A program made the position numbers and the translations under genes. The notes beneath the pieces were generated by a model. It made no database searches and had not been told where the DNA came from. It saw only the letters and a program-made list of their open reading frames with translations. Positions 1-64,000 of a stretch of 64,000 bases of DNA are shown here, one piece after another. Source of the DNA: Minisyncoccia bacterium (GTDB lineage: Bacteria; Patescibacteriota; Minisyncoccia; Phycocordibacterales; UBA6065). Numbering within the stretch: position 1 is the stretch's first letter; each line of letters starts with the position of its first letter. Location of the stretch: the NCBI GenBank assembly GCA_044233485.1, contig JBIIJY010000002.1, positions 8,047 to 72,046 on the forward strand, read 5' to 3'.

Positions 1-129
1 TGTAGTCTTACCAGCACCAGAGTGCCCGACAATGGTGATAAACTCCTTTGGGTTAACGGTAAATGAGACCTCATCAAGGGCTTTTGAGTTGTCGTTATAG
101 AGCTTCGTGACTTTATCAAAATAAATCAT
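1..129 (-). CDS. ftsE: ABC-type cell-division ATP-binding protein FtsE-like, N-terminal fragment (continues past window start)
   Basis: Reverse-strand translation from ATG at 129: MIYFDKVTKLYNDNSKALDEVSFTVNPKEFITIVGHSGAGKTT. Walker A GHSGAGKT is typical of FtsE. Confidence 0.55.
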   Translation of the reverse strand, partial: MIYFDKVTKLYNDNSKALDEVSFTVNPKEFITIVGHSGAGKTT

Positions 130-185
130 TCTTTCTATTTTATCCCCCAATGCTCCGGATGTACAGTCATTATGGTTGAGTATTT

Positions 186-725
186 TTAGGGATTAGCGAA
201 GCAACCCGCTTCTGTCCATGGGGAACCTATCGAGACACTCGATCGCCCACTGGAACCAACACAGAGATAACGTGTCGAGCCCACTCGCGCCGACTCACCA
301 GGCAAATAGACGATGATAGAAAAGAGTGAGTTGTCGGCCACCTGAGTACCACCGACGTACACGCAGTTTGTTGTACAAGCTGTACCAGTATTCGCGTACA
401 GTGAGTCACAGATTCTGACTGCCTCAGAGGCATACGTCCCAGAAAAAGCCTGTGCGGTACAGGTCGTTGATGTGCCAGCCCACCCACGTTTAAGATCGGC
501 AAAACTACCGTCATCAGCAAATTCTTGCATAAAGAGCTTTCTCATCTCGAGTATTGAGGTACGAATCGCCGCATCTCGGGCTCGACCACGAGCAGTATTA
601 AGTGAGGACAAGACTACGCTCGAGAGCATACCGATAATCGAAATGACCACGAGGAGCTCGATGAGTGTGAAGCCGGGGTAATACGGTCGGGCAATTGAGC
701 TAGTGAAAAATGACTTTAGACTCAT
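186..725 (-). CDS. type IV pilin / pseudopilin-like protein (prepilin N-terminal methylation domain)
   Basis: N-terminus GFTLIELLVVISIIGMLSSVVLSSL matches the class III signal peptide / N-methylation motif (G|FTLIE). Variable Cys-containing C-terminal domain. Confidence 0.75.
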   Translation of the reverse strand: MSLKSFFTSSIARPYYPGFTLIELLVVISIIGMLSSVVLSSLNTARGRARDAAIRTSILEMRKLFMQEFADDGSFADLKRGWAGTSTTCTAQAFSGTYASEAVRICDSLYANTGTACTTNCVYVGGTQVADNSLFSIIVYLPGESARVGSTRYLCVGSSGRSSVSIGSPWTEAGCFANP

Positions 726-783
726 ATGTACCTAAAAAGTATACCCTGACCGACTTTATTACTATCCCCACTCAAAGCTCGAG

Positions 784-1659
784 CTAGAGCCCTTTTTCTG
801 CGTCGATGAACTCCTGTATTTCACCCTCAAGCACCGCATCAGCATTAGAAGTCTCGATATTGGTCCGAACATCTTTAACAAGTTTGTACGGATGGAGAAC
901 ATAGTTGCGGATCTGATTTCCCCAGTCATTGGAAACGGTTTTTGAGATATAGAGACCTTTTTCTTGAGCTTTTTTCTCTTCCTGACGTAATTTATAGATT
1001 TTACCTTTGATGAGTTCTAATCCCTTCTCTTTGTTTTGTGCCATACTCCGCTCACTGGTCACATGGACAGAGAGCTTGGTCGGAAGGTGGACAATGCGCA
1101 CCGCCGTCTCTCGCTTGTTCACATTCTGGCCACCTGGCCCTCCTGCTTTTGCGGTAGTGATTTCAAACTCAGTCTCAGGAACTTCAATGTCAGTGTGTTT
1201 TTCAAGCTTGGGAATCACTTCTACCATAGCAAACGAAGTCTGTCGTAGCCCTTTTGCATTAAAAGGAGACTGTCGCACCAGACGATGGACTCCGGACTCG
1301 TTTTTCAAAGTACCATACACTCCTTTTCCTTGGATCTCGAGAGTGATGTTCCGATACCCTTTCTGATCATTTGGACTTTCGTCGAGCACATTGTAGCCCC
1401 ACCCGCGAGAATCAGCGTATTTAAGATACATTCGCATAAGCATTCCTACAAAGTCCTCAGCATCGTCTCCCCCCGCCCCAGCAAAAATGGTCATGACTGC
1501 ATCTCCAGAGTCATACGCCCCACCACCAGAGAGTTCAAGCTTAAGTGACTCTATTTCTTTGAGCGTGGCCTGTGCTTTAGCCTTATCAGACCAAAAGTCT
1601 GGTTGGTAGAGCAAAGCTTCGAGCTGGGCGAGTTTTTCTTCTTTAGGATTTAGTGACAC
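784..1659 (-). CDS. prfB: peptide chain release factor 2 (short N-terminus, no programmed frameshift, apparent GTG start)
   Basis: GGQ motif ([11 protein letters not shown]) and the RF2-specific SPF motif (QSPFNA). The first codon at 1659 is GTG. The upstream pilin gene stops 10 nt away, so no frameshift leader can fit. Confidence 0.85.
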
Positions 1660-1668
1660 CTACTCATC

Positions 1669-2313
1669 TTAATTGCTCACATAGCCGTCTGTCCAGTAAC
1701 CAAACGCCCAACATGATGTGGCCGGAGTAGCACCATCGAGAGTTGTGGCATTAGTGCCCCCGTCACGCGCCCGATCAATCATTGAAGCAGGTACCCCTTG
1801 GCACGCCCCATCCCCTCCTACCGCATGAACAATCAATTTGTAATTCTGATTTGCATCTGACACGTAGATATACTGAGTTGCAGCTCCATTTGTTGATCGT
1901 AGTGGATCTCTCGGTAGAGTCGGGTACAGACCACTTGAGACGAGTTCGGGGATCCAGTCAACGTGTGGACCAGCGCCAGTCGCCCCTTGGCAAGTAGGAA
2001 CTCCTCCGCGTACATACTGACGAGCAGTCAAACTATCATATGAAGTTCCACTAAAATTACTGTAGTGTCCATTCCAACCACACGAACCCGGGTAGAAACC
2101 ATTTTGAGCATAGTACGACTGGAGTGCCGTATTTATATTCCGAAGATCTTGTAATCGCACTGCTTGCCGAGCTTTTTGCCGACCAGTATTGAGAGACGAC
2201 AAGACCACACTCGAGAGCATACCGATAATCGAAATGACCACGAGGAGTTCGATGAGCGTGAAGCCAGTTAATCTTTTACAACGCACGAAACTAATTGCAG
2301 AGAACATATACAC
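1669..2313 (-). CDS. type IV pilin-like protein, paralogue 2
   Basis: GFTLIELLVVISIIGMLSSVVLSSLNTGRQKAR prepilin motif. About 70 nt of 5' coding DNA is near-identical to the other two pilin paralogues. Confidence 0.75.
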   Translation of the reverse strand: MYMFSAISFVRCKRLTGFTLIELLVVISIIGMLSSVVLSSLNTGRQKARQAVRLQDLRNINTALQSYYAQNGFYPGSCGWNGHYSNFSGTSYDSLTARQYVRGGVPTCQGATGAGPHVDWIPELVSSGLYPTLPRDPLRSTNGAATQYIYVSDANQNYKLIVHAVGGDGACQGVPASMIDRARDGGTNATTLDGATPATSCWAFGYWTDGYVSN

Positions 2314-2350
2314 CTAGTATACATGCAGAGCGGAGGGTGCTGTGGACAAG

Positions 2351-2425
2351 TGAGCCAAAGGCGAGGATCGAACTCGCGACCCCAGCTTTACGAAAGCTGT
2401 GCTCTACCAACTGAGCTACTTTGGC
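2351..2425 (-). tRNA. tRNA-Thr(CGU)
   Basis: Reverse complement GCCAAAG-TA-GCTC-AGTTGGTA-GAGC-A-CAGCT-TTCGTAA-AGCTG-GGGTC-GCGAG-TTCGATC-CTCGC-CTTTGGC-T folds as a cloverleaf with anticodon CGT. No CCA encoded. Confidence 0.85.
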
Positions 2426-2608
2426 TAAAAGTGCCACCGAGAGAGCAGCACAAGGACCGTTTATAGGTACGGCCGACGCAGAGGTAGTATCAACGCTGCA
2501 GGACAGCTACACAACCCTGGGTCTGCCACGTGCGCACTGGCAGGAAGTCAGGCGACGTTTGCTCCCTCGATAGCAGACTCATACTATCATTTTCATACTT
2601 CTAGGCAA

Positions 2609-3187
2609 TTATGGATTAGCATAACAGCCAGACTCAGACCACATATAAGCATCATTGTTATTTGAGAATCCGCTAGCTTGGGTAAGCCCTGCTCCGTCTA
2701 CTTCAGAAACTCCTCCGCTACTTCCCACACAAAGAAAACGATTGGCACCGGCTTGTTGCGATCTTCCGGGAAGATAGAATATACTTGAGTATACAGTGTC
2801 AGGATTAGAGCCAGCCCAGGCGATACTTGTATTCCCTAACCACGCGCATGTATTACTTGGGCAGGTACCGATAGTAGCAATATATGATTGACAGAGCCTT
2901 ACCATCTCACTAGCATAATTACCACTAAATCCCCCACTCGAGCACCCGCCACTAGTACCAAACCAGCCAGAGACGTCACCGTTGCCTTTAAGTTGTGTGT
3001 AACTTCCAGTATCAGCAAACTGTTGTGCGTAGAGCGTCCGTATCTGTGTTGCGATCTGCCGGACTGCTGCATCACGAGCACGCAGACGTGAAGAGTTGAG
3101 TGAAGCAAGAATGACACTCGAGAGCATACCAATGATCGCAATTACGACGAGGAGTTCAATGAGAGTAAATGCTCTGAGAGGCTTCAT
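2609..3187 (-). CDS. type IV pilin-like protein, paralogue 3
   Basis: MKPLRAFTLIELLVVIAIIGMLSSVILASL. Start placed at the internal ATG (3187) that gives a short leader before G|FTLIE. The longer ORF to 3289 would run into tRNA-flanking hairpins. Confidence 0.7.
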   Translation of the reverse strand: MKPLRAFTLIELLVVIAIIGMLSSVILASLNSSRLRARDAAVRQIATQIRTLYAQQFADTGSYTQLKGNGDVSGWFGTSGGCSSGGFSGNYASEMVRLCQSYIATIGTCPSNTCAWLGNTSIAWAGSNPDTVYSSIFYLPGRSQQAGANRFLCVGSSGGVSEVDGAGLTQASGFSNNNDAYMWSESGCYANP

Positions 3188-3297
3188 GTAAAATAAGTAT
3201 ATCTCAGTTTGAATATGTATTTTACGCACGCATGTGAACAAGGCAATGTTCCGGCTTTCAATTCCGGACGTATGCAAAGTCATTTGCATACTTCATG

Positions 3298-3603
3298 AGC
3301 CAATGACCAGAATTGAACTGGTGACCTTTCCCTTCGCTTCTACCTCAACTTCAAAGAAAATTAAACCTACTTATACTTGAGGGCTAGACTGTATCTTATA
3401 CCGCATCTTAATACGTGGTGTGGTACCCCTTGTCAGTCGTTCGGGCCCGGGTGCAATGCACTTTAGGACCACGGTCTTGTCCGGCAGGCCTGTGTGGTCG
3501 TCGGATGTTAACCGTAATTCGGGTTATCCAATCGGATTACTCCGAGAGGAGGCAACAATGAACTGTCACCATGGGAATGCTCTACCAACTGAGCTACATT
3601 GGC
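3298..3603 (-). tRNA. tRNA-Thr(GGU) interrupted by a 233-nt group-I-like intron in the anticodon loop (exons 3568-3603 and 3298-3334)
   Basis: 5' exon GCCAATGTAGCTCAGTTGGTAGAGCATTCCCATGGT, 3' exon AAGGGAAAGGTCACCAGTTCAATTCTGGTCATTGGCT. Spliced together they give a canonical 73-nt cloverleaf with anticodon loop AU-GGU-AA and T-loop TTCAATT. The 5' exon ends in U and the intron ends in G. The intron has an R-like element (GACTGACA), an S-like element (AAGATACAGTCT) and a P7-type pairing GACTG/CAGTC. Confidence 0.6.
3335..3567 (-). ncRNA. putative group I intron (self-splicing) within tRNA-Thr(GGU); no ORF inside
   Basis: See the tRNA feature above. Omega-G at the 3' end, U at the 5' splice site, R/S-like core elements. 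Confidence 0.5.
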
Positions 3604-3684
3604 TTATTAAAACTACAAAGATCTTCTTTCACTCTCAGGAAAGACTAATACTACTGTATTCTCCGCTTTTTTCAATCCACACCC

Positions 3685-6600
3685 TTACCTCCCCCTCCCC
3701 ATCACCCCCCTCGTCACCGGGCCAAAGAAGCCAAGAGCGGGAGTAATGTTGTTGGCTTTCTGGTAGCGGATGAGAGCAGCACGGGTAGCAGGGCCAAAGT
3801 AGAAGGTTTCGTTGCCAGGAGAGCCAAAGCCTGTCGTAGAGACAGTGAAGCCTTGTGAGTTCAAGAAGCGTTGGAGGAGCTGTACATCAGTACCGTATGA
3901 AGAGACGGTGAGACTACGGGTGAAGGTAGTGGGTGTAATGGGTGGTGGGAGGATGTTGGTGGTCGATGAGAGGCGTAGGAGTGTGGTGGTACCTCGGGGG
4001 GTGTTGACGACCACAGGAGCAGAGCGGCCGCCACCTCCTCCGCCGGAGCGAGAGATGGTGGTGACTACGGGAGCCGGGACAACAGTGAGAGTGAATTCTT
4101 GAGTATGGTAGAAGACTTGAGCCGCTGAGAGTGTATCAGTGATTTTGATACTGAAGGTAGAGGTGGTAGCGGTGGTTGGAGTACCACTGATGATGCCGGT
4201 GCTGGTGTTGAGAGAGAGGCCGTCGGGGAGGGTGCCAGAGGTGAGTTCATACGTAACAGTTCCCTGCTCTCCCTTAGGAGTGAGGAGGGTGAAATATGAA
4301 GTGCCGACCGTAGCCTGTGAGATGGTCGGTGAAGAGAAGGAGATCAGCTGGAAGAGGAGGAGGCGCCTTGGCGCTTGATCTGCGTAGTAGAGGATTCTAT
4401 CAGAATTATTAAACTCCATCGAGTAACCGTACTGAATGGCACTTTGCGTGACGGAATTCGTGTCGGTTATTGAAGTAAAATTAGTACTGTTAAGTATCGC
4501 CACCGCCCCTTCGTTATTTGCAATATCTGCCGTGTCATAAATTTTGACTCGGGCGACGTTGGACGCTTGTGCGTCCATGACATAGAGAAGTTTATTTTGA
4601 GAATCAAATGTAAGCGCATTTGGGCCAGTGAAGCCGGACTGTGTTGTCTCACTTACCTGTGCAGTGAAATTTACTTGCCCGAGTACATACGAAGCATCCA
4701 TACCGTTCGTAATACCACTGGAGAGATCGAAGACAAGAATGCGGTTGAACTGACCATCAGCTACAAACAAGAGTGAACGACCTTCATCAATAGCAATATC
4801 ACTAATAAAAGTACTTGATGCCGTTGGTGATGCCGGCTCTGTATCTGTCGTAAAATCCGGCTGCCCGAGCACATACGAAGCATCCATACCGTTGGTGATA
4901 CCACTGGAGAGATCGAAGACAAGAATGCGGTAATTTGACGGGTCATTTACAAAAAGTCGCTTATGAAGAGAGTCATATTCAATCCCATCGCCGTTGTAAC
5001 CAGCAAACTGATTTTCAGAAAGACCAGGAGAAAGAGTGGTGAAGTTTGTCGAACCAAGTACGTATGAAGCATTCATATTATCTACAACTCCATTTGAAAC
5101 ATCGAACACCAAGACGCGCCCGAAGTAATCGAGTACGAATAGTCGCTGCTCTTCATCATCATAAGTGATAGATTTTGAACCCAAACCAAATCTATTTGCT
5201 GTTGTAGTGGCGTTACATTCACGCTCAATGGAATCACAGCCAATTACCGCCTCTGGAGTGGTATCTACCGGACGACCACTGGCAGTGAGATTATACACTC
5301 GGACTTCACCGTTACCTCCCACAAAAAGTCTGTTGCGTGTCTCATCGACAGCAATCGCTATAGGAATAAGTCTATTGAATACCGGCTGATCATACACCTG
5401 ACTCTTAGAAAAGTTTTGATTTCCCTGCGAGTCCGTCTGGCCGAGTACTCTATATGCACTCATACCGTTTTCGATAGTTCCCGGACTCACATTAAAGACC
5501 AAAACTCGAGCGCGATCACTATCTGCCACAAACAGGTCGAGCTCACCGTTACCTCTGACATTAATCTGTAAATCTCCTGCAGAACCTACGTTATTTCCAG
5601 AGACAGATGGGTCATAGTCAGACCCTGTATAGTATGCGGAAGTAAAGTTGGGACCACCCAACACATACGTCGCATCCATACCATTGGTAATCCCCCCCGA
5701 GAGGTCGAAGATGAGGATGCGACCAAATTCAAAAACATACAGTCTGTTTTGATGAACGGTAATCGAACTAGGCGCATTAACAAAACTAGAGCCGGTCATT
5801 CCTGTAACTCCCGACTCGAAATCCGGTTGCCCGAGTACATACGACGGATCCATGCCATTCGTGATTCCACCCGAGAGATCGAAGACAAGGATACGGTAGG
5901 AATATGCATCAAGTACAAAAAGTCTCTCGCTCACCTCATCGTAAAAAACATCATTTACATCAATCGTAGAACTCGCCGTCAAACTGTCTCCAAGATTTGT
6001 TTCCAAATCTGGCTGCCCGAGTGCATACGAAGCATCCATATTGTCCATAATCCCAGCACTCATATCAAAAATAAGCACTCGATTTAAGGTTTGATCTGTC
6101 ACAAATAATCGCTCAGTTGTCGTACTGTAGTGAATTTTTCCTACTGCAGCGAAGTTGTTTGCAAGTGGTGATAATGGTGAATCCCCTGTCTCAAAATCTG
6201 GCTGCCCGAGCACATACGACGCGTCCATACCATTGGTAATTCCCCCCGAGAGGTCGAAGACGAGAATGCGATTCCAAAGGTAGTCTGCAACATAGAGGAG
6301 TTGATTCACCGAGTCAATTTCGATTCCACTTGCTGCGAACTCACGGGCATTTGCGTCAACTGGACTATTGTTAGTCACAAAATCTGGTTGCCCCAGAACA
6401 TAGTCTGCAACATTATCAATAAGTTCATTATCAGTCGTAAGATTGTAGACCAAGATACGTGTCTCACCATCGAGAACATAGAGCTTGTGATGCACTGGAT
6501 CCAGAGTAATTGAAAAAGGCCACTGGAAACCGTTGGCGCTCGCATCGATATTCCCGCCGTATGAAGTAGTAAAGCTCGGATTACCACTTACATCAAACGT

Positions 6601-6735
6601 TCCAAGAACATCGGATGCATTAAAACCCGCTTCGGCCACTTGTGGTGCCCAAACGACGAGTGAGAGTATAGAGAGAAAAACTATTGTACCGAACTTTTGC
6701 ACAACACAAATTAGTATATCACCACTATCGCACAA
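3685..6735 (-). CDS. giant secreted beta-propeller (NHL/YVTN-like) repeat protein with Gly-rich linker and C-terminal peptidoglycan-binding-like domain
   Basis: Signal-peptide-like N-terminus (KFGTIVFLSILSLVVWAPQVAEA). At least 10 repeats of the type LYV.D....RILVFDLSGGITNGMDASYVLGQPDF. The C-terminus (DVQLLQRFLNSQGF...FGPATRAALIRYQKANNI...GFFGPVT) resembles a PG_binding_1 fold. Exact start uncertain. Confidence 0.7.
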   Translation of the reverse strand: MCDSGDILICVVQKFGTIVFLSILSLVVWAPQVAEAGFNASDVLGTFDVSGNPSFTTSYGGNIDASANGFQWPFSITLDPVHHKLYVLDGETRILVYNLTTDNELIDNVADYVLGQPDFVTNNSPVDANAREFAASGIEIDSVNQLLYVADYLWNRILVFDLSGGITNGMDASYVLGQPDFETGDSPLSPLANNFAAVGKIHYSTTTERLFVTDQTLNRVLIFDMSAGIMDNMDASYALGQPDLETNLGDSLTASSTIDVNDVFYDEVSERLFVLDAYSYRILVFDLSGGITNGMDPSYVLGQPDFESGVTGMTGSSFVNAPSSITVHQNRLYVFEFGRILIFDLSGGITNGMDATYVLGGPNFTSAYYTGSDYDPSVSGNNVGSAGDLQINVRGNGELDLFVADSDRARVLVFNVSPGTIENGMSAYRVLGQTDSQGNQNFSKSQVYDQPVFNRLIPIAIAVDETRNRLFVGGNGEVRVYNLTASGRPVDTTPEAVIGCDSIERECNATTTANRFGLGSKSITYDDEEQRLFVLDYFGRVLVFDVSNGVVDNMNASYVLGSTNFTTLSPGLSENQFAGYNGDGIEYDSLHKRLFVNDPSNYRILVFDLSSGITNGMDASYVLGQPDFTTDTEPASPTASSTFISDIAIDEGRSLLFVADGQFNRILVFDLSSGITNGMDASYVLGQVNFTAQVSETTQSGFTGPNALTFDSQNKLLYVMDAQASNVARVKIYDTADIANNEGAVAILNSTNFTSITDTNSVTQSAIQYGYSMEFNNSDRILYYADQAPRRLLLFQLISFSSPTISQATVGTSYFTLLTPKGEQGTVTYELTSGTLPDGLSLNTSTGIISGTPTTATTSTFSIKITDTLSAAQVFYHTQEFTLTVVPAPVVTTISRSGGGGGGRSAPVVVNTPRGTTTLLRLSSTTNILPPPITPTTFTRSLTVSSYGTDVQLLQRFLNSQGFTVSTTGFGSPGNETFYFGPATRAALIRYQKANNITPALGFFGPVTRGVMGRGR

Positions 6736-6801
6736 CCCATTATGCTCAATGTTAAAAACTCGCCCAAAGGCGAGTTTTTAACATTCATTTTAATAAGAGA
6801 A

Positions 6802-8322
6802 TTACTTGGTCATCAAATCTTTGTTCTTTTGATACCACTGGAATACATTCACCCCTGCAAGAATTATTACCACAAGGAGAAGCCAGAGCCATGCGGGCAC
6901 TCGAGAGAGGTCGATCGAGAGTGCAGCCGCGCCGGCAAGATTTCGATTGCCACTTCGAGCAACAGGATTCGTCCCGTCACCGTCGAGCACTGCGAGTGAA
7001 CAGTTTCGTACAATGGATTGTGTACCTGAAGTAACAGTTACAAACATATCTTTAGTACCACCTTCATTGTATGAGGTCGTGATCTGTGAAGTCGAACCAT
7101 TGACCCCGTCAGTTCCTGTCCAAGCGTATGAGTACTTGCCTGTTCCACCAGTCGGCTGAACAGTCCAGTTCACTTCCTGACCGATCTCTGCCTGATTTAC
7201 ACCAGGAACACAGACCGCATCAAGCTTTCCTGTTGCAGCGGCTGTAGCGACTGTCCGTGTCACTGTCGGAGCAACATAGGTTGTCACTGGAGCGACATAT
7301 GTCTGAGCTGGTCGTGAGGCTACTGTCACTGAAGGACAGTTCACACGACTCGTACGATACTGATTTCGAACAGTAAGGACGATATCTTTCGTACCAGCAG
7401 AACTGAAACTTGTCGTAAAACGACTTCCTCGACCATTGGTATCTGCCCCTGCCCAATAATATTCAAGGTCACCACCAGCATAGTCTGTGTATGCCGTAAA
7501 CTCTACCGTCGCACCTGTGAGTACGTATCGTGGAGACACCTCACATCGTGCGGTGCCGAAATTGTATCGGTCTCGAGAGTTGTTGTATGAATAGTCGTAA
7601 TAATTGTCGTTATAATAATCAGTCTCACGAACAGTTACACTGCCACAGTTAAGATAACTTGAGTAGCCATTAGTATCGTAGAGTGTTACATATGCATATT
7701 TCGTACCTGAGAAGTCATAGGTAATATCCATTCGTGATGAATCACCGTACAAACCCTCTGAACCAGACCAGGCATATGAATAAGAACCAGTCCCTCCATT
7801 TGGGTACACTCGCCAACGCACTGTCTGACCACGGTCGACAACTGAGCGGTCTGGTGAACAAGTACCATTTACATTTGACCCAGGGAAATTATTCCCACGG
7901 TTATTTGAGGCGTTTGTCGGGAGCCCACAACGAAGCTCGAGAATTCCACTATTAAATTGCTTTGCGGGGATTGAAGTCCAGCCACTATTTGTCCAACTAA
8001 TAATAAAGTTGTCACTTGGAGAATCAAAACTAATAGGAGTATAGCCAAGTGATACTGCCTGAGGATGTGAAGCACGACACACTGCCTGAGCAGTTGCCTC
8101 GTTTGCCTGATAGCGAGCAGCGTATGCGTTCAACACTCCTTCACCGTTTGTATTCGTGAAGACACAGTACTGCGTTGATCCGAGGAGACGGATCTCAGCG
8201 CCGGTAGGACATCCATACACTCGAGGTGGATTGTAATCTGCCGCTTGAGCACTTGTCGCGCCAAACGTAAGAGCAACTGCGGTGAGTCCGAGTGCATACA
8301 AAGCTGTTTTTAGCGTTTTCAT
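6802..8322 (-). CDS. secreted PKD-repeat protein with C-terminal transmembrane anchor
   Basis: Signal peptide MKTLKTALYALGLTAVALTFGATSAQA (start at 8322). Three PKD-like modules (YSYAWSGSEG / YYWAGADTNG / YSYAWTGTDG ... NCxSVTV). C-terminal WLWLLLVVIILAGVNVF helix followed by KNKDLMTK. Confidence 0.65.
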   Translation of the reverse strand: MKTLKTALYALGLTAVALTFGATSAQAADYNPPRVYGCPTGAEIRLLGSTQYCVFTNTNGEGVLNAYAARYQANEATAQAVCRASHPQAVSLGYTPISFDSPSDNFIISWTNSGWTSIPAKQFNSGILELRCGLPTNASNNRGNNFPGSNVNGTCSPDRSVVDRGQTVRWRVYPNGGTGSYSYAWSGSEGLYGDSSRMDITYDFSGTKYAYVTLYDTNGYSSYLNCGSVTVRETDYYNDNYYDYSYNNSRDRYNFGTARCEVSPRYVLTGATVEFTAYTDYAGGDLEYYWAGADTNGRGSRFTTSFSSAGTKDIVLTVRNQYRTSRVNCPSVTVASRPAQTYVAPVTTYVAPTVTRTVATAAATGKLDAVCVPGVNQAEIGQEVNWTVQPTGGTGKYSYAWTGTDGVNGSTSQITTSYNEGGTKDMFVTVTSGTQSIVRNCSLAVLDGDGTNPVARSGNRNLAGAAALSIDLSRVPAWLWLLLVVIILAGVNVFQWYQKNKDLMTK

Positions 8323-8408
8323 AGTGGTAACTTGAATTAAGTTCATAGATAGTAATTATATCGCGTTTTAGACGCGCTGTCAATGGCACCCGAGGGCTTT
8401 CCGAGGCC

Positions 8409-10454
8409 TTATATATCGAGGTTCGCTTTGTGAGCGTTGGACTGAATGAAGGACTTTCGGGCTGGAACATCGGTACCCATGAGCATATCGAATATCTTAT
8501 CTGCTTCAACGGCATCGTCAATTGACACCTGCTTGAGCACACGACGAGCTGGATCCATGGTAGTCTCCCACAATTCATCAGCATTCATCTCACCGAGACC
8601 CTTGTATCGCTGAACATTCACTTTTGCTTTACGTGGCGTTTTACCTTCCACTTCTTCCTCTTCTTGCACTTCGGTGTCAGAACTTTCTACTTCGATTTCA
8701 GTCTTTCCGAGAACTTTTGCTTTTTCTTCTTCAGAATAAAAATAGAGAATTTCTTTTCCTCGCTTTACTTTGTAGAGTGGCGGTTGAGCAATGTAGATAA
8801 AGCCGCCATCAATGAGTGGTCGGAAATATCGATAGAGCAGAGTGAGGATCAGGGTTCGAATATGTGCACCGTCCACGTCCGCATCGGTAGCAATGATGAT
8901 TTTGTGATAACGAAGTTTTGAGAGATCAAAGGTGTCTCCAATCGCTGTCCCCATCGCGATGACGAGATTACGGATCTGCTCTGAGCCAAGCATACGATCA
9001 AGTCGTGCACGCTCGATGTTCAAGATCTTTCCTCGTAGTGGCAGCACCGCTTGTGTACGTCGATCACGTCCCTGCTTAGCCGTCCCTCCCGCTGAATCTC
9101 CCTCCACAATAAACACTTCAGACTCTTCGGCAGAGCGTGACTCACAGTCAGCGAGCTTTCCCGGCAGAGTCATACCTTCAAGCACCCCTTTTCGTAGCAC
9201 TGAATCCTTAGCTGCTTTTGCTGCTTTTCGCGCCTTCATCGCAAGGACTACTTTTCCGACAATTGCCTTTGCATCATCAGGATTTTCTTCCAAGAAAACA
9301 TTGAATGCCTCACTGAAGACCGACGCGACTGCGCCTTGCGCTTCCACAGAACCAAGCTTGGCTTTTGTCTGTCCTTCAAATTGAATCTCGCGAAGCTTGA
9401 CCGAGACTACCGCAGTGAGACCTTCGAGCACATCGTCACCAGTGAAACTATCATCTTCACCTTTTACCAAGTTATTTTTCTTGGCATAGGTGTTGAGCGT
9501 TCGAGTCAATGCGGTTTTGAAACCAGTAATATGCGTACCACCCTCAGGGTTATAGATATTGTTAGCAAAAGCAGAGATACGCGATGGAATATCATCGACA
9601 TACTGAAGGGCGATTTCCACAGACTCCACTCCTTCAACCTGCTTCTCTACATAAAATACATTCTTGTGAACTGGCTTCTGGAGATTATTATTAAAACGGA
9701 CGAGTGAAGCAAGTCCACCTTCAAAATAAAACGTATATGATGGCGCCTCGAGGCCCGCGTCAGTGAGATAGTATGAATCAACGAGGTCTGGAACTTTTGC
9801 AGCGTCTACTGTACGCGCATCAACCACTGTGATCCGCAATCCACGAACGAGATATGCCTGCTGACGAACATGGTTTACGACACGATGAAAATCGAAAACT
9901 TGATGACCGAAAATTACTTCATCAGGTTGAAAAGTAACGATTGTACCGTGCGCTTTGGATGCGCCGATTTTTTTTGTCTGAGTTTTAACCTTTCCTTGTG
10001 AGTACTCCTGGAAATAGTGCCCGCCGTCTTTATGTACATCGACTCGACAGTACACTGAAAGGGCATTGACCACCGACGCACCCACACCGTGAAGACCACC
10101 AGACACTTTATAACCACTTCCCTCACCACCGAATTTTCCTCCGGCATGAAGAACTGTCATGATGGTCTCGAGAGCTGAAACCTTTGTCTGCTTGTGCACA
10201 TCCACCGGGATACCTCGACCATTATCAACCACACGCACCTTCTCACCAGGTAAAAGCACGATCTCGATACGGTCGGCATGGTTTCCCATCGCTTCATCAC
10301 GAGAGTTGTCAAAAATTTCCCAAATAAGGTGATGAAAACCGTCTGGCCCAGTCGTACCGATGTACATTCCGGGGCGCTTTCGTACTGGCTCAAGACCCTC
10401 AAGAACTTGGATCGAATCCGCACCGTAATTACCTTTTTCTTTCTCTTTTGCCAT
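8409..10454 (-). CDS. gyrB: DNA gyrase subunit B
   Basis: N-terminus YGADSIQVLEGLEPVRKRPGMYIGTTG, GHKL ATPase, Toprim and C-terminal motifs (LYKVKRGKE, GLGEMNADELWETTMDP). Confidence 0.95.
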   Translation of the reverse strand: MAKEKEKGNYGADSIQVLEGLEPVRKRPGMYIGTTGPDGFHHLIWEIFDNSRDEAMGNHADRIEIVLLPGEKVRVVDNGRGIPVDVHKQTKVSALETIMTVLHAGGKFGGEGSGYKVSGGLHGVGASVVNALSVYCRVDVHKDGGHYFQEYSQGKVKTQTKKIGASKAHGTIVTFQPDEVIFGHQVFDFHRVVNHVRQQAYLVRGLRITVVDARTVDAAKVPDLVDSYYLTDAGLEAPSYTFYFEGGLASLVRFNNNLQKPVHKNVFYVEKQVEGVESVEIALQYVDDIPSRISAFANNIYNPEGGTHITGFKTALTRTLNTYAKKNNLVKGEDDSFTGDDVLEGLTAVVSVKLREIQFEGQTKAKLGSVEAQGAVASVFSEAFNVFLEENPDDAKAIVGKVVLAMKARKAAKAAKDSVLRKGVLEGMTLPGKLADCESRSAEESEVFIVEGDSAGGTAKQGRDRRTQAVLPLRGKILNIERARLDRMLGSEQIRNLVIAMGTAIGDTFDLSKLRYHKIIIATDADVDGAHIRTLILTLLYRYFRPLIDGGFIYIAQPPLYKVKRGKEILYFYSEEEKAKVLGKTEIEVESSDTEVQEEEEVEGKTPRKAKVNVQRYKGLGEMNADELWETTMDPARRVLKQVSIDDAVEADKIFDMLMGTDVPARKSFIQSNAHKANLDI

Positions 10455-10500
10455 AGATGTATATACATACTAGTATATCATTTTCTGAAATCTGTCGCAT

Positions 10501-10528
10501 TTGACAGTCTCGGTCCGTATCGTAATAT
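10501..10528 (+). promoter_or_regulatory. sigma70-like promoter (TTGACA-16nt-TAATAT) for the thrS leader
   Basis: Perfect -35 hexamer at 10501-10506 and a -10-like hexamer at 10523-10528, about 290 nt upstream of the thrS ATG. Confidence 0.4.
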
Positions 10529-10535
10529 ATAGATG

Positions 10536-10810
10536 AATATGAGCACTCGTGGAATTTATTCCTCGACACGACCTAGCCCCACGCTAGGTCTTTTACTTTA
10601 CGTAGCTACTCCTCTGCGCTAGTATAGTGAGTATAGAGATTGTCATGGCTACCACCCATGATTTGTATCCACAAAGCCTCGTGCCTAATCTATACTCAAG
10701 AGACGCTTGAGCATACTCAAGCTAAAAGCCCGGTGGAACCGCGCCTGAGCGCCCGAGCATGTACACGACATTTGTCGCGTATACGCTTGGGTGCTTTTTA
10801 TTTATTAATT
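10536..10810 (+). promoter_or_regulatory. T-box riboswitch leader (Thr-specific) controlling thrS by transcription attenuation
   Basis: Conserved T-box sequence AGCCCGGTGGAACCGCG (10727-10743; consensus AGGGUGGNACCGCG). Immediately downstream, a 10-bp terminator GCGCCCGAGC...GCTTGGGTGC plus T5 (10749-10799) can form the alternative antiterminator. ACCA specifier candidate at 10651-10654. Confidence 0.65.
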
Positions 10811-10817
10811 TACTTCA

Positions 10818-12557
10818 ATGAATCACGAACAATTACCACTTATACGACACTCACTTGCTCACCTTCTCGCCAGTGCTGTACTCGCTCTCTACCCTGAGAC
10901 AAAAGTAACGATCGGCCCAGCGATCGACAATGGCTTTTATTATGACTTCGATTTTGTCACACCACCAAGCGAAAAAGACTTGGGGAAAATCGAGCAAAAG
11001 ATGCGAGAGATCGGAAAGAAGTGGGACAGATTCACCGCTCGTGAAGTCAGTGCTGAGGAAGCTCGAGCTCACTTTGCTGGTAACCAGTATAAACTTGAAC
11101 TTATTGAAGAAATCATCGCCAAAGGTGAAAAAATCACTCTCTACACATCGGGTGATTTTACTGATCTCTGCCGTGGAGGACATGTCGAGTCAATGAAAGC
11201 CGTTGATTTTTCTGGCTTTAAACTCTCACGAATCGCTGGTGCGTACTGGCGCGGCGACGAGAAAAACAAAATGCTCACGCGAATTTATGGTCTCGCTTTC
11301 TTAAGTAAGGCGGACTTGGAAGCATATGAACTCATGCTCGTAGAAGCAAAGAAACGTGATCATAAAGTATTAGGCCCAGCTCTTGATTTGTTCACTTTCT
11401 CAGACCTCGTAGGCACTGGACTCCCTCTTTGGACTCCTCGAGGTACTATCGTGAGAAACCTCCTCGACCAGTACGTATGGTTACTACGGTCACGTTATGA
11501 CTATGAGCGTGTGGAGATACCCCATATCACCAAAAAAGACCTCTACATGACGAGTGGTCATTGGGATAAATACCAAGACGACCTCTTCAAAATAAAAACT
11601 CGTGAGGGACACGAATTCGTCATGAAACCAATGAATTGTCCTCACCACACACAGATCTATGCACGTAAGCAATGGAGTTATAAAGAACTTCCACAACGTT
11701 ACGCCAATACAACCACTTGTTATCGTGATGAGCAGTCGGGAGAGCTCTCAGGACTCTCGCGAGTTCGAGCATTCGCTCAAGATGACGCTCATGTCTTCTG
11801 CCGAATGCAGGACGTTAAAGCCGAGTTTATGAAAGTTTGGGATATTATTCATGAGTTCTATCCGAAATTCGGATTGAATCTACAAGTTCGCTTCTCTCGC
11901 CGCGACCCACAGACACCAGAAAAGTATCTTGGTAGTGCCGAGCGGTGGGATATCGCTGAAAATTTCCTAAAAGAAATCTTGAGTGAGAAACAAGCAGTTG
12001 CAATTGACGGCCCTGGCGAAGCAGCGTTTTACGGGCCGAAGCTCGACTTCATGGCCAAAGATTCTCTTGGCAGAGAGTGGCAGGTGGCAACCATCCAGCT
12101 CGATTTGAACATGCCAGAACGATTTAATCTCGAGTGTGTGAATGAAAAGGGTGAGAAAGAACGTATCGTTATGATACATGCGGCAATTATGGGATCGATT
12201 GAGCGCTTCCTTTCAATCATCATTGAACATTTCGGCGGTAACTTCCCTCTCTGGCTCGCTCCGGTACAGGTAAAGATTATTCCTATACGAGAGAATCACG
12301 CTGAAGCAGCACGCACAGTAGCTGACGCTCTCGAAAAAGCAGGACTACGTGTAGATCTCGATTGTAGTGATACAGGATTTGGTAAAAAAGTACGGGAAGC
12401 AAAAGATATGAAGGTGCCATACACCATCATCATTGGCGACAAAGATATTGAGGCAGGGAAAGTCACTCTTGAGAGTCGTGATGCTGGGCAGATTGGTCAA
12501 CTCAGCGTAGACGAAGTACTCGAACGAATTACCCAAGAAATACAAAAGCGTTCATAA
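10818..12557 (+). CDS. thrS: threonyl-tRNA synthetase (lacks the N-terminal TGS domain)
   Basis: HSLAHLLASAV second-additional-domain HxxxH motif. Class II core motifs. C-terminal anticodon-binding domain. Confidence 0.9.
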   Translation: MNHEQLPLIRHSLAHLLASAVLALYPETKVTIGPAIDNGFYYDFDFVTPPSEKDLGKIEQKMREIGKKWDRFTAREVSAEEARAHFAGNQYKLELIEEIIAKGEKITLYTSGDFTDLCRGGHVESMKAVDFSGFKLSRIAGAYWRGDEKNKMLTRIYGLAFLSKADLEAYELMLVEAKKRDHKVLGPALDLFTFSDLVGTGLPLWTPRGTIVRNLLDQYVWLLRSRYDYERVEIPHITKKDLYMTSGHWDKYQDDLFKIKTREGHEFVMKPMNCPHHTQIYARKQWSYKELPQRYANTTTCYRDEQSGELSGLSRVRAFAQDDAHVFCRMQDVKAEFMKVWDIIHEFYPKFGLNLQVRFSRRDPQTPEKYLGSAERWDIAENFLKEILSEKQAVAIDGPGEAAFYGPKLDFMAKDSLGREWQVATIQLDLNMPERFNLECVNEKGEKERIVMIHAAIMGSIERFLSIIIEHFGGNFPLWLAPVQVKIIPIRENHAEAARTVADALEKAGLRVDLDCSDTGFGKKVREAKDMKVPYTIIIGDKDIEAGKVTLESRDAGQIGQLSVDEVLERITQEIQKRS

Positions 12558-12576
12558 TTGCAAACTATCACAACCT

Positions 12577-12607
12577 AAAAGAGCATCACCGAGTGATGCT
12601 CTTTTTG
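12577..12607. terminator. bidirectional rho-independent terminator between convergent thrS and the ATP-cone nuclease gene
   Basis: AAAAGAGCATCAC-CGA-GTGATGCTCTTTTTG. Perfect stem with an A-run and T-run on either side. Confidence 0.7.
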
Positions 12608-12619
12608 ACGCTCGCTTCT

Positions 12620-13474
12620 CTATTTCGAATCGAGTTCGCATACCGCCCCCGCCTCATCGAGAATCTGCCCGACTTTGTCGTCTGAATGGCCAAGATTTTT
12701 CAGAGCTTCTGTCCGTTCCTTTACATCACGGCACAGTACCATACCCTCTTTCATCAGAAGCTGCTTATCTTGTCTTGAGAGACTTGAAAGAACAGTGATC
12801 GGGTGTAGTCGAGACTCTTCAATCATATGCTGAATACTTTCTTTGTGTGGGTAACTCCACCCGACAAGCTTCATCCCCTTACACTCAGCATAGGCGATCG
12901 CTTTATCAGTGAACTTTGTATTGGTAACAAGCCACCCATCAGTAAATTCCCGTCGCTTGCCACCGAATTCATACGAATTACCTTTAATATCTTCATACCG
13001 CGCCTTTACGTAGAGAGCAGTCTTGAGGTCGGACTTAAGCCAGAACTCATTATGAAATTTCGCTTCGATAAATATGAGCTCGGTATCTGACCAGGCGACC
13101 ACGTCTATCTCGTGCTCCACACAACTCCCTTTCACGATCTGATTCGTGACCACTTCATACCCAAACGTCTTGAGTATCTCTGCAAAATATTTTTCAAAGG
13201 TAAACCCTTCTGGCCCGAGTTCAGAGAGAGCGCGCTTGAGTGAGTACTTCATCGCCGCGTGTCGCTCGAGCGTGTGCAAGAGATGGAATGCTTTATCGTG
13301 GATGTCGAAAGTCTTCTCACCTCCCACAAGACCAGCCGCGATTTCCTCGACTACCTTGAGGGCAGTCGCTTCATTGGCTCCGGCCCGTGAGAGTGAACGG
13401 AGGAGTTTTGAGGGATTAAAAATTTCTTGCGTGCCGTCAGCTTTGTAAACAATAATGGGTTTCTTTTCTTCCAT
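12620..13474 (-). CDS. ATP-cone domain fused to Mrr-like PD-(D/E)xK restriction-endonuclease-fold domain
   Basis: N-terminus KPIIVYKADGTQEIFNPSKLLRSL...ALKVVEEIAAGL is ATP-cone-like. The centre has CVEHEIDVVAW...LIFIEAKF, a D...E-x-K catalytic motif. Start at ATG 13474. Confidence 0.6.
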   Translation of the reverse strand: MEEKKPIIVYKADGTQEIFNPSKLLRSLSRAGANEATALKVVEEIAAGLVGGEKTFDIHDKAFHLLHTLERHAAMKYSLKRALSELGPEGFTFEKYFAEILKTFGYEVVTNQIVKGSCVEHEIDVVAWSDTELIFIEAKFHNEFWLKSDLKTALYVKARYEDIKGNSYEFGGKRREFTDGWLVTNTKFTDKAIAYAECKGMKLVGWSYPHKESIQHMIEESRLHPITVLSSLSRQDKQLLMKEGMVLCRDVKERTEALKNLGHSDDKVGQILDEAGAVCELDSK

Positions 13475-13511
13475 TGCCACAGTATATCGAGAAGTGGCGC
13501 TTTGTAAAAAA

Positions 13512-14588
13512 TTAGGCGATGATCCCGCCACCGACGCACACCTCACCCCGATAGATCACACACGACTGCCCAGCTGTCGCGACCTCACCTTGTTCAAGGA
13601 AATGCACCTGACACGAATTGTTACCACTCATTGTGATCCGCGCTGGGACAAGCGCCTGGCGATATCGTGTACGCACTTGATACACTTCGTCTTTTGGCGT
13701 GTGGACGTCTCGCCAGACAACATCAGTCAGCGTACACTCTGACTTCATTTGCACCTGAGGTTTATCGTGACTTACGGTGATCGTGTTTGCTTCAATGTTT
13801 TTCGCACAGACAAAATACGGCGAATCCTGTGGAGTCTTTGATGTTATCCTAAACCCGTGCCGTTCGCCGAGAGTATAAAATAGTGCACCATCATGAGTAC
13901 CGATCACCCGATCTTGCACATCAAGTACATTTCCTTTTTGCCGTTCAATATAGTGAAGTAAAAATTCCTTCATATCGATTTTGCCGACGAAACACAGACC
14001 TTGACTATCTCGCTTTTCCGCTACAGGAAGCTTGAAAGATCTCGCCAACGAGCGGACTTTTTCTTTCGGAAGGTCGCCTACCGGAAAGACACAAGAAGCG
14101 AGCTGTTCTGTCGTGAGCGTCCAGAGGAAGTACGACTGATCTTTATCTTCATCGCCTTTCAAAAGAGCAGTCACACCGTCTTCGACGCGAGTCTGAGCAT
14201 AGTGGCCTGTGGCGACAAATTCCGCTCCCTGTGCGCGAGCGTATCTGAAAAAGCCACCGAATTTTACGTACTTGTTACACATCACATCAGGATTAGGAGT
14301 TCGTCCCGCTTGATACTCGCCAATCATGTAGTCGACAACATGCTTTTTATACTCCTGTTCTAGGTCAAGGGTCACAAACGGGATATCAAGAAGAGCGGCG
14401 ACTCGCATCGCATCGAGACGATCCTGCTCGGCGGTACATGGGAACCAATCCGGTTGCCACACCTTAATAAAAACCCCTGTGACCTCCGCTCCAGCACGCT
14501 TAAGGAGAGCCGCTGACACCGAAGAGTCCACCCCGCCAGACATGCCGAGATAGACTTTTTTCCCTTTCAGATGCGCCAGAGAATTCAT
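13512..14588 (-). CDS. mnmA: tRNA-specific 2-thiouridylase MnmA
   Basis: PP-loop YLGMSGGVDSSVSAALL, then QPDWFPCTAEQD, NPDVMCNKYVKFG and a C-terminal beta-barrel domain. Confidence 0.9.
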   Translation of the reverse strand: MNSLAHLKGKKVYLGMSGGVDSSVSAALLKRAGAEVTGVFIKVWQPDWFPCTAEQDRLDAMRVAALLDIPFVTLDLEQEYKKHVVDYMIGEYQAGRTPNPDVMCNKYVKFGGFFRYARAQGAEFVATGHYAQTRVEDGVTALLKGDEDKDQSYFLWTLTTEQLASCVFPVGDLPKEKVRSLARSFKLPVAEKRDSQGLCFVGKIDMKEFLLHYIERQKGNVLDVQDRVIGTHDGALFYTLGERHGFRITSKTPQDSPYFVCAKNIEANTITVSHDKPQVQMKSECTLTDVVWRDVHTPKDEVYQVRTRYRQALVPARITMSGNNSCQVHFLEQGEVATAGQSCVIYRGEVCVGGGIIA

Positions 14589-14626
14589 AAAATACACAAT
14601 ACTTATTTCTCTAACTCTTGTCAAAA

Positions 14627-15622
14627 TTAACGAAGGTACTTATTTTTGAGCACGACATGTTCCTCGAGTGTTCGAGAAAAATGAGTTGTGCCGTTTTTTT
14701 CTGAGAGGTAGAAATAATACGTTGTCTCAATCGGGTTTACTGTCGCCCGAATCGAGCCAAGGCCAGGGTTAGTGATCGGCGCCGGCGGCAGCCCGAGATT
14801 GGCATAGGTATTAAAAGGTGATGAACTGTCACGGAGCTCGGCTTTCGTAATCGTTTCAGACAAAGTCTTACCGTTCACTTTTTGAAAGGCAGCATCAACC
14901 TGTAGTGGCCACCCTTCACGCAAGCGCTTCCACAAGAGCCCAGCAATCATTTGCCGGTCACGGACAGAACGCCCCTCATCTTCAATGATTGAAGCCATGA
15001 TTATGACGTCCTTTTGTGACTTCCCAAACTTTTTTATTTCTTCCTGTACGGTAGCAATCCGTCGATCAAAATTTGCTTTCATGAGAGCGATCACGTCTTC
15101 AACACTTGCCGTCATAGGGATTCGATACGTGTCAGGAAAGAGGTAGCCTTCGTATTTTTCCGCCTTGATGATGAACTCTTCCTTTTTTATATTTGGCACG
15201 GTCGACGAAAGTATCTCTGCTATTTCTCGAACATTTAATCCTTCACGAATCGTGACCCACCGAGTCGGTATCTGTGTATCACCACGAACAAGGCGAAGCG
15301 CCATACTAAACGCACCAATTTTCTTCGGGAAATAATATTCACCCGCTTGTATTTTCCCATTACCGAGAAGATACACCCACGCTTTAAATACGTATGGGGA
15401 CTTGATGTACGACTCTTCCTCCAGACTACGAGCTGTCCAGGCAAGCCCATCACCCCGCGCTATGGTATAGGCACCCTGAACTGGAAAGTCACTGGGGACG
15501 AGCAAGAATCCGACTATCTGAACAGATATTCCAGCGATAAGCACAAATGCCGTAATGATAAAGATGCGGGCATGGTTTGGTATCAGTCGGTAATGGTCGA
15601 GCATACGGTAAAAGATATTCAT
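14627..15622 (-). CDS. mltG: endolytic murein transglycosylase MltG (YceG-like)
   Basis: N-terminal TM helix. YceG core with YFYLSEKNGTTHFSRTLEEH signature. Confidence 0.8.
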   Translation of the reverse strand: MNIFYRMLDHYRLIPNHARIFIITAFVLIAGISVQIVGFLLVPSDFPVQGAYTIARGDGLAWTARSLEEESYIKSPYVFKAWVYLLGNGKIQAGEYYFPKKIGAFSMALRLVRGDTQIPTRWVTIREGLNVREIAEILSSTVPNIKKEEFIIKAEKYEGYLFPDTYRIPMTASVEDVIALMKANFDRRIATVQEEIKKFGKSQKDVIIMASIIEDEGRSVRDRQMIAGLLWKRLREGWPLQVDAAFQKVNGKTLSETITKAELRDSSSPFNTYANLGLPPAPITNPGLGSIRATVNPIETTYYFYLSEKNGTTHFSRTLEEHVVLKNKYLR

Positions 15623-15637
15623 GGCGGATAATCGGGA

Positions 15638-16984
15638 TTATATCGGAAGATTTGCTGGAGCGGTAGACTTCTTTGAAGGAATACGCGTGAATGTTGGTGT
15701 ACGAGCCACAGATCCTGGGAAGTGGTAGATCGTCGCCAATTCTTCGGTGGTTAAGACCATTGTTCCTTCATGTCGTTCTATTTTCTCATACCAAGAACGT
15801 AAACGGTAGGCTTCATACATACCGAGCTTATTGCCATTTGACTGTACATTCTTAAAGTCTGGCCAATACCATTTACCAGCACTCACGTCAGTATCCTTGG
15901 CAAAGCCGTTCAAGTTTACGGAATTGAACTGTTTCCACATACCTGGGCCGACAAGCCCTTTGTTTTTAAACTTACTTTTTTCAGCAATATACACGACTCG
16001 TATCCCTACTTCAAAAGCGAATTTATTAACCGCACGTTCAAGCGCTTCGATCGTCTCTTGTTGAAACTTAGTCGGACTATACCCAAAATCCTTGTCTTCG
16101 TCTTTGACTTTTAACTTCAAAATTCCGGCGGTCTTCAAATCTTCGAGAGCTTTCTTGGTCGCATCTTTGAACGGATCTTCTTCCTTCCAGATCATTTTCC
16201 AAAAATCACCAGAGAGGATCTGCCCCCAGGTCTTACCTTCTTTTGCTTTCTTTTCCCAGAAAGATGTCCACCCGCCCCAAACTTTTTTCTTACCAAGTGA
16301 GCGCACCACCATCTGCACCCAGGCATGTTCGCCACTCTTGAGCGCACCAAGCGACTCGATCAGCACCGTGAGTGGATCGATCTTTTCCTCTTCCTCTGTC
16401 CCTGGCTTGTCCATACCGTAGTCTATATAGGTCTTGATCGGCAACGGATCGGCTTTCGAAAGCTTCAGCGTATACCCTTCGAGATCGTGCTCATGTATAG
16501 AAAAAGGAACCGAAGCAGTGTAGTCGGGTACCTCATTGATTTCGATGTCCGGAAACTGCGAGTAAATCTGTACCTCAATGTTATTTTTAAGTTTCTTGGG
16601 TACATACATGTAAAATTGCACCTCGCCACCATGACTCGCCATCTCGAGCGAGAACGACGGACGGAGGGTTCCTTTGATATTTCGGTCAATCCATGTCCCC
16701 TCGCCACCAGCTTGGTGAATCGCGGTCAAGACGATTTCCATAGCTTTCGGGGTTTTGAAGGTCTCTTGCGGAAGGCGTATCTGTATACAGACCCAGTCGA
16801 TCTCGGTCATCGCTTTGAGGCGTCGCCACTTCACCCAAGATTTCCAAGTCGTCGCAATAACTGTGTAGAGTAGTACATATGGAAAGAGATACATAAAAAT
16901 ATCCGCCACTTGTGGGAACAAGACGCGTAGCTGACTCAACACTCCTTCATCAAAATAGCGCACAACGGTGTCTAACATACTCAT
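15638..16984 (-). CDS. hypothetical membrane protein (N-terminal TM helices, large soluble domain)
   Basis: Long ORF in an operon-like arrangement with mltG. No recognised motifs. Confidence 0.5.
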   Translation of the reverse strand: MSMLDTVVRYFDEGVLSQLRVLFPQVADIFMYLFPYVLLYTVIATTWKSWVKWRRLKAMTEIDWVCIQIRLPQETFKTPKAMEIVLTAIHQAGGEGTWIDRNIKGTLRPSFSLEMASHGGEVQFYMYVPKKLKNNIEVQIYSQFPDIEINEVPDYTASVPFSIHEHDLEGYTLKLSKADPLPIKTYIDYGMDKPGTEEEEKIDPLTVLIESLGALKSGEHAWVQMVVRSLGKKKVWGGWTSFWEKKAKEGKTWGQILSGDFWKMIWKEEDPFKDATKKALEDLKTAGILKLKVKDEDKDFGYSPTKFQQETIEALERAVNKFAFEVGIRVVYIAEKSKFKNKGLVGPGMWKQFNSVNLNGFAKDTDVSAGKWYWPDFKNVQSNGNKLGMYEAYRLRSWYEKIERHEGTMVLTTEELATIYHFPGSVARTPTFTRIPSKKSTAPANLPI

Positions 16985-17011
16985 AGACTAGTATACACAA
17001 GAGTTATATTT

Positions 17012-17059
17012 GTATATCAACAAAAAAGGCCGCTTGCTCCTTGAGGGAGGCAAGCGGCC
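17012..17059. terminator. bidirectional rho-independent terminator
   Basis: AAAAAAGGCCGCTTGC-TCCTTGAGGGAG-GCAAGCGGCC-GTGAAAAAG. Confidence 0.65.
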
Positions 17060-17080
17060 GTGAAAAAGATCATTCCGAAA

Positions 17081-18196
17081 CTACTGTGTGAGAAGAGCCC
17101 GAGGGTCTACCACACCTTTAAATTTGAGGAACAGGTGATAAGCCTGTGCACGGGGGAATGTGAAACTGAACTTCCCATTGCTGTCTGGCAGGATAGTCTT
17201 GTCGATACCAGACAACACATCGCGAACGACGATACTGGAAGGGACCGAGAAATACCGTCCTTCCCGCCCGAATACAGTAACGCGGGGCGAGAACGTTACT
17301 TCACCGCCCACTAGAGGCGGTGTGAGCTCAACCACTGGATACACTCCGATCACCGTTCCCGGCACATCGCCAAAAACTGAATGTGACTCCCAGAAAGTAA
17401 CTTCGGGAAACTTTATTCCTTCTCGGATGATATGAATAAATCCATCCTCAGCCGAGATTTTCCGGAGATGCAGGTCGATTTTCTCGGCCTCCGCGATGAC
17501 GGTGTGACCATTGAGGTCAATCGCAACTGCGCCAGTGAATCCACGTTGATTGACCGTCAAGACAAGTGTCCCCGAATTGAGCGAACTGACGGGAACTATA
17601 GCTCTATTGTCGACGATCGGGATCTCCAAGCTAGGCACTTGCCAATTGCCCGATAACCACCCAGCGGCCGTGATACGAGTGTTTTCGTTTCCACTGATTG
17701 CGATCGACTCAGTATTCGATGTGAATATCACAGGCGTCGGTGTTGCCACCAAACGACCATCGACTTCATTGATCTGGACAGCGGAGTATCCGCGGAAGAG
17801 AACAATCCCTTCCTTGGAGAAGAGCTCGACTCTGATCTGCACATCATAGTGCCCGTTGACTGGGGCTACCTCAACCCCGCGAATGGGGTCGTTTTGAAAG
17901 ACCCCTTCAAGAGACTGCGCTGAGCCGGGAATGTATCCCCGACTCATAAGCTCCGCGACACTGAGTCTCCTCGTCCGCTCTTCTTCCCTGCCTACAGCTG
18001 ACTGGCCGTAGACTAGGAACTCCGCCGTAGCGAAGCTCTTGAAGAGATACGACTCGACACTTGCCCTCCCGCCGACGATCACATCGAAGGGAACAATGGG
18101 TGCGCTTTGGACGCTGATCTCGGCCTTCTCCTGCGAGTAGGCCGTGGTGACGAACAAGCTTGCCACAAGGGCAAACAATGCGATGATATGTTTCAT
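17081..18196 (-). CDS. hypothetical secreted protein
   Basis: Signal peptide MKHIIALFALVASLFVTTAYSQ. AGGA 5 nt upstream of ATG 18196. Confidence 0.55.
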   Translation of the reverse strand: MKHIIALFALVASLFVTTAYSQEKAEISVQSAPIVPFDVIVGGRASVESYLFKSFATAEFLVYGQSAVGREEERTRRLSVAELMSRGYIPGSAQSLEGVFQNDPIRGVEVAPVNGHYDVQIRVELFSKEGIVLFRGYSAVQINEVDGRLVATPTPVIFTSNTESIAISGNENTRITAAGWLSGNWQVPSLEIPIVDNRAIVPVSSLNSGTLVLTVNQRGFTGAVAIDLNGHTVIAEAEKIDLHLRKISAEDGFIHIIREGIKFPEVTFWESHSVFGDVPGTVIGVYPVVELTPPLVGGEVTFSPRVTVFGREGRYFSVPSSIVVRDVLSGIDKTILPDSNGKFSFTFPRAQAYHLFLKFKGVVDPRALLTQ

Positions 18197-18238
18197 TTTT
18201 CCTGCTGATGTGTTTTGTGTTTCTGTTGACTGCGACAC

Positions 18239-18436
18239 TTACTTCACCCCCATCACGGGGATCGGGGTGATGTCCACGCGCCGAGGCGCGTTGGAAAGAC
18301 TCTGGGTTGCGAGGGGTGCGGGCGTTGCCTGCACCCCAGACTGTTCTGAGACCGATCGTTTCGAGGCACTCTGAATCGAATTCAAGAGAAGCAAGATGAC
18401 GATGGCACAGACGAGTAACGATGCGATTTTGCGCAT
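18239..18436 (-). CDS. small hypothetical secreted/membrane protein (65 aa)
   Basis: Hydrophobic N-terminus LLVCAIVILLLLNSIQSA. Stop abuts the downstream gene. Confidence 0.35.
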   Translation of the reverse strand: MRKIASLLVCAIVILLLLNSIQSASKRSVSEQSGVQATPAPLATQSLSNAPRRVDITPIPVMGVK

Positions 18437-18616
18437 ATTTTAGATGAATTGTTCCTGCAATTGAGAATCAGTCTGACACATTTTCCACACCACACGGTGC
18501 AAAAGCTGTAAAAGACCTTCTATTTACTAGTATATCACATATTACTGATATGTCAATAGCTATAGACCTACTCTCCACGATGACATTCACCTGCTCAACC
18601 CAACTCACCAGCCACA

Positions 18617-18645
18617 ATAAAAAACCGGCCGAAGCCGGTTTTTTA
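18617..18645. terminator. rho-independent terminator
   Basis: AAAAAACCGGCC-GAA-GCCGGTTTTTT directly after the stop of the sigma-like gene. Confidence 0.75.
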
Positions 18646-18647
18646 TA

Positions 18648-19712
18648 CTATTTTGCGAGAGCCACTCCTTCAGCTGGATGATATTTACCATCCTTGTCCT
18701 TACGGAAGAACTTTGGGTTCTGAAGATTCACGAGAATCGTATTTTCCTTAACATATCGTTCCTTAAGTACTTTTTCGATTACCTCCTGACGTGAGAGTGG
18801 ACCATTTTTCTCGAGTACTTCTCGAATGACATCCTTGACGACACCTGAGGCATATCCCCACTCCTTAAGAGCGTAGAGTCCACGGCCGACAAGAACGAAA
18901 CGACTGTCCTTGATGAGCTCGTTATGAGTTGTTGCCACGTGAGCTTTCTTGTTAAAAATCTTTTCAATCTGTCGAGCGACTTCCTTGAAGTGAATCGGTG
19001 ATCCGTGCTTTCGAATGACGAGGAAGGCGTAGTCTCGCATCCCTTTCGCCTTGATGTTTGGTGAGTGTGCCACTCCCCATTCACCGAGCGGATTTTTGTC
19101 CATTCGCTTTGAAATCTTGAGCCATCGCTTGATGATTTCCTCTTGCTTGTACTGCTCTGCCACTTCTTTCAAATGCTCGAGGAAGTTTGTGATCATGTCT
19201 GACTCTGCTACGAGATCTTCGTCTGTGAGACTTTCATAGAGCTTGTGAAGGGCGCCGTGAATCTTTTCTGCGTGCGTCTTGTCGATGAACCATCGATGCT
19301 GGAAATGATCATCTTCCTTATGTCGTGAGAATCGGTGTCCGGCAACGAGAAGGAAATGAAAATGGTTCTGAGTACTTTTATCTTTTGCAAATTCTTCGAG
19401 GAGATCTGACTCGACAACGATACCACCGAGTTCAGTAATCACTTTTTCAAGTTCAGCAAATTCTTTTACTGAGAGTTCGTACTCTTTTGATTTACGAATA
19501 TTGGTAAGGGCGTAGTTCTCAATCTGTCGAACTCGTTCTCGAGTGATGCCATAGATAGCACCGATCGCTTCGAGTGTCATTCGATCGGTATTTTTGCCAA
19601 GTCCATAACGAGCAATCAAGACCTCACGGGCTCGTTCTGGCAGACATTTGAGAAGTTGTTTGGTGAGCTGTTTCGGTTTAAACGAGAACTCACGCGCTTT
19701 TTTGGCACCCAT
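18648..19712 (-). CDS. DNA-binding protein with N-terminal sigma-70 region-4-like HTH and C-terminal HARE-HTH-like winged helix
   Basis: LIARYGL...MTLEAIGAIYGITRERVRQIENYAL is a classic region 4.2 HTH. The C-terminus has IHFKEVARQIEKIF...FVLVGRGLYALKEWGY. Confidence 0.55.
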   Translation of the reverse strand: MGAKKAREFSFKPKQLTKQLLKCLPERAREVLIARYGLGKNTDRMTLEAIGAIYGITRERVRQIENYALTNIRKSKEYELSVKEFAELEKVITELGGIVVESDLLEEFAKDKSTQNHFHFLLVAGHRFSRHKEDDHFQHRWFIDKTHAEKIHGALHKLYESLTDEDLVAESDMITNFLEHLKEVAEQYKQEEIIKRWLKISKRMDKNPLGEWGVAHSPNIKAKGMRDYAFLVIRKHGSPIHFKEVARQIEKIFNKKAHVATTHNELIKDSRFVLVGRGLYALKEWGYASGVVKDVIREVLEKNGPLSRQEVIEKVLKERYVKENTILVNLQNPKFFRKDKDGKYHPAEGVALAK

Positions 19713-19813
19713 TATTGTATAAATTATTTATGCTTGTAAATACGATATTACCATTTACTAGTCAAATAGTCAAATTCAAAGTAAAATACTCAGACCGAGC
19801 CAACGACGACCAC

Positions 19814-22800
19814 TTATTCCTTGAGAATCACATTAATAAGCTTGTCCTGTCTGAAGATTATACGCATAACCACCTTTCCTGCAAGCCATTTCGAGAGGCC
19901 ATTCTCAGTGTGGATAACTTCCATCACCTCCTGCTCACTCATTCCCCGCTTTACTGACACCGTCCCGCGAGTTTTACCCTGCACCTGCACCACAAGCTCT
20001 ACCGTATCAGTAATAAGCTTCGTTGCGTCCGCTACTGGCCAGGACGCCACGACAACGGACCCTTTGTTGCCAAGAGCGTTCCAGAGCTCTTCAGCCATAT
20101 GTGGAGCAAATGGAGCTAGAATCTTCACGAGAAGTTCAAAATCCTTCTTAGGAATCTTAACTTCTGCCTCAAGAGCATTAGTGAAGATCATCAATGCGGA
20201 AATTGCTGTGTTGAATTTCATCTCAGCGATATCACTCGTCACTTTTACAATAGTCTGATGCAACTTCGTCTCCACTGCAGGAGAAAGTACCACCGACGAA
20301 TCTTTGTACTCGACTTTCTCAGATAATCCCCATACTCGCTCGAGAAAACGACGAACACCCACCATCCCCGAAGTATTCCAAGCAATGGTTTCGGCAAATG
20401 GCCCCATGAACATCTCATACACGCGCATTGTATCCGCTCCGTACGTCTTGACCATTTCATCGGGATTGACCACGTTTCCGAAACGCTTACTCATCTTGCG
20501 ACCATCCTCACCCATGATGAGACCAACACTTTGAAGCTTCGTGAATGGCTCTCGAGTCGAAACCACGCCGATATCATAGAGAAACTTGTGCCAGAAACGA
20601 GCATAGATGAGGTGACGTGTCGCATGCTCTGCCCCACCAACATAGAGATCAACCGCATTCCAATACTGTTCTTTCACTGGATCAACAAGTGCTTTATTAT
20701 TTTTCGGATCCATATAGCGGAGATAATACCAAGATGACCCTGCCCACTGTGGCATCGTATTGGTTTCACGATACGCTTTGCACTCGCGATTAAGTACTCG
20801 ATGTATATCTTCGAAGTTCGAAAGGATCTGCGTGTCGGGCAATACTTCATTTAATTTCTGGAAACCATGATATCCCCACGCGCAGCCGACAAGCTTCCTG
20901 CGATCGAGGAGATTTTCAAGCTCATACACATCAGCTTTAGTGTCAGTGAAGTAGTAAACGTCCCGTACACCCACCTTCCAATCACGACAGATTTGCTCTA
21001 TCTTTTCTTCTTTCGAATGATGATCTTCGTACGCAAGAATATGTGTCGGTTTTAAACCAGATTTCTTCATTGCTTCAACCACATAGATACGTGAACCGGA
21101 AGATACCACAGCAATTTTTGTATTCTTGAATTTCTTGATCTCCTTAATGAAGTCATGGAAGAGATCGAATTTAGAATTCTTCATTATTTCACCGAACTTT
21201 TTCGACCATTGAAGAGCCTCTTCAAGCCGAGTTTGAGTAAGCATCTGATCTCGTGTGTGGAAAGGTTTTTTGTCAAAATACAGCACCATATCACGAGCCG
21301 CTTCCTCTTCATTTAAAGAGTCGCCAATCTGAACTTTTGCCTTGAGTGTTGCCATCCAGGTATCGCCAAGTACACCGTCAAAGTCAAAGACAAAGTAGCG
21401 AGGCTTATTTTTCTCCGCAACACAGCGCGGACAGGTCGTCTCGACCCACTTGGTAATTGCCGCGAGTGGCGACTCTCCGGTACCAGTCGGTTCATATGAC
21501 TTCACATTTGGAAGTTCTACCGGTAGATCGGCATCGTCGATCAAAAATGTTCCATGCACCGGGCACGTTGCTACAGGAAAAGGCTCGCCCCAGTATCGCT
21601 GACGTGAGAACACCCAATCCTTGAGCCGGTACTTCACTTCCCAGGTACCACCGAGCGCTTGCGTGATTTCTTTTCGACTGGCGAATGCTTCTTTACCACT
21701 AAACGCACCCGAGTCGAGTAGATACCCGTCGCCGGTATACACTCCCTGACCACGAGTGACCAGGTTCCAACCATGGAGATAGGCACGAGTATCGCCTGCT
21801 TCTTTTCCACTCTCAATGAAAGTGTGTACCGCATCTTTTGCCACCCACTCATATGAGTGCTTCGCCAGCTCTGCAAGCTCTATCGGATCCTGAGCTCCGT
21901 CTTTGAGCTCGACCAGCACAGTATGGATCGTGCTCTTTTGATTGTGTTTTTTCCCTGGATGATAAAAATGACTGATGGATGGACTTTGGAACTCGGTGAC
22001 ACGTGCAATATTTCGGTACCCAGTTTCTTCGACGAGTTCTCGAAGTGCGGCATCACTTGGCTTCTCTCCACTTTCAATTCCGCCAGTAATAAATGTTTTC
22101 CAACCGACTTTCCAGTTCAAACACAAGTACGAATCATTGTTCCAATGCTTCGCAATCACAAGGACGACATCTCGCGTGACTTCTGGTGCATCTTGCTTTG
22201 GCGTACACTGCCCAGTCGTATCGACATAGAGCGGAGCGACTACTGTCTGAATCGGAAGTTTGCATGTTTGGGCAAATTCAAAATCACGCTCATCATGAGC
22301 TGGCACCGCCATCACTGCTCCGGTACCATAACTTCCAAGCACATAGTCAGCAACATAGACCGGCACTGGCTTTTTTGTAAATGGATTGATTGCCTGTACA
22401 CCCTTCAAGACGACGCCGGTTTTTTGCGCCACCTCTGTCCGTGTTCGCTCAGTCTTTTTTAGTGATTCCTGCACATACGCCGATACTGCTTGAGCATCTG
22501 CGCCACCACGGGCAGTATATTCTTTGACGAGAGCATGCTCTGGAGCGACCACAACATAGGTAACTCCGGCAATCGTGTCCGGACGAGTAGTGAATACGTG
22601 AAGCTCACTATGGGCACTCTCAGCTTCATGAGTAAGCGCAAAGGTGAGACGTGCTCCTTCACTGCGACCGATCCAGTTTCGCTGACTCTCCTTTATTGAC
22701 TCTGGCCAATCAAGAAGTGGCTTAGGAAACCCTCGAGATGGATCTTTGAGGCGTAGTAGCCATTCAGGAAGTTCTGAATTGACCATGTGCGGTGGAGCGA

Positions 22801-23851
22801 ACTCACTTTCAGAAACCCACAAAATTTCGTTTTGTGCATCTTCACCTGGAGCGAGGGCGACACGAGCATCACTTTGAAGTTCAAAAAGTACCGCGGTCGA
22901 GATTGAGATGCGATTTTCGCCTTTATGCTTTGCAAAATAGTGAGCTTCGACCGGCGCGCCGAGTGTACGAACAAATTTCAAATCGGTATACCCTGTCTCT
23001 TCACGAACTTCACGCTGTGCGGCTTGCACAGCATTCTCCCCTTCCTCAATTCCACCAATAATAAGCGTATCCCACGCAAACTTCTTATTTCGAATAATCA
23101 AATATTTCTTTGACTTTGGGTCAAAAACAATCGCATGAGCCGCCTGGCGAGTGACACTAGGCTTGCCTGATTGAGGTGGATTCACGTGATCTACAACCTT
23201 TGGGATCGGTGGCTCGGCAACCGCATCGAGATCAGCCAAAAGTCGATCGGCATAATCCGTGATTTTGAGTACCCACTGACGAAGTGGTTTTTGCTCCACA
23301 AGCGAGTCACAACGCTCACAGTGTCCATCGACGACGTCTTCGTTTGCCAAACCGGTCTTACATGAAGGACACCAGTTGATCGGCTCAAATGACTCATACG
23401 CAAGCCCCTTCTCGTGCATCTTCGCAAAGACCCACTGAGTCCATTTATAAAATGCTGGGTCAGTCGTATTAACCTCTCGTGACCAGTCATAGTCAAGACC
23501 GAGAATCTCGAGCTGTTTTTTATATCGCGCAACATTTTTCTTTACTGAAACCTGCGGATTAGTTTTTGTTTTGATCGCATAGTTTTCTGCCGGAAGGCCG
23601 AAAGCGTCGAACCCCATCGGGTGCAACACATTGAAACCCTGCATACGCTTCATACGAGAGATGATATCAGTGGCAATATACCCTTTTGGGTGCCCGACAT
23701 GGAGCCCCTCACCAGACGGGTATGGGAACATATCGAGAATGTAGTACTTTGGAGCCTGAGTAGCCAGTGCCTCAGCTGTTTTATATACCTTTTTTTGAGC
23801 CCACACTTTTTGCCACTTTTTTTCTATCTTGGCTGGGTCGTATTTTTTCAT
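19814..23851 (-). CDS. leuS: leucyl-tRNA synthetase with three inserted hydrolase domains (2x NUDIX, 1x HAD); 1345 aa
   Basis: LeuS signatures: MFPYPSGEGLHVGHPKGY, PMGFDAFGLPAEN, WPESIKESQRNWIGRSEG, YRLKDWVFSRQRYWGEPFP, KMSKRFGNV and a C-terminal domain. Insertions carry Nudix boxes (GGIEEGENAVQAAQREVREETGY; GGIESGEKPSDAALRELVEETGY) and HAD motif I (FVFDFDGVLGDTW). Confidence 0.85.
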   Translation of the reverse strand: MKKYDPAKIEKKWQKVWAQKKVYKTAEALATQAPKYYILDMFPYPSGEGLHVGHPKGYIATDIISRMKRMQGFNVLHPMGFDAFGLPAENYAIKTKTNPQVSVKKNVARYKKQLEILGLDYDWSREVNTTDPAFYKWTQWVFAKMHEKGLAYESFEPINWCPSCKTGLANEDVVDGHCERCDSLVEQKPLRQWVLKITDYADRLLADLDAVAEPPIPKVVDHVNPPQSGKPSVTRQAAHAIVFDPKSKKYLIIRNKKFAWDTLIIGGIEEGENAVQAAQREVREETGYTDLKFVRTLGAPVEAHYFAKHKGENRISISTAVLFELQSDARVALAPGEDAQNEILWVSESEFAPPHMVNSELPEWLLRLKDPSRGFPKPLLDWPESIKESQRNWIGRSEGARLTFALTHEAESAHSELHVFTTRPDTIAGVTYVVVAPEHALVKEYTARGGADAQAVSAYVQESLKKTERTRTEVAQKTGVVLKGVQAINPFTKKPVPVYVADYVLGSYGTGAVMAVPAHDERDFEFAQTCKLPIQTVVAPLYVDTTGQCTPKQDAPEVTRDVVLVIAKHWNNDSYLCLNWKVGWKTFITGGIESGEKPSDAALRELVEETGYRNIARVTEFQSPSISHFYHPGKKHNQKSTIHTVLVELKDGAQDPIELAELAKHSYEWVAKDAVHTFIESGKEAGDTRAYLHGWNLVTRGQGVYTGDGYLLDSGAFSGKEAFASRKEITQALGGTWEVKYRLKDWVFSRQRYWGEPFPVATCPVHGTFLIDDADLPVELPNVKSYEPTGTGESPLAAITKWVETTCPRCVAEKNKPRYFVFDFDGVLGDTWMATLKAKVQIGDSLNEEEAARDMVLYFDKKPFHTRDQMLTQTRLEEALQWSKKFGEIMKNSKFDLFHDFIKEIKKFKNTKIAVVSSGSRIYVVEAMKKSGLKPTHILAYEDHHSKEEKIEQICRDWKVGVRDVYYFTDTKADVYELENLLDRRKLVGCAWGYHGFQKLNEVLPDTQILSNFEDIHRVLNRECKAYRETNTMPQWAGSSWYYLRYMDPKNNKALVDPVKEQYWNAVDLYVGGAEHATRHLIYARFWHKFLYDIGVVSTREPFTKLQSVGLIMGEDGRKMSKRFGNVVNPDEMVKTYGADTMRVYEMFMGPFAETIAWNTSGMVGVRRFLERVWGLSEKVEYKDSSVVLSPAVETKLHQTIVKVTSDIAEMKFNTAISALMIFTNALEAEVKIPKKDFELLVKILAPFAPHMAEELWNALGNKGSVVVASWPVADATKLITDTVELVVQVQGKTRGTVSVKRGMSEQEVMEVIHTENGLSKWLAGKVVMRIIFRQDKLINVILKE

Positions 23852-23882
23852 TGTTGTAATACCAAAATATCACAGACTCGTC

Positions 23883-23918
23883 AAAAAGAAAAAGCCCCCG
23901 ACCTACGGTCGGGGGCTT
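23883..23918 (-). terminator. rho-independent terminator (minus strand) ending the trmD-side transcript before leuS
   Basis: Minus strand: AAGCCCCCGACC-GTAG-GTCGGGGGCTT followed by TTTTCTTTTT. Confidence 0.7.
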
Positions 23919-23919
23919 C

Positions 23920-24289
23920 GCGAAAGAATTTTCAGGCTTGTGCCATGACCCCTCTTGGCTCACGCCGATAGGGACGAATATGCGGCGGGCGGGCGGGTCG
24001 GGTCTGCGCCCGAGTCCGAGAGTGGCGGTCAATGCGACCAGGGTGCCGTCCGAGGCTTCGGGTATTGTTCCTCGGGGTAAACACTCTGATATAGAACGCC
24101 ATCATCGAGCCGATGTGGTGTGGCGGAGTTACAAGCGCTCTCAACGGCCCGTGATAGAGCTCGATCGAGACCGGTTCGGGAATCACAAGGATTCCGAGCG
24201 TGGAGCATGCGCCAAGGAAGGCAAGCACGGGGCAATGGGAAGCTATTCCTGCATAGTGGGTTCTCATTCAGGAAAAATCGTACTCCTTT
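23920..24289 (-). other. GC-rich (about 60%) non-coding island between trmD and the terminator; candidate structured ncRNA or decayed rplS slot
   Basis: No credible conserved ORF. The only ORF is 111 aa, Arg/Pro-rich and unrecognisable. Base composition is strongly skewed against the flanks. Ends at an intrinsic terminator. Sits where rplS normally follows trmD. Confidence 0.35.
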
Positions 24290-24970
24290 TTATGAATTTG
24301 GCAACTGCCGTCGGCGTGACTGTTTCCAGGCTTCTATTTTTGCATGATCGCCAGAGAGTAGTACTTCGGGCACCTGATACTTCTTTTTTTTATATGAAAA
24401 AACTGCCGGACGTGTATAAACATCAGGACTTGCGGTGCGATCGTCTTCCAGTGAATTAAAATTTCCAAGCACTCCTTCTACTTGCCGAGCAAGAACATCG
24501 AGTATGAGCATTGCCGGAACTTCACCACCAGTAAGGACAAAGGGTCCCACTGAGACTTCTTCGACTGGGAATACTTCTTTAACTCGGGCATCGATGCCTT
24601 CGTAGCGACCACAGATGATCACCACGTCATCTGTCTGCCCCACCACTTCACGAGCGTACTCGTTGGTAAACTGCTTTCCCTGTGGTGAAAGAAAGATAAT
24701 CCGTACATTCTTTTTTCGACCAACCGCTTTCGCGATCGCTTTTATGACCGGGAGCGCTTCAAGCACCATCCCTGGACCGCCACCATAGGGCTTGTCGTCA
24801 ATGCGACGATCATCGTAGGTGGGGTTCTTTTTGGTTTTCGCTGGGCCAAAATCTTTCGGATCGTAGAACGTTACGCGGATTTTCTTGTCTTCGCGGGCAC
24901 GTTTCAAGATAGACTCAGCGAGATATGAGTCGAAGGCATGCGGAAAAAGTGTAATGATATGAAAATTCAT
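24290..24970 (-). CDS. trmD: tRNA (guanine37-N1)-methyltransferase TrmD
   Basis: MNFHIITLFP N-terminus, SPOUT knot region, C-terminal GGYE-type motifs (VEEVSVGPFVLTGGE). Confidence 0.9.
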   Translation of the reverse strand: MNFHIITLFPHAFDSYLAESILKRAREDKKIRVTFYDPKDFGPAKTKKNPTYDDRRIDDKPYGGGPGMVLEALPVIKAIAKAVGRKKNVRIIFLSPQGKQFTNEYAREVVGQTDDVVIICGRYEGIDARVKEVFPVEEVSVGPFVLTGGEVPAMLILDVLARQVEGVLGNFNSLEDDRTASPDVYTRPAVFSYKKKKYQVPEVLLSGDHAKIEAWKQSRRRQLPNS

Positions 24971-24991
24971 GCGTAGATTACCGAAACGTAC

Positions 24992-25294
24992 TTAGAGATC
25001 GAGTCCTTCAAGCGCCTCATCGACGGTCTTGGCTGGACGAGTACTTCCCTCTGGCTCAACAATCTTAAGATTCACTCGAGCACTTGTCTTCATTCCTACT
25101 ACACGCAAGAGAGTTCGGATCGCCTTGGCAGTATTACCCTGCTTACCGATGATCTTACCCATATCGTCCTGGTGAACATCGAGCGTCAGGAGCACCCCCA
25201 TCTCATCAACGGTACGCTTTATGGTTACCTTATCGGGATTGTTTACAAGCGCTTTTACTACGTACTCGAGAAATGCTTGATCAGCGTATTCCAT
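24992..25294 (-). CDS. KH-domain RNA-binding protein (YlqC/UPF0109 family)
   Basis: IIGKQGNTAKAIRTLL is the GXXG KH loop. Typical position between rpsP and trmD. Confidence 0.8.
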   Translation of the reverse strand: MEYADQAFLEYVVKALVNNPDKVTIKRTVDEMGVLLTLDVHQDDMGKIIGKQGNTAKAIRTLLRVVGMKTSARVNLKIVEPEGSTRPAKTVDEALEGLDL

Positions 25295-25392
25295 ATATAT
25301 ATGTTAGAGCAGAATCACCACACTAAACCATCTGCGTATCTGCTTATACTTAATGCTAATAAATATCCACACCCTGTCAAGACACTTTCTAC

Positions 25393-25421
25393 AAAAAAGC
25401 CCTCATCTGAGGGCTTTTTTG
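25393..25421. terminator. rho-independent hairpin downstream of rpsP (possible attenuator within the rpsP-trmD operon)
   Basis: AAAAAAGCCCTCA-TC-TGAGGGCTTTTTTG. Confidence 0.6.
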
Positions 25422-25423
25422 TA

Positions 25424-25780
25424 TTACGCTGCTGGCGCGACTTCAGGAGTCGGTTCAGCTTTTGGTGCCTCGGCAGCTGGAGCAGCTGCTTCTACTTTCT
25501 TTGGAGCAGTCTTTTTTGGAAGAGCATTCACTTTCTTGCCTGGAATTACTTTTGAAGCAACAAGGAAGTTGTGAACGGTGTCAGAAACCTGAGCACCCTT
25601 TGAAATCCAGTACTTTACTCGGTCTGCATCGACTTTCTTGTCTTTGTCATTTCGAGGATTGTAGTGACCGACGATTTCAACATCTACTCCACGACGAGCA
25701 GCGTTCTTGTGGTCTGTCACCACGATTCGGAAGTCATTTACGTTTTTGCGACCTATGCGCTTGAGACGAATTTTTAACAT
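25424..25780 (-). CDS. rpsP: 30S ribosomal protein S16 with Lys/Ala/Pro-rich C-terminal extension
   Basis: MLKIRLKRIGRKNVNDFRIVVTDHKNAARRG...YNP. Start at ATG 25780. Confidence 0.9.
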   Translation of the reverse strand: MLKIRLKRIGRKNVNDFRIVVTDHKNAARRGVDVEIVGHYNPRNDKDKKVDADRVKYWISKGAQVSDTVHNFLVASKVIPGKKVNALPKKTAPKKVEAAAPAAEAPKAEPTPEVAPAA

Positions 25781-25972
25781 AGGCACTAGTGTAGCAGTTT
25801 TAGCGAATTTGGTCAACCAAATAAGCCTTTGTTTACGACTCTTCTCCTCTGTATATAAAGAGTGCTCGCTTTGCCCAAAAAATAGGTACACTGCTACCTA
25901 CCCGGCAATCCTTGTCAATTCTCATTTAAATGCAAAGTGCTATACTCGACTGGTAATTTATCAAACGAAACC

Positions 25973-27181
25973 ATGCCTCAAATCATCCCTGAAGTAGAAA
26001 CATTTGCGCGTATTAAAGTGATCGGCGTTGGCGGATCTGGAAAGAATGCCGTCAATCACATGGTCAACTCAAAGGTCAAAGGAGTTGAATTCGTCGCGAT
26101 CAATACTGATGCGCAAGATCTCCATCACTCGATGGCCAAGCGAAAGATTCATATTGGAAAAAATCTCACCAAAGGACTCGGTACTGGAATGAATCCAGAA
26201 TATGGACGACGAGCAGCAGAAGAGACCAAAGAAGAGATTCAGGAAGCGCTCAAGGGTTCTGATATGGTCTTCATTACCGGAGGACTTGGTGGTGGAACTT
26301 TTACCGGCTCAAGTCCAGTGATCGCAAAAATCGCAAAAGAGCTCGGTATCCTCACGGTAGCCGTGACGACAAAACCTTTTTCATTTGAAGGTCTTCAGCG
26401 AGGCAAGGTGGCCGACCAGGGACTCGCTGCTCTCCGCAGTGAAGTTGATGCGATCATCGTCATCCCAAACGACCGCATTCTCTCAATCGCTTCAAAGGAA
26501 ACCACTATCAATCAGGCATTCGCGATGTGTAATGATGTCTTGAAGCAAGCAGTCGAAGGTATTTCAGACCTCATCACGAGTCCCGGAACAATCAACACTG
26601 ACTTTGCCGACATCAAGACCGTTCTTGAATCTGCTGGTTCAGCTATCATGGGTATCGGTCTCGGTTCAGGTGAAAAACGTGCAGAGGAAGCAGCACGAAT
26701 GGCAATCAACTCTCCTCTTTTGGATATTTCTATTCACGGTGCCAAAGGAGTTCTCTTCTCAATTACTGGTGGTGATGATGTTACCATCTTTGAAGTTCAG
26801 GATGCGGCGAAGATTATTACTGAGTCTGTCGATCCAAACGCTAAGATCAAGTACGGTGTCATCCGAGACGAGCGTCTCAAGAAGGGCGAAATCAAACTCA
26901 CGGTTATCGCTGCTGGTTTTGGCGAGACCTCATCAGCGAGCAAGCGTATGACTTTTACTCAACCAGCTCAATCTCAGAGTCAGCAAAGTTCATATGTGAT
27001 TCCAGTCTCAAGTCAGGCAGAAGAGACACGACCACAAGGAGCGATCTACAACTCTCTTCCGCAGGTAGAAAAGAAACCAGACACCAAGCCTGTCGAAGAA
27101 AAGAAAGAAGTCGATATCGACGCCAACGACGAAGACTGGGGTGCAGTGCCAGCCTTCCTACGAAGATCAAAACTCAAATAA
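25973..27181 (+). CDS. ftsZ: cell division GTPase FtsZ
   Basis: [17 protein letters not shown], tubulin signature GGGTGTG-like ([14 protein letters not shown]), C-terminal DIPAFLR-like tail ([10 protein letters not shown]). An alternative upstream ATG lies at 25937. Confidence 0.9.
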
Positions 27182-27185
27182 AAAA

Positions 27186-27205
27186 GCGGCCTCTGGGCCG
27201 TTTTT
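27186..27205 (+). terminator. rho-independent terminator after ftsZ
   Basis: GCGGCC-TCTG-GGCCG followed by TTTTT. Confidence 0.65.
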
Positions 27206-27227
27206 CGTTTTATGACTATTTGACTTA

Positions 27228-27259
27228 CGAAAATAGGGCGGGCACTTTCGTGCCCGCCC
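27228..27259 (-). terminator. rho-independent terminator for the minus-strand gene ending at 27297
   Basis: GGGCGGGCAC-TTTC-GTGCCCGCCC with a T-run on the minus strand. Confidence 0.55.
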
Positions 27260-27296
27260 CGCGCGCGACTCCATCAGGAGCCGATGGCTGACTCCT

Positions 27297-27605
27297 TCAG
27301 GAGGAAAGAAAAGCTTGTTGAAAGCCTGCCCCCTTCAAGGCAGTTAGCAGCTCTGCTCGCTGTGCAGGCGATTTGATCTCAAACTCCACATCAACCACTC
27401 CATTCACCCTTACGGATTTGGCTGTGAATTTCTTCCCACCGAGCTCGATCGTCGCCTGACTTCCCTTGACCCTAAGTGCTTGCGGGAACGGATCCACTTG
27501 ACCCTGGTAGGTGATAGCGACAATTGTCGTTCGGATCACATTGGTTGGACTTGCCGATGTAACTGCCGCCTTTTTGGGGGCATCAGGTCCTGCTACTTTT
27601 GCCAT
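27297..27605 (-). CDS. hypothetical protein (about 103 aa)
   Basis: ORF from ATG 27605 (MAKVAGPDAPKK...), followed by its own terminator. No recognised motif. Confidence 0.4.
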   Translation of the reverse strand: MAKVAGPDAPKKAAVTSASPTNVIRTTIVAITYQGQVDPFPQALRVKGSQATIELGGKKFTAKSVRVNGVVDVEFEIKSPAQRAELLTALKGAGFQQAFLSS

Positions 27606-27769
27606 CTTATCGTTGTGTTTGGTGCTTGCTTCAATGTGTGGGAGAAAGCCATCTCTCCTGCGCACATTGATTTCGAAATATACTATACAATATATGTACT
27701 ATGTGTGCAAGTACTTCCCCTGTGTGCCACTTCTTTTAATTCCTCCATCATCACTTTATACTGATACAC

Positions 27770-28687
27770 ATGAACTACGATCTTGCCATTATCGGCGGTG
27801 GGCCCGCTGGAGTCTCTGCTGGTGTCTATGCATCCCGCAAGCGTATCAAGACGCTTTTCTTGACCAAAGATTTCGATGGTCAAAGCACAGTCTCTGACAA
27901 GATTGAAAACTGGATCGGCACAGTGGCGATTTCCGGACGTGACCTTTCTGCATCACTCGAGGCTCACTTGCGCGCTTATGCAGGCACGGTAGTCGACATT
28001 CACACCGGCGAGCTCGCTTCACTGGTGGAGAAAATAGATGGCGGATTCCGCGTGACGACCCTAAAGGGCACCTACACCACTAAAACAGTTCTCATCACTG
28101 CTGGCAGTAAACGACGTAAACTCGATGTGCCCGGGGCAAGTGAATTTGAACATAAAGGAATTGTCTACTGTGCGACGTGTGATGGCCCACTCTTTGCCGA
28201 TCAAGACGTGGCTGTCATCGGTGGTGGAAATGCGGCTTTTGAATCTGCCGCTCAACTTTTGGCATATTGTAAGTCGGTTACACTCATCAATCGTGGAAGT
28301 GAGTTTCGAGCAGACCCAGTGACCGTCGAGAAGCTCCTCGCTCAGCCAAAGTTCAAGGCACTCACCAATGCAAAACTCAGTGCAATCTTTGGCACAAAAT
28401 TTGTCGAAGGCCTCCGCTACACCGATGTATCTGGTACCGAGATCACTCTTCCGGTAACTGGTGTCTTTGCTGAGATCGGTTCAATGCCCAATACCGACAT
28501 GGTCAAAAATCTCGTCACCCTCGACCAGTATGGACGTATCGAAATCGACCCATGGCGACAGCGTGCAAGTATACCCGGCGTCTGGGCAGCTGGTGACTGT
28601 ACCAATATCCTCTATCATCAAAACAATATCGCCTCTGGTGATGCAGTAAAAGCTCTTGAAGATATTTACGGATATTTGCACGCGTAG
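27770..28687 (+). CDS. trxB: thioredoxin-disulfide reductase
   Basis: FAD motif AIIGGGPAGVSAG, redox-active CATCDG, NADPH motif VIGGGNAA. Confidence 0.9.
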   Translation: MNYDLAIIGGGPAGVSAGVYASRKRIKTLFLTKDFDGQSTVSDKIENWIGTVAISGRDLSASLEAHLRAYAGTVVDIHTGELASLVEKIDGGFRVTTLKGTYTTKTVLITAGSKRRKLDVPGASEFEHKGIVYCATCDGPLFADQDVAVIGGGNAAFESAAQLLAYCKSVTLINRGSEFRADPVTVEKLLAQPKFKALTNAKLSAIFGTKFVEGLRYTDVSGTEITLPVTGVFAEIGSMPNTDMVKNLVTLDQYGRIEIDPWRQRASIPGVWAAGDCTNILYHQNNIASGDAVKALEDIYGYLHA

Positions 28688-28712
28688 TCAAAAAATGGTA
28701 TAATTATATTGA

Positions 28713-28961
28713 ATGAGACCACTGCCGTTTTGCAGGAAATGCGCAGAAAGTCCGATCTGGATCAGCGTCTGTCTACCAGTCGGCGCCGCAGCGATGCTCT
28801 ACTCGAGTATCACTGTCCACAAAACCCAACAAATCCTCGGAGCGTGGATATGTTTGGGGCTCGCGATACTCTGGCTTACACTCTACTGCATTCCGCTACT
28901 GGCAGATTGCACTGAGCACATCAGGGAAATTCGAAAATTTCGCAACGGCCGGCGCCATTAA
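28713..28961 (+). CDS. small putative membrane protein (82 aa)
   Basis: Two hydrophobic segments. ORF ends inside a strong terminator. Low confidence. Confidence 0.25.
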   Translation: MRPLPFCRKCAESPIWISVCLPVGAAAMLYSSITVHKTQQILGAWICLGLAILWLTLYCIPLLADCTEHIREIRKFRNGRRH

Positions 28962-28977
28962 CGGCGCCGGTTTTTTT
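28949..28977 (+). terminator. rho-independent terminator
   Basis: CCGGCGCC-ATTAAC-GGCGCCGG followed by TTTTTTT. Confidence 0.7.
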
Positions 28978-29004
28978 GTTTATAAAATCTGCTAGTATTG
29001 CCAC

Positions 29005-29727
29005 ATGACAACCCGTATCGACATCCTCCTTACCCTTCGCGGACTGACCGACTCACGTAACCGCGCCCAGGAACTCATACGACAGAAAAAAGTTCGTGTT
29101 GGTGGACTTCTCGTCTCGAAAGCAAGTCAGACATTCGAAGATGATGCACATATCACCCTCGATGAGGATTTACTCTACGTGAGTCGAGCTGGATATAAAC
29201 TCGCCGGAGCGCTCGAGCAATTTTCAATCGACGTCACGGGCATGGTCGCTCTTGATATTGGATCTTCAACCGGTGGCTTTACCGACTGCCTCCTCAAACA
29301 CGGCGCTCGACATGTCTACGCGGTCGACGTCGGGACAGATCAATTTTCTGCAAAGCTCAAAGGGCTTCCTACTGTTTCTCTTTTTGAACAGACAGACATA
29401 CGGGATTTCAACCCCCCGCCACTCCCACTCGATATCATCACTATTGATGTCTCATTTATTTCAGTAATCCATCTGATTCCCCGCATAGCTCTTCTCTCAC
29501 GTCCGGGAACACACATTATCTGTCTCGTGAAGCCGCAATTCGAACTCTCGCGGGAGAAGCTCAACAAAAACGGAATTGTGAAGTCTGAAGCCGATGCGCT
29601 CGAGGCATGCGTACGCGTCGAGAATGCATTCGCAGAAACTGGGTTTCGTATCCTTGGTCGCGGAGTCTCTCCTCTTAAAGGTACTGAGGGTAACACTGAG
29701 TATCTTCTACATCTCTCTCGAATATAA
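29005..29727 (+). CDS. tlyA: TlyA-family rRNA 2'-O-methyltransferase (hemolysin A-like)
   Basis: S4-like N-terminus RIDILLTLRGLTDSRNRAQELI. FtsJ-like MTase VALDIGSSTGGFTDCLLKHGARHVYAVDVG. Confidence 0.85.
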   Translation: MTTRIDILLTLRGLTDSRNRAQELIRQKKVRVGGLLVSKASQTFEDDAHITLDEDLLYVSRAGYKLAGALEQFSIDVTGMVALDIGSSTGGFTDCLLKHGARHVYAVDVGTDQFSAKLKGLPTVSLFEQTDIRDFNPPPLPLDIITIDVSFISVIHLIPRIALLSRPGTHIICLVKPQFELSREKLNKNGIVKSEADALEACVRVENAFAETGFRILGRGVSPLKGTEGNTEYLLHLSRI

Positions 29728-29765
29728 AAAGGGGGCGCGTCACCTGTCGGTGATGCGCCCTCGCT

Positions 29766-30047
29766 TCAGATCCGGTAACCTGGCATCTCACAGAAAATTG
29801 CCCACTTTTGATACTGATATGCACCAAGAGCCTCTCGACTCGGTAGGGTATACAAGACAATATCGCCAACCTGAACAATGACACCAAACCCGACAATTGA
29901 TTCGTTTTTTCGAATAATGGCTACTCGATACGTTCCATCGTGGCGACAACGAGCAAATTCATCTAAAATATAATCCCCGTTGGGGAACATCTGGTTTAAA
30001 TCGGAACACATCTTTTTATATACAGATGCAAACTCTCTCTCATTCAT
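29766..30047 (-). CDS. hypothetical protein (93 aa), uncertain
   Basis: ORF only. No motif. Confidence 0.25.
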   Translation of the reverse strand: MNEREFASVYKKMCSDLNQMFPNGDYILDEFARCRHDGTYRVAIIRKNESIVGFGVIVQVGDIVLYTLPSREALGAYQYQKWAIFCEMPGYRI

Positions 30048-30265
30048 TTGTTCAACCTTTCTGTTTATTGTTATATAACAACTATCTCTATATGTAAATA
30101 GTCCGTCATCCCAGCCACGGTCTAGAGAGATTTTGCCTTACTCGACTTTCTGGCATACACTATGTGGGCATTCAGTCGCCTTCAGTAGCGGCGAGCGAAC
30201 GGTGCCCGGCATTTCCGCCCACGGAACTTTGCCCGATAAGCACCAGGAGGCGATCCTGATTGCAA

Positions 30266-30302
30266 GCCTGCCGACCCACCCGGGTTAGCAGGCTCTTTTT
30301 TT
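30266..30302 (+). terminator. orphan plus-strand rho-independent terminator (no plus-strand ORF upstream for about 500 nt)
   Basis: AGCCTGC-CGACCCACCCGGGTT-AGCAGGCT followed by CTTTTTTT. Confidence 0.55.
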
Positions 30303-30310
30303 ACACAAGC

Positions 30311-30856
30311 TTACTTCACCTCCTCGAGTAGCCCGGCACCCGAAAGCTTGAATGTTTTCGTCACGCCAATAGATGGCTGTGCCGTCATCGGTTCACCTGT
30401 GGCACGAGTGGCGAAATTCACACTTACGATACCGTCCGCGATTCGCGTATTCTGAGGCGCGATACGATCACCGAGAAAGAACGCCTCGAGACTACGATAT
30501 CCCGCATCTGTCGCTTTCAAGACAACGAGGTAGAAAAACACTCCTGTCCCGCCCGTGCTCTGTGTGATGAGGAGAGCCCGATCCACTCGCCCGTCGCCAT
30601 CGAGATCACCGGTCGCCTCATTGCCGAAATATTCAGTGATAGTCGACGAGGCACTCTCTGGTGCGGACTCCTCTTCATTCACTCCGTCGACGAGCGTCAC
30701 GGATTTCCCTTCTATCTGATAGGTAAAGTTTTGTGGATTGAAAGTAGAAAGTGGAGTCTGTGGTTTATCGAGCTTCGAGAACGAAACTCCCCCGCGAAGC
30801 ACCATCACCACAACACCAATGACGATAAGAACGATGAGTATGACTTTTTTTGACAT
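30311..30856 (-). CDS. hypothetical membrane-anchored protein
   Basis: N-terminal TM helix (KKVILIVLIVIGVVVMVL) followed by a soluble domain. Confidence 0.5.
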   Translation of the reverse strand: MSKKVILIVLIVIGVVVMVLRGGVSFSKLDKPQTPLSTFNPQNFTYQIEGKSVTLVDGVNEEESAPESASSTITEYFGNEATGDLDGDGRVDRALLITQSTGGTGVFFYLVVLKATDAGYRSLEAFFLGDRIAPQNTRIADGIVSVNFATRATGEPMTAQPSIGVTKTFKLSGAGLLEEVK

Positions 30857-30876
30857 GGGGTAAGTATAGCAAGAGC

Positions 30877-31383
30877 TTATTCCACAAATGATGCAATCTT
30901 CGGCAAAACGAGCTTGATATAATCCTCTGACTTCATGCCGACAGAATAACTTTTATCACCAGCATTAAAAACAATCTTTTCATTGGCAAGCAGCGAGTCA
31001 TCAGCGAATACTTCTAGGTTAAATAGATTGCCAAACGGCGGTACACCACCAGGTAATACTCCACCAGTAATCTCACCTACTTCTACTTCACTGGCAAAAC
31101 GAATATCAGTAAAGTTGAATAACGTAGACACTTTCTGAGAGTTGAATCGCTTGTCGCCCGGGAGAACTATCATGACAAATCGTTTACCTTTCCCCGATTC
31201 TTTCACTCGAGCAATGATTGCCTTTGCACCTTGCTGAATTGTATAGCCCACTCGTGTCTTTGCAGCTTCTTCACTTGTACGAACAGGCGGATGCTCAAAC
31301 GTTTCAAACCAGCATGAGTTTTGAGTAAGGAGAGTTTTTATTTTTTCAACAACTGGATGATATTCCATAGGGTTATGGTACAC
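30877..31383 (-). CDS. YbaK/ProX-family aminoacyl-tRNA deacylase
   Basis: GGVLPGGVPPFG matches the deacylase-domain GxxPFG signature. Confidence 0.7.
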   Translation of the reverse strand: MYHNPMEYHPVVEKIKTLLTQNSCWFETFEHPPVRTSEEAAKTRVGYTIQQGAKAIIARVKESGKGKRFVMIVLPGDKRFNSQKVSTLFNFTDIRFASEVEVGEITGGVLPGGVPPFGNLFNLEVFADDSLLANEKIVFNAGDKSYSVGMKSEDYIKLVLPKIASFVE

Positions 31384-31432
31384 CGGTTAGGGTCGAGGTT
31401 CAATTACAAGTTGAATGAAACCCTCCACCGCA

Positions 31433-31476
31433 ACGTCGCAGAATCTCAGATGAGCCTGCGACGTTTTTTATTTTTC
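31433..31476 (+). terminator. orphan plus-strand terminator hairpin upstream of the 143-aa ORF
   Basis: ACGTCGCAG-AATCTCAGATGAGC-CTGCGACGT followed by TTTTTTATTTTT. Confidence 0.5.
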
Positions 31477-31561
31477 AACTCATTACTTGACTCGGTCGAT
31501 TGCATATGAGAGATTGAGACCGAAACGTAGAGGGCAATAAAGCACTCTACAGAAAGGAAAC

Positions 31562-31993
31562 TTGGGATTACTAGAAGATGCTCTAAAGCGTGCAATTGCA
31601 AGGCGTGGCACCCCCGTTCAAGCGGATAACAATCGTGCAGAAAGGGCGCGAGAAGAGGCTACGTTGCAACAACAGCAACGGATTGATGAATTAATCGGTC
31701 AAATCCCCACCCTTCTTGAAGAGGCCATTTACAGTGGCAAACACTTCATTGAGGTGGTCACTATCGACGAGACGAGAGGAGACTACCCACCTGACTGGTG
31801 GCTGGACTACTGCCACTTCTTTGAAGCACAGAAATACATTGACGACCACCCGGTGGCGAAAGCGGTGTGTGATTTTATGGAAGAAGCACAGCGGCAGCGT
31901 TTCGTCTTCAGCTTGCACTTGAAACCACTCCCAGATGACCCGAACGAAGCCCCAAATCGGAAGGCTATCGTCGTTCACGCCGCCTGGCGATGA
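31562..31993 (+). CDS. hypothetical protein (143 aa)
   Basis: ORF followed by a strong terminator. No motif. Confidence 0.4.
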   Translation: MGLLEDALKRAIARRGTPVQADNNRAERAREEATLQQQQRIDELIGQIPTLLEEAIYSGKHFIEVVTIDETRGDYPPDWWLDYCHFFEAQKYIDDHPVAKAVCDFMEEAQRQRFVFSLHLKPLPDDPNEAPNRKAIVVHAAWR

Positions 31994-32017
31994 ACATCGG
32001 AGGTGAATATTCGAAAC

Positions 32018-32053
32018 GCCCGGACTCAGAGTAGTCCGGGCGCTTTTTGTTTT
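32018..32053. terminator. bidirectional rho-independent terminator
   Basis: GCCCGGACT-CAGA-GTAGTCCGGGC followed by GCTTTTTG. Confidence 0.7.
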
Positions 32054-32058
32054 GAACA

Positions 32059-32688
32059 TTATCCCGAAATTACTGGCAACTTGCCGACGTATGTTTTGTT
32101 GTTGATCAAATCCACGAGGACTTTCGCCACTTTCTTTCTACTGGTCAGTAGTTCGGCTGGGCCACCTTCTGTCAGGCGATATATCTTTGCTTCTGCATTA
32201 CTTTTGCTGAGCTTGAGCACGCGGACGACTGTGAAGTCTAACCCTGAGTCTTGCAATACTTTTACATGCCCAATTCCGTCATTGACCCGATCTGGATCTA
32301 CGATCGCGACAAGTACATTAAGCACCTTGTCGACAAGAGACGGAGTATCATTTTCTGCTCTCGCGCCGGTGCCGGTGAGGCTGAGGATTCTAGTAATCCC
32401 GCACTCTTTCATGGCGCGGGTAATATTGGTAATTCCCTTGGTCTGCATCAGAGGGTCGGACCCTTTAATATGCCCTAAAACACTGATCACGGCCTCACTA
32501 CCCTGGAGCGCATCGCGAACACTCTCATAGTCCATCACATTCCCTTTTTTAATAATCACATCGCCTGAGAAATATGTACTCGAAGCATCGCTAAACACAA
32601 ACGCCACAACTTCAAAGCCCAAGGCTTTGGCATAGTTCACCACCTCTACCCCTGTCCTTCCATCAGCACCGAATATGCAGATTTTCAT
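32059..32688 (-). CDS. NAD(P)H-binding (NmrA/SDR-like) oxidoreductase
   Basis: MKICIFGADGRTGVEVV Rossmann GxxGxxG. Confidence 0.7.
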   Translation of the reverse strand: MKICIFGADGRTGVEVVNYAKALGFEVVAFVFSDASSTYFSGDVIIKKGNVMDYESVRDALQGSEAVISVLGHIKGSDPLMQTKGITNITRAMKECGITRILSLTGTGARAENDTPSLVDKVLNVLVAIVDPDRVNDGIGHVKVLQDSGLDFTVVRVLKLSKSNAEAKIYRLTEGGPAELLTSRKKVAKVLVDLINNKTYVGKLPVISG

Positions 32689-32781
32689 AGATACAGTATA
32701 AAGTCGTAGAACTCTTTGTAAATCTAAGCTGTTACTCGTAGATTTTCGAGGACTGAGACATTTGAGATATCGCGAGAAAAA

Positions 32782-33372
32782 TTATAGTTGACTCTCGATT
32801 GTCTTCTTCGACTGCGCATCGATAATTCTAATAATGAAGCTGAATACACTTGTCACCATGTAAGCAATAAAAAGTGTGCAGATATTTGCCAGCAAAAATA
32901 GCAACAATATTACTGTGAAAATATACTCTTTGAGTACGAAGGTAAAGATTATCGACGAAGTGACAAAAGTAATACCGTAGAACATGCCAACAATTTTAAA
33001 AAGCTTTCTTTTAAACACTTCGTGATTAAAATCGTTTCGAAAGAAAGAGACTGCTTTGATTACAAATTCATATATAAAGGCAAAACCCACAATCATAGAG
33101 AGTATAACCCCCTTCATTTCTTCCGCATCAATGACACGACTATACGATCCATTTGAATCGAAAAAATTAAAATGAGAGTTGAAATCTGAGATAAGACTTA
33201 GCAGATTATCTATGAGGAGAAGACCTCTGTCGTTAGTTAAAAAGAGTGCACTTATTGATAGTAAGACAAAGAACACATACAGAAATAAAGATATGACGTA
33301 GGGAGTATACAGTACGTTTCTGACGATTCTTGTCCCGAATATAAGAACTTGTCTTATGGTTATGGCCAGCAT
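32782..33372 (-). CDS. hypothetical multi-pass membrane protein in AT-rich DNA
   Basis: Several hydrophobic helices. About 35% GC. Confidence 0.4.
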   Translation of the reverse strand: MLAITIRQVLIFGTRIVRNVLYTPYVISLFLYVFFVLLSISALFLTNDRGLLLIDNLLSLISDFNSHFNFFDSNGSYSRVIDAEEMKGVILSMIVGFAFIYEFVIKAVSFFRNDFNHEVFKRKLFKIVGMFYGITFVTSSIIFTFVLKEYIFTVILLLFLLANICTLFIAYMVTSVFSFIIRIIDAQSKKTIESQL

Positions 33373-33586
33373 GTTTGTACTGGATTATTTCAGTATTGTA
33401 CCGTACATATGAGTTTATATAAGCATTGTAGCACTCTCGTGCACTATCATTATCTCGATTCAGCGATGTTATAGGGATTCGGTCACATATACATTTTGTG
33501 AACCTGTAGCGCGGCTTTCAGAGCTAACAAGTACTAGGAAATAGCAACCTGTGAACTTAGACTTGAGTAAATTCTTAATGAATGAA

Positions 33587-34108
33587 TTAGAAACCTGAAC
33601 AAGTTAAGATTAGTACGGAATTTTTTTCATCTCCTTCCATATATCCATTCAACGAACTTTTATTCCAAGGAGTCTCAGAAGGAATAAATGTTTTACCGGC
33701 TTTTGTAACCGTATCTTTACACCAATTTTCTCGATTTACAGCGTCGGCCTTACCGAAAGAAATTCCTTTATTCAATTCAAACTTCTTATCAAGTACTGTT
33801 CCAGTTTCAATAACCTCTATACAACTTTTCTTATAGTCATTATTATGAGTACCAGCACTCACTCCAGGATTTAGAGAGATATTTTCACAAATTGTTACAT
33901 CATTATAATAAATAGCAACAGTCTGGATACATGCAGGCGAAAGAAAATCACTAACTTTATTACAAATTTCAACGTAAGACATTGAGGGGCTTACATTTGT
34001 AACCTTATTGGTTGATGTTTTTTTAGAAAAATAGAAAAATGCAACAACTAATACTACGACAATAATTGAGAGCATGATTCTTATGAATCCACTTTGATAG
34101 TTTCTCAT
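33587..34108 (-). CDS. hypothetical secreted/membrane-anchored Cys-containing protein in AT-rich DNA
   Basis: N-terminal TM helix IMLSIIVVVLVVAFFYF. Confidence 0.4.
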   Translation of the reverse strand: MRNYQSGFIRIMLSIIVVVLVVAFFYFSKKTSTNKVTNVSPSMSYVEICNKVSDFLSPACIQTVAIYYNDVTICENISLNPGVSAGTHNNDYKKSCIEVIETGTVLDKKFELNKGISFGKADAVNRENWCKDTVTKAGKTFIPSETPWNKSSLNGYMEGDEKNSVLILTCSGF

Positions 34109-34136
34109 ACCAAAATTATACTACACAATGTTCACT

Positions 34137-34315
34137 TGTGACCCTATCGGGATTCGGTAACTTAATTGTAAAGGCCACAATAATTTGTTCGTCGTCACTC
34201 GTAGATTTTCCAGCCCCGGACTCGACTGTTTTTCTTGCTAGAAAAACATGTCTCTGTCTTCACAAAATTTAAAAGACTGGAGCAGTCCAGATTTTTTGGA
34301 AACCTGTTTTTGTGA
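34137..34315 (+). repeat. direct repeat copy 1 (about 180 bp) beginning with a 22-nt copy of the tRNA-Glu 3' end; att-like
   Basis: TGTGACCCTATCGGGATTCGG at 34137-34157 matches the tRNA-Glu 3' end at 35358-35378 (20 of 21). About 145 bp are roughly 95% identical to copy 2. Confidence 0.7.
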
Positions 34316-34494
34316 CCTAGACGCTTGGATTTCAGAACTTTTTAAACAAAGAAATAGCATAAAGTTATCCATTCAAAATTTATCAAAGTTAGTTTGTAAA
34401 AACAGAAAACCCACCGAAGCGGATTTCCGTTGGTGAGTTATTTCTCGAGAATTTTGCAAGTTTTCTCTAACTTAGTGGACGGACCACCATTCTT

Positions 34495-34920
34495 CTATTT
34501 TTCTAAAGCGGCTTTTAAGCGGGCCTGGATAGCGTTTGCATTCCTTAAGAATTTTTGAGCTTGCTTCACAAGGTCTGATGTCTCCTGTAACAAAGATTCC
34601 AGATCTCCTGTGACGGCGTCACTCGCAGACTTTTTGTTTTGTGCATCCAAGAAATCAAGTGCCTGCTCAATCTTGATTCTTACATTTCCACCGATTTTTT
34701 CCTCCTCAAGACTTTTGGCCCACCTCACTAAAGTAGGGTGAGCCATGTTCTGAAAGGTAGGAGACGGGCGAAGCGCTAGGGCCATTGAGCGAAGGTTTTT
34801 GAAACGCTTCCGAGTCCGCAAAAAGCGCTGATGAAGGGTCTGTATTTTCATAATCGAGTCAGTTTCTACCAAGAAAATTATCATTATTTCTTTTAATAAG
34901 CAATATTTTTCAGAACTCAT
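34495..34920 (-). CDS. hypothetical protein (141 aa) between the two repeat copies
   Basis: ORF only. Confidence 0.35.
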   Translation of the reverse strand: MSSEKYCLLKEIMIIFLVETDSIMKIQTLHQRFLRTRKRFKNLRSMALALRPSPTFQNMAHPTLVRWAKSLEEEKIGGNVRIKIEQALDFLDAQNKKSASDAVTGDLESLLQETSDLVKQAQKFLRNANAIQARLKAALEK

Positions 34921-35074
34921 TAAAAACGCTGCTGTATATTATCAATTTGCAAAACCGCAAGAAAAGGAGCAGATTGTTCGTGTAATATTTTCAGAACTTT
35001 CAGTTTCCCAAAATACGTTGAATTATAAGTGCAAAAAAGAATTTGAGTGTATCGAGAACCGACTAAATACTATT

Positions 35075-35255
35075 TGTGACCCTATCGGGATTCGGTAACT
35101 TAATTGTAAAGGCCACAATAATCTACTCGTCGTCACTCGTAGATTTTCCAGCCCCGGACTCAGCTGTTTTTCTTGCTAGAAAAACATGTCTCCGTCTTCA
35201 CAAAATTTTAAAAGAGTGAAGCAGTTCACTCTTTTTAGAAACCCGCTCTTGTGGT
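35075..35255 (+). repeat. direct repeat copy 2 (about 180 bp) beginning with a tRNA-Glu 3'-end fragment; att-like
   Basis: Near-identical to copy 1 over about 145 bp. Confidence 0.7.
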
Positions 35256-35315
35256 CACGCATAATTTTTTGCTAAAATTTGCGCGACCCCGCCTCGCGCC
35301 GTCGCGCTCCGGCCG

Positions 35316-35360
35316 TCACAATAGTAAAAAGCCACGTGTAGTGGCTTTTTACTATTGTGA
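35316..35360. terminator. perfect 20-bp inverted repeat hairpin (terminator) overlapping the tRNA-Glu 3' end
   Basis: TCACAATAGTAAAAAGCCAC-GTGTA-GTGGCTTTTTACTATTGTGA. Confidence 0.6.
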
Positions 35361-35432
35361 CCCTATCGGGATTCGAACCCGAGTTTAAGGCTTGAGAAGC
35401 CTCCGTCCTAGACCAGACTAGACGATAGGGCC
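35358..35432 (-). tRNA. tRNA-Glu(CUC)
   Basis: Reverse complement GGCCCTA-TC-GTCT...GGAC-G-GAGGC-TTCTCAA-GCCTT-AAAC-TCGGG-TTCGAAT-CCCGA-TAGGGTC-A. Anticodon CTC. No CCA. Confidence 0.8.
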
Positions 35433-35637
35433 GTGGGTACGTTATAACACATTTTCTCTTTTATTTCAAAAACTTGATTTCGTTTTGGGGGAGACGTATC
35501 ATGGTGAGAGCAGGTTCCTCTGCGATGTGTTAACTCGAGCGTGGGCTGTTCATTGGTTTTTCGACCATCGCCACGCTCGGGTTTTCTTTATAATCGACTC
35601 CTTTTATTTTAGAAAAGTTGGTATACAGTTAACCTAT

Positions 35638-36831
35638 ATGCGAATACTCGCGATTGAAACAAGTTGTGATGATACATCCGTCGCCCTGCTTGAAGCGTCT
35701 GGAACGCTTGAGGCACCACACTTTAAAGTACTCTCGCATGTCACACAAAGCCAGATTGAACTTCACCGTCCTTATGGCGGTGTCTATCCAAACCTTGCAA
35801 AGCGTGAGCATGCCCGTAATCTAGTACCAGTACTCGAGACCGTCTTGACCGAGAGTTCCTCTATCACCCCGGCGTCAGGTACAGACAAATTTCTCACCAC
35901 CCTGCGTCTACACTTGAAGCGAATTCCAAAACTCTTGAGTCGAGAACCAGAGCTAGCTCAAGCAATTTCAGATTTTATTCCTCGTATTCAAAAGCCTAAA
36001 AGTATCGATACTATCGCCGTCACTGTCGGGCCTGGACTCGAGCCGGCGCTCTGGGTCGGCATCAATTTCGCCCGAACACTTGGAACACTTTGGAATCTAC
36101 CCGTCATCCCCGTCAATCACATGGAGGGGCATATCGTCTCTACACTACTTGCATCCGAAGGATCTCCAAAGCTCGCTCAAGTCGAGTTCCCCGCCCTCTC
36201 ACTCCTTGTCTCTGGCGGACACACAGAGCTTGTCCGTATTGGCGGATGGGGTAACTACACCATACTCGGAAAAACAGTCGACGACGCTGTCGGTGAAGCC
36301 TTCGACAAAATTGCTCGGATCCTCAAACTCCCCTATCCCGGTGGCCCAGAAATCTCAAAACTGGCACAAGAGTTTCGTGCAAGTGGTCGTGAACAACATG
36401 TCACTCTCCCTCGCCCGATGTTGCATTCACCTGATTTGAATTTTTCATTTTCTGGCCTGAAAACTGCGGTGCTTTATTACACCCAAAAGAAAGGTCTAAT
36501 TGACCATGAACACACAAAAGCAATTTGCGCGGAAGTAGAGGAATCAATCACTGAAGTCCTCGTCTCAAAAACAGAAGCGGCTCTACGTGCCGGCAATGCC
36601 CGTACTCTCATCATCGGTGGTGGTGTCAGTGCCAATACCTATCTGCGCGAGAAACTTGTCGCTCTCACTGACGAACTCGACGTACGACTCCTTCTTCCAG
36701 AAAAAACTCTTTCAACTGATAATGCGATCATGATCGGGATTGCCGGGTATTTCTCTCTTCTTCAGAATCGCAAAAGTGGCGTCGACCGAGCTCTTGGTAA
36801 CCTCAGTCTTGAGCACATCAAGACTCTGTAA
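35638..36831 (+). CDS. tsaD: tRNA N6-adenosine threonylcarbamoyltransferase TsaD (Kae1/YgjD family) with an internal insertion of about 50 aa
   Basis: MRILAIETSCDDTSVALL, HMEGH metal motif, LLVSGGHTEL, GEAFDKIARILKLPYPGGP. Confidence 0.85.
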   Translation: MRILAIETSCDDTSVALLEASGTLEAPHFKVLSHVTQSQIELHRPYGGVYPNLAKREHARNLVPVLETVLTESSSITPASGTDKFLTTLRLHLKRIPKLLSREPELAQAISDFIPRIQKPKSIDTIAVTVGPGLEPALWVGINFARTLGTLWNLPVIPVNHMEGHIVSTLLASEGSPKLAQVEFPALSLLVSGGHTELVRIGGWGNYTILGKTVDDAVGEAFDKIARILKLPYPGGPEISKLAQEFRASGREQHVTLPRPMLHSPDLNFSFSGLKTAVLYYTQKKGLIDHEHTKAICAEVEESITEVLVSKTEAALRAGNARTLIIGGGVSANTYLREKLVALTDELDVRLLLPEKTLSTDNAIMIGIAGYFSLLQNRKSGVDRALGNLSLEHIKTL

Positions 36832-36863
36832 CAAGTACGGCAAGATGATATACTGACCAGTAT

Positions 36864-37775
36864 ATGCTTACTCGCCACCGTTTTGGAGACGTAACCTGGA
36901 TCGACTACACAAGCCCGACAACGGACGAGCTAGCTATCCTCAAAAACGAACTCGGTCTCGACCCACTGGTCGCTGAGCATATCGCTGAACCGAACCTGCG
37001 CCAGAAAGTAATTTCATTCGGTAGTGCCACCTTTCTTACACTGTATATACCGACGAAAGTCTCAGGAAAGCTAACCTCAGAATGTGAGGTAGATTTTGTC
37101 ATCGCTCCGAACCTCCTCATCACTTCACGATTCAATGAAGTAGATTCGATTCTCGAATTCAGTCGAAAAGTGGAGATGCTTGAGACATTACACAAACACT
37201 CGCTTCACAATTCTTCACTACGACTTTTTTTCTACCTTCTTGAGCACATATACACGCGTATTCATGAACAGTTTCGCTCGAACGAACATCAGCTCAAGCG
37301 CATTGAGGATTCGATTTTCGCTGGGCGTGAGAAAGAAGTCGTGACCGAGCTTTCACGTGTCTCTCGAGAGATTCTTGCATACAAAAAATCACTCTCATTC
37401 CACGATGATGTCCTCGAGGCACTGAATGTACCTCTCCAAGCCATTGATGGTGAACATTCAAAAAAGCGAATCGCGAGTGCCATACGAACACACAACAAAC
37501 TTTTCGATGAAGTACTGGCCGGACATGAGTTACTTGTCGAACTACGTGCCACAAACGACTCCCTCCTTGAGCACAAGCAAAACACGGCCGTACAAATACT
37601 CACCTTCGTGACAGTAGTCACCTCACTTGCTTCACTCATTGGTGTTATCTTCACCATGCCATTTGCCCATGTTCCACTCCTTGAACACCCCTATGGCTTT
37701 TGGATCGTATTACTCTGTATGTGCGGTCTCGTACTCGTAGCTCTTGAAATTTTTAAACGAAATCGCTGGCTCTAA
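36864..37775 (+). CDS. CorA-like divalent cation transporter homologue with non-canonical TMP in place of the GMN motif
   Basis: Coiled soluble domain plus two C-terminal TM helices. IFTMPF sits at the position of YGMNF. Confidence 0.5.
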   Translation: MLTRHRFGDVTWIDYTSPTTDELAILKNELGLDPLVAEHIAEPNLRQKVISFGSATFLTLYIPTKVSGKLTSECEVDFVIAPNLLITSRFNEVDSILEFSRKVEMLETLHKHSLHNSSLRLFFYLLEHIYTRIHEQFRSNEHQLKRIEDSIFAGREKEVVTELSRVSREILAYKKSLSFHDDVLEALNVPLQAIDGEHSKKRIASAIRTHNKLFDEVLAGHELLVELRATNDSLLEHKQNTAVQILTFVTVVTSLASLIGVIFTMPFAHVPLLEHPYGFWIVLLCMCGLVLVALEIFKRNRWL

Positions 37776-37788
37776 TCACCCTCCTACC

Positions 37789-39129
37789 ATGCTCAAACTT
37801 ACCAACACACTCACCCGGACTCGAGAAGAGTTTCATCCTCATGACTCGAAACATGTAACCCTCTATCACTGTGGGCCGACTGTCTATGACCGTGTCCATA
37901 TCGGAAATCTCCGCACGTTCATCACCAATGACATTCTTCGTCGTGCTCTCGAAATTCTCGGATACTCAGTGACCCAAGTCATGAATATCACTGACGTCGA
38001 TGACAAAACGATTCGTCGCAGTCAAGAACAAGGAATCACACTCTCAGAACTAACAACTCGATATGAAGATATTTTTCTTGATGATCTGCGAAGTGTGAAT
38101 ATTCTCGCCCCACATCACCTTCCTCGAGCGCGGACTTACATTCCACACATGATCTCCTTCATCGAGGACTTACTCACAAAGGGGTTTGCGTACAAAGCTG
38201 AGGATGGTGTTTATTTTTCTGTGGCAAAATCGGCCGGCTACGGCGCTCTCGCTCATATACATCTTGACCACGCACAGTCTGCGGGTCGATCACGGATTGA
38301 TGAGTATGACAAAGACAGTGTCGGTGATTTTGCGCTCTGGAAATTTGTCACTCCTGAGGATGGTGCAAATTTTTGGCCTTCACCGTTTGGTGATGGTCGC
38401 CCAGGGTGGCATATTGAATGTTCAGCCATGTCACAAGCCCTCCTTGGTGAGACCATCGATATTCACACCGGTGGTACTGACTTATGCTTCCCACATCACG
38501 TGAACGAAATCGCTCAGAGTGAGGCACATACCGGAAAACCATTTGTTCGCTACTGGGTACATGGTGCTTTCTTGAATTTGAAGGACAGTAAAATGTCAAA
38601 ATCAAAAGGTAATATCCTCACTCTCGGCACTCTGGTAGAGGAAGGATACTCTCCTCTAGATTTTCGCTACCTGACCTTGGGCGCTCACTACACCAGTCTG
38701 CTTGACTTTAGTTTCGAATCACTTGCAGCAAGTCGAACCGCTCGACGACGAGTCAAGGACACTATTGTTAAACTTCCGGAAGGTGGCGCGCTCGTATCTG
38801 GATACACCGAGCGGTTTGTCGCCGCCCTTGAGGATGACATCAACGCCCCGAAAGTGCTTGCCCTTCTGCATGAACTACTCGCTGATCCAGACGTGATTGA
38901 TAAAGATAAAAAGACTACAGCACTCTATCTCGATTTCTTCCTCGGACTTGAACTGGGTATACCCGATCAGACAGAGCTTAGTGAAGAAGTACTCAAGCTG
39001 GCACATGAGCGCCACGAAGCTCGCACACGCAAAGACTGGAAAACATCTGACGAGCTCCGTGCTAAAATAGAATCATACGGCTACCATGTTCTCGATACAC
39101 CATCTGGACAACACATCACAGAAGAATAG
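37789..39129 (+). CDS. cysS: cysteinyl-tRNA synthetase
   Basis: MLKLTNTLTRTREEF, HIGNLRTF (HIGH), KMSKSKGN. Confidence 0.9.
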   Translation: MLKLTNTLTRTREEFHPHDSKHVTLYHCGPTVYDRVHIGNLRTFITNDILRRALEILGYSVTQVMNITDVDDKTIRRSQEQGITLSELTTRYEDIFLDDLRSVNILAPHHLPRARTYIPHMISFIEDLLTKGFAYKAEDGVYFSVAKSAGYGALAHIHLDHAQSAGRSRIDEYDKDSVGDFALWKFVTPEDGANFWPSPFGDGRPGWHIECSAMSQALLGETIDIHTGGTDLCFPHHVNEIAQSEAHTGKPFVRYWVHGAFLNLKDSKMSKSKGNILTLGTLVEEGYSPLDFRYLTLGAHYTSLLDFSFESLAASRTARRRVKDTIVKLPEGGALVSGYTERFVAALEDDINAPKVLALLHELLADPDVIDKDKKTTALYLDFFLGLELGIPDQTELSEEVLKLAHERHEARTRKDWKTSDELRAKIESYGYHVLDTPSGQHITEE

Positions 39130-39145
39130 CCTGGCGCGCTTCTTT

Positions 39146-40264
39146 ATGCTCACCAGTGTCGGGCTTTTCGCCTCGCTGTCATTTGTCTCCCTTGAGCTAG
39201 CCGATTCTTCTCTCGAGTCTCAAAAAGCCTCTCTGTTTGAGGCAGCCACGAGCACAGCTACCACGACAGTCAAAACCCTTCCCGCTCGTGCTTCACTGGC
39301 ATTTGTCGGCGATATTATGCTCGACCGTGGGGTACGACTCAAGATCAACACTGCAGGTGAGGCATATGTGCGTGGTGAATCAGCCAAACTCCTTGAACGC
39401 TACGATAGTGTGATTGGTAACCTCGAGGGGCCTATCACAAGCAGCCCTTCAAAAACTCTTTTTGCCGATGGCACGACTGGTAAAGCTCTAACTTTTACCT
39501 TCCCGACTTCATCACCAAAATTTCTCCGTTCTCTAGGAATCGACATAGTATCACTGGCCAACAATCACACACAGAACTTTGGCGAAAAAGGACTTCAGGA
39601 AACAAAGAAACTTCTTCTACAAGGCTCGACAACCATTCCTTATTTTGGTGACCCTGAAAACCTAACCGAAATCTCTACGACGACCTGCATTAATGCATAC
39701 TGCTTCGGACTGATTGGTTTTCATCAGTTTAGCGACTTTAGTGAGGAACGCTTCATTAAAGAAATTCAAACCCTTGGCAAAACTACTGACGCTGTATTTG
39801 TCCTGCCACACTGGGGTGAAGAGTACAAAAAAAATCCGACTGCCGAGCAACGGCGACTCGCACGGAGCTGGATCGATGCGGGAGCTGACGCAATTATCGG
39901 AAGTCATTCACATATCATCGGACAAGTAGAGATCTATAAAGAAAAACCAATTTTCTATTCACTCGGTAATTATCTCTTTGATCAGTATTTTTCATTCGAG
40001 ACACTTCACGGCCTGATTGTTAGTGCTGATTTCACTCCACGAGAGACCCGATGGCGACTGACACCGGTCTCAAGTAAGCAGGTTCGCATCAGTTCGCCAG
40101 GAGTAGCACTCAGTGAAGAAATCCTCGACGATCTCGCGCGCGCTTCTAAAGACACTGTCCCCGCTAAACTCCTGCCAGGACTGGCCGAGGGTGAGCTCAT
40201 ACTTGCTGGCCTTCCTCGTAGTACAACCACACTAAGCCTTGCCACTTCCACACCTCTAAAATAG
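39146..40264 (+). CDS. CapA/PgsA-family metallophosphatase-fold protein (poly-gamma-glutamate capsule synthesis-like), secreted
   Basis: FVGDIMLDRGV, NLEGPIT, ANNHTQNFGEKG, SHSHIIGQVE... YSLGNYLFDQ. Confidence 0.7.
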   Translation: MLTSVGLFASLSFVSLELADSSLESQKASLFEAATSTATTTVKTLPARASLAFVGDIMLDRGVRLKINTAGEAYVRGESAKLLERYDSVIGNLEGPITSSPSKTLFADGTTGKALTFTFPTSSPKFLRSLGIDIVSLANNHTQNFGEKGLQETKKLLLQGSTTIPYFGDPENLTEISTTTCINAYCFGLIGFHQFSDFSEERFIKEIQTLGKTTDAVFVLPHWGEEYKKNPTAEQRRLARSWIDAGADAIIGSHSHIIGQVEIYKEKPIFYSLGNYLFDQYFSFETLHGLIVSADFTPRETRWRLTPVSSKQVRISSPGVALSEEILDDLARASKDTVPAKLLPGLAEGELILAGLPRSTTTLSLATSTPLK

Positions 40265-40624
40265 ATCTTTAAGTTTCTGCCACCACCCTTTCTCGGTTGA
40301 AACATCTAGCACTTGTTTGTTTTGATCCTCAGGAAAGACGATAAGTACTTCGCCTGGTGCGGCAACATTGAAATTGCGACGATACTCTTCCTCGATTCCT
40401 TTTTCTGTCTTGAGGCGATCAACTCGTCGAGTCAATTCTTCTCGACGGGTACGGACAGCCTCGAGCTGGCGCTCCGCACTCTGATATTCTTGCTTTGAGC
40501 GAGTATATTTTTGAAACACCTTGTAGACACCCTGACCGACGAGAATCAGTAGTATTAAAAGAACTATCCCAGTAACTGGTGAATAAAAAAACTTCGCTGC
40601 TGGCCGTCGACGGAGGCTCTTCAT
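40256..40624 (-). CDS. septum formation initiator FtsB/DivIC-like protein
   Basis: From ATG 40624: one TM helix, then a coiled coil and IEEEYRRNFNVAAPGEVLIVF, which matches the FtsB C-terminal motif. Confidence 0.55.
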   Translation of the reverse strand: MKSLRRRPAAKFFYSPVTGIVLLILLILVGQGVYKVFQKYTRSKQEYQSAERQLEAVRTRREELTRRVDRLKTEKGIEEEYRRNFNVAAPGEVLIVFPEDQNKQVLDVSTEKGWWQKLKDLF

Positions 40625-40821
40625 ACCTTCCAAGTATACCTCATATCGATAGCCCGCCTGTGTACAGAATTCACAGAAAGCAGCTTTTTTGCTATAGTAA
40701 TCAACATGATTTTCAATCAAAATAGTCAAAAATTTATTAAATTTGTCTGGATCATTGTTGGCGTGCTCGTCGCAATTGCAATGGTTGTCCTCTACTCTTT
40801 CCCGAGTCTCTTTCAATAAGT

Positions 40822-41667
40822 ATGTATCGAGTGCTTGGTAAGACCATCCTTGCCCTCACTGCCATCATCATTGCTTCGGCTATTTTGTGGCGTACCTCGA
40901 AAACTCCCTCACTTGAGCGTACCTGGAATACTGATCAGGCGATTCTCCCTACAATTTATGAGTATGAACCTGGTGTATTTCAAATCAATTCAATTCGAAA
41001 TTTCAGTTACACCAGCACAACGACATATACTCCCGCATACTACAACAAGACTTTTGTACTTAATGACCTGCACCGCGTGTGGTTTGTTGTCGAGCCATTC
41101 GCTGCAAGTAAAGACGGAGCAGCACACACCCTTCTCTCTTTTGAGTTTGCTTCGGGAACAAGTAGTAGCGAGTTCCTAGCTATTTCGGTAGAGATCCGTA
41201 AAGAAGTCGGCGAAAGCTTTTCAGCACTCAAGGGGTTGTTCAATGAATACGAACTCATGTACGTACTTGCAGACGAACGAGATGTCTTGGGTCTGCGTGC
41301 AAACCATCGCCGTGACGACGTCTATCTCTATCCAATACGCACCACTCCCGAACAAGCCCGAGCACTCTTTACCACCATGCTCGCTCGAACAAATTCTCAA
41401 ACACGGAAACCTGTCTTCTATAATACCTTTACAAAAAATTGCACGACTGAAATCTGGAGTGCAGTAAACTCCATTCGTGATGAGCGGATTCCCTGGACAA
41501 AAGCTCTCATCCTTCCCGCCTACTCTGACAAGGTCGCCTATGATCTCGGACTTATTGACACCTCACTCACCTTTGAGGAAGCAAAGAAAGAATTTCTCAT
41601 CAATGAACGTGCATGGCTGGCTTCAACGAGCCCAGACTTCTCAGCACGTATTCGCTCGAGAGACTAA
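40822..41667 (+). CDS. DUF4105 (Lnb-like) domain protein
   Basis: YNTFTKNCTTE signature, N-terminal TM helix. Confidence 0.6.
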   Translation: MYRVLGKTILALTAIIIASAILWRTSKTPSLERTWNTDQAILPTIYEYEPGVFQINSIRNFSYTSTTTYTPAYYNKTFVLNDLHRVWFVVEPFAASKDGAAHTLLSFEFASGTSSSEFLAISVEIRKEVGESFSALKGLFNEYELMYVLADERDVLGLRANHRRDDVYLYPIRTTPEQARALFTTMLARTNSQTRKPVFYNTFTKNCTTEIWSAVNSIRDERIPWTKALILPAYSDKVAYDLGLIDTSLTFEEAKKEFLINERAWLASTSPDFSARIRSRD

Positions 41668-43502
41668 TTATCGAGTCGCATCATTTTTACAAAGACTTCC
41701 TGTGGAATTGAGACACTACCGTGTTCCTTCATACGCTTTTTACCTTCTTTCTGCTGCTCACGGAGCTTCATCTTTCGAGTAATATCACCACCATAGAGAT
41801 GCGCAGTGACGTTTTTCTTCATTCCAGAGAGTGTCTCTGAGGCGATAATACGTCCTAGGGCTTTTGCTTGAATCTTAAAAGTAAACATTTGCCGTGGGAG
41901 CACCTGGGCAAGCTTTTCTACACTCGCCTTAGCTTCCTCCTCGACTCGTCGGCGAGAGACGACACGTGTAAATGGCAAAACTGGCTCATCAGCGACGAGT
42001 ATGTCCATACGTACCACATCTGCGGGCATCAAGTCGCTCACCGTATATGAAAGTGATGCATATCCCGAAGTAACACTTTTGACCTTATCGAAAAAACCAC
42101 GCATCAGCTCTCGCAGAGGCATCTCTGCTTCTACTGACGTACGAGTCTGACTAAACTGCAATGTCTCACCTTGTAGTGCCTCGTGTTCAAAGAGAAGTGT
42201 TGAGAGCTTGCCCACATACTCATGTGGAGTCATGATCTTGAGCTTAATCCACGGCTCATGCACTTCGGCGACATTACCATCATCAGGAAAAAGTGATGGC
42301 GAATAGACGATTTCGGTTGTACCGTTTTTGAGTTTTACATGGTAGGTAATACTCGGGGTTGTGACGACCAGCTCAAGATTGAACTCACGGCGCAGACGCT
42401 CAGTAATGATCTCGAGGTGAAGCATTCCCAAACAGCCGATACGGTATCCACGACCGAGCGTACCAGAAGATTCCTCTTCGTAGGTAAACGCAGAGTCCGA
42501 GAGTGAGAGTCGTGCCAGTGCTTGGCGGAGCTGGTTGAAGTCGTCTTGATTCTCAGGGTAGATCGAAGCCCACACCATCGGCACTGGCTTCATGTATCCA
42601 GCTAGTTCCGGGCGGCGTGATGAGTCGTGTGCGACCGTATCACCCACTGAAGCAACACCTGGCTCTTTCACGCCAGTCACAATGTAACCGATCTCGCCTG
42701 GGAGCAGTCTGTCCACCTCGACTTCATCAGGAGTAAAGATTCCTGTTTCAAGAGCAATGAATGTCTTGTCGGCAATGGTGAATTTCAATTTCTCTAGACG
42801 AGAGACTTCACCAGAAACTACTCGGACGTAGACGATAACACCTTTGTGATTTGAGTATTGAAAATCAAACACCAGGGAACTCAAAGTCTTTTCTTCTGGG
42901 TACGGATCTTGAGGTGCTGGAACCTTGCGGATCATTTCATCAAGAAGAGCGAGCACTCCCGCTCCAGTCTTACCCGACACTTCAAGGATCGTGTCCGGAG
43001 TCACGCCGAGCACATCACAGATTTCAAGCTTCACTTCATCGACTTTCGCCAACGGTGAATCGATTTTTGACACAACGGGGATGATGGTGAGCCCAGCCTC
43101 TTTCGCCATTCCAAGCACCGTAAGCGTTTGCGCCTGCACACCCTGAGTAGCGTCGACGAGCAGAATACACCCCTCGACAGCTCGCATCGCCCGAGATACT
43201 TCGTATGAAAAGTCGATATGCCCTGGGGTATCGATAAGGTTTAGAAAGTATGGACGAGCTTTTCCAGATTCGTCAGTGAGCCGTAATGATTCGTCTTGTG
43301 GTGTATAGACAATGCGCACTGGTTGCATTTTGATCGTGATTCCACGCTCACGTTCGAGCTCCATCGAATCAAGAACCTGTTCCTGCATTTTACGCTTCTC
43401 GATTGTCCCCGTCAGCTCCAACATACGGTCAGCCAGGGTCGACTTTCCGTGATCGATGTGGGCGATGATGCTGAAATTTCTAATGTGAGGTATCGCTTTC
43501 AT
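41664..43502 (-). CDS. lepA: elongation factor 4 (LepA)
   Basis: IRNFSIIAHIDHGKSTLADR G1 motif, DTPGHIDF, C-terminal LepA domain. Confidence 0.9.
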   Translation of the reverse strand: MKAIPHIRNFSIIAHIDHGKSTLADRMLELTGTIEKRKMQEQVLDSMELERERGITIKMQPVRIVYTPQDESLRLTDESGKARPYFLNLIDTPGHIDFSYEVSRAMRAVEGCILLVDATQGVQAQTLTVLGMAKEAGLTIIPVVSKIDSPLAKVDEVKLEICDVLGVTPDTILEVSGKTGAGVLALLDEMIRKVPAPQDPYPEEKTLSSLVFDFQYSNHKGVIVYVRVVSGEVSRLEKLKFTIADKTFIALETGIFTPDEVEVDRLLPGEIGYIVTGVKEPGVASVGDTVAHDSSRRPELAGYMKPVPMVWASIYPENQDDFNQLRQALARLSLSDSAFTYEEESSGTLGRGYRIGCLGMLHLEIITERLRREFNLELVVTTPSITYHVKLKNGTTEIVYSPSLFPDDGNVAEVHEPWIKLKIMTPHEYVGKLSTLLFEHEALQGETLQFSQTRTSVEAEMPLRELMRGFFDKVKSVTSGYASLSYTVSDLMPADVVRMDILVADEPVLPFTRVVSRRRVEEEAKASVEKLAQVLPRQMFTFKIQAKALGRIIASETLSGMKKNVTAHLYGGDITRKMKLREQQKEGKKRMKEHGSVSIPQEVFVKMMRLDN

Positions 43503-43835
43503 GTATAGGCTCAATCATAGCAAAAAACGGCTTTTTTGCGAGCTTTTAGACGAAATCCACACAGTATGGATGGACTTTTACTTAATTTTGTGCTATTATA
43601 TAAGTATGAATAGATTCCGCCAGACAACACATATGGTTTCAAAGACATGCGGGGTGATCGTTGCATCCCTCGTCTTTTTTGCAACTCTATTTGTTTCTGG
43701 CCGTGATTTTTTGAGAATTTTCCATAAACTCTAAAATCTAACTTTCTTTTTTGAGAAATCCCGGCTGGATGCCGGGATTTTTTCGTTAGAAAAACGGCTC
43801 CAGCAAATAACAAACAACTATTCGTATAACACGTT

Positions 43836-44423
43836 ATGGATACACAAAACACACCTCCCTACTTCATGAAGGGGCCTCGGGTCGGCCTTGCTCCGACGAG
43901 CATGGACAATCTACATCTCTACATGAAGTGGGCAAATGATCCTGAAGTGCGAGAGTTTCTTGCTCATTCAACCCCGTTATCGGAAAAGAAGGAACGGGAA
44001 TGGGTCGAATCCTGCAACTCTAAGGACACTCAGATCTCTCTGACGATCTATGTGCTCGATACGCATACCCCGATCGGTAATATCACACTGGGTTACAACC
44101 CAGTGACTAAAGTGGGTAACACTGGCGCGATGATCGGCGAGAAGGATTATTGGAACAAGGGCTACGGCACGGAGGCGAAAATGCTTCTACTTAAGTATGG
44201 TTTTGATCATCTTGGCTTGCGCAAGGTTAACAGCGCTGTCTGGTCGAGCAACCCGCGTAGCCTCGCCTATCAGAAAAAACATGGAGCACAGGTGATCGGT
44301 GTTCGTAAGAAGCAATCACTTCGTGGCGGTGTATATGTGGATGAGATTCTTCTTGATACCTGGGCGAAGGACTTTAAACGAGTCTGGAAAACCTGGTCTC
44401 GGGGTAAGTCTATTACCATGTAA
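43836..44423 (+). CDS. GNAT-family N-acetyltransferase (RimJ/RimL-like)
   Basis: GNTGAMIGEKDYWNKGYGTEA acetyl-CoA binding motif. Confidence 0.7.
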   Translation: MDTQNTPPYFMKGPRVGLAPTSMDNLHLYMKWANDPEVREFLAHSTPLSEKKEREWVESCNSKDTQISLTIYVLDTHTPIGNITLGYNPVTKVGNTGAMIGEKDYWNKGYGTEAKMLLLKYGFDHLGLRKVNSAVWSSNPRSLAYQKKHGAQVIGVRKKQSLRGGVYVDEILLDTWAKDFKRVWKTWSRGKSITM

Positions 44424-44426
44424 TAC

Positions 44427-44463
44427 GAAAACTCACATCACGAGTCCGTGGTGTGAGTTTTTA
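44427..44463. terminator. bidirectional rho-independent terminator
   Basis: AAAACTCACA-TCACGAGTCCGTGG-TGTGAGTTTTTATT. Confidence 0.7.
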
Positions 44464-47400
44464 TTACTTTTTTATTGTATACCCCCACCCTTGCAATAGC
44501 AGACGGGTCTGGAGCTCGAGAAATTCAAGCAGTGCGCGCTCAGTATTTATTCCAAACGTATTTGTTTCTTTACCTGGGGCACCGACTCCTGAGGGAGCCA
44601 CTCTGAAACCGGTAGAATTTAAGAAAACTTGTAACTCTCTTACACTTGTACTCCTTTGAATAGGTGTCTGAACTGGAGGTAGCGATGTTGTCTGTCTCTG
44701 ATTTGAAGGAGGATTTACCTGAGGGATGGTGTTTACCTGAGGCACGACAGGAGTCACTGCCGTCGGCCGAAACAAGGTACTGATTGTACTGATAAATCTT
44801 CGTGTACGACTTGATCCACCAGAAGCACTCGAGGAAGTTCCAGGCGTAGAAGAGACAGTACTTACCGTACTCACCGTAACCACCGAAGAGAGCGCTGAGT
44901 AGTTCCCCGCACCATCATAGCTTCGAACGGAATAGAGGTATGAAGCTCCACTTGAGAGACCTGTATCTGTGAAAGTAATAGCTGTTGTCGTAGCAATCGG
45001 TGCTCCACCTCGATAGACGACATACCCGACAACACCAGACGCAGTTCCACCGCTAGTACCACTGTCGGTAGAGCTTGCCCACGTAAGTGTAATTTGAGTT
45101 GTAGTAACTTCACTTGAAATGAGGCCAGTAGGGACACTTGGCGCTGTAGTATCAGGAACATCTGCGACTGTATAAATAAATGACTGACTTGTTTGGTTTA
45201 CCCCATCACTCGCGGTCACTCTGATCGATGTTGTACCGACTTGCCCGTTGAGCGGACGAACCACCATCGACCATGTCCCTGTGGCAAAGTTGAAGCTAAC
45301 ATTCTGATTCGGAACTAGTGAAGTATTTGACGAAATGACAGAGAGAGTCAAATCTCCAACAAGCGTCTGGTCATCGGTCACTGAAATAGCTATTGGACTC
45401 GAGCTCGCACTGATAACCCCTTGTGCAGGTGGAAGCGCGTGCAGTACAGGAGCTGCATATACCGTGAGGCTTTGGTGAGCACCCTGACTATTGTTGTAGT
45501 AGCTACCACTAGGTGTAGTCTCAAGCAGCACTGCTCGTACCTGATACTGGGCATTGTAAGCATCAAATGTTGTTGTCGCTGAAGTACCTGTAACGAGTTG
45601 AGTAGAGACTCGCGTGTACGGGCCTGAGGTAGTATGAGCGCGGTAAATATGATACCCGAGAACAGTATCCGCTGATGCTGTCCATGCGAGCGAGACAGTC
45701 GTCGAGGATGTAGTTGCTACCACAAGACTTGTGGCTGGTTTCACCACGTCTGTGCGGAGGGTAGGGTCGCCGAGGAAAGCCATGTATGATGCACCACTTC
45801 CGCGATTACCAGAGTAGAGAATATTGTTCCCTACCTGATTGTTCTGTGACGCTAAAATACTTGCGCTCATCGGTTCTCCGATACCTGCTGGGTGGAAGTA
45901 CCAGTGTGGTCTACCTGACCAAACTGACGTCAGTGCCCCACCAGCACTTGCAAGAGGGGCTCGGAGGAAGTTGTCACTATTGTTCCAATCTCCGAAGTAG
46001 CTACCGAAGAGCATATTGAATACTCCGTATGTCGGAGCTGCCGCATAGTCACTTGAGTTCGCCACGCCACTTGCCCCTGTATATCCTGCCCCTCCAGCTC
46101 CATATACCCACTTGTAGTTAATTGTCCGTATATTGTTTAGAAAATCAGCAGATGATGTTGATACGACAATATTATCACCACCAATGAGTGGTGAAAAACT
46201 TCTCCACCCACTAGCTGCAAATGCCTCACCACCAAAGACTCCAAAGTTATCAGACAGGAATGCTCTGTCGACTGTCGTGTAGTTACCGATACGGTAATTA
46301 TGGTTTCTGTTTAGATATTGTTCATGTAGAGCATTTGCAGTACCGAATGATCCCATACTTCGTAGATCGAGTCTTCCGACTGCAATTTCAATATTGCTAT
46401 TAGCCGTGACTGCGCTAAGGCTCTGGTCAAACTTTCCATCACCTGGTACGTTGTCATTTATCGTACCGGTAGAGGATGTGTTGTTTACGGTTGAGTCAGT
46501 CCATACCGCATTCATCTCTCCATAATATGCATCTGCTGGCCACGCTCCTCTATGATCAGAGTGTCCATCTGGATTAATGTTTCCAGAATATGGCACCGGT
46601 ATTGCACCCACAAGGAACACTGCTTTGACGTTAGTTGGATCTGCATCATAGTGCCCTTCTATCAGTGTCTTTACAGATGATACGGTCGCCGTACTATCGT
46701 CTACTTCCTCATATATCACCGTCCATCCGTCTCCTGAGAGGTCTAGTACCAGCTGATTCACTTCGTCAGTCATGGCCGCTACCGTTGCATCATCTACGAC
46801 GAGTATCACTTTTCCTCTGTCGTCTACGAGGGGTACTTCGATACCAGAATACAGATATCCATATGCGAACGTTCCTCCTGTTATATTCTTTACTACCTTG
46901 TATTCATATTTGGTACCCAGAGATATATTCGTATCAACGAATCTTCTAGATCCATACAATACTGAAGCAATTGAACTTCCCCAGTTGATATCTGTAGTAG
47001 CCTTTCTGTATATTGTGTAGCTTGTAACTCCCGACTCTAGTGGCCATTCAATTGTAATCGATGGGTCACCTGAATTTACAGTTACGTTTAGTTGTAATGT
47101 GTAGTTCTGCATTCCACCACTAGGAAGATCGAAAGATATACTTGCTCCATTGTTATCAACCGTAACAAAAGATTTAATTGCACCATAACTTGTACCGATC
47201 GCATTAGTTACATATGCTCTGTAGTAGTATTTTGTATTTGCTGTAAGACCCGTTAACCCACCACTGAATGATCCAGTACCAGAATATGTTCCGAGTGATG
47301 AAGTAGCAATTACACTTGAGAGCGTCGGTGATGTGCCATATGCAAACCCATGTGTTATCGTATCACTACCTCCGGTCGAGATGATGTCTCCATGTAGGGT

Positions 47401-49197
47401 AACTGTTGTTGTACCTAGTAACGTAAGTCCATTGGTTTCAACAACCGATGTAGCTGTTGATGCTAGGGTTGTAAATGTCTTTACATCTGTACTGTATGAT
47501 GTACCGCTTCCGTTTGTTGCATATGATTTGTAGTAGTATGTGGTGTTAGCAGAGAGTCCTGTTACTGAAGCAGAGTACGCTCCAGTTTCAAATATTCCTG
47601 CTTCTGTAGTCGTAGCCCCAAATGACAGTGTGGTTCCATATACGAAACCACGGGAGGTAGCACTACTTCCATTTGTATCTTGAATACTTCCGTTTAGTGT
47701 CGCTGTTGTTATCGCAATCAGGGACGCATCTGATGGAATTGTTGTAGGGGGTGAGTACGATCTAGTTGTAAATGACTCTATAGCACTAAAGCTTGTACCT
47801 CCAGAGTTTGTTGCATATGAGCGGAAGTAGTAGGTAGTACCTGGAGAAAGACCTGATACTGCCTGTTCTAGAAATCCGGTACCTGAATATGATCCGAGTG
47901 TTGATGTTGCAATTACTGTAGAGAGATTTGCTGATGTACCGTATGCAAATCCATATTGAGTTGCATCACTACCTCCTGTTGCTGTTATCTGACTGTTTAG
48001 TGTTGCTGAAGTGTATGATACGGCTGAAGCGAACAACTGAGATACAGTTGGCGGATCAACATCTGAAGTCGTTGTAAATGAGAGTTCTGAACCATAGTTT
48101 GTTGATGTGGCGTTTAGTGCAAACGCTTTGAAGTAGTATGTTGTGTTTTGAGTTAGTCCTGTTAGGTTCTTTGAGAACGCCCCTACTCCGTATGTTCCAG
48201 TATCGCTGGTTGTTGATGTGTATATACCAGAAGTTGTTCCATATACGAAACCGCGGGAGGTGGAGGAGGCAATACCTGACTGGGAAGTAATTGATCCATT
48301 TAGGGTTGCAGTACTTGTAGAGACCAATGAGGCAACAGATGTTGTGACTGAGGCACTATAGCCTAGTTTGTAAATTTCTAGAGCATCGTTTGTAGAGAGA
48401 GCTCGGTTGTAGATGCGGAGGTCGTCGATATATCCAGAGAGAGGAAAAGTGAACCCGTTAAGATCACCTCCTATCTGAAGTGGCCAAGCTGATCTCATTA
48501 ATGCGCCAGGATCAACACCACCACTCATGGGAGTATCGAGTAGAACACCGTTACGATACATCTTGAAATGACTTTGAGGACCTGGTGAATAAGCAAGAGA
48601 CATATTCATACCACTGAAAGTGATGACATAGTTAACCCAATTTGTTCTATAGTTTGTACCAGTTGTAGGACAGTAGCTAGGTAGATTTACACCAGAGCCA
48701 GTGTCTGCAGCGATCACAAAAGAAGAGGAATCTCCAGATGGATACGAGCTACAGGTATCAAGAAAGCCGGCTTCAACCATAAAGTACCCAATGCTCCCGG
48801 TAGGATCATTATAGAAAAGTGCACTTGGGTCGGAGGCCATTACTGATTTTGTAGACTTATACCAAAGCGATATTGTAAATGTTTCGTCTCGCTCGAAATC
48901 AAAGGCTGCCACACTATTTGTCATTTCAACATACCCTGTTCCATTGAATACCAACGCCTGTCCAACTGGCCCAGCAATAGTCGAAGTAGCCATTCCGTTT
49001 TTTATAAACGCATGGTTACCTTGACCAGAACTATCGGCAACGTTTGATGTTAGACTGGCAGTATCAAATGTATAGTGTCCTATCAAACCAGTGGTGATGT
49101 CTGCGCGCACTGTGGCAGGAAAAAAGCACACGCAAAGGAAGAACAAACTACATAGTACTGAAAAAATCCTCGAGGTGTGAGAACGGAAAGTATTCAT
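44464..49197 (-). CDS. giant secreted surface protein (1577 aa): LamG-like domain, six or more FN3-like repeats, putative peptidase-like domain, C-terminal peptidoglycan-binding-like domain
   Basis: Signal peptide. LamG-type FTISLWYKS...YIDDLRIYNRAL. Repeats of about 95 aa (TATLNGSI..SRGFVYGTT..TTYYFKA). Central DGHSDHRGAWPADAYYGE region. C-terminal SVRELQVFLNSTGF...FGINTERALLEFLELQ module. Confidence 0.7.
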   Translation of the reverse strand: MNTFRSHTSRIFSVLCSLFFLCVCFFPATVRADITTGLIGHYTFDTASLTSNVADSSGQGNHAFIKNGMATSTIAGPVGQALVFNGTGYVEMTNSVAAFDFERDETFTISLWYKSTKSVMASDPSALFYNDPTGSIGYFMVEAGFLDTCSSYPSGDSSSFVIAADTGSGVNLPSYCPTTGTNYRTNWVNYVITFSGMNMSLAYSPGPQSHFKMYRNGVLLDTPMSGGVDPGALMRSAWPLQIGGDLNGFTFPLSGYIDDLRIYNRALSTNDALEIYKLGYSASVTTSVASLVSTSTATLNGSITSQSGIASSTSRGFVYGTTSGIYTSTTSDTGTYGVGAFSKNLTGLTQNTTYYFKAFALNATSTNYGSELSFTTTSDVDPPTVSQLFASAVSYTSATLNSQITATGGSDATQYGFAYGTSANLSTVIATSTLGSYSGTGFLEQAVSGLSPGTTYYFRSYATNSGGTSFSAIESFTTRSYSPPTTIPSDASLIAITTATLNGSIQDTNGSSATSRGFVYGTTLSFGATTTEAGIFETGAYSASVTGLSANTTYYYKSYATNGSGTSYSTDVKTFTTLASTATSVVETNGLTLLGTTTVTLHGDIISTGGSDTITHGFAYGTSPTLSSVIATSSLGTYSGTGSFSGGLTGLTANTKYYYRAYVTNAIGTSYGAIKSFVTVDNNGASISFDLPSGGMQNYTLQLNVTVNSGDPSITIEWPLESGVTSYTIYRKATTDINWGSSIASVLYGSRRFVDTNISLGTKYEYKVVKNITGGTFAYGYLYSGIEVPLVDDRGKVILVVDDATVAAMTDEVNQLVLDLSGDGWTVIYEEVDDSTATVSSVKTLIEGHYDADPTNVKAVFLVGAIPVPYSGNINPDGHSDHRGAWPADAYYGEMNAVWTDSTVNNTSSTGTINDNVPGDGKFDQSLSAVTANSNIEIAVGRLDLRSMGSFGTANALHEQYLNRNHNYRIGNYTTVDRAFLSDNFGVFGGEAFAASGWRSFSPLIGGDNIVVSTSSADFLNNIRTINYKWVYGAGGAGYTGASGVANSSDYAAAPTYGVFNMLFGSYFGDWNNSDNFLRAPLASAGGALTSVWSGRPHWYFHPAGIGEPMSASILASQNNQVGNNILYSGNRGSGASYMAFLGDPTLRTDVVKPATSLVVATTSSTTVSLAWTASADTVLGYHIYRAHTTSGPYTRVSTQLVTGTSATTTFDAYNAQYQVRAVLLETTPSGSYYNNSQGAHQSLTVYAAPVLHALPPAQGVISASSSPIAISVTDDQTLVGDLTLSVISSNTSLVPNQNVSFNFATGTWSMVVRPLNGQVGTTSIRVTASDGVNQTSQSFIYTVADVPDTTAPSVPTGLISSEVTTTQITLTWASSTDSGTSGGTASGVVGYVVYRGGAPIATTTAITFTDTGLSSGASYLYSVRSYDGAGNYSALSSVVTVSTVSTVSSTPGTSSSASGGSSRTRRFISTISTLFRPTAVTPVVPQVNTIPQVNPPSNQRQTTSLPPVQTPIQRSTSVRELQVFLNSTGFRVAPSGVGAPGKETNTFGINTERALLEFLELQTRLLLQGWGYTIKK

Positions 49198-49272
49198 GAA
49201 TTACAATCTAATTTTAGCACAGGATACTTTTATTTCTCTCTATTTGTGAACAACCTAGTCTATTTCTGGATC

Positions 49273-49302
49273 AAAAAACACTCCCGTTAAGGAGTGTTTT
49301 TT
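49273..49302 (-). terminator. rho-independent terminator after rplY
   Basis: AAAAAACACTCC-CGTTAA-GGAGTGTTTTTT. Confidence 0.7.
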
Positions 49303-49316
49303 GATCATCTTTCAGA

Positions 49317-49979
49317 TTATTTCTTATCTCCGTCTGCCTCTGCGGCACCTTCTTCACCTTCTTTAGCCTCTTTACCTTTCTTTGCCACTTCAATCGTTGA
49401 AAGATCGATTGGAGCTGACTCTTCTTCCTTCTCTTCTCGAGGACGAGCGATAGCCGCCACCACTTCATCATCTTTTGTGACGAGAGTAACTCCGGCTGGA
49501 AGAGTGATATTCTTTGCGTGAATTGTACTTTCGAAGTCAACAAGTGTACTGATATCAACGACAATAGAGTGTGGAATCTTTGTTGGATCAGACTCAATTT
49601 CAAGCTCATAGAGCACCTTGACGAGAGTACCGCCAAGATCCTTAACCGCCCCTGAAACTCCAGTGAATTCAACTGGGACAGCGAGCTTAATCTTCTTGTC
49701 TTTGTCGAAGGCGTAGAAGTCGATATGTCGAACTCGGCCAGTCACTGGATGAATATCCATATCATGGACAAGAGTCATGACTTCGAGACCATCACCAGAG
49801 AGGGTGATTGGAGTTGTTTCTCCGGCTTTTCGCCACACTTTTGCGAAGTCGGAATATGCGATCGTAATAGGAGTCGATGGCTGCTTCTTACCGTAGAATA
49901 CGGCTGGGATCTTACCCTCGCTTCGAAGCGCCTCTAGATCTCCCTTAGGATCGCGCTTAGTAATTGTTAGCGTGATCAT
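49317..49979 (-). CDS. rplY: 50S ribosomal protein L25 / general stress protein Ctc
   Basis: MITLTITKRDPKGDLEALRSEGKIPAVFYGK, then a long acidic/lysine-rich tail. Confidence 0.85.
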   Translation of the reverse strand: MITLTITKRDPKGDLEALRSEGKIPAVFYGKKQPSTPITIAYSDFAKVWRKAGETTPITLSGDGLEVMTLVHDMDIHPVTGRVRHIDFYAFDKDKKIKLAVPVEFTGVSGAVKDLGGTLVKVLYELEIESDPTKIPHSIVVDISTLVDFESTIHAKNITLPAGVTLVTKDDEVVAAIARPREEKEEESAPIDLSTIEVAKKGKEAKEGEEGAAEADGDKK

Positions 49980-50045
49980 ATGGTTTTATATTTATTGAAT
50001 AACAATACAACTATAACACAGACAGAAGTAAAGTCAAAACCGAGA

Positions 50046-51254
50046 TTAGCCTACGTTTTGAGCGACGTTATAGATAGGAATAAGCACTGAAGCGAGGAGT
50101 ACACCCACGCCCAAACCAAGCATCACAATCATGAGCGGTTCAATGAGATCCACAAGCGTATCGACGGCATTGACCACCTCTCGCCGGTAGAAGTTTGCCA
50201 GTGTTGCGAGGATTTTACCAAGCTGTCCCGTCTCTTCCCCCACTTTAATCATGGCAATCATAATACCTGGAATCTCCTTGTGCTCACCAAGACCTTCGGA
50301 GAGTGCTTTACCACCTTTAATCGCATCCGTCGCTCGGGTCAAAATTTCTTCGAAAATTTTGTTATCTACCACGCCAGAAGTGAGTTCAAGGGCTCGCACC
50401 ATCGGAATTCCAGAGATAAGCATTGTGTTCATGTTGTCGGCAATACGCGACAAGTATAATTTTCGAAATAGACCTTTTACAGCTGGAATCGTGATCTTGA
50501 GCTTATCAAGTACGATGCGGCCAGTTTTTGTTCTGAAGTAATAGACAATTGCCCCAATACCGACAATGAGCAGTGCAATGAACAAGAAAATATACTGAGT
50601 CATGAACTTACTCAAAGCCAAAACGACCTGTGTGTAGATAGGAACCGCCTGTCCAGAGTCTGTGATAATGGTACTGATTTTCGGAATCACCACCGTCAAC
50701 ATGAGCGCCATCACCGCAAAGAAGGTGAAGACAACGAAAGCAGGATAGATGAGAGCGTTTCGGGCTTTTGAAGCCACTTCATACGTACGGTCTAGATAGT
50801 CAGCTAGGAAATTAAAAATCTCATCGAGCTTACCAGACTCCTCACCAGACTTCACCATGTTTACGTAAAAGTCCGAAAATACATCTTTGTGTTTTGAGAG
50901 TGCTTTTGAGATAGAAAGACCACCCTGAATATCATCCGCGACTTCAGAGAGTTTTATTTGAAGTGCCTTATTCTCGACTTCACCAGAGAGCAGTCTAAAG
51001 ATACGCAAAGCCGACACTTGAGCCTCGAAGAGGGTCGCCATCTGTCGGGACAAGATGACCACGTCTTTGTTCGATATTCGATTGAAAATCGCTATATCAC
51101 CACCGAGGATTCCACCTGTTTTCTGTGGCGTGATGCTTGCGATCACCAAACCTTGACGCTGAATACTAGCAATAGCGTTCTCTATGGAGACGGCCGTGAT
51201 TGTCCCCTCTCGCTTCTGCCCTGTCTGATCAAGTGCACTATAGTTATAAATCAT
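50046..51254 (-). CDS. pilC: type IV pilus assembly platform protein PilC (GspF family)
   Basis: Duplicated GspF domains with multi-pass TM segments. Confidence 0.85.
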   Translation of the reverse strand: MIYNYSALDQTGQKREGTITAVSIENAIASIQRQGLVIASITPQKTGGILGGDIAIFNRISNKDVVILSRQMATLFEAQVSALRIFRLLSGEVENKALQIKLSEVADDIQGGLSISKALSKHKDVFSDFYVNMVKSGEESGKLDEIFNFLADYLDRTYEVASKARNALIYPAFVVFTFFAVMALMLTVVIPKISTIITDSGQAVPIYTQVVLALSKFMTQYIFLFIALLIVGIGAIVYYFRTKTGRIVLDKLKITIPAVKGLFRKLYLSRIADNMNTMLISGIPMVRALELTSGVVDNKIFEEILTRATDAIKGGKALSEGLGEHKEIPGIMIAMIKVGEETGQLGKILATLANFYRREVVNAVDTLVDLIEPLMIVMLGLGVGVLLASVLIPIYNVAQNVG

Positions 51255-51262
51255 AATTGTAA

Positions 51263-52324
51263 TTACATTAGTCGTTCAAGCACTTTTGGATTTGGTGAAT
51301 GCATGTAGGCACTCTCAATTGATATTTCACCTCGACGAACAAGGTCAACCAAGCAACGGTTCATATCAATCATCCCCTGTTCAAAACCAGTCTCAATCAC
51401 TGTCTGTATTTCGTGAATTCTATTTTCGCGTATCAAGTTTTGCACAGCAGTGTTTGATATCAAAAGTTCATATGCCGGCACAAGGCCACCGGAAATTCGT
51501 GGAATGAGTCGCTGAGAGAAAATGCCCGTCAGTGAGCCAGCAAGCTGAATACGAATCTGATCCTGTTGCTCAGCGGGGAACGAGTCAATAATACGACTGA
51601 TCGTCTGCCCGGCATTATTGGTGTGCAGCGTTGAGAGCACGAAGTGCCCAGTCTCAGCCGCTGTCACTGCTGACGACATTGTCTCGGTGTCGCGCATCTC
51701 TCCGATCAGTATTACATTCACATCTTGTCGCAGGGCAGAGACAAGAGCCGTGTGGAAATCTTTGGTATCAATACGCACCTCACGCTGATCAATGATTGAT
51801 TTTTTCTGCTTATACACGTATTCAATTGGATCCTCGATGGTGATAATATGCTCCGCTCGGCGCTCATTAATGAGGTCGATGATCGACGCCAGCGTAGTCG
51901 ACTTACCATGCCCTACCGGCCCGACCACGAGAAAGAATCCTTGCTTCCGATCAACAAACTGCTCGAGCGACTGAGGAAGGTTGAGTTCAGAAAAGGTTCT
52001 AATCTTTTCCGTAATGAGACGCAAGACGATTGAAACCGCACCTTGCTGGAAAAATGCATTTCCTCGAAATCGCCCCTTGCTCTGCACTGCGTACGAAAAG
52101 TCTATTTCTTTATTCTTAAGAAACACCTCTTTATCCTCAGGTCGGATAATCTGATTCAAGTAGGCATCTACATCTTCTTTCTTGAGAACAGGCTTTCGAA
52201 CAAGCGGAATAAGATTGCCTCCAACTCGAATCATTGGATGACGCCCTTCTGACAAGTGCATGTCTGATGCCCCTTCGTCGAAGACGATATTAAAAAGATC
52301 ACTCAGTTCTGTTGAGATATGCAT
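51263..52324 (-). CDS. pilT: type IV pilus retraction ATPase PilT
   Basis: Walker A GPVGHGKST, Asp box, His box. 353 aa. Confidence 0.85.
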   Translation of the reverse strand: MHISTELSDLFNIVFDEGASDMHLSEGRHPMIRVGGNLIPLVRKPVLKKEDVDAYLNQIIRPEDKEVFLKNKEIDFSYAVQSKGRFRGNAFFQQGAVSIVLRLITEKIRTFSELNLPQSLEQFVDRKQGFFLVVGPVGHGKSTTLASIIDLINERRAEHIITIEDPIEYVYKQKKSIIDQREVRIDTKDFHTALVSALRQDVNVILIGEMRDTETMSSAVTAAETGHFVLSTLHTNNAGQTISRIIDSFPAEQQDQIRIQLAGSLTGIFSQRLIPRISGGLVPAYELLISNTAVQNLIRENRIHEIQTVIETGFEQGMIDMNRCLVDLVRRGEISIESAYMHSPNPKVLERLM

Positions 52325-52377
52325 ACGATTAAGTATATAGGAAAAACAGCAAAACTCTTCATACCTGTGAAGAGTCT

Positions 52378-52764
52378 CTACTGAGCAAAGAGAGCGTCTA
52401 CCTTTTCCAAAAGCGCTGAGGGGATGGTTTCTGACTTTACAATATAAATACTCACACCAATCTTTGAAGCCCGAGTAATATCTGATTCTTGGTTTTGATT
52501 GGAAAGTACCCCGAGTTTTGCCTGAGGCACTAAACCCTCTTTCTTAATAGTCGAAAAAAATTCAATCCCATCCATCACCGGCAACACCACATCAGAGAGG
52601 ATAATGTCTGGCACGACGCCGTCACGGAGTTTCTTAAGTGCATCAAGCGGAGCTGGCGACTTGATCACTTCATAACGGCCACTATTACTAAACTTCACCT
52701 CCCACATCTGTAAAAGCATCGGGTCATCATCCACAAATAGTATTTTTCGCTTTGGAGTTTCCAT
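52378..52764 (-). CDS. single-domain response regulator (CheY/PilH-like receiver)
   Basis: KILFVDDDP...DIILSDVVLPVMDG. Phospho-acceptor Asp context. 128 aa. Confidence 0.75.
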   Translation of the reverse strand: METPKRKILFVDDDPMLLQMWEVKFSNSGRYEVIKSPAPLDALKKLRDGVVPDIILSDVVLPVMDGIEFFSTIKKEGLVPQAKLGVLSNQNQESDITRASKIGVSIYIVKSETIPSALLEKVDALFAQ

Positions 52765-52766
52765 GG

Positions 52767-54479
52767 CTAGAGTCTGAGCACTTCTTCAAAAGGAATTTCT
52801 TTCTTGAAGGCTTTAATATAGGCATCTTCCTTGAGGGTCAACATACCCTTCTTTCGAGCAATCTTCCAAATATCTTCTTCGGTCGGACTGTGCAGGATGG
52901 CTCGCTGTACATCTCGATCGACATCGAGAACTTCAATCACTGCTGCACGACCTTTCGTTCCGGTAGGATAATCAGCGGTTGGTTCTGCACGGAGAATTGC
53001 ATTAGTAAACGGAACATCTTTTTTAAATTCTTCAGGCAAGTCAGAAAACTGCTTCTGCATTTGACCACTATATACCTCATCAAGCACCTCCTCCTTACCA
53101 GCGCCAGGAGCAATACGCGCAACGAGACGTTGGGCAATAGCACAGATAAGTGTCGGTGCGATCAGGTACGGATCAACTCCCATATCCACCAATCGAGGAA
53201 TCACACCAATCGCACTGTTGGTGTGGATAGTTGAAAGCACCAAGTGACCAGTGAGAGCTGCCTGAATGGCAAGCTGCGCGGTCTCCTTGTCACGAATCTC
53301 TCCCACCATGATTATATCCGGGTCTTGTCGGAGAGCGGTTCGCAGACCGTTAGCAAAGGTATAGCCGATCTCTGAGTGCATCTGTGACTGATTCACCCCT
53401 TGCATTCGATATTCCACTGGATCCTCAAGCGACATGATGTTTTTCGCATCATCGTTGATCTCCCCCATCATCGCGTAGAGCGTAGTTGATTTACCGGAAC
53501 CTGTCGGACCAGAAATCAAGATCAAGCCATACGGACGGGTAATTGCGGCGCGAATTGCTTTCAAATTTCGCTCGGTCATCCCAATAGACTCGAGTGATTT
53601 CACTCCTCGGCTTGGGTCGAGAATACGCATCACCACTTTTTCTCCATCAACCGAAGGCAGTGTCGATACACGGAAGTCGACACGATCTTTGCCAAACATT
53701 GCGTAAAAACTCGCATCTTGCGGACGTCGCTTTTCATCGAGCTTCATCGTCTGCGTCATAATCTTGATTCGGGCCACGAGTGGATCAAGAAGTTTCTTTG
53801 GCAAGATAAGTGATGTCTTGAGGTCACCGTCAAGTCGAAAACGGACTCGGATACGGTCCTGCATCGGCTCGATATGCACATCAGACGCTTTACCTTCTAC
53901 TGCATAACGTAGAATCGTATTAACGATTTTTGCCACCGGCGCATCTTCGATAATCTGAGTCTTGTTGAGGTTTGCGCTTTCAGCAGAGTCACTCGTATCG
54001 ACATGAATAGCCGCCGTGGTCTCAAGCTCACTCACCGCCTTCGTCACTTCTCCTGAGAGGTTTTTATAAAGCTCGAGGATATGCGCGTGATCCTCTTCTG
54101 TAATCAAATACAGGACATAGGGCATGCCTGTCTTTACCGAGATAAACCCGAGAGCATCTCGCGCCTCGAGATTATCTGGATCAACAACTCCGACTTCGAG
54201 GGCGCCATCCTTGATGCCAATCGGTGCAATTTTATAATGTATTGCTGACTCTTCAGGGATTGTTGAGAGCACTTCAAAAGCGACCTGCGCGTCTCCGACA
54301 TGTCTTGTCTCGATTCCAGCGAGAATTGCCTTTGCATCAAAAATATCGGTCGAGGTAATACCGTACTTCACCAACACCTCCTCTACTCCTCCTTTACTTT
54401 TTTTTGCATCAGCCAAAATAGCTGGCACATCGCCTTCCGTGATAACCCCCTTTTGAATAAAGTAATCGGTAAGTCTCAT
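52767..54479 (-). CDS. pilB: type IV pilus assembly ATPase PilB (GspE family)
   Basis: N-terminal GspE_N domain, Walker A GPTGSGKST, Zn-tetracysteine-free CPR-type C-terminus. Confidence 0.85.
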   Translation of the reverse strand: MRLTDYFIQKGVITEGDVPAILADAKKSKGGVEEVLVKYGITSTDIFDAKAILAGIETRHVGDAQVAFEVLSTIPEESAIHYKIAPIGIKDGALEVGVVDPDNLEARDALGFISVKTGMPYVLYLITEEDHAHILELYKNLSGEVTKAVSELETTAAIHVDTSDSAESANLNKTQIIEDAPVAKIVNTILRYAVEGKASDVHIEPMQDRIRVRFRLDGDLKTSLILPKKLLDPLVARIKIMTQTMKLDEKRRPQDASFYAMFGKDRVDFRVSTLPSVDGEKVVMRILDPSRGVKSLESIGMTERNLKAIRAAITRPYGLILISGPTGSGKSTTLYAMMGEINDDAKNIMSLEDPVEYRMQGVNQSQMHSEIGYTFANGLRTALRQDPDIIMVGEIRDKETAQLAIQAALTGHLVLSTIHTNSAIGVIPRLVDMGVDPYLIAPTLICAIAQRLVARIAPGAGKEEVLDEVYSGQMQKQFSDLPEEFKKDVPFTNAILRAEPTADYPTGTKGRAAVIEVLDVDRDVQRAILHSPTEEDIWKIARKKGMLTLKEDAYIKAFKKEIPFEEVLRL

Positions 54480-54482
54480 GCG

Positions 54483-54974
54483 TTAAAAGTTTGGCGTGAA
54501 CGGATTTGCACTTCCACCAGCTGGTCTTGTCGTTGGCGCTGGAGTAGGTGCAGGGGTCGGAGCGACAACAGGAGCCTGACTGCGATTGAGTAGGTTTGGG
54601 TTTCTATTTATGACCGCTTCGTCAACAGGGGCAAAAGGATTTGGTCGGCCCACGGTTTCCTCAAAGATAGCCTTACTCTTATCTTTGAGACGAAGGTAGA
54701 GCGGTGAAGCAAAGAGTTCAACATCAAGACTACGTATCTCACGCATCTGGAGCACTGCCTTGATCACTTGTTCGTCCACAACACCCTCCTGCACAGAAGG
54801 AGTAGTGGCCATAGCGGAAGTATCGGTCGATGCACCCATGTTCATCGTTGGCCCCATTGCCACCTGTTGTGCACTACCTGTCGAACGTTTCTGTGTCGCG
54901 AAATAGGTGACCGTACCGATAAGGCAGACCACGAAGGCAATGAGGAGTATTTTTTGTCGTTTTTCTTCAGTCAT
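54483..54974 (-). CDS. hypothetical membrane-anchored Pro-rich protein (possible PilP-like pilus alignment component)
   Basis: N-terminal TM helix, Pro/Ala-rich C-terminus. The assignment rests on position in the cluster only. Confidence 0.4.
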   Translation of the reverse strand: MTEEKRQKILLIAFVVCLIGTVTYFATQKRSTGSAQQVAMGPTMNMGASTDTSAMATTPSVQEGVVDEQVIKAVLQMREIRSLDVELFASPLYLRLKDKSKAIFEETVGRPNPFAPVDEAVINRNPNLLNRSQAPVVAPTPAPTPAPTTRPAGGSANPFTPNF

Positions 54975-54975
54975 A

Positions 54976-55584
54976 TTATTTTAACCAGTAGGTATTAGCT
55001 GAAAGGGCAAACGTATAGATTGCCGGACCAGAAGCAGACTTCTGAGCCGAGCCATCTTCAGTAACTGGACTGATCTTAATATCAGTCACATCAAAGATAC
55101 GCAAACTCTCTTCCATTCCTTGCAAGAGACTTTTAAACGTTGCGAGATCGGTTTTGACATTGAAGCTAAACTTTACGACACCGACACCACCATTAGACTG
55201 AATTCCTTGGGCTTGCGTGCGGAGCGGGGCTTGTGATTCACTTGTCTTTGAACTATCACCACCCTCTCCTGAGATATTGACGGTATCGAGCGGAAGGCCG
55301 TAGTCTGCGGCGATTTTCTGCAAATCAACAAACAGTCGAATATTGTCGATTGAGCTTGGGAGCAATTTATCGAGCTTATCAATCTCCCCTTTACCAATTT
55401 TCTGGTCTCGCTCTTCACGAAGCTTAGCCGAAAGTGCGCGATACTCATCAGTGATTTTGAGTGCCTCCGCGAGTCGCTCTTTCTCCTGAGTGATCTCAAC
55501 ATTACGAGCCACGAGAGTACGTGTTTGGAAGAAGTAGACACCTACCGAAGCAAGTATAAGTATGACGAGGACGATATTTTTCAT
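54976..55584 (-). CDS. pilO: PilO-like pilus assembly protein
   Basis: N-terminal TM helix, coiled coil, ferredoxin-like C-terminal domain. Sits in the pilMNO position. Confidence 0.55.
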   Translation of the reverse strand: MKNIVLVILILASVGVYFFQTRTLVARNVEITQEKERLAEALKITDEYRALSAKLREERDQKIGKGEIDKLDKLLPSSIDNIRLFVDLQKIAADYGLPLDTVNISGEGGDSSKTSESQAPLRTQAQGIQSNGGVGVVKFSFNVKTDLATFKSLLQGMEESLRIFDVTDIKISPVTEDGSAQKSASGPAIYTFALSANTYWLK

Positions 55585-56246
55585 TAGTTTTGCGTTTTCT
55601 TAAGTGAATTTTCAAGTCTGTTTTTTGCATTCACCACATTTTTATTCACGCTCATTTTTATTGTGAAAGAATATTTTGTCCGACCAGCGGGCGCAGATGA
55701 CTGCCCTGAACTTGATGATGACTGTGGCTGTACCGCCACGAGGTCGCCGACCACAAGATCAGATATCTCTCCTTGTTTTACTCGTTCAGACAATACTTGT
55801 GACTGATATGCGATGGTACCTGGAGTTGGAGCGATACCTTTCAGTGAGAGACTTGTAGTGTCTTTTGAACCGACTGAATATGAAAAATCGGTGAACTGAA
55901 CACTCTCGAGCGTCAGGTCGGCAATATAGTTGAAAATAGCTGACGACTCGAGATGCGCTTCGAGCACTTTTCGTGACTCTTTGATCTTTTTATCCAAAGA
56001 AACGAATGAATTGAGCTCGGCGATTGAGAAATCGCTTTGCTGACTTTTAATGGTCGCTTTGGTCACCTCTACCTCTTGCACGAGCTTTTTGTGCTGCAAA
56101 TATACATAGCCGTAGTAGCCCAGGGAACCAAGACATATAAGGATGGCAACAATCGAAAAAATATCAACGGCACGGGCACGTGACTTAGTATTCTCAACAA
56201 GTGGTTTCTTCGGTATGAAAGATGTCTGAAATTGCTGAGGATTCAT
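55584..56246 (-). CDS. pilN: PilN-like pilus assembly protein
   Basis: Short cytoplasmic N-terminus, TM helix IVAILICLGSLGYYGYVYL, periplasmic domain. Confidence 0.55.
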   Translation of the reverse strand: MNPQQFQTSFIPKKPLVENTKSRARAVDIFSIVAILICLGSLGYYGYVYLQHKKLVQEVEVTKATIKSQQSDFSIAELNSFVSLDKKIKESRKVLEAHLESSAIFNYIADLTLESVQFTDFSYSVGSKDTTSLSLKGIAPTPGTIAYQSQVLSERVKQGEISDLVVGDLVAVQPQSSSSSGQSSAPAGRTKYSFTIKMSVNKNVVNAKNRLENSLKKTQN

Positions 56247-56296
56247 TACTTACCCAGTATACTCTGAGAGTAAGACCCTTCTTTTCTGAATGTGGA

Positions 56297-57427
56297 TTAG
56301 TTTTGACTGATTTTTCTTAGTGCAATACCAACAGCAATTGCAAAGGAAGGGCCAATAGTCGCCACCACTGGTTCCAGGAATTTTGGTACCTGCACGTGCG
56401 AAAACGGGTTGGCATAGACGACCTCAGTGTTTGGAAAACGCTCTCGGGCAAGCTCATAGAGCCCTTTTAGGAGTGATCCTCCTCCAGTCAGTGACACTCG
56501 CTTGATGTTTTTGCCATACTTTTGACCAAAATTTGAAACTGAACGTTCTGCTTCGAAAAAGAGATGGTCGAGGGTGATATGAATAATATCGTTTACCGGC
56601 TTGTACTGAGGATCATTTGAAATACCGATCGCCGTCTTGAGACGCTCTGCCTCGTCGAAAGTAATCCCCATAGACTGTGAGAGAGCGAGCGATATCTCTT
56701 GTGCTCCACGGTTGACGATATACGTCGATCGGAGTACTCCTTGCTCAAGAATATAGTATTTGGTTGAGTTGGCCCCAAAATCAATGACGAGTTGAGCAGC
56801 TTGGGCTTCGTCTGCCACTGAGCGAAGTGCACTAAATATCTCTATTTCAAAAAATGAAGAATTAATCTTTGCGAGATTAGTAATAGTCTTGTAGCTCTGC
56901 AAAGCTTCATTATGTATGACCACCATCAAGATATTCGTCATCTTCATTCCCGTGCTTTCTTTTCTAATCTCATATTCAGAATACGGATCATCGAGCTCTG
57001 GTACTTCAAGCCAGTCGAGCGTGACTTCCGAAAGCGGAACTGGGACGTACTTGCGTGCCTCCATCGGGACAATCTGTGCAAGCTGCTTTGAATCAACTTT
57101 CGGGATTTTTATAAACGTTACAAAACTCGAAGACGTCGGTATAGCCACCCCAGCATCACGAGAAGTAATCTTTGCCTCACGGAGGAGATCCGTAATTGCC
57201 TCTACGACTTTTTCCTGAGTAGTTCGAACTACTCGCCCTGGTGACTCGCCAGCATAGGGACCTAGGGCTATTTCTCCGTATGTTTCAAGGAGTACCGAGC
57301 CACCTTTTTTGCGTAACTGGACAATCTTGACTGAAGAAGAACCGATATCAATACCAATGACACTTTTTCCACTTGAGGAAAAAAGTTCTTTGAGTTGTGA
57401 GACAATCGTATCGAGGGGGCCTGCCAT
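56297..57427 (-). CDS. pilM: type IV pilus assembly ATPase-like protein PilM (actin fold)
   Basis: VIGIDIGSSSVKIVQL phosphate-1 motif. Start at ATG 57427. Confidence 0.8.
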   Translation of the reverse strand: MAGPLDTIVSQLKELFSSSGKSVIGIDIGSSSVKIVQLRKKGGSVLLETYGEIALGPYAGESPGRVVRTTQEKVVEAITDLLREAKITSRDAGVAIPTSSSFVTFIKIPKVDSKQLAQIVPMEARKYVPVPLSEVTLDWLEVPELDDPYSEYEIRKESTGMKMTNILMVVIHNEALQSYKTITNLAKINSSFFEIEIFSALRSVADEAQAAQLVIDFGANSTKYYILEQGVLRSTYIVNRGAQEISLALSQSMGITFDEAERLKTAIGISNDPQYKPVNDIIHITLDHLFFEAERSVSNFGQKYGKNIKRVSLTGGGSLLKGLYELARERFPNTEVVYANPFSHVQVPKFLEPVVATIGPSFAIAVGIALRKISQN

Positions 57428-57445
57428 ATATTTGTAGTATATCAG

Positions 57446-58075
57446 ATGAAAAACTTTTGTTATCAAGTAGTGAATATGCTCAAAATACTCGCTCTACGAA
57501 TTTTTTTTGATCATGAGGCGCGAGAACTTACGTTACATAGTGAAACTGGCTGGACACCGATCAGCCGGACGATTCAGGTCTGGGTGTATGGAGCATATCG
57601 TGACGAGCGAAATCTTGATCTGCTTCAGAGACTCAAGTACACGCACGACGTAGCCGCACAGGAGTTTTGCGCCAACCTGATAGCTAATTTCGTCAAGACG
57701 CAGTATCAAGTACCACCTTTGTGCATCGGAGTCCCTCAGAGTACACACCGAAAACTCTGGCGAGGATATGATCATATTGGTGAACTTGTCGCACTGCTTG
57801 CGACTCAAGGGAGAGTAATATCCTTATCGAAATCTCATCCATTTATACATAATTCATCCGCACCAACACAGTCTTCCCTACAGAGAAAAGAGCGCTTCGC
57901 AAACGCTCAAAGCGCTTTCTCATTGTCTCCAGACTTTGACCCAAACGATATTACAGGAAGAGAAGTACTCCTTATTGACGATATCGTAACCACTGGCGCC
58001 ACCCTCGCCTATCTTCAAGAGCTCTTGTACTCATGTGGTGCAAAGCGTGTCGTCGCCTTGGCAATTTTGGGATAG
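57446..58075 (+). CDS. ComF-family phosphoribosyltransferase-domain protein (lacks N-terminal zinc finger)
   Basis: C-terminal PRTase motif VLLIDDIVTTGATL. Confidence 0.65.
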   Translation: MKNFCYQVVNMLKILALRIFFDHEARELTLHSETGWTPISRTIQVWVYGAYRDERNLDLLQRLKYTHDVAAQEFCANLIANFVKTQYQVPPLCIGVPQSTHRKLWRGYDHIGELVALLATQGRVISLSKSHPFIHNSSAPTQSSLQRKERFANAQSAFSLSPDFDPNDITGREVLLIDDIVTTGATLAYLQELLYSCGAKRVVALAILG

Positions 58076-58099
58076 AAACACTTGTCTCATCTATACATC

Positions 58100-58207
58100 C
58101 ATGAAAGCTCCGCCTTTCAAATCCAGGCAAAAGCAAAGCAGTTTGCTTTTGCTTCTTTTACTTGAGGTTATTTCGTGTTGCGGGGGCTGGATTTGGTCAC
58201 AAGTTTT
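58100..58207 (+). repeat. repeat unit A: terminator-like hairpins plus a 22-nt duplicate of the tRNA-fMet 3' end
   Basis: CATGAAAGCTCCGCCTTTCAAATCCA...GCAAAAGCAAA-GCAG-TTTGCTTTTGC...CGTGTTGCGGGGGCTGGATTTG recurs 162 bp downstream (58263-58352). Confidence 0.6.
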
Positions 58208-58334
58208 CTCGACTCGTCAGTCTCGAAACTCGCGACCCCGGCTCGCTCATTCGCGCAACGCTCATGAAAGCTCCGCCTTTCAAATCCACATAGAAGCAAA
58301 GAAGTTTGCTTCTATTTATCGACAATCATACGTG

Positions 58335-58406
<72 letters not shown>

Positions 58407-58466
58407 ATATGTTTTTATATTACAACAGACTTATCTAATACGCAAATCGACGTATTATCCAGGACG

Positions 58467-59057
58467 TTATATTTTCGGCAGAAAATTAAACTCATCGAAC
58501 ACTCGACGGTATCGAGCGATCACTTCTCGTGCTTCGTATTCAGAAATCACAAACTCTGCACCATCGTGGGCAATACGGTTTCGCACCTTGTGCGCTTCCC
58601 ACGCATCATCAAGAGTGCGCATGTCCCCCGGATTGACTTTCTTGAGCTTGTCACCGATTGAGATTCCCTGATACCCGAGATAATCAAGTAAATCCTCAAG
58701 AAGAATATCCGCTTCAAGAATAGCAAGACGCCAATCCGAAGCATTAAGCGAGTGAATATGCTCCTCAACACGGAGCCATCGCTTTGTCTTGGCATCAGCT
58801 TTGTCGAGAATTGTCGCAGCGCGTACCTGTGTCGCTAGACGAAGGGCAATTTTGTCTGCACTTCGTGCGGTCTGCATGCGCACGTACACAAGCACTCCAA
58901 GGAGTACCAGAGCTGCGACGTACAGGCCTGGTCGTATAGTACCTATAAATGAGAGGACGGCATTGATAAGAGCAATCCAATCGATCGCACCTAAAATGCG
59001 ACCAATGTTGGTGATGATGTACTCGATATTGAGTGAAGGAGCATTGACCAAATCCAT
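58467..59057 (-). CDS. hypothetical membrane protein
   Basis: Two or three TM helices near the N-terminus. Charged C-terminal domain. Confidence 0.45.
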   Translation of the reverse strand: MDLVNAPSLNIEYIITNIGRILGAIDWIALINAVLSFIGTIRPGLYVAALVLLGVLVYVRMQTARSADKIALRLATQVRAATILDKADAKTKRWLRVEEHIHSLNASDWRLAILEADILLEDLLDYLGYQGISIGDKLKKVNPGDMRTLDDAWEAHKVRNRIAHDGAEFVISEYEAREVIARYRRVFDEFNFLPKI

Positions 59058-59075
59058 ACTCCCTATTGTACCCTG

Positions 59076-60509
59076 TTACGCAAGAGCTTCAAGGTCGGTA
59101 CCGAGGGTAAAGAGGATATCTTCTCGAGCGAAGTCAGACATGCACTGAATACCGAGTGGGAGTTTTACCCCATCAACCTCGAGTACTCCAGAGGGAACAG
59201 AGAGTGCTGGAATCCCCACGATGTTTGCCGTCACGGTAAAAATGTCTGCGAGATACATCGAGAGTGGGTCATGTGATTTTTCTCCGATCTTGAAAGCAGG
59301 GACTGGTGAGGTCGGTGTCAGGATGCAATCCACCTGGCGAAAAGCGTTCGTAAATTCTTCTCGAATCTTTTCTCGAGCCTGCAGCGCTTTGCCGTAGTAG
59401 GCATCGTAGTAACCACTCGAGAGTACATATGTCCCTAGAAGAATTCGTCGACGCACCTCAGCACCGAACCCCTGACCTCGTGAGTTCAAATACTCATCGA
59501 GCAAGTTTACACCTGGCACATGAAGTCCGTAGCGCACACCATCGAAACGAGCGAGGTTAGAAGAAACTTCAGCCGGCATCACAATATAGTACACAGCGAG
59601 TGCGTACTGCACCGAAGCGAGGGAGATCGGTTGTACCTGGTACCCTTTTTCTTCGAGTCGAGATATTGTCTCTTCGAAATTTTTAAGCACCCCAGCATCG
59701 ACTCCCTTGGTGCGGACGAAGTCCCACGGCACCCCGATTACTGGCTTCCCCTTTTGAGCTTTACGAGAATATTGCGTTGAATCAACCGAAGTGCTATCAA
59801 GTGGATCTTTAGCAGCGATAGCTTCATAGACAATCTGGGCGTCTCGAGTCGTCTTGGTGATTGGACCGATAACATCAAGTGAACTTGCCATTGCCATGAG
59901 GCCATGTCGCGAGACACTACCGTAGGTCGGCTTGAGTCCCACCACTCCACAGAAGCTGGCTGGCTGGCGTACTGAACCACCCGTATCAGAACCAAGGGCA
60001 ATCAAAGCGCCATTCATAGCGACCACCGCTGCCGAACCACCAGAAGAACCACCCGCGACTCGAGATGTGTCGTGCGGATTTTTCGTCACTCCGAACGCCG
60101 AGTTCTCAGTCGATCCACCCATCGCAAACTCATCCATATTTGTTCGACCAATGAAGACAACTCCCTGTTCCTTGAGTTTAGCAATCGCCGTCGCGTCGTA
60201 GGGAGCGACGTAGTTTTCAAGCATTTTCGATGAAGCACTTGAGATCTTTCCAGTGATCAGAATATTATCTTTAACTGCACAGGGAATACCAGTGAGTAGC
60301 GTAGCGGTCTTTGTATCAAAACGCTCCTGTGCTATGCGTGCTTGTTCCTCGATATCAGAAAATAATTCGAGATAGCCGTTTATTTCTTTATTCTTCTTGA
60401 GACCCACCTCAAGATATGCCTGGGCAAGTTCGAGTACAGAATATTCGCGCGAGGCAAGGCTTGCATGTGCTTTTTCTATCGTCAGTGAGGCGAGGTCAAT
60501 ATGTTTCAT
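59076..60509 (-). CDS. gatA: Glu-tRNA(Gln)/Asp-tRNA(Asn) amidotransferase subunit A
   Basis: Amidase signature GGSSGGSAAVVA, Ser-cisSer-Lys triad context. Confidence 0.9.
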   Translation of the reverse strand: MKHIDLASLTIEKAHASLASREYSVLELAQAYLEVGLKKNKEINGYLELFSDIEEQARIAQERFDTKTATLLTGIPCAVKDNILITGKISSASSKMLENYVAPYDATAIAKLKEQGVVFIGRTNMDEFAMGGSTENSAFGVTKNPHDTSRVAGGSSGGSAAVVAMNGALIALGSDTGGSVRQPASFCGVVGLKPTYGSVSRHGLMAMASSLDVIGPITKTTRDAQIVYEAIAAKDPLDSTSVDSTQYSRKAQKGKPVIGVPWDFVRTKGVDAGVLKNFEETISRLEEKGYQVQPISLASVQYALAVYYIVMPAEVSSNLARFDGVRYGLHVPGVNLLDEYLNSRGQGFGAEVRRRILLGTYVLSSGYYDAYYGKALQAREKIREEFTNAFRQVDCILTPTSPVPAFKIGEKSHDPLSMYLADIFTVTANIVGIPALSVPSGVLEVDGVKLPLGIQCMSDFAREDILFTLGTDLEALA

Positions 60510-60510
60510 A

Positions 60511-60795
60511 TTATAAAATCTTCTTTACCACTACATAGCCATCCTCACTTTCAGGAGCGAGCGAAAGAAGCTTTTCAGTGTAGACACCCGTCTGTGTTGT
60601 TGGCTCGTCCTGCCGGAGAGTGTTCACATTTACTCCAGTAAGCTGCTTCACCTCACCAGTAGCAATTTTAGTCACTTCTCCCACATACGCGAGAATGGCA
60701 TCCATCTCTTTGGTAAAGCGCTCCACCTCTTCAGGAGAAAGCTTGAGTCGAGCCAGTTTTGCAAGTTTTTCGGTGTCTGTATGAGTAATAGACAT
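60511..60795 (-). CDS. gatC: amidotransferase subunit C
   Basis: MSITHTDTEKLAKLARLKLSPEEVERFTKEMDAIL. Confidence 0.85.
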   Translation of the reverse strand: MSITHTDTEKLAKLARLKLSPEEVERFTKEMDAILAYVGEVTKIATGEVKQLTGVNVNTLRQDEPTTQTGVYTEKLLSLAPESEDGYVVVKKIL

Positions 60796-60834
60796 ATAGA
60801 AGTAAGTATACTGAAAAACCGCTTTGAATCTAGC

Positions 60835-62862
60835 CTATGAAGCCTTACCGAGTAATGCGAGAAATTCTGACTCACTGAGGATTGCAATGTTGAGCTTCTC
60901 TGCTTCTCTTAGTTTTGAACCCGTCTCACTCCCCGCGACCACATAATCTGTCGCTTGCGAGACACTGCTCGCCACCTTGCCTCCAGCTTGCTTGATCGCC
61001 TGCTTCGCCTCGTCACGAGAAAGACTCTCGAGTGTACCCGTAAGTACAAACACCTTACCTGAAAATAGACCCTGCTTTGATGCGGCTATTTCTTGAATCA
61101 CCTGAATATGTGAGAGGAGGGCGTCCAATAGGTGCCTGTTCTTTGAGCTCGCGAACCAAGTCACAAGAGACTCTGCGACAACTGGCCCGATGCCATCAAT
61201 CGCAGACAATTCTTCTGCAGAAGCCTCCTGGAGTCGAGCAATCGTTTTAAAATTTTCTGCCAGGAGCGTAGCCGTCTCCTCTCCTACATGATCAATCGAG
61301 AGCGCCACAATGAGGCGATCAAGTGTGACTTTCCGACGAGCGTCGATACTCTCGATCACATTGCGCGCAGATTTTTCTCCAAAACGAGGTAGTGTTTCGA
61401 GGTCGCCTTGGGTCAGGGTAAATAAATCAGCCGGCGTACTGATCCGACCATGAGCAACGAGGGCGTCGATAATTTTTGGTCCACACCCTTCGATATTAAA
61501 AGCGTGCTTCGAGACAAAATGATACAGCCGACGCTTGTTGAGCTCAAACGAGTCTCGAACGACACAACGATACGCCGCCTGACCAGGCACACGCTCGATC
61601 CGCCCATCCCCACCACACCCGTCGACCGTTTCTGGAAAGACAAACGGTTGCGCGCCGTGTGGTCGTAATTCTTGCACCACCTCAACAATATCTGGAATCA
61701 CGTCTCCAGCCTTTTGTAAAATCACTGTATCACCCACCCTCACGTCGAGCCGGGCAATCTCGTCCTCATTATGAAGCGTAGCGCGCGACACTTTCGAGCC
61801 AGCTACCGTGACTGGACGGAGCTCAGCTACCGGAGTGATCACTCCCGTCCGACCGACTTGGAGGATGATGTCCGTCACTACGGTTGTCACTTTTTCGGCT
61901 GGCCATTTGAATGCAATACCAAATCGCGGTGCTTTACCGGTATATCCAAGTACTTCTTGAAGCTCTCGCTCATCGACTTTTACTACCACCCCATCCGCTT
62001 GATAGTTGGCTTGAGAAATTTTGTTTTGCCATTTTTTCCAATACGCGATCACCTCGGCAATATCAGCCTTGTGTTCATAGTGAGGGTTTACTTTGAATCC
62101 GAGTTGCTTGAGTAGGGCAAGCTCTTCGTGCTGTGTCTTTGGTAACTCTCCTTCGAAGGCTGCTAAGTCATACATAAAGGTATCAAGCCCTCGGAGCGCT
62201 ACTACTTTCGGATCAAGCTGACGGATGGAGCCCGCCGCCACGTTTCGAGGATTTGCATACAGCGCCTCACCATTTTTCTTCTGCAAGGCATTGAGCTCTT
62301 CGAATTGTTTTTTTCCAATGTATACCTCGCCTTCTACAATACAGTTCACTGGCAGGGTGAGAAGAAGTGGTACCGACTCGATTCGTTTGACGTTTTGAGT
62401 CACATCTTCCCCCACTTCACCATTACCTCGAGTTCCCGCAGAAAAAAGTACGCCATTGCGATATTCAAGGACGATTTTTAATCCATCTATTTTATGCTCA
62501 CAGGTATAGGTCGGCGCGCGCTCAATTCCCGCTTTAGTTAGGAAGTTACGCACTCGAGTATCAAAGTCACGAATATCATCTTCGGTGAAGGCATCGTTGA
62601 ATGACCACTGCCGTACCGTGTGGGTGATTTTTTTAAACTCTTCCAGCGGCTCACCGCCCACCCGCTGACTTGGTGAATCTGGTGTGACGAGGTCTGGATA
62701 AGCCACTTCGATATCAACAAGCTCTTTTTTGAGACTATCAAGAGCCTCTGGAGCAATTGTCTCGAGGTCGAGCACGTGATAGTCGTAACGATATTTTTCA
62801 ATCGCTTTCTTGAGTGCTTCAAGTCGTTTCGTCGCCTCACGTTTCGAATCCATAGACCTCAT
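60835..62862 (-). CDS. ligA: NAD-dependent DNA ligase
   Basis: Adenylation KxDG (EHKIDGLKIV), OB, Zn finger, HhH and C-terminal BRCT. Confidence 0.9.
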   Translation of the reverse strand: MRSMDSKREATKRLEALKKAIEKYRYDYHVLDLETIAPEALDSLKKELVDIEVAYPDLVTPDSPSQRVGGEPLEEFKKITHTVRQWSFNDAFTEDDIRDFDTRVRNFLTKAGIERAPTYTCEHKIDGLKIVLEYRNGVLFSAGTRGNGEVGEDVTQNVKRIESVPLLLTLPVNCIVEGEVYIGKKQFEELNALQKKNGEALYANPRNVAAGSIRQLDPKVVALRGLDTFMYDLAAFEGELPKTQHEELALLKQLGFKVNPHYEHKADIAEVIAYWKKWQNKISQANYQADGVVVKVDERELQEVLGYTGKAPRFGIAFKWPAEKVTTVVTDIILQVGRTGVITPVAELRPVTVAGSKVSRATLHNEDEIARLDVRVGDTVILQKAGDVIPDIVEVVQELRPHGAQPFVFPETVDGCGGDGRIERVPGQAAYRCVVRDSFELNKRRLYHFVSKHAFNIEGCGPKIIDALVAHGRISTPADLFTLTQGDLETLPRFGEKSARNVIESIDARRKVTLDRLIVALSIDHVGEETATLLAENFKTIARLQEASAEELSAIDGIGPVVAESLVTWFASSKNRHLLDALLSHIQVIQEIAASKQGLFSGKVFVLTGTLESLSRDEAKQAIKQAGGKVASSVSQATDYVVAGSETGSKLREAEKLNIAILSESEFLALLGKAS

Positions 62863-62892
62863 ACTAACAAACCTCGGCTGTTTACTCTAGCG

Positions 62893-63708
62893 CTAATATG
62901 CGAGGGCGCTGTAGCCAGCGGTGGTGCAGACAGAAGAATTCTGAAGCCCTGAGACAATTGTAATCTGCCCAGACTGACTGACTTGGAGCACACGCACCTT
63001 GGTAAGATCATCTTGATTAGCGAGACAGATACGCGCAGTAGCATACGATGTATTATTGTAACGTGAACTTAAAGTGAAGCTCGGACTTGACCCTCCGAGG
63101 CTGGCAACGTATATATTTGCCTTTGTAGAGGGACGTAAGTATGAAACATAGAGACCACTAGTACCAAAAGACGTATCGCAGGTGGTCACGTTTGTTGTAC
63201 TGACCACACACCAGTTATTCACTACGATTCCCGGAGGGAGGTTTGTGACCTTGTCGAGAATGAGTTCGTAGTTTGCACCATTATTTACTGGAGTGTTTAT
63301 GTTATGGAAACAGTCATTACAAACACCATCGGTAGCATACACATCTAAAGTATTTATATCTCCTAGAGCAGGAGATATCGAGAGTCGGAAATCGTAGAAA
63401 GGTAGTGTTTTTGACTGCTTAAATCCAGTAAAATTTATAAAAGCTAGTCCTCTCCCGGCTGTGTTTGCAGTTATCTGAAAAGCTGAACCTCCAGTTACTA
63501 CATACTTTTCAGTAGTTACATTTACTGCCTCAAACTGCGACTGCCGAAACTGTAGTGCTAGGTCGTAGACCGCATTAGACAGTTGTACTGAGGCATTAAA
63601 AGAAGCGTGGCGGAAAACGACCACAGTGGTGATGAGCACGAAAATTGCAATCGAGACAAGCATTTCAACCAAGGTAAATCCTTTTATTTCGGAAACAGTA
63701 AATCTCAT
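62893..63708 (-). CDS. type IV pilin / pseudopilin-like protein
   Basis: MRFTVSEIKGFTLVEMLVSIAIFVLITTVVVF prepilin motif. Start ATG 63708. Confidence 0.65.
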   Translation of the reverse strand: MRFTVSEIKGFTLVEMLVSIAIFVLITTVVVFRHASFNASVQLSNAVYDLALQFRQSQFEAVNVTTEKYVVTGGSAFQITANTAGRGLAFINFTGFKQSKTLPFYDFRLSISPALGDINTLDVYATDGVCNDCFHNINTPVNNGANYELILDKVTNLPPGIVVNNWCVVSTTNVTTCDTSFGTSGLYVSYLRPSTKANIYVASLGGSSPSFTLSSRYNNTSYATARICLANQDDLTKVRVLQVSQSGQITIVSGLQNSSVCTTAGYSALAY

Positions 63709-63727
63709 ACATTGAAGTATATCGCAT

Positions 63728-64000
63728 TTACTGAACAACAATTATGTTTCTGGTAACAAAAAAGCCGGCCTTCGTGAGAAGACCGGCCTGAATTTCGAAC
63801 ACTTCACTTGAAGTAATAACCGGATCCCCAGAAGGGAGTAACCGGATCATTCCAGTGGAGCGTTGAGAGCATGAGGAAACTGTTACTATCGGTGCCATAC
63901 CCTGGAGGGTAGATGACTCGGCCGACTGGAACAGTTCCATCAGCTGAATCAGTGCGACCACTACCTGGAGGCTCAGAGAGTGATTCCCCAGCCCAGTAGA
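63728..64000 (-). CDS. C-terminal part of an unknown ORF that continues beyond the window end
   Basis: The reading frame is open to position 64000. No motif. Confidence 0.25.
   Translation of the reverse strand, partial: STGLGNHSLSLQVVVALIQLMELFQSAESSTLQGMAPIVTVSSCSQRSTGMIRLLPSGDPVITSSEVFEIQAGLLTKAGFFVTRNIIVVQ

Follow-up and report, generated by a model that had tools for sequence, protein, structure and literature searches.

We found that two of three prepilin genes (here pil1, pil2 and pil3) in a 64,000-nt stretch of genomic DNA, the window, share more identical codons at their 5' ends than their common peptide accounts for, and that over this 5' segment these two genes, pil1 and pil2, are closer to each other than to their orthologues. 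The three genes are probably ordinary, separately expressed pilin paralogues under gene birth and death, with one additional local event between pil1 and pil2, either ectopic gene conversion or a chimeric fusion.

The features of the locus are listed in Table 1. The gene order is tRNA-Thr(GGU) with an intron, pil3, tRNA-Thr(CGU), pil2, prfB, pil1, ftsE and ftsX, and the host is a Parcubacteria-type Patescibacterium with a genome of 681 kb. Three pilin open reading frames had been claimed here by the initial annotation (186-725, 1669-2313 and 2609-3187); all of them match PF07963 and TIGR02532 above cut-off, and they represent three complete prepilin genes, all on the minus strand. An independent gene call (L006) starts pil2 at the ATG at 2307, and the GTG at 2313 is possible as an alternative. 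The interleaving with prfB and two tRNA-Thr genes was also largely as described, with prfB between pil2 and pil1 and tRNA-Thr(CGU) between pil3 and pil2, but the second tRNA-Thr gene is not a plain one, because it is interrupted by an intron. The prfB product has the SPF and GGQ motifs. It is only 291 aa long (292 aa in the orthologue of the relative L002), the frameshift site and the N-terminal ~65 residues are missing, and its TIGR00020 match is restricted to profile positions 99-350.

Table 1. Features of the pilin locus and of related regions in the 64,000-nt window.
Feature	Position	Strand	Basis and remarks
pil1	186-725	-	ORF; PF07963/TIGR02532 above cut-off; prepilin, 179 aa
pil1 5' coding repeat copy, from codon Gly-1 on	589-674	-	Direct-repeat family D1
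prfB, release factor 2	784-1659	-	PF03462 + PF00472
pil2	1669-2307	-	ORF; PF07963/TIGR02532 above cut-off; prepilin, 212 aa from ATG 2307
pil2 5' coding repeat copy	2180-2265	-	Family D1, 91% identical to pil1 copy
tRNA-Thr(CGU), uninterrupted	2352-2425	-	ARAGORN; Rfam RF00005, 68.7 bits
G+C-rich spacer closed by 15-bp helix	2440-2576	-	RNA fold
Promoter-like site TTGCCT-16-TAGTAT	2608-2581		
pil3	2609-3187	-	ORF + gene call; PF07963/TIGR02532; prepilin, 192 aa
pil3 5' coding repeat copy	3087-3172	-	Family D1, 72%
tRNA-Thr(GGU), intron-split	3297-3603	-	ARAGORN intron mode
tRNA-Thr(GGU) exon 1	3603-3568	-	
tRNA-Thr(GGU) intron	3567-3335	-	233 nt
tRNA-Thr(GGU) exon 2	3334-3297	-	
G4-type motif	3710-3682	-	
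Type IV pilus machinery, PilC-like to PilM	50046-57466	-	Pfam
PilC-like	50046-51254		PF00482
PilT-like	51263-52324		PF00437
PilB-like	52767-54479		PF00437 + PF05157
PilM	56297-57466		PF11104
Fourth, divergent prepilin-like gene (GFTLVEMLVSIAIF...)	62893-63741	-	Motif scan; PF07963, 24.2 bits

Type IV prepilins carry a class III signal peptide, that is, a short leader ending in Gly at -1, followed by Phe at +1 and Glu at +5. Their lollipop fold consists of a long N-terminal alpha-helix, the first half of which is hydrophobic, and a globular alpha/beta head. The pil1 leader has 17 residues and ends in Gly, after which the protein continues with FTLIELLVVISIIG... The prepilin leader was initially reported as identical in the three genes. 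We found that all three leaders differ (pil1, MSLKSFFTSSIARPYYPG; pil2, M(Y)MFSAISFVRCKRLTG; pil3, MKPLRA). The cleavage junction is G/FTLIE in pil1 and pil2, whereas pil3, with its six-residue leader, has A/FTLIE and thus Ala instead of Gly at -1. Ala at this position also occurs in 8 of 66 family members, and cleavage of the pil3 prepilin may be poor. Homologues of pil1 (n = 1516) were nearly all unnamed or annotated as Patescibacteria prepilins, and those of pil2 numbered 5281. The AlphaFold2 model of pil1 (pLDDT 92.7) showed a helix at residues 21-72 and then an alpha/beta head of strands and helices, i.e., a lollipop. Its comparison with PDB structures by Foldseek gave type IV pilins as six of the eight best matches, with weak scores (best E = 7.6 × 10−3, TM-score 0.48).

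The PilM/B/T/C machinery is encoded 47 kb from pil1-pil3 in the same window, in a region that also holds three small unassigned ORFs. No prepilin peptidase (Peptidase_A24, PilD) was detected among the Pfam-scanned window ORFs of at least 150 aa. The three pilins are presumably substrates of this machinery, and their sequences point to a function in a pilus. A predicted -10-like TATACT box, a consensus match only, lies 8-14 nt before each pilin ATG, and in L002 a predicted TATACT box of the same standing (consensus match only) lies 7-9 nt before the likely pilin starts. Separate promoters are accordingly predicted for the three pilins.

The 5' coding ends of the three genes are spanned by an 86-nt direct-repeat family. 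About 70 nt at each 5' end had been described as almost the same, which is correct for pil1 and pil2 (52/54 nt and 74/81 nt identical, with a 38-nt exact run) and not for pil3, which is identical to pil1 or pil2 at 43-44 of 54 nt. A shared N-terminal protein sequence is the constraint commonly seen in pilins (prepilin-peptidase site, Phe+1, Glu+5, hydrophobic assembly helix). The DNA alignment was compared with the minimum imposed by the peptide. The pil1-pil2 pair exceeded this minimum, with 20 of 27 codons identical against 8.9 expected (P = 6 × 10−6). pil3 did not exceed it, with 11 identical codons in one comparison (9.8 expected, P = 0.38) and 13 in the other (8.7 expected, P = 0.05); its 5' similarity is at the level given by the shared peptide and codon usage by chance. 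pil5, a gene of the same genome with the identical 27-residue peptide, has only 7-8/27 codons in common with pil1 and pil2. Among unrelated CPR pilins with almost the same encoded peptide, identity is 37-46 of 54 nt, versus 52 for pil1-pil2, and the 5' DNA of the fourth prepilin-like gene showed no more than chance-level identity to pil1-3. Short-read assemblies also break at the 38-nt exact repeat, exactly at the 5' ends of the pilin genes, with contigs ending at 627, 2218, 2228 and 2239.

The shared tract is bounded on both sides, since the upstream leaders and the downstream heads of pil1 and pil2 are unrelated. It is ~55-80 nt long, and on the 5' side it begins at the very point from which the proteins are conserved. 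The initial annotation stated that the C-terminal domains diverge completely. This applies to the pil2 head, which is unrelated to those of both pil1 and pil3, but pil1 and pil3 have homologous heads (42% identity, E = 3 × 10−32), both ending in GC[FY]ANP. pil1 is thus a mosaic, with a head homologous to that of pil3 and 5' DNA matching that of pil2. Its head belongs to the widespread Parcubacteria 'GC[YF]xNP' family, and position +11 varies between Ser and Ala in the pil1 family (30 vs 35 among 66 sequences). pil1 and pil3 belong to one head family, and pil2 may be regarded as a GspG-like pilin, with a GspG-like segment following the helix. An assignment of pil2 to GspG itself was rejected, because both profile scores were below cut-off (TIGR01710, 49.7 vs 88.85; PF08334, 16.4 vs 21). 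The likeness to GspG, the major pseudopilin of type II secretion, consists of this motif after the helix and these weak matches. However, PilM and a retraction ATPase of the PilT type belong to the machinery in the window, and this favours a pilus over a secretion system.

We compared pil1 and pil2 with their orthologues. In a comparison limited to small counts and to two genomes, namely L002 (one Logan contig) as the only relative at a useful distance and L096 as an outgroup, pil1 and pil2 in this genome are closer to each other (2 differences per 54 nt) than either is to its L002 orthologue (6 for pil1, 5 for pil2). The two genes differ by 5 per 54 nt within L002, and pil2 differs by 15 per 54 nt from its true, more distant orthologue on L096. 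The excess of synonymous identity, together with paralogues being closer than orthologues, argues that recombination or gene conversion at the shared 5' segment happened.

Ectopic gene conversion and concerted evolution are known in bacterial multigene families, e.g., tufA/tufB. Judging from the sequence pattern, ~55-80 nt at the 5' ends of pil1 and pil2 were probably homogenised, either by ectopic gene conversion or because pil1 was born as a chimera in which a 5' end of the pil2 type was joined to a head of the pil3 type. The event would date from the common ancestor of this genome and L002 or from a later time, and conversion may have continued in this lineage. As in tufA/tufB, a short tract of excess synonymous identity connects nearby direct paralogues that are closer than orthologues. 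However, outside this tract, which makes up only a small part of pil1 and pil2, the two genes are not homologous, and what has resulted is a mosaic instead of genes homogenised over their full length.

The same identity could also arise with no recombination if selection acted on the nucleotides themselves, e.g., through a shared mRNA structure, a site targeted by a regulatory RNA, or codons suited to inserting the helix into the membrane. Because the tract is short and begins exactly where the conserved peptide begins, unusual selection of this kind on the pil1/pil2 pair is formally possible, and the four pil1 and pil2 copies of this genome and L002 are indeed within 2-7 differences per 54 nt. 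However, pil5, pil3 and the L096 pil2 encode the same or nearly the same peptide with chance-level codon identity (7-8/27; 15/54 differences), and therefore such a constraint would apply to the adjacent pil1/pil2 pair only. The shared segment also had no RNA family match in Rfam. We consider this explanation unlikely, and conversion or fusion is the preferred reading.

In Neisseria, neither a promoter nor the conserved 5' coding part is present in the silent pilS copies, and it is the variable head that is transferred. A conserved G-quadruplex-forming element lies upstream of the expressed pilin gene, and heads are heterogeneous within populations. The initial annotation suggested antigenic or adhesive variation at the present locus, which would mean that the 5' cassettes serve as recombination handles for high-frequency head swaps by gene conversion, similar to Neisseria pilE/pilS. 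The two systems are alike in non-reciprocal recombination between pilin paralogues, which has left a real pil1-pil2 footprint here, and in a G-rich motif upstream (a G4-type motif ~520 nt upstream of pil3; the window has just one other). Moreover, the 38-nt exact repeat is long enough for RecA-type pairing, and the pilin content of the locus differs among relatives. However, every copy here is a full gene with start codon, leader and -10-like box, and no 5'-truncated silent or extra partial pilin copies were found in the 64 kb. The homogenised tract is the conserved part and not the variable head, so no epitope was changed. The direct repeats flank prfB, and therefore reciprocal exchange would delete release factor 2. 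The G4-type motif is part of the coding end of the adjacent gene and has no counterpart in L002, where the sequence does not fit it.

We also examined sequences from other samples. Five contigs from at least four other samples were 99.95-100% identical over the parts covered, with 2 SNPs in 4115 nt. Beyond the window genome, these contigs covered pil1 twice completely, pil2 once completely and once partially, and pil3 three times. Heterogeneity of the heads, which had been proposed as a check, amounted at this contig level (1-3 contigs per pilin gene) to one nonsynonymous SNP, pil2 N61Y, and the compared contigs thus differ from the Neisseria populations. The 90%-identity protein cluster of each pilin contained 1-2 sequences.

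In the Moraxella tfpQ/tfpI and R64 pilV shufflons, a constant 5' end is combined with differing 3' parts. The present genes are superficially similar, which would suggest site-specific shuffling of the Moraxella Piv or plasmid R64 type, in which an invertase exchanges C-terminal segments behind the constant end. However, all three genes have one orientation and no inverted repeats flank them. Positions 1-3800 contain a single inverted repeat, an 18-nt match between prfB and a tRNA, which is not preserved in L002. Pfam scanning of the window ORFs of 150 aa or more detected no recombinase, integrase or invertase domain. We give shuffling practically no credence. With no silent cassettes or flanking inverted repeats, no recombinase among the scanned ORFs, and contigs from other samples (1-3 per pilin gene) 99.95-100% identical over the parts covered, programmed variation of the Neisseria kind is also very improbable. 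The recombination originally proposed holds as an evolutionary footprint in the pil1/pil2 pair (20/27 codons; closer than orthologues), and its extension to antigenic or adhesive variation is not supported.

Conversion or fusion at pil1/pil2 would be a local event in a pilin family that otherwise changes by gene birth and death, and not by a programmed switch. In L002, pil3 is internally deleted, down to a 34-codon in-frame remnant, and pil2 is frameshifted by an 8-bp tandem duplication, with the truncated product recorded on two contigs. In more distant relatives, a pil2-type gene lies directly 3' of a large surface protein and is not followed by prfB. The L096 contig (1.9 kb) had no match to the window and no tRNA by ARAGORN, and the gene table of another distant relative has a TPR protein and MurJ downstream of the pil2-type gene. 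Related genomes likewise have their pilin genes dispersed among housekeeping genes (by rpmG, between transketolase halves, and between HIT and pgk). pil3 was counted as an insertion because tRNA-Thr(CGU) follows the intron-bearing tRNA-Thr(GGU) within 6-36 nt in other CPR genomes. A pilin-like ORF was present in only 10 of the 85 Patescibacteria (CPR) loci examined, 79 of which were centred on tRNA-Thr; the adjacency to tRNA genes, which had been part of the proposed recombination substrate, is not general.

In a wider sense, the conserved 5' pilin segment with its close-set promoter might act as a portable recombination handle, by which chimeric pilins are formed and cassettes are gained and lost in essential-gene strings across Patescibacteria. 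Insertion sites would include those between the two tRNA-Thr genes, between prfB and ftsE, and between transketolase halves. We regard this as rather improbable; if true, it would give host-dependent cells a slow but real diversification of adhesins.

Among the host-attachment devices of Patescibacteria, type IV pili have the best support, and therefore a change of the pilin repertoire bears on host range. The locus illustrates, clearly and on a small scale, a pilin 5' end that is chimeric or converted, as well as the gain and loss of pilin genes in strings of essential genes. No new mechanism emerges from it. Nanosynbacter lyticus TM7x has ~12 pilins over four loci and two pili (PMC11623550). 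TM7x resembles the present genome in having several pilin genes at separate loci of a small genome, a conserved PilD-type N-terminus and helix with strongly diverged heads and lollipop models, and a T4aP-like machinery including PilB, PilT, PilC and PilM. However, the present genome belongs to a different class, being Parcubacteria/Paceibacteria-like, not of Saccharibacteria. Its pilin genes lie within essential-gene strings (prfB, ftsEX, tRNAs) and not in pilus operons, and one pair shows homogenised 5' DNA, which PMC11623550 does not appear to describe.

Two RNA features of the locus were also observed. The G+C-rich spacer, which lies between the promoter-like site and tRNA-Thr(CGU), has a fold of -64.6 kcal/mol (z = -2.2). 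It had no Rfam match and no homologue in any locus examined, and it is absent from L002, where 46 nt stand in place of 183 nt.

The second feature is the intron of tRNA-Thr(GGU), which splits the tRNA between nucleotides 36 and 37. The splice junctions are ...AUGGU/G...G/AA...; U is thus the last nucleotide of the 5' exon and G that of the intron, with A at position 37. The same junctions were found in all 45 parsable homologues. The spliced tRNA has an acceptor stem and D arm like those of tRNA-Thr(CGU). The gene was missed by the default mode of ARAGORN and by Rfam, because the intron is divergent, and such genomes can seem to lack tRNA-Thr(GGU). The intron mode of ARAGORN finds it with the label Arg(GCG) 34/35, and RF00028 gave no match to the intron. 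'Divergent group I introns' at 36/37 of tRNA-Thr(GGU) have been reported in Patescibacteria, with three complete genomes listed (PMC13011429, mSystems 2026). The present intron shares with them the tRNA, the site, the failure of RF00028 and the Arg(GCG) 34/35 mislabel, and differs in nothing essential. Judging from its sequence, the insert is a group I intron of this published type. Its core strings GACUGACAAGGGG...AAGAUACAGUC are common to 76 intron-bearing tRNAs, mostly of Patescibacteria, which make up 76 of the 79 genome matches to the core. This suggests that the intron, found here in 76 species-representative genomes, has a far wider distribution than the three complete genomes listed in PMC13011429 would indicate.

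We analyzed the locus that holds the three prepilin genes pil1, pil2 and pil3, and found that every feature in the first 3800 nt of the window lies on the minus strand. The coordinates and gene content that the initial annotation gave for this locus were right, and the features are listed in the table below. The products of all three genes scored above the cut-offs of PF07963 and TIGR02532, the models of prepilin N-terminal cleavage and methylation, and none of them matched a specific pilin equivalog in the profile searches. Look-up of pil2 as a 212-aa product returned no database record. The AlphaFold2 model of pil1 (pLDDT 92.7, built on 66 homologues) has an N-terminal helix of 52 residues and an alpha/beta head, the C-terminal globular part, and its top-ranked matches to solved structures are type IV pilins, with weak scores. 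By the names of its homologues, the organism is one of the Parcubacteria/Paceibacteria-type Patescibacteria (CPR), and the window comes from a contig of 681 kb. It has been reported that Patescibacteria typically carry multiple scattered pilin genes, whose products agree at the N-terminus and diverge in the head (PMC11623550), and our locus fits this pattern. Its sole addition is one case, short but well controlled, of 5' homogenisation or chimerism in two adjacent and otherwise unrelated pilin genes. Pilin gain and decay are also clear at the same site in relatives.

Features of the pilin locus, in order of transcription, and other pilin-related genes of the same window
Feature	Position	Strand	Order or remark
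NHL / He_PIG / peptidoglycan-binding surface protein, 1016 aa	3685-6735	-	first; 3' end enters the locus
tRNA-Thr(GGU), split by intron	3603-3297	-	second
pil3	3187-2609	-	third
Promoter-like site, then structured 140-nt spacer, between pil3 and tRNA-Thr(CGU)	2608-2581, then 2440-2576	-	fourth
tRNA-Thr(CGU)	2425-2352	-	fifth
pil2	2307-1669	-	sixth
prfB	1659-784	-	seventh
pil1	725-186	-	eighth
ftsE start	129-1	-	last in window; ftsX next in overlapping contig L006
PilC-, PilT-, PilB-, PilM-like genes	50046-57466		
Fourth prepilin, divergent	62893-63741		

The three genes had been described as sharing identical leaders, an identical mature N-terminus and near-identical 5' DNA in front of fully diverged heads. 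Our comparison showed that the leaders differ in length and sequence, with Ala at position -1 in pil3. The mature N-terminus is identical over 27 residues in pil1 and pil2, but pil3 differs at six of those positions. As for the heads, that of pil2 is indeed unrelated to the others, whereas those of pil1 and pil3 are 42% identical (E = 3 × 10−32) and have a C-terminal GC[FY]ANP in common.

A repeat finder reported one 86-nt family at 589-674, 2180-2265 (91%) and 3087-3172 (72%). We then compared codons, with codon usage taken from 32 other ORFs of the window. Identical codons were found at 20 of 31 positions between pil1 and pil2 (10.0 expected, P = 2 × 10−4), at 11 between pil1 and pil3 (9.8 expected, P = 0.38) and at 13 between pil2 and pil3 (8.7 expected, P = 0.05). 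A fifth pilin of the same genome, pil5 (P0187), located about 400 kb into the 681-kb contig, served as a control. It encodes exactly the same 27 residues as pil1 and pil2, GFTLIELLVVISIIGMLSSVVLSSLNT, and shares only the chance number of codons with them (8/27 with pil1, 7/27 with pil2); over the same residues pil1 and pil2 share 20/27 (P = 6 × 10−6). Identity over 54 nt is 52/54 between pil1 and pil2, versus 37-46/54 for CPR pilins that are unrelated but have almost the same peptide. Because of the codon test, the pil5 control and this CPR background, the near-identity of the 5' DNA is real for pil1 and pil2 only, and DNA alignment showed that the likeness of pil3 is the minimum imposed by the protein, an outcome that the initial annotation had itself given as grounds for refutation.

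We explored the history of this tract, which covers about 55-80 nt from the Gly-1 codon onward, in two relatives. The closer one, R (contig L002), has the same gene order; its pil1 protein is 78% identical, and the genes as a whole are about 73% identical at the nucleotide level. In the more distant one, X (contig L096), pil2 has a true orthologue of full length, 64% identical as a protein. Within the first 54 nt of the tract, pil1 and pil2 differ at 2 positions in the window genome W and at 5 in R. The orthologues differ between W and R at 6 positions for pil1 and 5 for pil2, pil1 of W differs from pil2 of R at 4, and pil2 of W differs from that of X at 15. Thus, within the W/R clade the paralogues are as close as the orthologues or closer, and in the outgroup X the synonymous sites of the tract are saturated. 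The two genes must be old paralogues because their head families differ. Since old paralogues are as close as orthologues while synonymous sites are saturated in the outgroup, the tract probably reflects ectopic gene conversion, or a chimeric origin of pil1, near the W/R ancestor, as far as small counts from two comparison genomes can tell. In the chimeric version, pil1 would consist of a pil2-type 5' end on a pil3-type head. Further homogenisation of pil1 and pil2 in W is possible.

Ser or Ala at position +11 was considered as a marker of the direction of conversion and rejected. The pil1 family is polymorphic at this site (30 Ser vs. 35 Ala) and gives no direction of transfer. We also searched for the tract on other heads in a collection of metagenome contigs that missed even known JGI contigs. 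The exact 47-mer had no match there, and a 23-mer fitting all four copies was found in three unrelated pilins, at least two of them from other phyla.

The shared 5' segments had been taken to suggest pilin variation. We compared the window with five contigs that come from the W population in at least four other samples. Identity was 99.95-100% wherever they overlap it, and the overlaps included two complete copies of pil1, one complete and one partial copy of pil2, and three of pil3. Only two SNPs occurred in 4115 nt, and one of them changes the pil2 protein (N61Y). Clusters of proteins at 90% identity held one or two sequences for each of the three pilins. Short-read contigs end at 627, 2218, 2228 and 2239, all inside the repeated 5' segment; such breaks would be expected from a 38-nt exact repeat and are not evidence of variation. 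The pilin locus is unstable over evolution but, in these contigs and clusters, not variable within the population.

The models of pilin switching were weighed against the same region. We found no silent 5'-truncated pilin cassettes in the window, and each of the three genes starts with an ATG and a leader of its own. Upstream of every pilin ATG in W, at a distance of 8-14 nt, stands a TATACT box (about 740-745, 2316-2321 and 3196-3201 on the minus strand). In the R orthologues the distance from the box to the likely start is 7-9 nt, and X and contig L008 have similar -10-like boxes at 6-7 nt. These boxes, which are consensus matches only, suggest separate pilin promoters and leaderless or near-leaderless mRNAs. 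Pfam-scanned ORFs of at least 150 aa in the 64 kb contained no recombinase or invertase domain, the pilin locus has no relevant inverted repeats, and all its genes share one orientation. A shufflon or invertase model was thus rejected, for want of both a recombinase in these ORFs and inverted repeats. A G4-type motif, GGGGGGTGATGGGGAGGGGGAGGTAAGGG, lies at 3682-3710 on the minus strand, about 520 nt upstream of pil3, and is one of two in the window. It is an unlikely candidate for a Neisseria-like element, since it lies at the coding end of the large surface-protein gene, spanning the stop codon, and is not kept in R.

The 5' repeats are direct and lie on both sides of prfB; only non-reciprocal conversion would be tolerable, because a crossover would delete release factor 2. 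The putatively converted tract is the invariant part of the pilin. The locus fails the defining features of both Neisseria-type and invertase-type pilin variation, and it shows those of ectopic gene conversion.

Several observations concern prfB and its surroundings. Release factor 2 has only 291-292 aa in W and R (L002 1774-2652), and its gene starts 9 nt past the pil2 stop. In the window product the match to the prfB model begins only at profile position 99; most of domain 1 is therefore missing, as is the programmed +1 frameshift site that is usual in this gene. A search for this prfB in species-representative genomes, a set from which the W lineage is absent, gave 81 pattern matches and no confirmed one. 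An 18-nt stretch of its 5' coding part (1602-1619 on the plus strand) is 94% complementary to the D-arm/anticodon-stem part of tRNA-Thr(CGU) (2394-2411, plus strand) on the same transcript strand, with roughly 0.01 such cases expected by chance in the region. We dropped this candidate, probably a chance match, since only 10/18 positions hold in R. The spacer before pil1 (735-765 on the minus strand, TGGGGATAGTAATAAAG) resembles that before ftsE (132-160, same strand, TGGGGGATAAAATAGAAAG), more weakly so in R (L002 2680-2700 and 3262-3285), and this may be a target duplicated by the insertion of pil1 between prfB and ftsE.

In R, pil3 is an in-frame remnant of 34 codons (L002 838-951), in which the N-terminal helix, MKSLRAFTLIELLVVISI, is joined to the last 16 residues, NDPAYAWSEPGCHANP. 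The pil2 gene of R is frameshifted by an 8-bp tandem duplication (L002 about 1396-1411; GGTACAAC twice, in GGTACAACGGTACAAC), and the cut-down product is on record from two contigs. On the contig of X and on that of P0124, a relative of pil2, a pil2-type gene comes straight after the large surface protein and is followed by no prfB. The 1.9-kb contig of X showed nothing matching the window and no tRNA; the gene table of P0124 lists a TPR protein and MurJ downstream. Because in other CPR genomes (L022, L055, L068, L091) tRNA-Thr(CGU) comes 6-36 nt after the intron-bearing tRNA-Thr(GGU), pil3 looks like an insertion between two formerly adjacent tRNA genes. Pilins of the pil1 family occur elsewhere after rpmG and between two transketolase halves, and one more pilin stands between HIT and pgk. 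At the transketolase site, a 195-aa pilin stands between the N- and C-terminal genes in another Parcubacteria lineage (L010 8704-9291, L011 3596-4183) and is missing from the same place in the related contigs L012 and L013, which is another case of pilin presence and absence inside a housekeeping string. A general association of pilins with tRNA-Thr was rejected, as only 10 of the 85 fetched CPR loci (79 centred on tRNA-Thr) had a pilin-like ORF. L002 has a second copy of the last ~19 nt of tRNA-Thr(GGU) and of the ~35 nt that follow, some 150 nt beyond the first (614-650 and 763-798). These repeats enclose about 110 nt missing from the window and adjoin the pil3 remnant; they look like the scar of an integration or local duplication at the 3' end of the tRNA.

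Default ARAGORN and Rfam detected tRNA-Thr(CGU) alone and did not see tRNA-Thr(GGU). The acceptor stem and D arm of the latter closely match those of the former, and its anticodon loop, AUGGU/AA, is broken after U36 by a 233-nt intron with a terminal G. The intron mode of ARAGORN found the tRNA, spliced it two bases too early and called it Arg(GCG); U20, A37 and a body resembling that of tRNA-Thr favour Thr(GGU) instead. The intron had no Rfam match at gathering or permissive thresholds. It has group I core strings; by eye, GACUG...CAGUC is able to pair as the P7 helix and AAGAUACAGUC resembles the classical S element. Its identity between W and R is 91%, against about 73% in the flanking genes. 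Introns of this class, located at 36/37 in the tRNA-Thr(GGU) of Patescibacteria, have already been published under the name 'divergent group I introns', with the report that RF00028 misses them and that ARAGORN mislabels them as Arg(GCG) 34/35 (PMC13011429). Our scan of species-representative genomes for the intron core gave 79 places, 76 of them intron-bearing tRNAs, many more than the three complete genomes in that report. Most of these records are labelled Patescibacteria and several carry other labels; all 45 introns resolved by a strict parser (45/45) have the form AU-GGU / intron...G / AA.

The spacer directly upstream of tRNA-Thr(CGU) is G+C-rich, with a 15-bp closing helix. It follows a promoter-like TTGCCT-16-TAGTAT and is probably co-transcribed with the tRNA. 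R has 46 nt at that place in L002, without the spacer. No Rfam match was found at gathering or permissive thresholds, nor any homologue in the fetched loci; the permissive Rfam search gave only weak chance matches for intron and spacer (mir-3492, SNORA16, group II; E > 1). The spacer could be a small RNA freed by RNase P, or an inert insert.

Elsewhere in the window, in a leucyl-tRNA synthetase ORF of 1345 aa (19814-23851, minus strand), two additional domains, NUDIX (residues 235-362) and HAD-like (821-975), are embedded in the synthetase. The G+C content of 32000-36000 is 0.39-0.41 vs. about 0.47 elsewhere. This region has several ORFs without a Pfam match (32782-33372, 33587-34108) beside tRNA-Glu (35357-35432), and it may be acquired DNA.

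Follow-up and report, generated by a model that had tools for sequence, protein, structure and literature searches.

A compact group I-type intron directly behind the anticodon of a split tRNA-Thr(GGU) gene in a CPR bacterium

The split gene and the tRNA it encodes

In the 64,000-nucleotide stretch of DNA analysed here (the window), the minus strand from 3603 to 3298 carries what we hold, with high confidence, to be a functional-looking tRNA-Thr(GGU) gene of a member of the Paceibacterota (CPR), in which a compact group I-type ribozyme sits between U36 and A37. The anatomy of the gene can be demonstrated base by base. The 5′ exon (3568..3603, minus strand; 36 nt, tRNA positions 1-36) ends in ...CCCAUGGU and supplies the 5′ strand of the acceptor stem, the D-arm, the 5′ strand of the anticodon stem (UUCCC), A32, U33 and the anticodon G34 G35 U36, whose last base, at 3568, provides the U at position −1 of the 5′ splice site. 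The group I-type intron that follows (3335..3567, minus strand) is 233 nt long, reads GACAG...GAAGCG and ends with the G at 3335, the omega-G. The 3′ exon (3298..3334, minus strand; 37 nt, positions 37-73) reads AAGGGAA...CAUUGGCU and contributes A37 and A38, the 3′ strand of the anticodon stem (GGGAA), the variable loop AGGUC, the T-arm and the 3′ strand of the acceptor stem with the discriminator U73; CCA is not encoded. The T-stem, like the acceptor stem, covaries in the alignment described below.

The original prediction, made from the sequence alone, had placed exons of 36 and 37 nt around an intervening 233 nt that begins after a U and ends in G, and its coordinates and lengths prove exact, with the gene on the minus strand. 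Its proposal that the exons join into tRNA-Thr(GGU) is borne out by ARAGORN, which recognises the 73 nt of the two exons together as tRNA-Thr(ggt) and draws a complete cloverleaf. The likeness it saw to the acceptor stem of the neighbouring tRNA-Thr(CGU) is likewise there: the two genes have the stem GCCAAnG in common, together with an identical D-arm and U73. Only when the intron is placed at 36/37 does a U precede the 5′ splice site and the intron finish in G, and no other placement yields a single anticodon throughout the members of the family described below.

A promoter-like site, TTGAAA-16-TAGTAT (3648..3675, minus strand), lies about 45 nt upstream of the 5′ end of the tRNA; it is a consensus match only and weak evidence, with three such sites in the region where 0.9 are expected. 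The 108-aa open reading frame at 3420-3746 on the plus strand, opposite the intron, was treated as spurious because it is antisense to a conserved structured RNA and a tRNA exon. The intron contains no open reading frame, and there is no conserved neighbouring gene. By GyrB, the closest relatives of the host are Candidatus Paceibacterota or Taylorbacteria, which places it in the Patescibacteria (CPR). The two loci nearest by gyrB (L001 and L002) have an intact tRNA-Thr(UGU) only; neither a split nor an intact GGU gene was found in them, nor any sequence similar to the intron.

A conserved intron family and its secondary structure

Relatives of the locus were sought with a pattern that specified a Thr-type D-arm and U33-GGU-notA37, and nothing else. 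The pattern returned at least 120 loci, and about 90 among the loci listed restore a perfect cloverleaf across an insert of 176-266 nt that lies after U36 and ends in G. Such recurrence of split tRNA-Thr(GGU) loci is far beyond chance. Among the loci listed there are 93 distinct introns at site 36/37, and 92 of 94 inserts end in G; at least about 100 species-level genomes, nearly all of them Patescibacteria, have the same intron at the same site. The window intron shares only about 66% identity with its closest relative in the set; extensions in P5, P6 and P9 make it, at 233 nt, one of the longest, the usual range being 176-215. Three apparent introns outside the CPR, at L006 (2505 nt), L024 (104 nt) and L058 (149 nt), were rejected as artefacts of exon pairing and have no group II match; at the place taken for the 3′ exon Rfam finds an intact tRNA in each case, so what matched as the 5′ exon is a fragment that lies next to a whole gene.

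Membership of the window intron in this family was established with R1, a covariance model built from 60 other members with the window sequence excluded. R1 matches the window intron over its full length at 119.9 bits (E=6e-39), which demonstrates homology to the other members of the tRNA-Thr(GGU) intron class. This match is the only one in the window, where one-mismatch matches to the S element occur at chance level and no second ribozyme core was found. R1 also matches tRNA-Tyr introns over their full length at 32-40 bits; the tRNA-Tyr intron at locus L102 scores 31.8 bits with R1 and 61.7 bits with Rfam Intron_gpI (RF00028), whose gathering score is 50. Through this match the Thr family is linked indirectly, by homology, to Rfam-positive group I introns.

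Rfam itself does not find the Thr introns. The original prediction had expected an Intron_gpI match, and RF00028 gives none in the window at the gathering score and none on 3100-3800 even at E<=10; 18 relatives likewise have no match at the gathering score, and the best score in the Thr family is 26.9 bits against the gathering 50, with wrong boundaries. The prediction had also named the absence of a group I covariance-model hit as grounds for refutation. That reasoning does not hold, as a miss by RF00028 is a published property of the class (PMC13011429), and we do not take it as refutation because the family evidence and the literature together show a blind spot of the model.

The secondary structure is demonstrated by covariation. 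Across 85 aligned pre-tRNAs, 95.2% of the proposed pairs form, against 34-43% when the partners are slid, and compensatory changes on both sides occur in 50 of 74 pairs; none of 500 shuffles reached the observed values. RNAalifold, given 60 relatives without the window sequence or the proposed structure, returned the same P1, P2 and P4-P9. For the window sequence, the proposed fold lies within 1 kcal/mol of the minimum free energy, and the z-score of the single-sequence fold is only −1.37. Early folds by hand had P6 as GACCAC/GUGGUC, P4 as UCGGA/UCCGA, and P3 as CCUCU/AGGGG without P2; these were discarded when the alignment fixed P6 as GGUCC/GGGCC, P4 as ACGGUU/GACCGU and P3 as CCC/GGG.

The helices, all on the minus strand, follow in the group I order P3-P4-P5-P6-P7-P3′-P8-P7′-P9 with a P3/P7 pseudoknot. 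In the P1 hairpin (3551..3570), G34 G35 U36 and intron G1 A2 C3 (3570-3565) pair with the internal guide sequence GUUGCC (3556-3551), so that U36 (3568) forms the wobble pair with G 3553 that is the mark of a group I 5′ splice site. Along this helix the family has GC in 85/85, GC in 85/85, UG in 84/85, then GU 59/UA 14/GC 10 and GC 53/AU 24; the pairs flanking the wobble covary. The P2 hairpin (3527..3550) has ten positions, eight of them paired in the window and all ten with compensatory changes among the 85 sequences, and is capped by the GNRA tetraloop L2, here GUAA (3540-3537). L2 is a GNRA loop in nearly every member, and its type co-varies with the form of P8: a receptor-like P8 accompanies 34 of the 37 NAAA-type loops and 0 of the 48 GYRA loops, and a GAAA loop with a P8 resembling the 11-nt receptor is found in one third of the family. 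The Azoarcus group I intron has an L2-P8 contact, and the co-variation suggests that here, too, the GNRA-capped P2 probably docks on P8.

P3 pairs the pseudoknot strand CCC (3521..3523) with GGG (3429-3427). It has only 3 bp, 99.2% paired, with compensatory variants at all three (UA at each). The P4-P5 domain (3471..3515) is supported by covariation in P5, by conservation in P4 and by its resemblance to the RF00028 consensus AAUUGCGGgAAA / uAAuCCGCAGCC. P4 is ACGGUU (3515-3510) / GACCGU (3476-3471) and is invariant except for U-G/C-G at one pair; P5, UCCG (3505-3502) / CGGA (3483-3480), carries a loop extension specific to the window and has compensatory changes at 4/5 pairs; the flanking segments are J3/4 GAAUU, J4/5 AACA and J5/4 CAA. 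P6 (3444..3470), GGUCC (3470-3466) / GGGCC (3448-3444), holds an inserted hairpin, GUGC-AUU-GCAC, and has compensatory changes at 4/5 pairs, including GGC/GCC to CCC/GGG in L102.

The R element (3427..3443) consists of J6/7 CGAAC, the 5′ strand of P7, GACUG (3438-3434), the linker ACAA and the 3′ strand of P3, GGG (3429-3427); since ACAA alone stands between P7 and P3′, there is no room for P7.1/P7.2, the peripheral helices of subgroups IA1 and IA2. Its block CCCGAACGACUGACAAGGG is invariant across the family, where RF00028 has UCAaAGACUAAAc. P8 (3398..3426), GUACC (3426-3422) / GGUAU (3402-3398), is of the plain-helix type in the window and has compensatory changes at 5/5 pairs. The S element (3383..3397) consists of J8/7 AAGAUA (3397-3392), the 3′ strand of P7, CAGUC (3391-3387), UA and the 5′ strand of P9.0, GC (3384-3383). 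It is almost invariant as AAGAUACAGUCUAG, where RF00028 has AAGAUAUAGUCuA; the U-to-C change in S relative to that consensus is compensated by an A-to-G change in R. The R-like GACUGACA (3438-3431) and S-like AAGAUACAGUCU (3397-3386) named in the original prediction are both present and form P7, GACUG/CAGUC, as it had proposed. P4 and P7 never vary (the one U-G/C-G pair of P4 aside), so their support is conservation, not covariation. The P9 hairpin (3343..3382), CCUCAA (3382-3377) / UUGAGG (3348-3343), has an AU-rich extension specific to the window and compensatory changes at 6/6 pairs. The 3′ strand of P9.0, GC (3337-3336), is followed at once by the omega-G (3335) and the 3′ splice site, the three bases together spanning 3335..3337; P9.0 is 2 bp long (GC 60/AU 21 and CG 53/UA 24), with both pairs compensatory and 97.1% paired, and positions the terminal G as in group I introns.

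The P, Q, R and S elements as a whole resemble the RF00028 consensus printed by cmscan. Family and consensus compare as AAGAUACAGUCUA to AAGAUAUAGUCuA, CGAACGACUGACA to UCAaAGACUAAAc, AAUAACGGUUAA to AAUUGCGGgAAA and CAAGACCGUGGC to uAAuCCGCAGCC. The proposal of a group I-like intron after position 36 was upheld in every structural test run.

Proposed splicing and competing explanations

We infer self-splicing by the standard two-step group I pathway, with the chemistry that this implies. The core consists of the P3-P8, P4-P6 and P7-P9.0-P9 domains with the P3/P7 pseudoknot and its unusually short P3. The anticodon G34 G35 U36 would pair in P1 with the guide 5′-GCC, U36 forming the wobble with G, and an exogenous guanosine bound in P7 would attack after U36. 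The terminal omega-G (3335), set by the 2-bp P9.0, would then take the place of the guanosine, and the free 3′-OH of U36 would attack after omega-G and ligate U36 to A37, to give a mature tRNA with the anticodon loop A-U-G-G-U-A-A. As P10 is limited to 2 bp (A37-U, A38-U), the exons are probably aligned through the tRNA's own anticodon stem.

A different relation between fold and function is conceivable, in which the intron derives from group I and is no longer autocatalytic, so that a protein cofactor or chaperone or special conditions would be needed and tRNA maturation would be conditional or regulated. The 3-bp P3 is very short, J6/7-P7 has diverged so far that RF00028 overlooks it, a splicing assay of a Thr-type intron was not found in the searchable literature, and regulatory roles for retained CPR introns have been the subject of speculation (PMC13011429). 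We nevertheless consider this explanation quite unlikely, given that the elements of the catalytic core are invariant in about 90 species, that the covariation of the L2-P8 tertiary contact indicates a self-folding RNA, and that there is neither an intron ORF nor a conserved neighbouring gene. The splicing tests of Nakagawa et al., which covered Asn and Asp introns only, showed moreover that both of these related Patescibacteria introns self-splice in vitro (PMC13011429).

It is highly improbable that the locus is a dead tRNA gene with an inert insertion, ACC and ACU being read by another tRNA-Thr. In its favour, neither Rfam tRNA nor ARAGORN run without -i reports a complete gene at the window locus; against it, the cloverleaf of the joined exons is perfect in about 90 species, and their pairing has been maintained across the insert. 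The strands of the anticodon stem on either side of the intron covary at 5/5 pairs and are 99.8% paired, and 4/7 pairs of the acceptor stem have compensatory changes (85 sequences). Selection on the structure of the insert is strong as well, where an inert insertion would decay.

That the intron lies at 34/35 and the product is tRNA-Arg(GCG) has next to no probability, although it is what ARAGORN -i reports for the window locus and 43 relatives; an intron-aware call of tRNA-Thr had been expected, and the program breaks the gene at 34/35 and names it Arg(gcg). Site 34/35 would put a G, not a U, before the 5′ splice site, and homologous loci receive GCG, GUG, GGG, GAG and other anticodons according to the last intron bases, so that ARAGORN's variable placements name Arg, Thr, His or Pro at the same type of locus. 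A20 is the identity rule of bacterial tRNA-Arg, and the body here has U20; its acceptor stem, D-arm and U73 agree with those of the tRNA-Thr(CGU) next to it, and the P1 guide GCC pairs with GGU. The same 34/35 Arg(GCG) miscall is documented for the class (PMC13011429, Table 1). Equally negligible is an archaeal/eukaryal bulge-helix-bulge or a group II intron removed by other machinery: protein-spliced tRNA introns also adjoin the anticodon, but they are typically short, have their splice sites in 3-nt bulges on either side of a 4-bp helix and lack a conserved catalytic core. Here the 5′ splice site falls in P1 and the 3′ site past P9.0, in a conserved core of 190 positions that has the topology of group I and its P/Q/R/S elements. 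A group II intron would have to be far longer than 233 nt, and the single group II match (13.3 bits) is on the other strand and outside the intron. Bulge-helix-bulge introns are unreported in bacteria (PMC13011429).

Wider context and relation to known introns

The original prediction had also made this tRNA the likely ligand of a thrS T-box in the same window. The leader, at 10560-10817, has the motifs, namely GGUGGAACCGCG, a terminator and a hairpin loop that displays a conserved ACC, and Rfam RF00230 does not confirm it: the match, 14.4 bits against a gathering score of 93, covers the 3′ third of the model only, and two orthologous thrS leaders have no match to RF00230. It is plausible that tRNA-Thr(GGU) is the ligand of this T-box-like leader. 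A bolder reading, which we think unlikely, would make the Thr(GGU) intron an ancient minimal subclass across most CPR lineages, marked by the 3-bp P3, its own J6/7-P7 signature and interchangeable L2-P8 docking modules, and kept because splicing gates the tRNA that the thrS leader senses. If true, it would amount to an RNA-only regulatory circuit, with ACC as specifier, in genomes poor in protein regulators, and the intron that lies beside an integrase in the cultured Niastella populi CCTCC AB 208238 (locus L045), provided that this contig is genuine, would open the circuit to experiment.

With the usual annotation tools (tRNAscan-SE, default ARAGORN and Rfam) the gene is missed or misnamed, so that a genome looks as if it lacked tRNA-Thr(GGU) or carried a spurious tRNA-Arg(GCG), which affects CPR completeness scores and inferences on codon reading. 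The present work adds one further case and at least about 100 relatives to a class of which a handful had been reported, and its covariation-backed structure model could seed a proper covariance model. Why genome-reduced CPR keep ribozyme introns in single-copy essential tRNAs has already been asked in the literature, and no new question is raised here.

The intron is already known in kind, having been described in CPR bacteria since 2018. The original prediction knew of no Thr example, a statement that is out of date, for the class appears in Castelle et al. 2018 and in Nakagawa et al. 2026 (PMC13011429, Table 1). As relayed in 10.1101/2025.07.03.662931, Castelle 2018 (Nat Rev Microbiol) describes "divergent group I" introns in CPR tRNA-Thr(GGT) only; the class splices directly after the anticodon, according to the same relayed account and to Nakagawa 2026 (mSystems, PMC13011429). 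The tFind model gpI_bact_tRNA (Williams 2020, 10.1101/2020.01.27.920355) detects the class. The window intron shares with the class the phylum, the interrupted tRNA-Thr with its GGT anticodon, the insertion point immediately behind that anticodon and the final G, the group I size and structure, the miss by RF00028 and the 34/35 Arg(GCG) miscall by ARAGORN, and is no different in kind. The class is far commoner than reported, with at least about 100 species here against 15 introns and 3/95 genomes.

The introns in tRNA-Tyr, -Asp and -Asn of Patescibacteria are close by: they occur in the same phylum and in the anticodon loop, mostly without a homing endonuclease ORF, and share the P4 AACGGU/ACCGU with the Thr family. 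They differ in having a canonical core (GUAGAGACUAGA, AAGAUAUAGUCC) and a P3 of 6-7 bp, in being detectable by Rfam at 38-62 bits, and in being inserted one position earlier (35/36). These 35/36 introns have been assigned to subgroup IA, as has the Thr class; in the published tree the Thr introns form a long branch that groups with the Tyr/Asp/Asn introns, and the published classification sets Patescibacteria tRNA introns outside IC (PMC13011429). The IC3 introns of Azoarcus tRNA-Ile(CAU) and Agrobacterium and cyanobacterial tRNA-Arg(CCU) also lie at 36/37 (Reinhold-Hurek and Shub 1992, as cited in PMC13011429). They share with the Thr family the site after the third anticodon base and a P1 in which a 3-nt guide pairs with the anticodon itself as the exon strand, and are likewise compact, at about 200 nt, with a GNRA-capped P2, whereas they belong to other tRNAs and phyla and the P3 of the Thr family is much shorter.

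The split tRNA-Thr(GGU) gene

The interrupted gene lies on the minus strand of the window at 3603-3298 and is made up of a 36-nt 5′ exon (GCCAAUGUAGCUCAGUUGGUAGAGCAUUCCCAUGGU, from 3603), a 233-nt intervening sequence that starts with GACAGUUCAUUG and ends with GGUAGAAGCG, and a 37-nt 3′ exon (AAGGGAAAGGUCACCAGUUCAAUUCUGGUCAUUGGCU, to 3298). The joined exons form a 73-nt tRNA-Thr(ggt) with a perfect cloverleaf in ARAGORN. The location put forward in the original prediction is correct, and the locus is almost certainly a functional tRNA-Thr(GGU) gene split by a group I-type intron. It is absent from default ARAGORN and Rfam tRNA output on the window, which lists three other tRNAs only, among them tRNA-Thr(CGU) at 2352-2425. 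This neighbour and the split gene agree in the acceptor stem GCCAAnG and the discriminator U73, and their D-arms are identical. In intron mode, ARAGORN does not report the gene on the whole 64-kb window, and on a 700-nt sub-region it finds the same 233-nt insert, places the break at 34/35 and names the tRNA Arg(gcg). By arithmetic, three break placements are possible, with the anticodons GCG, GGG or GGU, and of these only 36/37 leaves U as the last base of the 5′ exon and G as the last base of the intron. Because the identity reported by ARAGORN -i is set by the final intron bases, homologous loci of the family receive four main names, Arg gcg (43), Thr ggt (23), His gtg (15) and Pro ggg (7).

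A decayed pseudogene is ruled out by the covariation of the exons. Across 85 pre-tRNAs, the anticodon stem, whose strands lie on either side of the intron, covaries at 5/5 pairs and is 99.8% paired, while four of the seven acceptor-stem pairs and four of the five T-stem pairs also covary. In about 90 species among the matches listed from a genome scan, then, both exons behave in evolution as parts of a single tRNA, which requires that the insert be excised precisely. A 108-aa ORF antisense to the intron and the 5′ exon (3420-3746, +) is almost certainly spurious. Three paralogous type IV pilin-like ORFs with an N-terminal GFTLIELLVVI motif (186-725, 1669-2313 and 2609-3289, all minus strand) alternate with prfB and both tRNA-Thr genes. 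In the third of these ORFs, the longest start annotated (3289) overlaps a hairpin immediately 3′ of the tRNA, and translation therefore probably begins at the internal MKPLRAFTLIELL.

The same tRNA had been proposed as the likely ligand of a T-box ahead of thrS (10818-12557, +). The T-box-like leader (10560-10817, +), which falls below the Rfam threshold, carries on the plus strand the motif AGAGAUUG (about 10636), a hairpin CAUGG-CUACCAC-CCAUG (about 10645-10663) whose 7-nt loop CUACCAC holds ACC followed by A, a T-box core GGUGGAACCGCG (about 10733-10744) and, 3′ of that core, a terminator-like hairpin followed by a U-run. The leader ACC would pair with the anticodon GGU, and UGGA with U73-CCA. 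With its specifier placed in a terminal hairpin loop, Stem I would be atypical. All four features are kept in two orthologous thrS leaders (L001 and L002). However, the Rfam T-box match is only partial at 14.4 bits, and the model does not match the two orthologous leaders; a T-box for tRNA-Thr(GGU) is plausible but remains a proposal.

Intron structure and proposed splicing

Between variable hairpins, the family alignment contains the invariant blocks CUGCC, AAUCCCGAAUWACGGUUAA, CAAGACCGUGGC, GCCCGAACGACUGACAAGGG, AAGAUACAGUCUAG and GAGGUGUAAGCG, and blocks and hairpins assemble into a group I topology. In P1, the exon GGU and the first three intron bases pair with NNNGCC, with U36 opposite G; P2 is a hairpin with a GNRA loop; P3 is CCC/GGG; P4 is ACGGUU/GACCGU; P5, P6, P8 and P9 are variable hairpins; and P9.0, of 2 bp, lies directly 5′ of omega-G, the last intron base (3335). 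The P7 helix that the original prediction drew from R-like and S-like elements is found in the family structure as GACUG/CAGUC; P4 and P7 are essentially invariant, and the support for them is conservation only.

Pairs were counted by projecting the structure onto a MAFFT alignment of the 85 pre-tRNAs, in which P3 was entered as a pseudoknot and a separate bracket type was used for the stems of the tRNA. Standard pairs occupy 95.2% of cells, compared with 34-43% when the partners are slid by 1-3 columns, both sides change at 50 of 74 pairs compared with 20-36, the covariation score is 0.49 compared with 0.07-0.10, and none of 500 shuffles equalled or exceeded any observed measure. Compensatory changes occur in P1 (3/6 pairs), P2 (10/10), P3 (3/3, CCC/GGG becoming CUC/GAG, CCU/AGG or UCC/GGA), P5 (4/5), P6 (4/5), P8 (5/5), P9.0 (2/2) and P9 (6/6). 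Given 60 relatives, but neither the window nor the proposed structure, RNAalifold recovered the same P1, P2 and P4-P9. When the proposed nested helices, P3 excluded, are imposed on the window copy, the energy is -89.5 kcal/mol against an unconstrained minimum of -90.5, a cost of only 1 kcal/mol. An asymmetric P8 motif, GCUAAG...UAUGC, which resembles an 11-nt receptor, is present in 34 of the 37 introns whose P2 loop (L2) is GAAA or another NAAA, and in none of the 48 with a GYRA loop, the GUAA of the window included (Fisher p ~1e-20, ignoring phylogeny); the association appears to be a tertiary signal.

We infer the standard group I pathway for the Thr intron: the guide GCC would select the anticodon GGU, an exogenous G would attack after U36, omega-G, held by P9.0, would next occupy the G site, and U36 would be ligated to A37. 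In the window, P10 could consist of A37-U and A38-U only, and most relatives would have an even weaker P10; the exons are probably aligned by the anticodon stem, as reported for the pre-tRNA intron of Anabaena (Zaug et al. 1993, as cited in PMC13011429).

Membership and hosts of the family

The organism is a CPR bacterium (candidate phyla radiation, Patescibacteria): its GyrB matches a public protein from a 681-kb contig at 100% identity, and the nearest relatives, at ~80%, carry Paceibacterota or Taylorbacteria labels. Since the split gene is not present at the two closest syntenic loci, we searched 185,579 species-representative genomes using a pattern free of intron information (Thr-type D-arm, seven free bases, U33-GGU, not-A at 37), and at least 120 matches were obtained, overwhelmingly in Patescibacteria among the matches listed. 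A script looking downstream for strands to complete the anticodon stem, T-arm and acceptor found, among the matches listed, 94 apparently split loci (two later recognised as artefacts) with 93 distinct inserts; the genuine inserts are 176-266 nt long and always follow U36, the 3′ exon begins with AA in every split gene, and 92 of the 94 inserts end in G. The covariance model R1 added eight further members truncated at contig ends. The window intron is among the longest copies, and its nearest relative among the matches listed is ~66% identical. Three pattern matches, L006:2763-2799 (-), L024:147-211 (+) and L058:489-525 (-), are not introns but gene fragments, possibly scars of integrative elements. 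Each is the 5′ half of a tRNA-Thr(GGU)-like gene, standing by itself at a distance of 0.1-2.5 kb from an intact tRNA; the genomes are of Solirubrobacteraceae, Halioglobus and Clostridia.

In Niastella populi CCTCC AB 208238, labelled as a cultured Bacteroidota isolate, a 181-nt family intron splits tRNA-Thr(GGU) on the 300-kb contig10 (L045:5197-5450, -). The gene adjoins a tyrosine integrase ORF (4264-5331), a TraG/VirD4-like 462-aa ORF and a serine recombinase. This setting suggests that an integrative element carries the intron and that splicing could be tested in a culturable host; the copy may instead be contamination. Members in MAGs labelled Gammaproteobacteria (L059, L075, L057) and Bdellovibrionales (L080) could reflect mis-binning or real spread beyond Patescibacteria. 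Locus L009 (+) holds tandem split tRNA-Thr(GGU) copies, at 5186-5439 and from 5445 to the contig end, whose acceptor stems differ (GCCAAUG vs GCCACCA); R1 matches the first 33 positions of the second, which is cut by the contig end. One 8-kb CPR locus (L118) has three intron-split tRNA genes, at 1892-2231 (-), 5485-5800 (+) and 7653-7953 (+): one of them holds a group I intron that Rfam detects (57.3 bits), and the others are a tRNA-Asp and the tRNA-Thr. Other split tRNAs are Tyr (L017, L063, L102), Asp (L097, L116), Met (L055, L085) and Leu (L039).

Relation to known group I introns

Rfam Intron_gpI (RF00028), the check named in the original prediction, gave no match for the window intron at E<=10, and none of 18 relatives reached the gathering score; the best Thr-family region scored 26.9 bits with wrong boundaries. 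The Thr family is too divergent for RF00028. Relative to the RF00028 consensus, as read from the Rfam match to a canonical intron at another position in L118, the core elements read AAGAUAUAGUCuA and AAGAUACAGUCUA (S, consensus and Thr family, respectively), UCAaAGACUAAAc and CGAACGACUGACA (R), AAUUGCGGgAAA and AAUAACGGUUAA (P), and uAAuCCGCAGCC and CAAGACCGUGGC (Q). Where S has C in place of U, R has the compensating G in place of A, and the main structural difference is P3, with 7 bp in the RF00028 model and 3 bp in the Thr family. R1, built from 60 relatives with the RNAalifold structure and the window left out, matched the window intron over its full length (119.9 bits, E=6e-39) as its sole match in 64 kb. 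The reading in the original prediction, a group-I-like intron after position 36, is correct. R1 also matches, full length, the tRNA-Tyr introns of L017 (40 bits), L063 (35) and L102 (32) and one tRNA-Asp intron (17); Rfam Intron_gpI scores the L102 intron at 61.7 bits, above its gathering score of 50, and Asp introns at 38.5-50. The Thr family therefore shares its ancestry with genuine group I introns.

This kind of intron is already known. Nakagawa et al. 2026 describe tRNA-Thr(GGU) introns at 36/37 in 3/95 complete Patescibacteria genomes, 'not detected using RF00028.cm' (PMC13011429); ARAGORN names two of the three published Thr introns Arg(GCG) 34/35, the Thr introns form a long branch with other, IA-type Patescibacteria tRNA introns, and in vitro splicing was carried out for the Asn and Asp introns only (PMC13011429). 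The searchable literature yielded no splicing assay for a Thr-type intron. Castelle et al. 2018 described the class, as summarised in preprint 10.1101/2025.07.03.662931, as "divergent group I" introns restricted to CPR tRNA-Thr(GGT) and spliced immediately 3′ of the anticodon, and that description matches the window feature, so the earlier remark that no Thr example was known is out of date. To these accounts the present analysis adds only three things: a much larger membership (at least ~100 species), an explicit structure, supported by covariation, that includes a 3-bp P3, P9.0 and a swap of L2-P8 modules, and a model-based bridge to the Tyr introns.

Follow-up and report, generated by a model that had tools for sequence, protein, structure and literature searches.

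A probable threonine-specific T-box riboswitch with a compact decoding domain in front of thrS in a CPR bacterium

Introduction

Is the leader of thrS in the CPR-like genome examined here a T-box riboswitch and, if so, how does it present a codon to tRNA? T-boxes are a model case of RNA–RNA recognition of a structured ligand as well as antibiotic targets, and to our knowledge their known diversity derives almost wholly from class I of the Firmicutes and class II of the Actinobacteria. CPR bacteria are believed to obtain amino acids by import from the host. In the searchable literature we found no earlier description of T-boxes in CPR, Patescibacteria, Saccharibacteria or Parcubacteria, nor of a thrS T-box variant. 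A first-pass annotation of the 64-kb stretch of DNA analyzed here (hereafter the window) had proposed a Thr-specific T-box at positions 10536–10810, with an ACCA specifier candidate and a UGGA bulge co-varying with U73 of the local tRNA-Thr. We compared this region with Rfam, with the tRNA-Thr genes of the window and with the thrS leaders of related organisms. All features described below lie on the forward strand unless stated otherwise.

Results

The thrS gene and the T-box sequence

The regulated gene is the open reading frame at 10818–12557 (ATG at 10818), which matches TIGR00418 with 655 bits vs. a cutoff of 383.65 (E = 1.2e-196) and corresponds to thrS, encoding threonine–tRNA ligase. 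The nearest relatives of this ThrRS are Patescibacteria MAGs throughout, at 50–66% identity, and judged by this protein the host genome is CPR-like, as had been suspected. The T-box string AGCCCGGUGGAACCGCG is located at 10727–10743, and 18 nt separate the end of the terminator U-run (10799) from the thrS ATG (10818). T-box sequence, terminator followed by U5, and thrS are all present as stated at first pass. The exact T-box motif GGTGGNACCRCG occurs as a single copy within the window, whereas matches with one mismatch fall in ORFs; those at 3985 (+), 5860 (-), 45040 (-) and 45428 (+) were discarded as chance occurrences, being situated within long ORFs with no structure upstream. The cysS gene of the window has no comparable leader, and a search of 1.46 Mb (the window and 200 thrS-centred loci) for other codons in the same architecture, or for further T-box discriminators, returned background only.

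Discriminator, antiterminator and terminator

The first half of the discriminator (10698–10727) aligns to RF00230 model positions 147–190. It begins with the purine string AAGAG (10698–10702), corresponding to the RRRxG motif, continues with Stem III, formed by GCUUGAG (10705–10711) and CUCAAGC (10716–10722) within the hairpin 10705–10722, and ends with UAAAA (10723–10727), whose A-run (10724–10727) provides the AA motif. The family consensus for this half reads AAGnG-stem-AAA. The purine motif RRRxG...AA flanking Stem III and the 7-nt bulge are among the features by which T-boxes are defined (PMC7583486). A Nomurabacteria-like subgroup of the family is devoid of the Stem III helix.

The antiterminator (10728–10758, -12.0 kcal/mol) is delineated by the partial Rfam alignment and by RNAalifold, which gives both of its helices. 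Helix A1 pairs GCCCGG (10728–10733) with CCGAGC (10753–10758), a single C.A mismatch included; next come the seven nucleotides of the T-box bulge, UGGAACC (10734–10740), with UGGA at 10734–10737, and helix A2 pairs GCGC (10741–10744) with GCGC (10749–10752). Compensatory changes are seen at 4 of the 6 A1 pairs and at 3 of the 4 A2 pairs. The basal A2 pair has been described as a conserved G.U wobble that acts as a steric sensor of the aminoacyl group; the window has G10741–C10752 instead of this expected pair, and the basal pair across the 115 relatives is G.U in 54, G-C in 42 and A-U in 8.

The intrinsic terminator (10749–10799) consists of a 46-nt hairpin (10749–10794, -30.1 kcal/mol) and five U residues (10795–10799). 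The outer 10 bp of the hairpin are formed by GCGCCCGAGC (10749–10758) and GCUUGGGUGC (10785–10794). Residues 10749–10758 are thus common to the 3' half of the antiterminator and the 5' arm of the terminator, and the two structures (-12.0 vs. -30.1 kcal/mol) are mutually exclusive. A strong hairpin followed by a U-run and overlapping the antiterminator is found in 108 of 111 family members, with a median hairpin energy of -30 kcal/mol, and in 100 of these 108 the equivalent terminator starts 0–24 nt past the bulge.

The tRNA-Thr genes of the window

The cognate ligand is encoded by the gene for tRNA-Thr(GGU) on the reverse strand (3298–3603). Its exons (3603–3568 and 3334–3298) are split by an intron of 233 nt (3567–3335) inserted between nucleotides 36 and 37, in agreement with the intron-containing cognate tRNA reported at first pass. 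The split gene escaped both ARAGORN, with intron search included, and Rfam; it was recovered by a pattern search for the D-arm and T-arm followed by manual splicing, and ARAGORN recognizes the product spliced in silico as a clean tRNA-Thr(ggt). No Rfam intron family matches the intron, a candidate group I element, at E <= 10. The second gene, tRNA-Thr(CGU) (2352–2425, reverse strand), likewise carries U73; its 3' end fits the UGGA bulge, whereas its anticodon mismatches ACC. UGGA is therefore complementary to U73 of both tRNA-Thr genes of the window, as had been noted. Only one further tRNA-Thr was found in the related loci, the tRNA-Thr(UGU) of the closest relative (L138), which again has U73. 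The term "co-varies" was nevertheless too strong for this relationship: covariation between the variable position of UGGN and nucleotide 73 is unobservable, because every family leader in which the sequence had not been forced by the search has UGGA.

Decoding domain

The codon-presenting half of the element (10629–10697) is closed by a helix, P1, whose 5' strand (GAGUAUAGA, 10629–10637) pairs in the MFE fold with the 3' strand (UCUAUACUC, 10689–10697). The P1 core comprises 6 bp (10632–10637 with 10689–10694). In 105 of 110 relatives the four nucleotides 5' of GAUUG find a perfect complement right after YAA; 92% of the P1 positions are paired, and changes on both sides occur at all five pairs considered (5/5). 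Inside P1, the junction strand GAUUG (10638–10642) is invariant in the alignment of leaders described below (A1), an invariance to be read with the fact that the search pattern imposed GAUUG on the metagenomic rows; among the eight genome loci first found by the T-box motif alone, GAUUG is present in seven and L031 has GAUCG.

The specifier hairpin (10643–10661) follows, with a 6-bp stem UCAUGG/CCAUGA and a 7-nt terminal loop CUACCAC (10649–10655). The loop contains the Thr codon ACC at 10651–10653 followed by A10654, and the ACCA at 10651–10654 earlier put forward as a specifier candidate matching the anticodon GGU is thus displayed by a hairpin that co-varies. By an alignment-free check in the relatives, the six stem positions are 92–100% paired with at least five pair types each, and RNAalifold recovers the hairpin unprompted. 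The window and 13 CPR genome loci that were found without constraining ACC(A) all carry it unchanged in this loop. The arrangement C-U-ACC-A-C is that of an anticodon loop (Y32-U33-triplet-R37).

Two smaller hairpins complete the junction. The variable hairpin hp2 (10662–10675), obtained from folds of the inner region, has the stem UUUGU/ACAAA and the loop AUCC; in the relatives the first inner helix starts 0 nt after the specifier hairpin in 75 of 101 cases (mean z = -2.06 vs. shuffles). The second, hp3 (10676–10684, GC-CUCGU-GC), is marginal in the window and absent when the inner segment is folded alone; it is clearer in the relatives, often as a hairpin of 2–5 bp or a GNRA-like element. 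Two inner hairpins are present in 56 of 102 relatives, and the last helix ends 1 nt 5' of UAA in 68 of 101. The second junction strand, CCUAA (10684–10688), lies directly 5' of the P1 3' strand; its family consensus is N-Y-A-A, and strands of this type are conserved at 90% or more in alignment A1.

The decoding half contains no long Stem I, elbow platform, S-turn or pseudoknot. Inspection for a K-turn gave a negative result: P1 is bordered by GAUUG on the 5' side and by YAA on the 3' side, and this place has no bulge of 3 nt with tandem G.A/A.G pairs after it. Neither a Stem II S-turn (AGUA/GAA) nor a CCGUUA F-box was found in 10656–10700. The canonical Stem I, K-turn and distal loop for which the first-pass annotation had advised folding by hand are thus missing, and the specifier resides in a terminal loop inside a helix-closed junction. 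A sub-variant from Doudnabacteria (L004) has a K-turn-type internal loop beneath the specifier hairpin and in this resembles the ultrashort (US) T-boxes discussed below.

Conservation and covariation in CPR relatives

Comparison of thrS leaders, suggested at first pass as a check, revealed the same element, conserved and co-varying, 5' of thrS; the CPR genomes that have it number at least 13, the metagenomic contigs at least 116. With 114 related leaders as its source and the window left out, a profile matches 10632–10774 with E = 2.8e-15, and this is the sole nhmmer match in the 64 kb. Among 120 metagenomic instances thrS follows in 109; the other 11 comprise four unstructured ones and seven of which most have little downstream sequence. 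The four unstructured pattern matches (L104, L115, L158 and L196), which lack thrS, were regarded as chance and excluded.

Alignment A1 was made with MAFFT from 115 leaders on sequence only. In it, 94% of the cells assigned to helices are paired vs. 34–46% in slid controls, and the covariation score is 0.744 vs. at most 0.12 with slid partners, with 0 of 500 shuffles reaching the observed value. Double changes occur in 18 of 21 pairs, and the alignment-free check is concordant. The ThrRS proteins belonging to the more than 110 divergent leaders are 40–77% identical, and purifying selection is evident over all of these leaders. The two loci with the closest ThrRS relatives (L001 and L002) have no such leader, which indicates that some lineages can do without it.

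Promoter and 5' boundary

The positions of TANNNT hexamers, compared over 108 family members, have their peak at -18 from GAUUG, mostly together with a TTG-type -35 element at a spacing of 16–18 nt. The TAGTAT of the window is situated likewise at -18 from GAUUG, and the likely promoter of the T-box and thrS (10597–10625) is composed of -35 TTTACG (10597–10602), a 17-nt spacer and -10 TAGTAT (10620–10625). It is weak (8/12 consensus) and was not reported by the promoter scan. From these sequence positions the riboswitch most likely starts at about 10629–10632 and not at 10536. The upstream region (10501–10599) contains a promoter TTGACA-16-TAATAT (10501–10528), a hairpin at 10547–10566 and a hairpin with U-run at 10570–10599, and is probably outside the riboswitch; the approximately 95 nt at 10536–10628 are not conserved among relatives. 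Hence the 3' part of the interval 10536–10810 first assigned to the riboswitch can be kept, whereas 10536–10628, in which the promoter at 10597–10625 is located, probably does not belong to it. A hairpin resembling a terminator stands right before the T-box promoter in two relatives (L138 and L130) as well.

Comparison with Rfam

The Rfam search recommended at first pass gave no match to RF00230 at gathering score: the window reaches 14.4 bits vs. a threshold of 93, by a partial match in which only model positions 147–216, with Stem III and the antiterminator, are aligned, to 10686–10756. At the gathering score neither the window nor any of 20 related loci yielded a T-box, and other family members score 27–53 bits with E-values down to 6e-9. 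In some relatives RF00230 is aligned globally (model 1–219), with the Stem I columns placed on promoter DNA, and the columns of Stem II and IIA/B give no meaningful alignment. The combination of a missing covariance-model hit with a missing specifier architecture, named at first pass as evidence against a T-box, is not what is observed, because the specifier architecture is conserved despite the absence of a covariance-model match.

Discussion

A functional Thr-specific T-box riboswitch governing thrS through transcription attenuation is very probably the correct description of this leader. For it speak the sequence elements with their conservation and covariation, the exclusive link to thrS, the mutual exclusion of antiterminator and terminator, and the complementarity to both ends of tRNA-Thr(GGU). 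Some observations are unfavorable: the A1 C.A mismatch, the marginal hp3 and the G-C pair at the base of A2 in the window, the Rfam threshold that is widely missed, and the absence of the modules that give known T-boxes their tRNA affinity (distal platform, K-turn, S-turn, IIA/B pseudoknot).

The Rfam result could be explained by an ordinary canonical T-box, whose long Stem I with K-turn, specifier internal loop and distal platform would be located in 10536–10700 and would have been missed by the covariance model. About 95 nt of structured RNA with two hairpins, preceded by the strong promoter 10501–10528, are indeed available upstream, and the global alignments forced by Rfam in some relatives could be taken in the same sense. 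We give this explanation next to no credence: the Stem I columns of those alignments fall on promoter DNA, at 27–53 bits vs. a cutoff of 93, the upstream 95 nt are unconserved in relatives, and the loop with the specifier is terminal, a co-varying stem of 6 bp lying beneath it. The promoter of the relatives directly abuts P1, with the -10 element at -18 from GAUUG where the window has TAGTAT, and a long Stem I would not fit in between.

In another interpretation, ThrRS binds an anticodon-arm-like hairpin and the protein, not the tRNA, controls the terminator. The E. coli thrS operator, an anticodon-loop mimic bound by ThrRS, offers a precedent, and the CPR element shares with it the setting in a thrS leader and a hairpin of anticodon-arm dimensions (6 bp and a 7-nt loop with U at position 2). 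Unlike the operator, the CPR loop shows the codon ACC and not a Thr anticodon (NGU), and is therefore suited to pair with tRNA-Thr, not to imitate it; moreover, a protein operator leaves unexplained the T-box hallmarks, namely the invariant bulge UGGAACC, the purine motif around Stem III and the overlap of antiterminator and terminator. The display of a codon beside a T-box discriminator and a terminator argues for tRNA, not the enzyme, as the ligand, and makes the operator extremely improbable. It might finally be asked whether the leader is a relic T-box, decayed into a constitutive attenuator that no longer senses tRNA and sets basal termination only. CPR genomes are reduced, some close relatives have lost the element, and the window departs from the family in three places (CUACCAC for CUACCAA in the loop, C.A in A1, G-C for G.U at the base of A2). 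These departures recur in other members (G-C 42 times, C.A 11 times, and G at loop position 7 in L036), which points to tolerated variation. Since the window also keeps all invariant nucleotides and all helices, with a profile E-value of 2.8e-15, and purifying selection extends over more than 110 divergent leaders, decay is very unlikely.

Taking the element as a functional T-box, we propose the following mechanism. The transcript would start at about 10632 and the compact decoding domain (10629–10697) would fold first, P1 closing a junction made up of the specifier hairpin, hp2, hp3 and the GAUUG and CUAA strands. The 7-nt loop would present ACC, to which the anticodon GGU of tRNA-Thr(GGU) could pair in a loop–loop contact, whose geometry is suggested by the form of the specifier and anticodon loops. 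If the tRNA is uncharged, its U73-C-C-A end may pair with UGGA of the bulge and stabilize the weak antiterminator (-12 kcal/mol) against the terminator (-30 kcal/mol), allowing RNA polymerase to enter thrS; a charged tRNA would be unable to pair with UGGA, and transcription would stop at the U-run (10795–10799). Binding of tRNA and sensing of its charge are inferred here by homology of the discriminator, and the invariant junction nucleotides, presumably in a supporting role, may stand in for the platform of Stem I and the S-turn of Stem II, which the element lacks.

With the class I transcriptional T-boxes of Firmicutes (B. subtilis thrS, tyrS, glyQS; RF00230) the element has in common the regulatory logic and the 3' discriminator, that is RRRxG-Stem III-AA, A1, the UGGNACC bulge pairing with NCCA, A2 and a terminator sharing one strand, as well as a specifier with a purine after it whose codon, ACC for Thr, names the amino acid that the regulated aaRS attaches. 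It differs from them by the lack of a long Stem I, T-loop elbow platform, K-turn consensus, S-turn, IIA/B pseudoknot and F-box, by a specifier in a terminal instead of an internal loop, and by P1, inside which the specifier hairpin, two further small hairpins and the invariant GAUUG/CUAA are held. The host belongs to CPR/Patescibacteria and not to Firmicutes, and RF00230 scores are 14–53 bits vs. 93. The closest known relatives are the actinobacterial US ileS T-boxes (TBDB class II), as the US class is described in later papers (bioRxiv 10.1101/2023.02.28.530422; PMC7583486). Both present the specifier at the tip of a short hairpin, in its terminal loop, lack an elbow-binding distal domain and are confined to one aaRS gene and one phylum. 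The US ileS T-boxes act on translation through Shine-Dalgarno sequestration and respond to tRNA-Ile, whereas the CPR element has a terminator, a Thr specifier and thrS as its target. Furthermore, the short-Stem-I ileS T-boxes, as described for the solved structures, need a linear series made up of a K-turn-bearing Stem I, a Stem II that contains the S-turn, and the IIA/B pseudoknot (PMC10651847; PMC7583486), in contrast to the hp2 and hp3 of the CPR element, which are short, variable and enclosed by P1, without signature of S-turn or pseudoknot.

The codon-presenting half is therefore an architecture without match in the searchable literature that recurs before thrS in many CPR relatives. Whether it defines a third structural class of T-box, in which a helix-closed, cloverleaf-like junction would buttress an anticodon-loop mimic kissing the tRNA during transcription, is in our judgment evenly balanced. 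Such a class would contradict the view that transcriptional T-boxes generally require the Stem I platform that binds the tRNA elbow (review, PMC7583486), and the element, at about 170 nt, would rank among the smallest transcriptional switches in nature that sense a tRNA, and is apparently widespread in Patescibacteria. A T-box without every accessory tRNA-binding module raises the question of what is minimal for fast and specific capture of tRNA, and the databases that define the family (Rfam RF00230, TBDB) are blind to it. It also suggests that ultra-reduced CPR bacteria have kept, for one synthetase gene at least, an RNA that senses whether tRNA-Thr is charged. The decoding domain of about 65 nt represents a compact natural scaffold for structural work and engineering; riboswitches have been proposed as expression tools for Patescibacteria (PMC11665869), and the element could serve as a native regulatory part in their genetics.

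A threonine-specific T-box leader upstream of thrS

Analysis of the intergenic region between gyrB (8409–10454, minus strand) and thrS supports the first-pass annotation, which had called a threonine-specific T-box riboswitch in front of thrS. The 579-residue open reading frame concerned (10818–12557, plus strand) scores 655 bits with the threonine--tRNA ligase model TIGR00418 (cutoff 384), and its nearest ThrRS relatives come throughout from CPR/Patescibacteria MAGs (50–66% identity). The annotated elements are all present on the plus strand: the T-box sequence AGCCCGGUGGAACCGCG (10727–10743), the ACCA specifier (10651–10654), and a terminator hairpin whose outer 10 bp are formed by GCGCCCGAGC (10749–10758) with GCUUGGGUGC (10785–10794), followed by U5 (10795–10799) with a gap of 18 nt to the thrS ATG. 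The interpretation is likewise supported by the discriminator, the codon, the complementarity to tRNA and the overlap of terminator and antiterminator. What is noteworthy is not the mere presence of a T-box before thrS but the combination, across CPR, of a minimal non-canonical decoding domain with a transcription terminator; by the sequence comparisons below, the window leader belongs to a widespread CPR lineage of this kind. Within the 64-kb window T-box control is restricted to thrS, and cysS (37744–39129, plus strand) has no T-box-like leader.

Architecture and covariation of the decoding domain

Comparison of the thrS leaders of relatives reveals a common layout, but not that of a textbook T-box. 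A short helix P1, which closes the decoding domain, is followed by the invariant strand GAUUG, a specifier hairpin of 6 bp with a 7-nt terminal loop (CUACCAA in the family; the window has CUACCAC), either one or two hairpins, small and variable (hp2 and hp3), a conserved strand (C)CUAA and the 3' strand of P1. The 3' part comprises AAGnG, Stem III, AA, antiterminator helix A1, the bulge UGGAACC, antiterminator helix A2 and a long terminator with a U-run. The threonine codon sits in a conserved loop, and the T-box discriminator is present in the window leader by sequence, structure and covariation.

Alignment-free counts show 92–100% pairing at the six stem positions of the specifier hairpin, with at least five pair types per position, and in 105 of 110 leaders the 4 nt that precede GAUUG are perfectly complementary to those immediately following a YAA motif. 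From a MAFFT alignment of 115 leaders made on sequence alone (alignment A1, distinct from the helix), RNAalifold predicted, unprompted, the specifier hairpin and the two helices of the antiterminator. Covariation in this alignment was counted over the 21 pairs of P1, the specifier hairpin and helices A1 and A2, with the 3' partners slid by 1–3 columns as control: 94.0% of cells are paired (34–46% with slid partners), the covariation score is 0.744 (at most 0.12 when slid), none of 500 shuffles matches the observed covariation, and 18 of the 21 pairs show changes on both sides. The stretch from the specifier hairpin to UAA has a better fold than shuffled sequences (mean z = -2.06); its first helix begins 0 nt after the specifier hairpin in 75 of 101 leaders, and its last helix stops 1 nt short of UAA in 68 of the 101, which makes the decoding domain a compact four-way, sometimes three-way, junction. 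In the window hp2 is clear (10662–10675) and hp3 marginal.

The Rfam T-box model RF00230 (gathering score 93 bits), which the first-pass annotation had proposed for verification, has no match in the window. A permissive scan of 10400–10900 gives a local match of 14.4 bits (E = 0.67) that spans model positions 147–216 only, the part for Stem III and antiterminator. None of 20 related loci reaches the gathering score; with permissive filters 11 of 20 family members score 27–53 bits, with sensible alignment in the 3' domain only. A profile HMM built from alignment A1 minus the window row matches 10632–10774 (E = 2.8e-15), its sole match in 64 kb, and recovers the independent genome loci L033, L036, L031, L026, L041 and L027, confirming at the level of sequence profiles that the window leader is a genuine member of the CPR thrS T-box family. 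Elsewhere in the window, the Rfam model rsmX matches 18619–18698 (minus strand) below its threshold (32.3 bits, gathering score 56, E = 0.031).

Predicted transcript start and termination

TANNNT hexamers show a sharp peak 18 nt before GAUUG across the family, mostly with a TTG -35 element at 16–18 nt spacing. The window TAGTAT (10620–10625) lies exactly at this position, which makes a transcript start at about 10632, at P1 itself, most likely; a long Stem I would then not fit. The riboswitch start is therefore put at about 10632 instead of the annotated 10536, which follows a different, stronger and near-consensus promoter (TTGACA-16-TAATAT, 10501–10528, plus strand). Two hairpins follow that promoter on the same strand, the second with a U-run (10570–10599). 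We treat 10501–10599, which lies entirely upstream of the T-box promoter typical of the family, as a neighboring feature outside the riboswitch; it could yield a transcript of ~60 nt or serve as an insulating terminator. The closest relatives, L138 and L130, have a terminator-like hairpin with a U-run just before the T-box promoter.

On the plus strand of the window, A1 pairs 10728–10733 with 10753–10758 and A2 pairs 10741–10744 with 10749–10752, and the terminator overlaps the antiterminator, both using the same 10 nt. The computed energies, -12.0 kcal/mol for the antiterminator vs. -30.1 kcal/mol for the terminator (10749–10794), predict termination as the default state. A hairpin (median -30 kcal/mol) with a U-run is found in 108 of 111 relatives, starting 0–24 nt past the bulge in 100 of these, and the CPR element is modeled as belonging to the transcription-attenuation class. 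At the base of A2, where the literature describes a conserved G.U pair as aminoacyl sensor, the window has G-C (10741:10752, alignment columns 174:214) instead of this canonical pair; the 115-member family has 54 G.U, 42 G-C and 8 A-U. The A1 pair 10730:10756 (columns 163:226) is a C.A mismatch in the window, a position that alternates between U-A, U.G, C-G and C.A across the family.

Proposed tRNA ligand and mechanism

ARAGORN and Rfam report a single tRNA-Thr, with anticodon CGU and U73 (2352–2425, minus strand). A D-arm/T-arm pattern search recovered another minus-strand gene, split in two, tRNA-Thr(GGU), also with U73, which gives a clean tRNA once its exons (3603–3568 and 3334–3298) are joined; the 233-nt intron (3335–3567) separates positions 36 and 37 in the anticodon loop. 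The annotation of two tRNA-Thr genes that both have a U discriminator, and of an intron in one, is thus borne out. ARAGORN in intron mode missed the split gene, and Rfam intron families have zero matches to the intron even at E ≤ 10. Its appearance, judged by eye, is that of a group I intron. In a P1-like helix (GGU|GAC with GUUGCC) the U that ends the 5' exon can pair with a G, the final intron base is G, and the string AAGAUACAGUCU is similar to the group I J8/7-P7 consensus.

Two parts of the tRNA-Thr(GGU) encoded in the window, its anticodon and its U73-CCA end, have complements in the leader. The annotated complementarity of UGGA to U73 therefore stands, but covariation with N73 is not demonstrable, since UGGA is invariant in members recovered without forcing it and the one further tRNA-Thr, in L138, also carries U73. 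We propose that uncharged tRNA-Thr(GGU) would bind via ACC:GGU and UGGA:UCCA, stabilizing the antiterminator. The loop C-U-ACC-A-N fits the anticodon-loop pattern of pyrimidine, U, triplet and purine, and tRNAs with complementary anticodons form loop-loop contacts; on the basis of this pattern the codon loop may meet the tRNA anticodon loop in such a contact. Invariant junction nucleotides would buttress it, as Stem II purines do in ileS T-boxes; these would be GA, bulged if UUG pairs with YAA, a pairing whose variation is limited to G.U to G-C in 8 sequences.

Comparison with known T-box classes

Described T-box parts include the K-turn, specifier, distal T-loop platform, Stem II S-turn, IIA/B pseudoknot, RRRxG-Stem III-AA, 7-nt bulge and the G.U pair at the A2 base; transcriptional T-boxes as a rule depend on the platform of a long Stem I, and most translational ones have an intermediate or "ultrashort" Stem I (PMC7583486). 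The US class is translational, ileS-only and has a terminal-loop specifier (bioRxiv 10.1101/2023.02.28.530422), and short-Stem-I ileS T-boxes need a Stem II with S-turn and IIA/B pseudoknot in linear arrangement (PMC10651847). In the CPR element the specifier is placed in a terminal loop, as in the US class, and the discriminator and terminator logic is entirely that of class I. Unlike both, it has neither set of accessory modules, its extra helices being enclosed within P1; a K-turn-like loop below the specifier hairpin was noted in the L004 sub-variant alone. TBDB was built from RF00230 and a class II model run on Actinobacteria only (PMC7778990) and so would miss the CPR element. Our search, with many subscription papers beyond its reach, found no literature linking T-boxes to CPR or Patescibacteria, and an earlier description is possible.

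Distribution and sub-variants

On the thrS strand, 8 related CPR genome loci carry the motif GGTGGNACCRCG about 90–300 nt upstream of the gene (about 670 nt in L036), and a relaxed search added 5 CPR genome loci. Hosts include Parcubacteria, Nomurabacteria, Falkowbacteria, Doudnabacteria, Moraniibacteria, Kerfeldbacteria and Saccharimonadia; the two closest ThrRS relatives, L001 and L002, lack the element. A metagenome scan with GATTG, CTACCAA and GGTGGAACC fixed and all helices free yielded at least 120 contigs, with thrS within 1.5 kb downstream in 109 of the 120 matches listed and most of the others too short to tell. L104, L115, L158 and L196, visibly unstructured and without thrS, were dropped as chance matches. 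No version with another codon was found in the 1.46 Mb searched, a sequence set centered on thrS.

Several sub-variants were observed. A Nomurabacteria-like subgroup (L021, L098, L109, L110, L113, L128, L132, L146 and others) has no Stem III helix, and a purine-rich linker of the form AAAGAACAAAGUUGGGUGG joins its decoding domain to helix A1. L004 (Doudnabacteria, 2816–2945) has only the K-turn-like internal loop and the specifier hairpin; hp2, hp3 and Stem III are all absent. A larger loop containing CUAACCAA is seen in L025 (2789–2964) and L053 (2801–2949), and L041 (2807–2950) has no GAUUG. Finally, L026 (100–445), labeled "uncultured Gammaproteobacteria", carries a CPR-type thrS leader with the bulge UGGAAAC and a CPR-like thrS; the contig is probably mis-binned.
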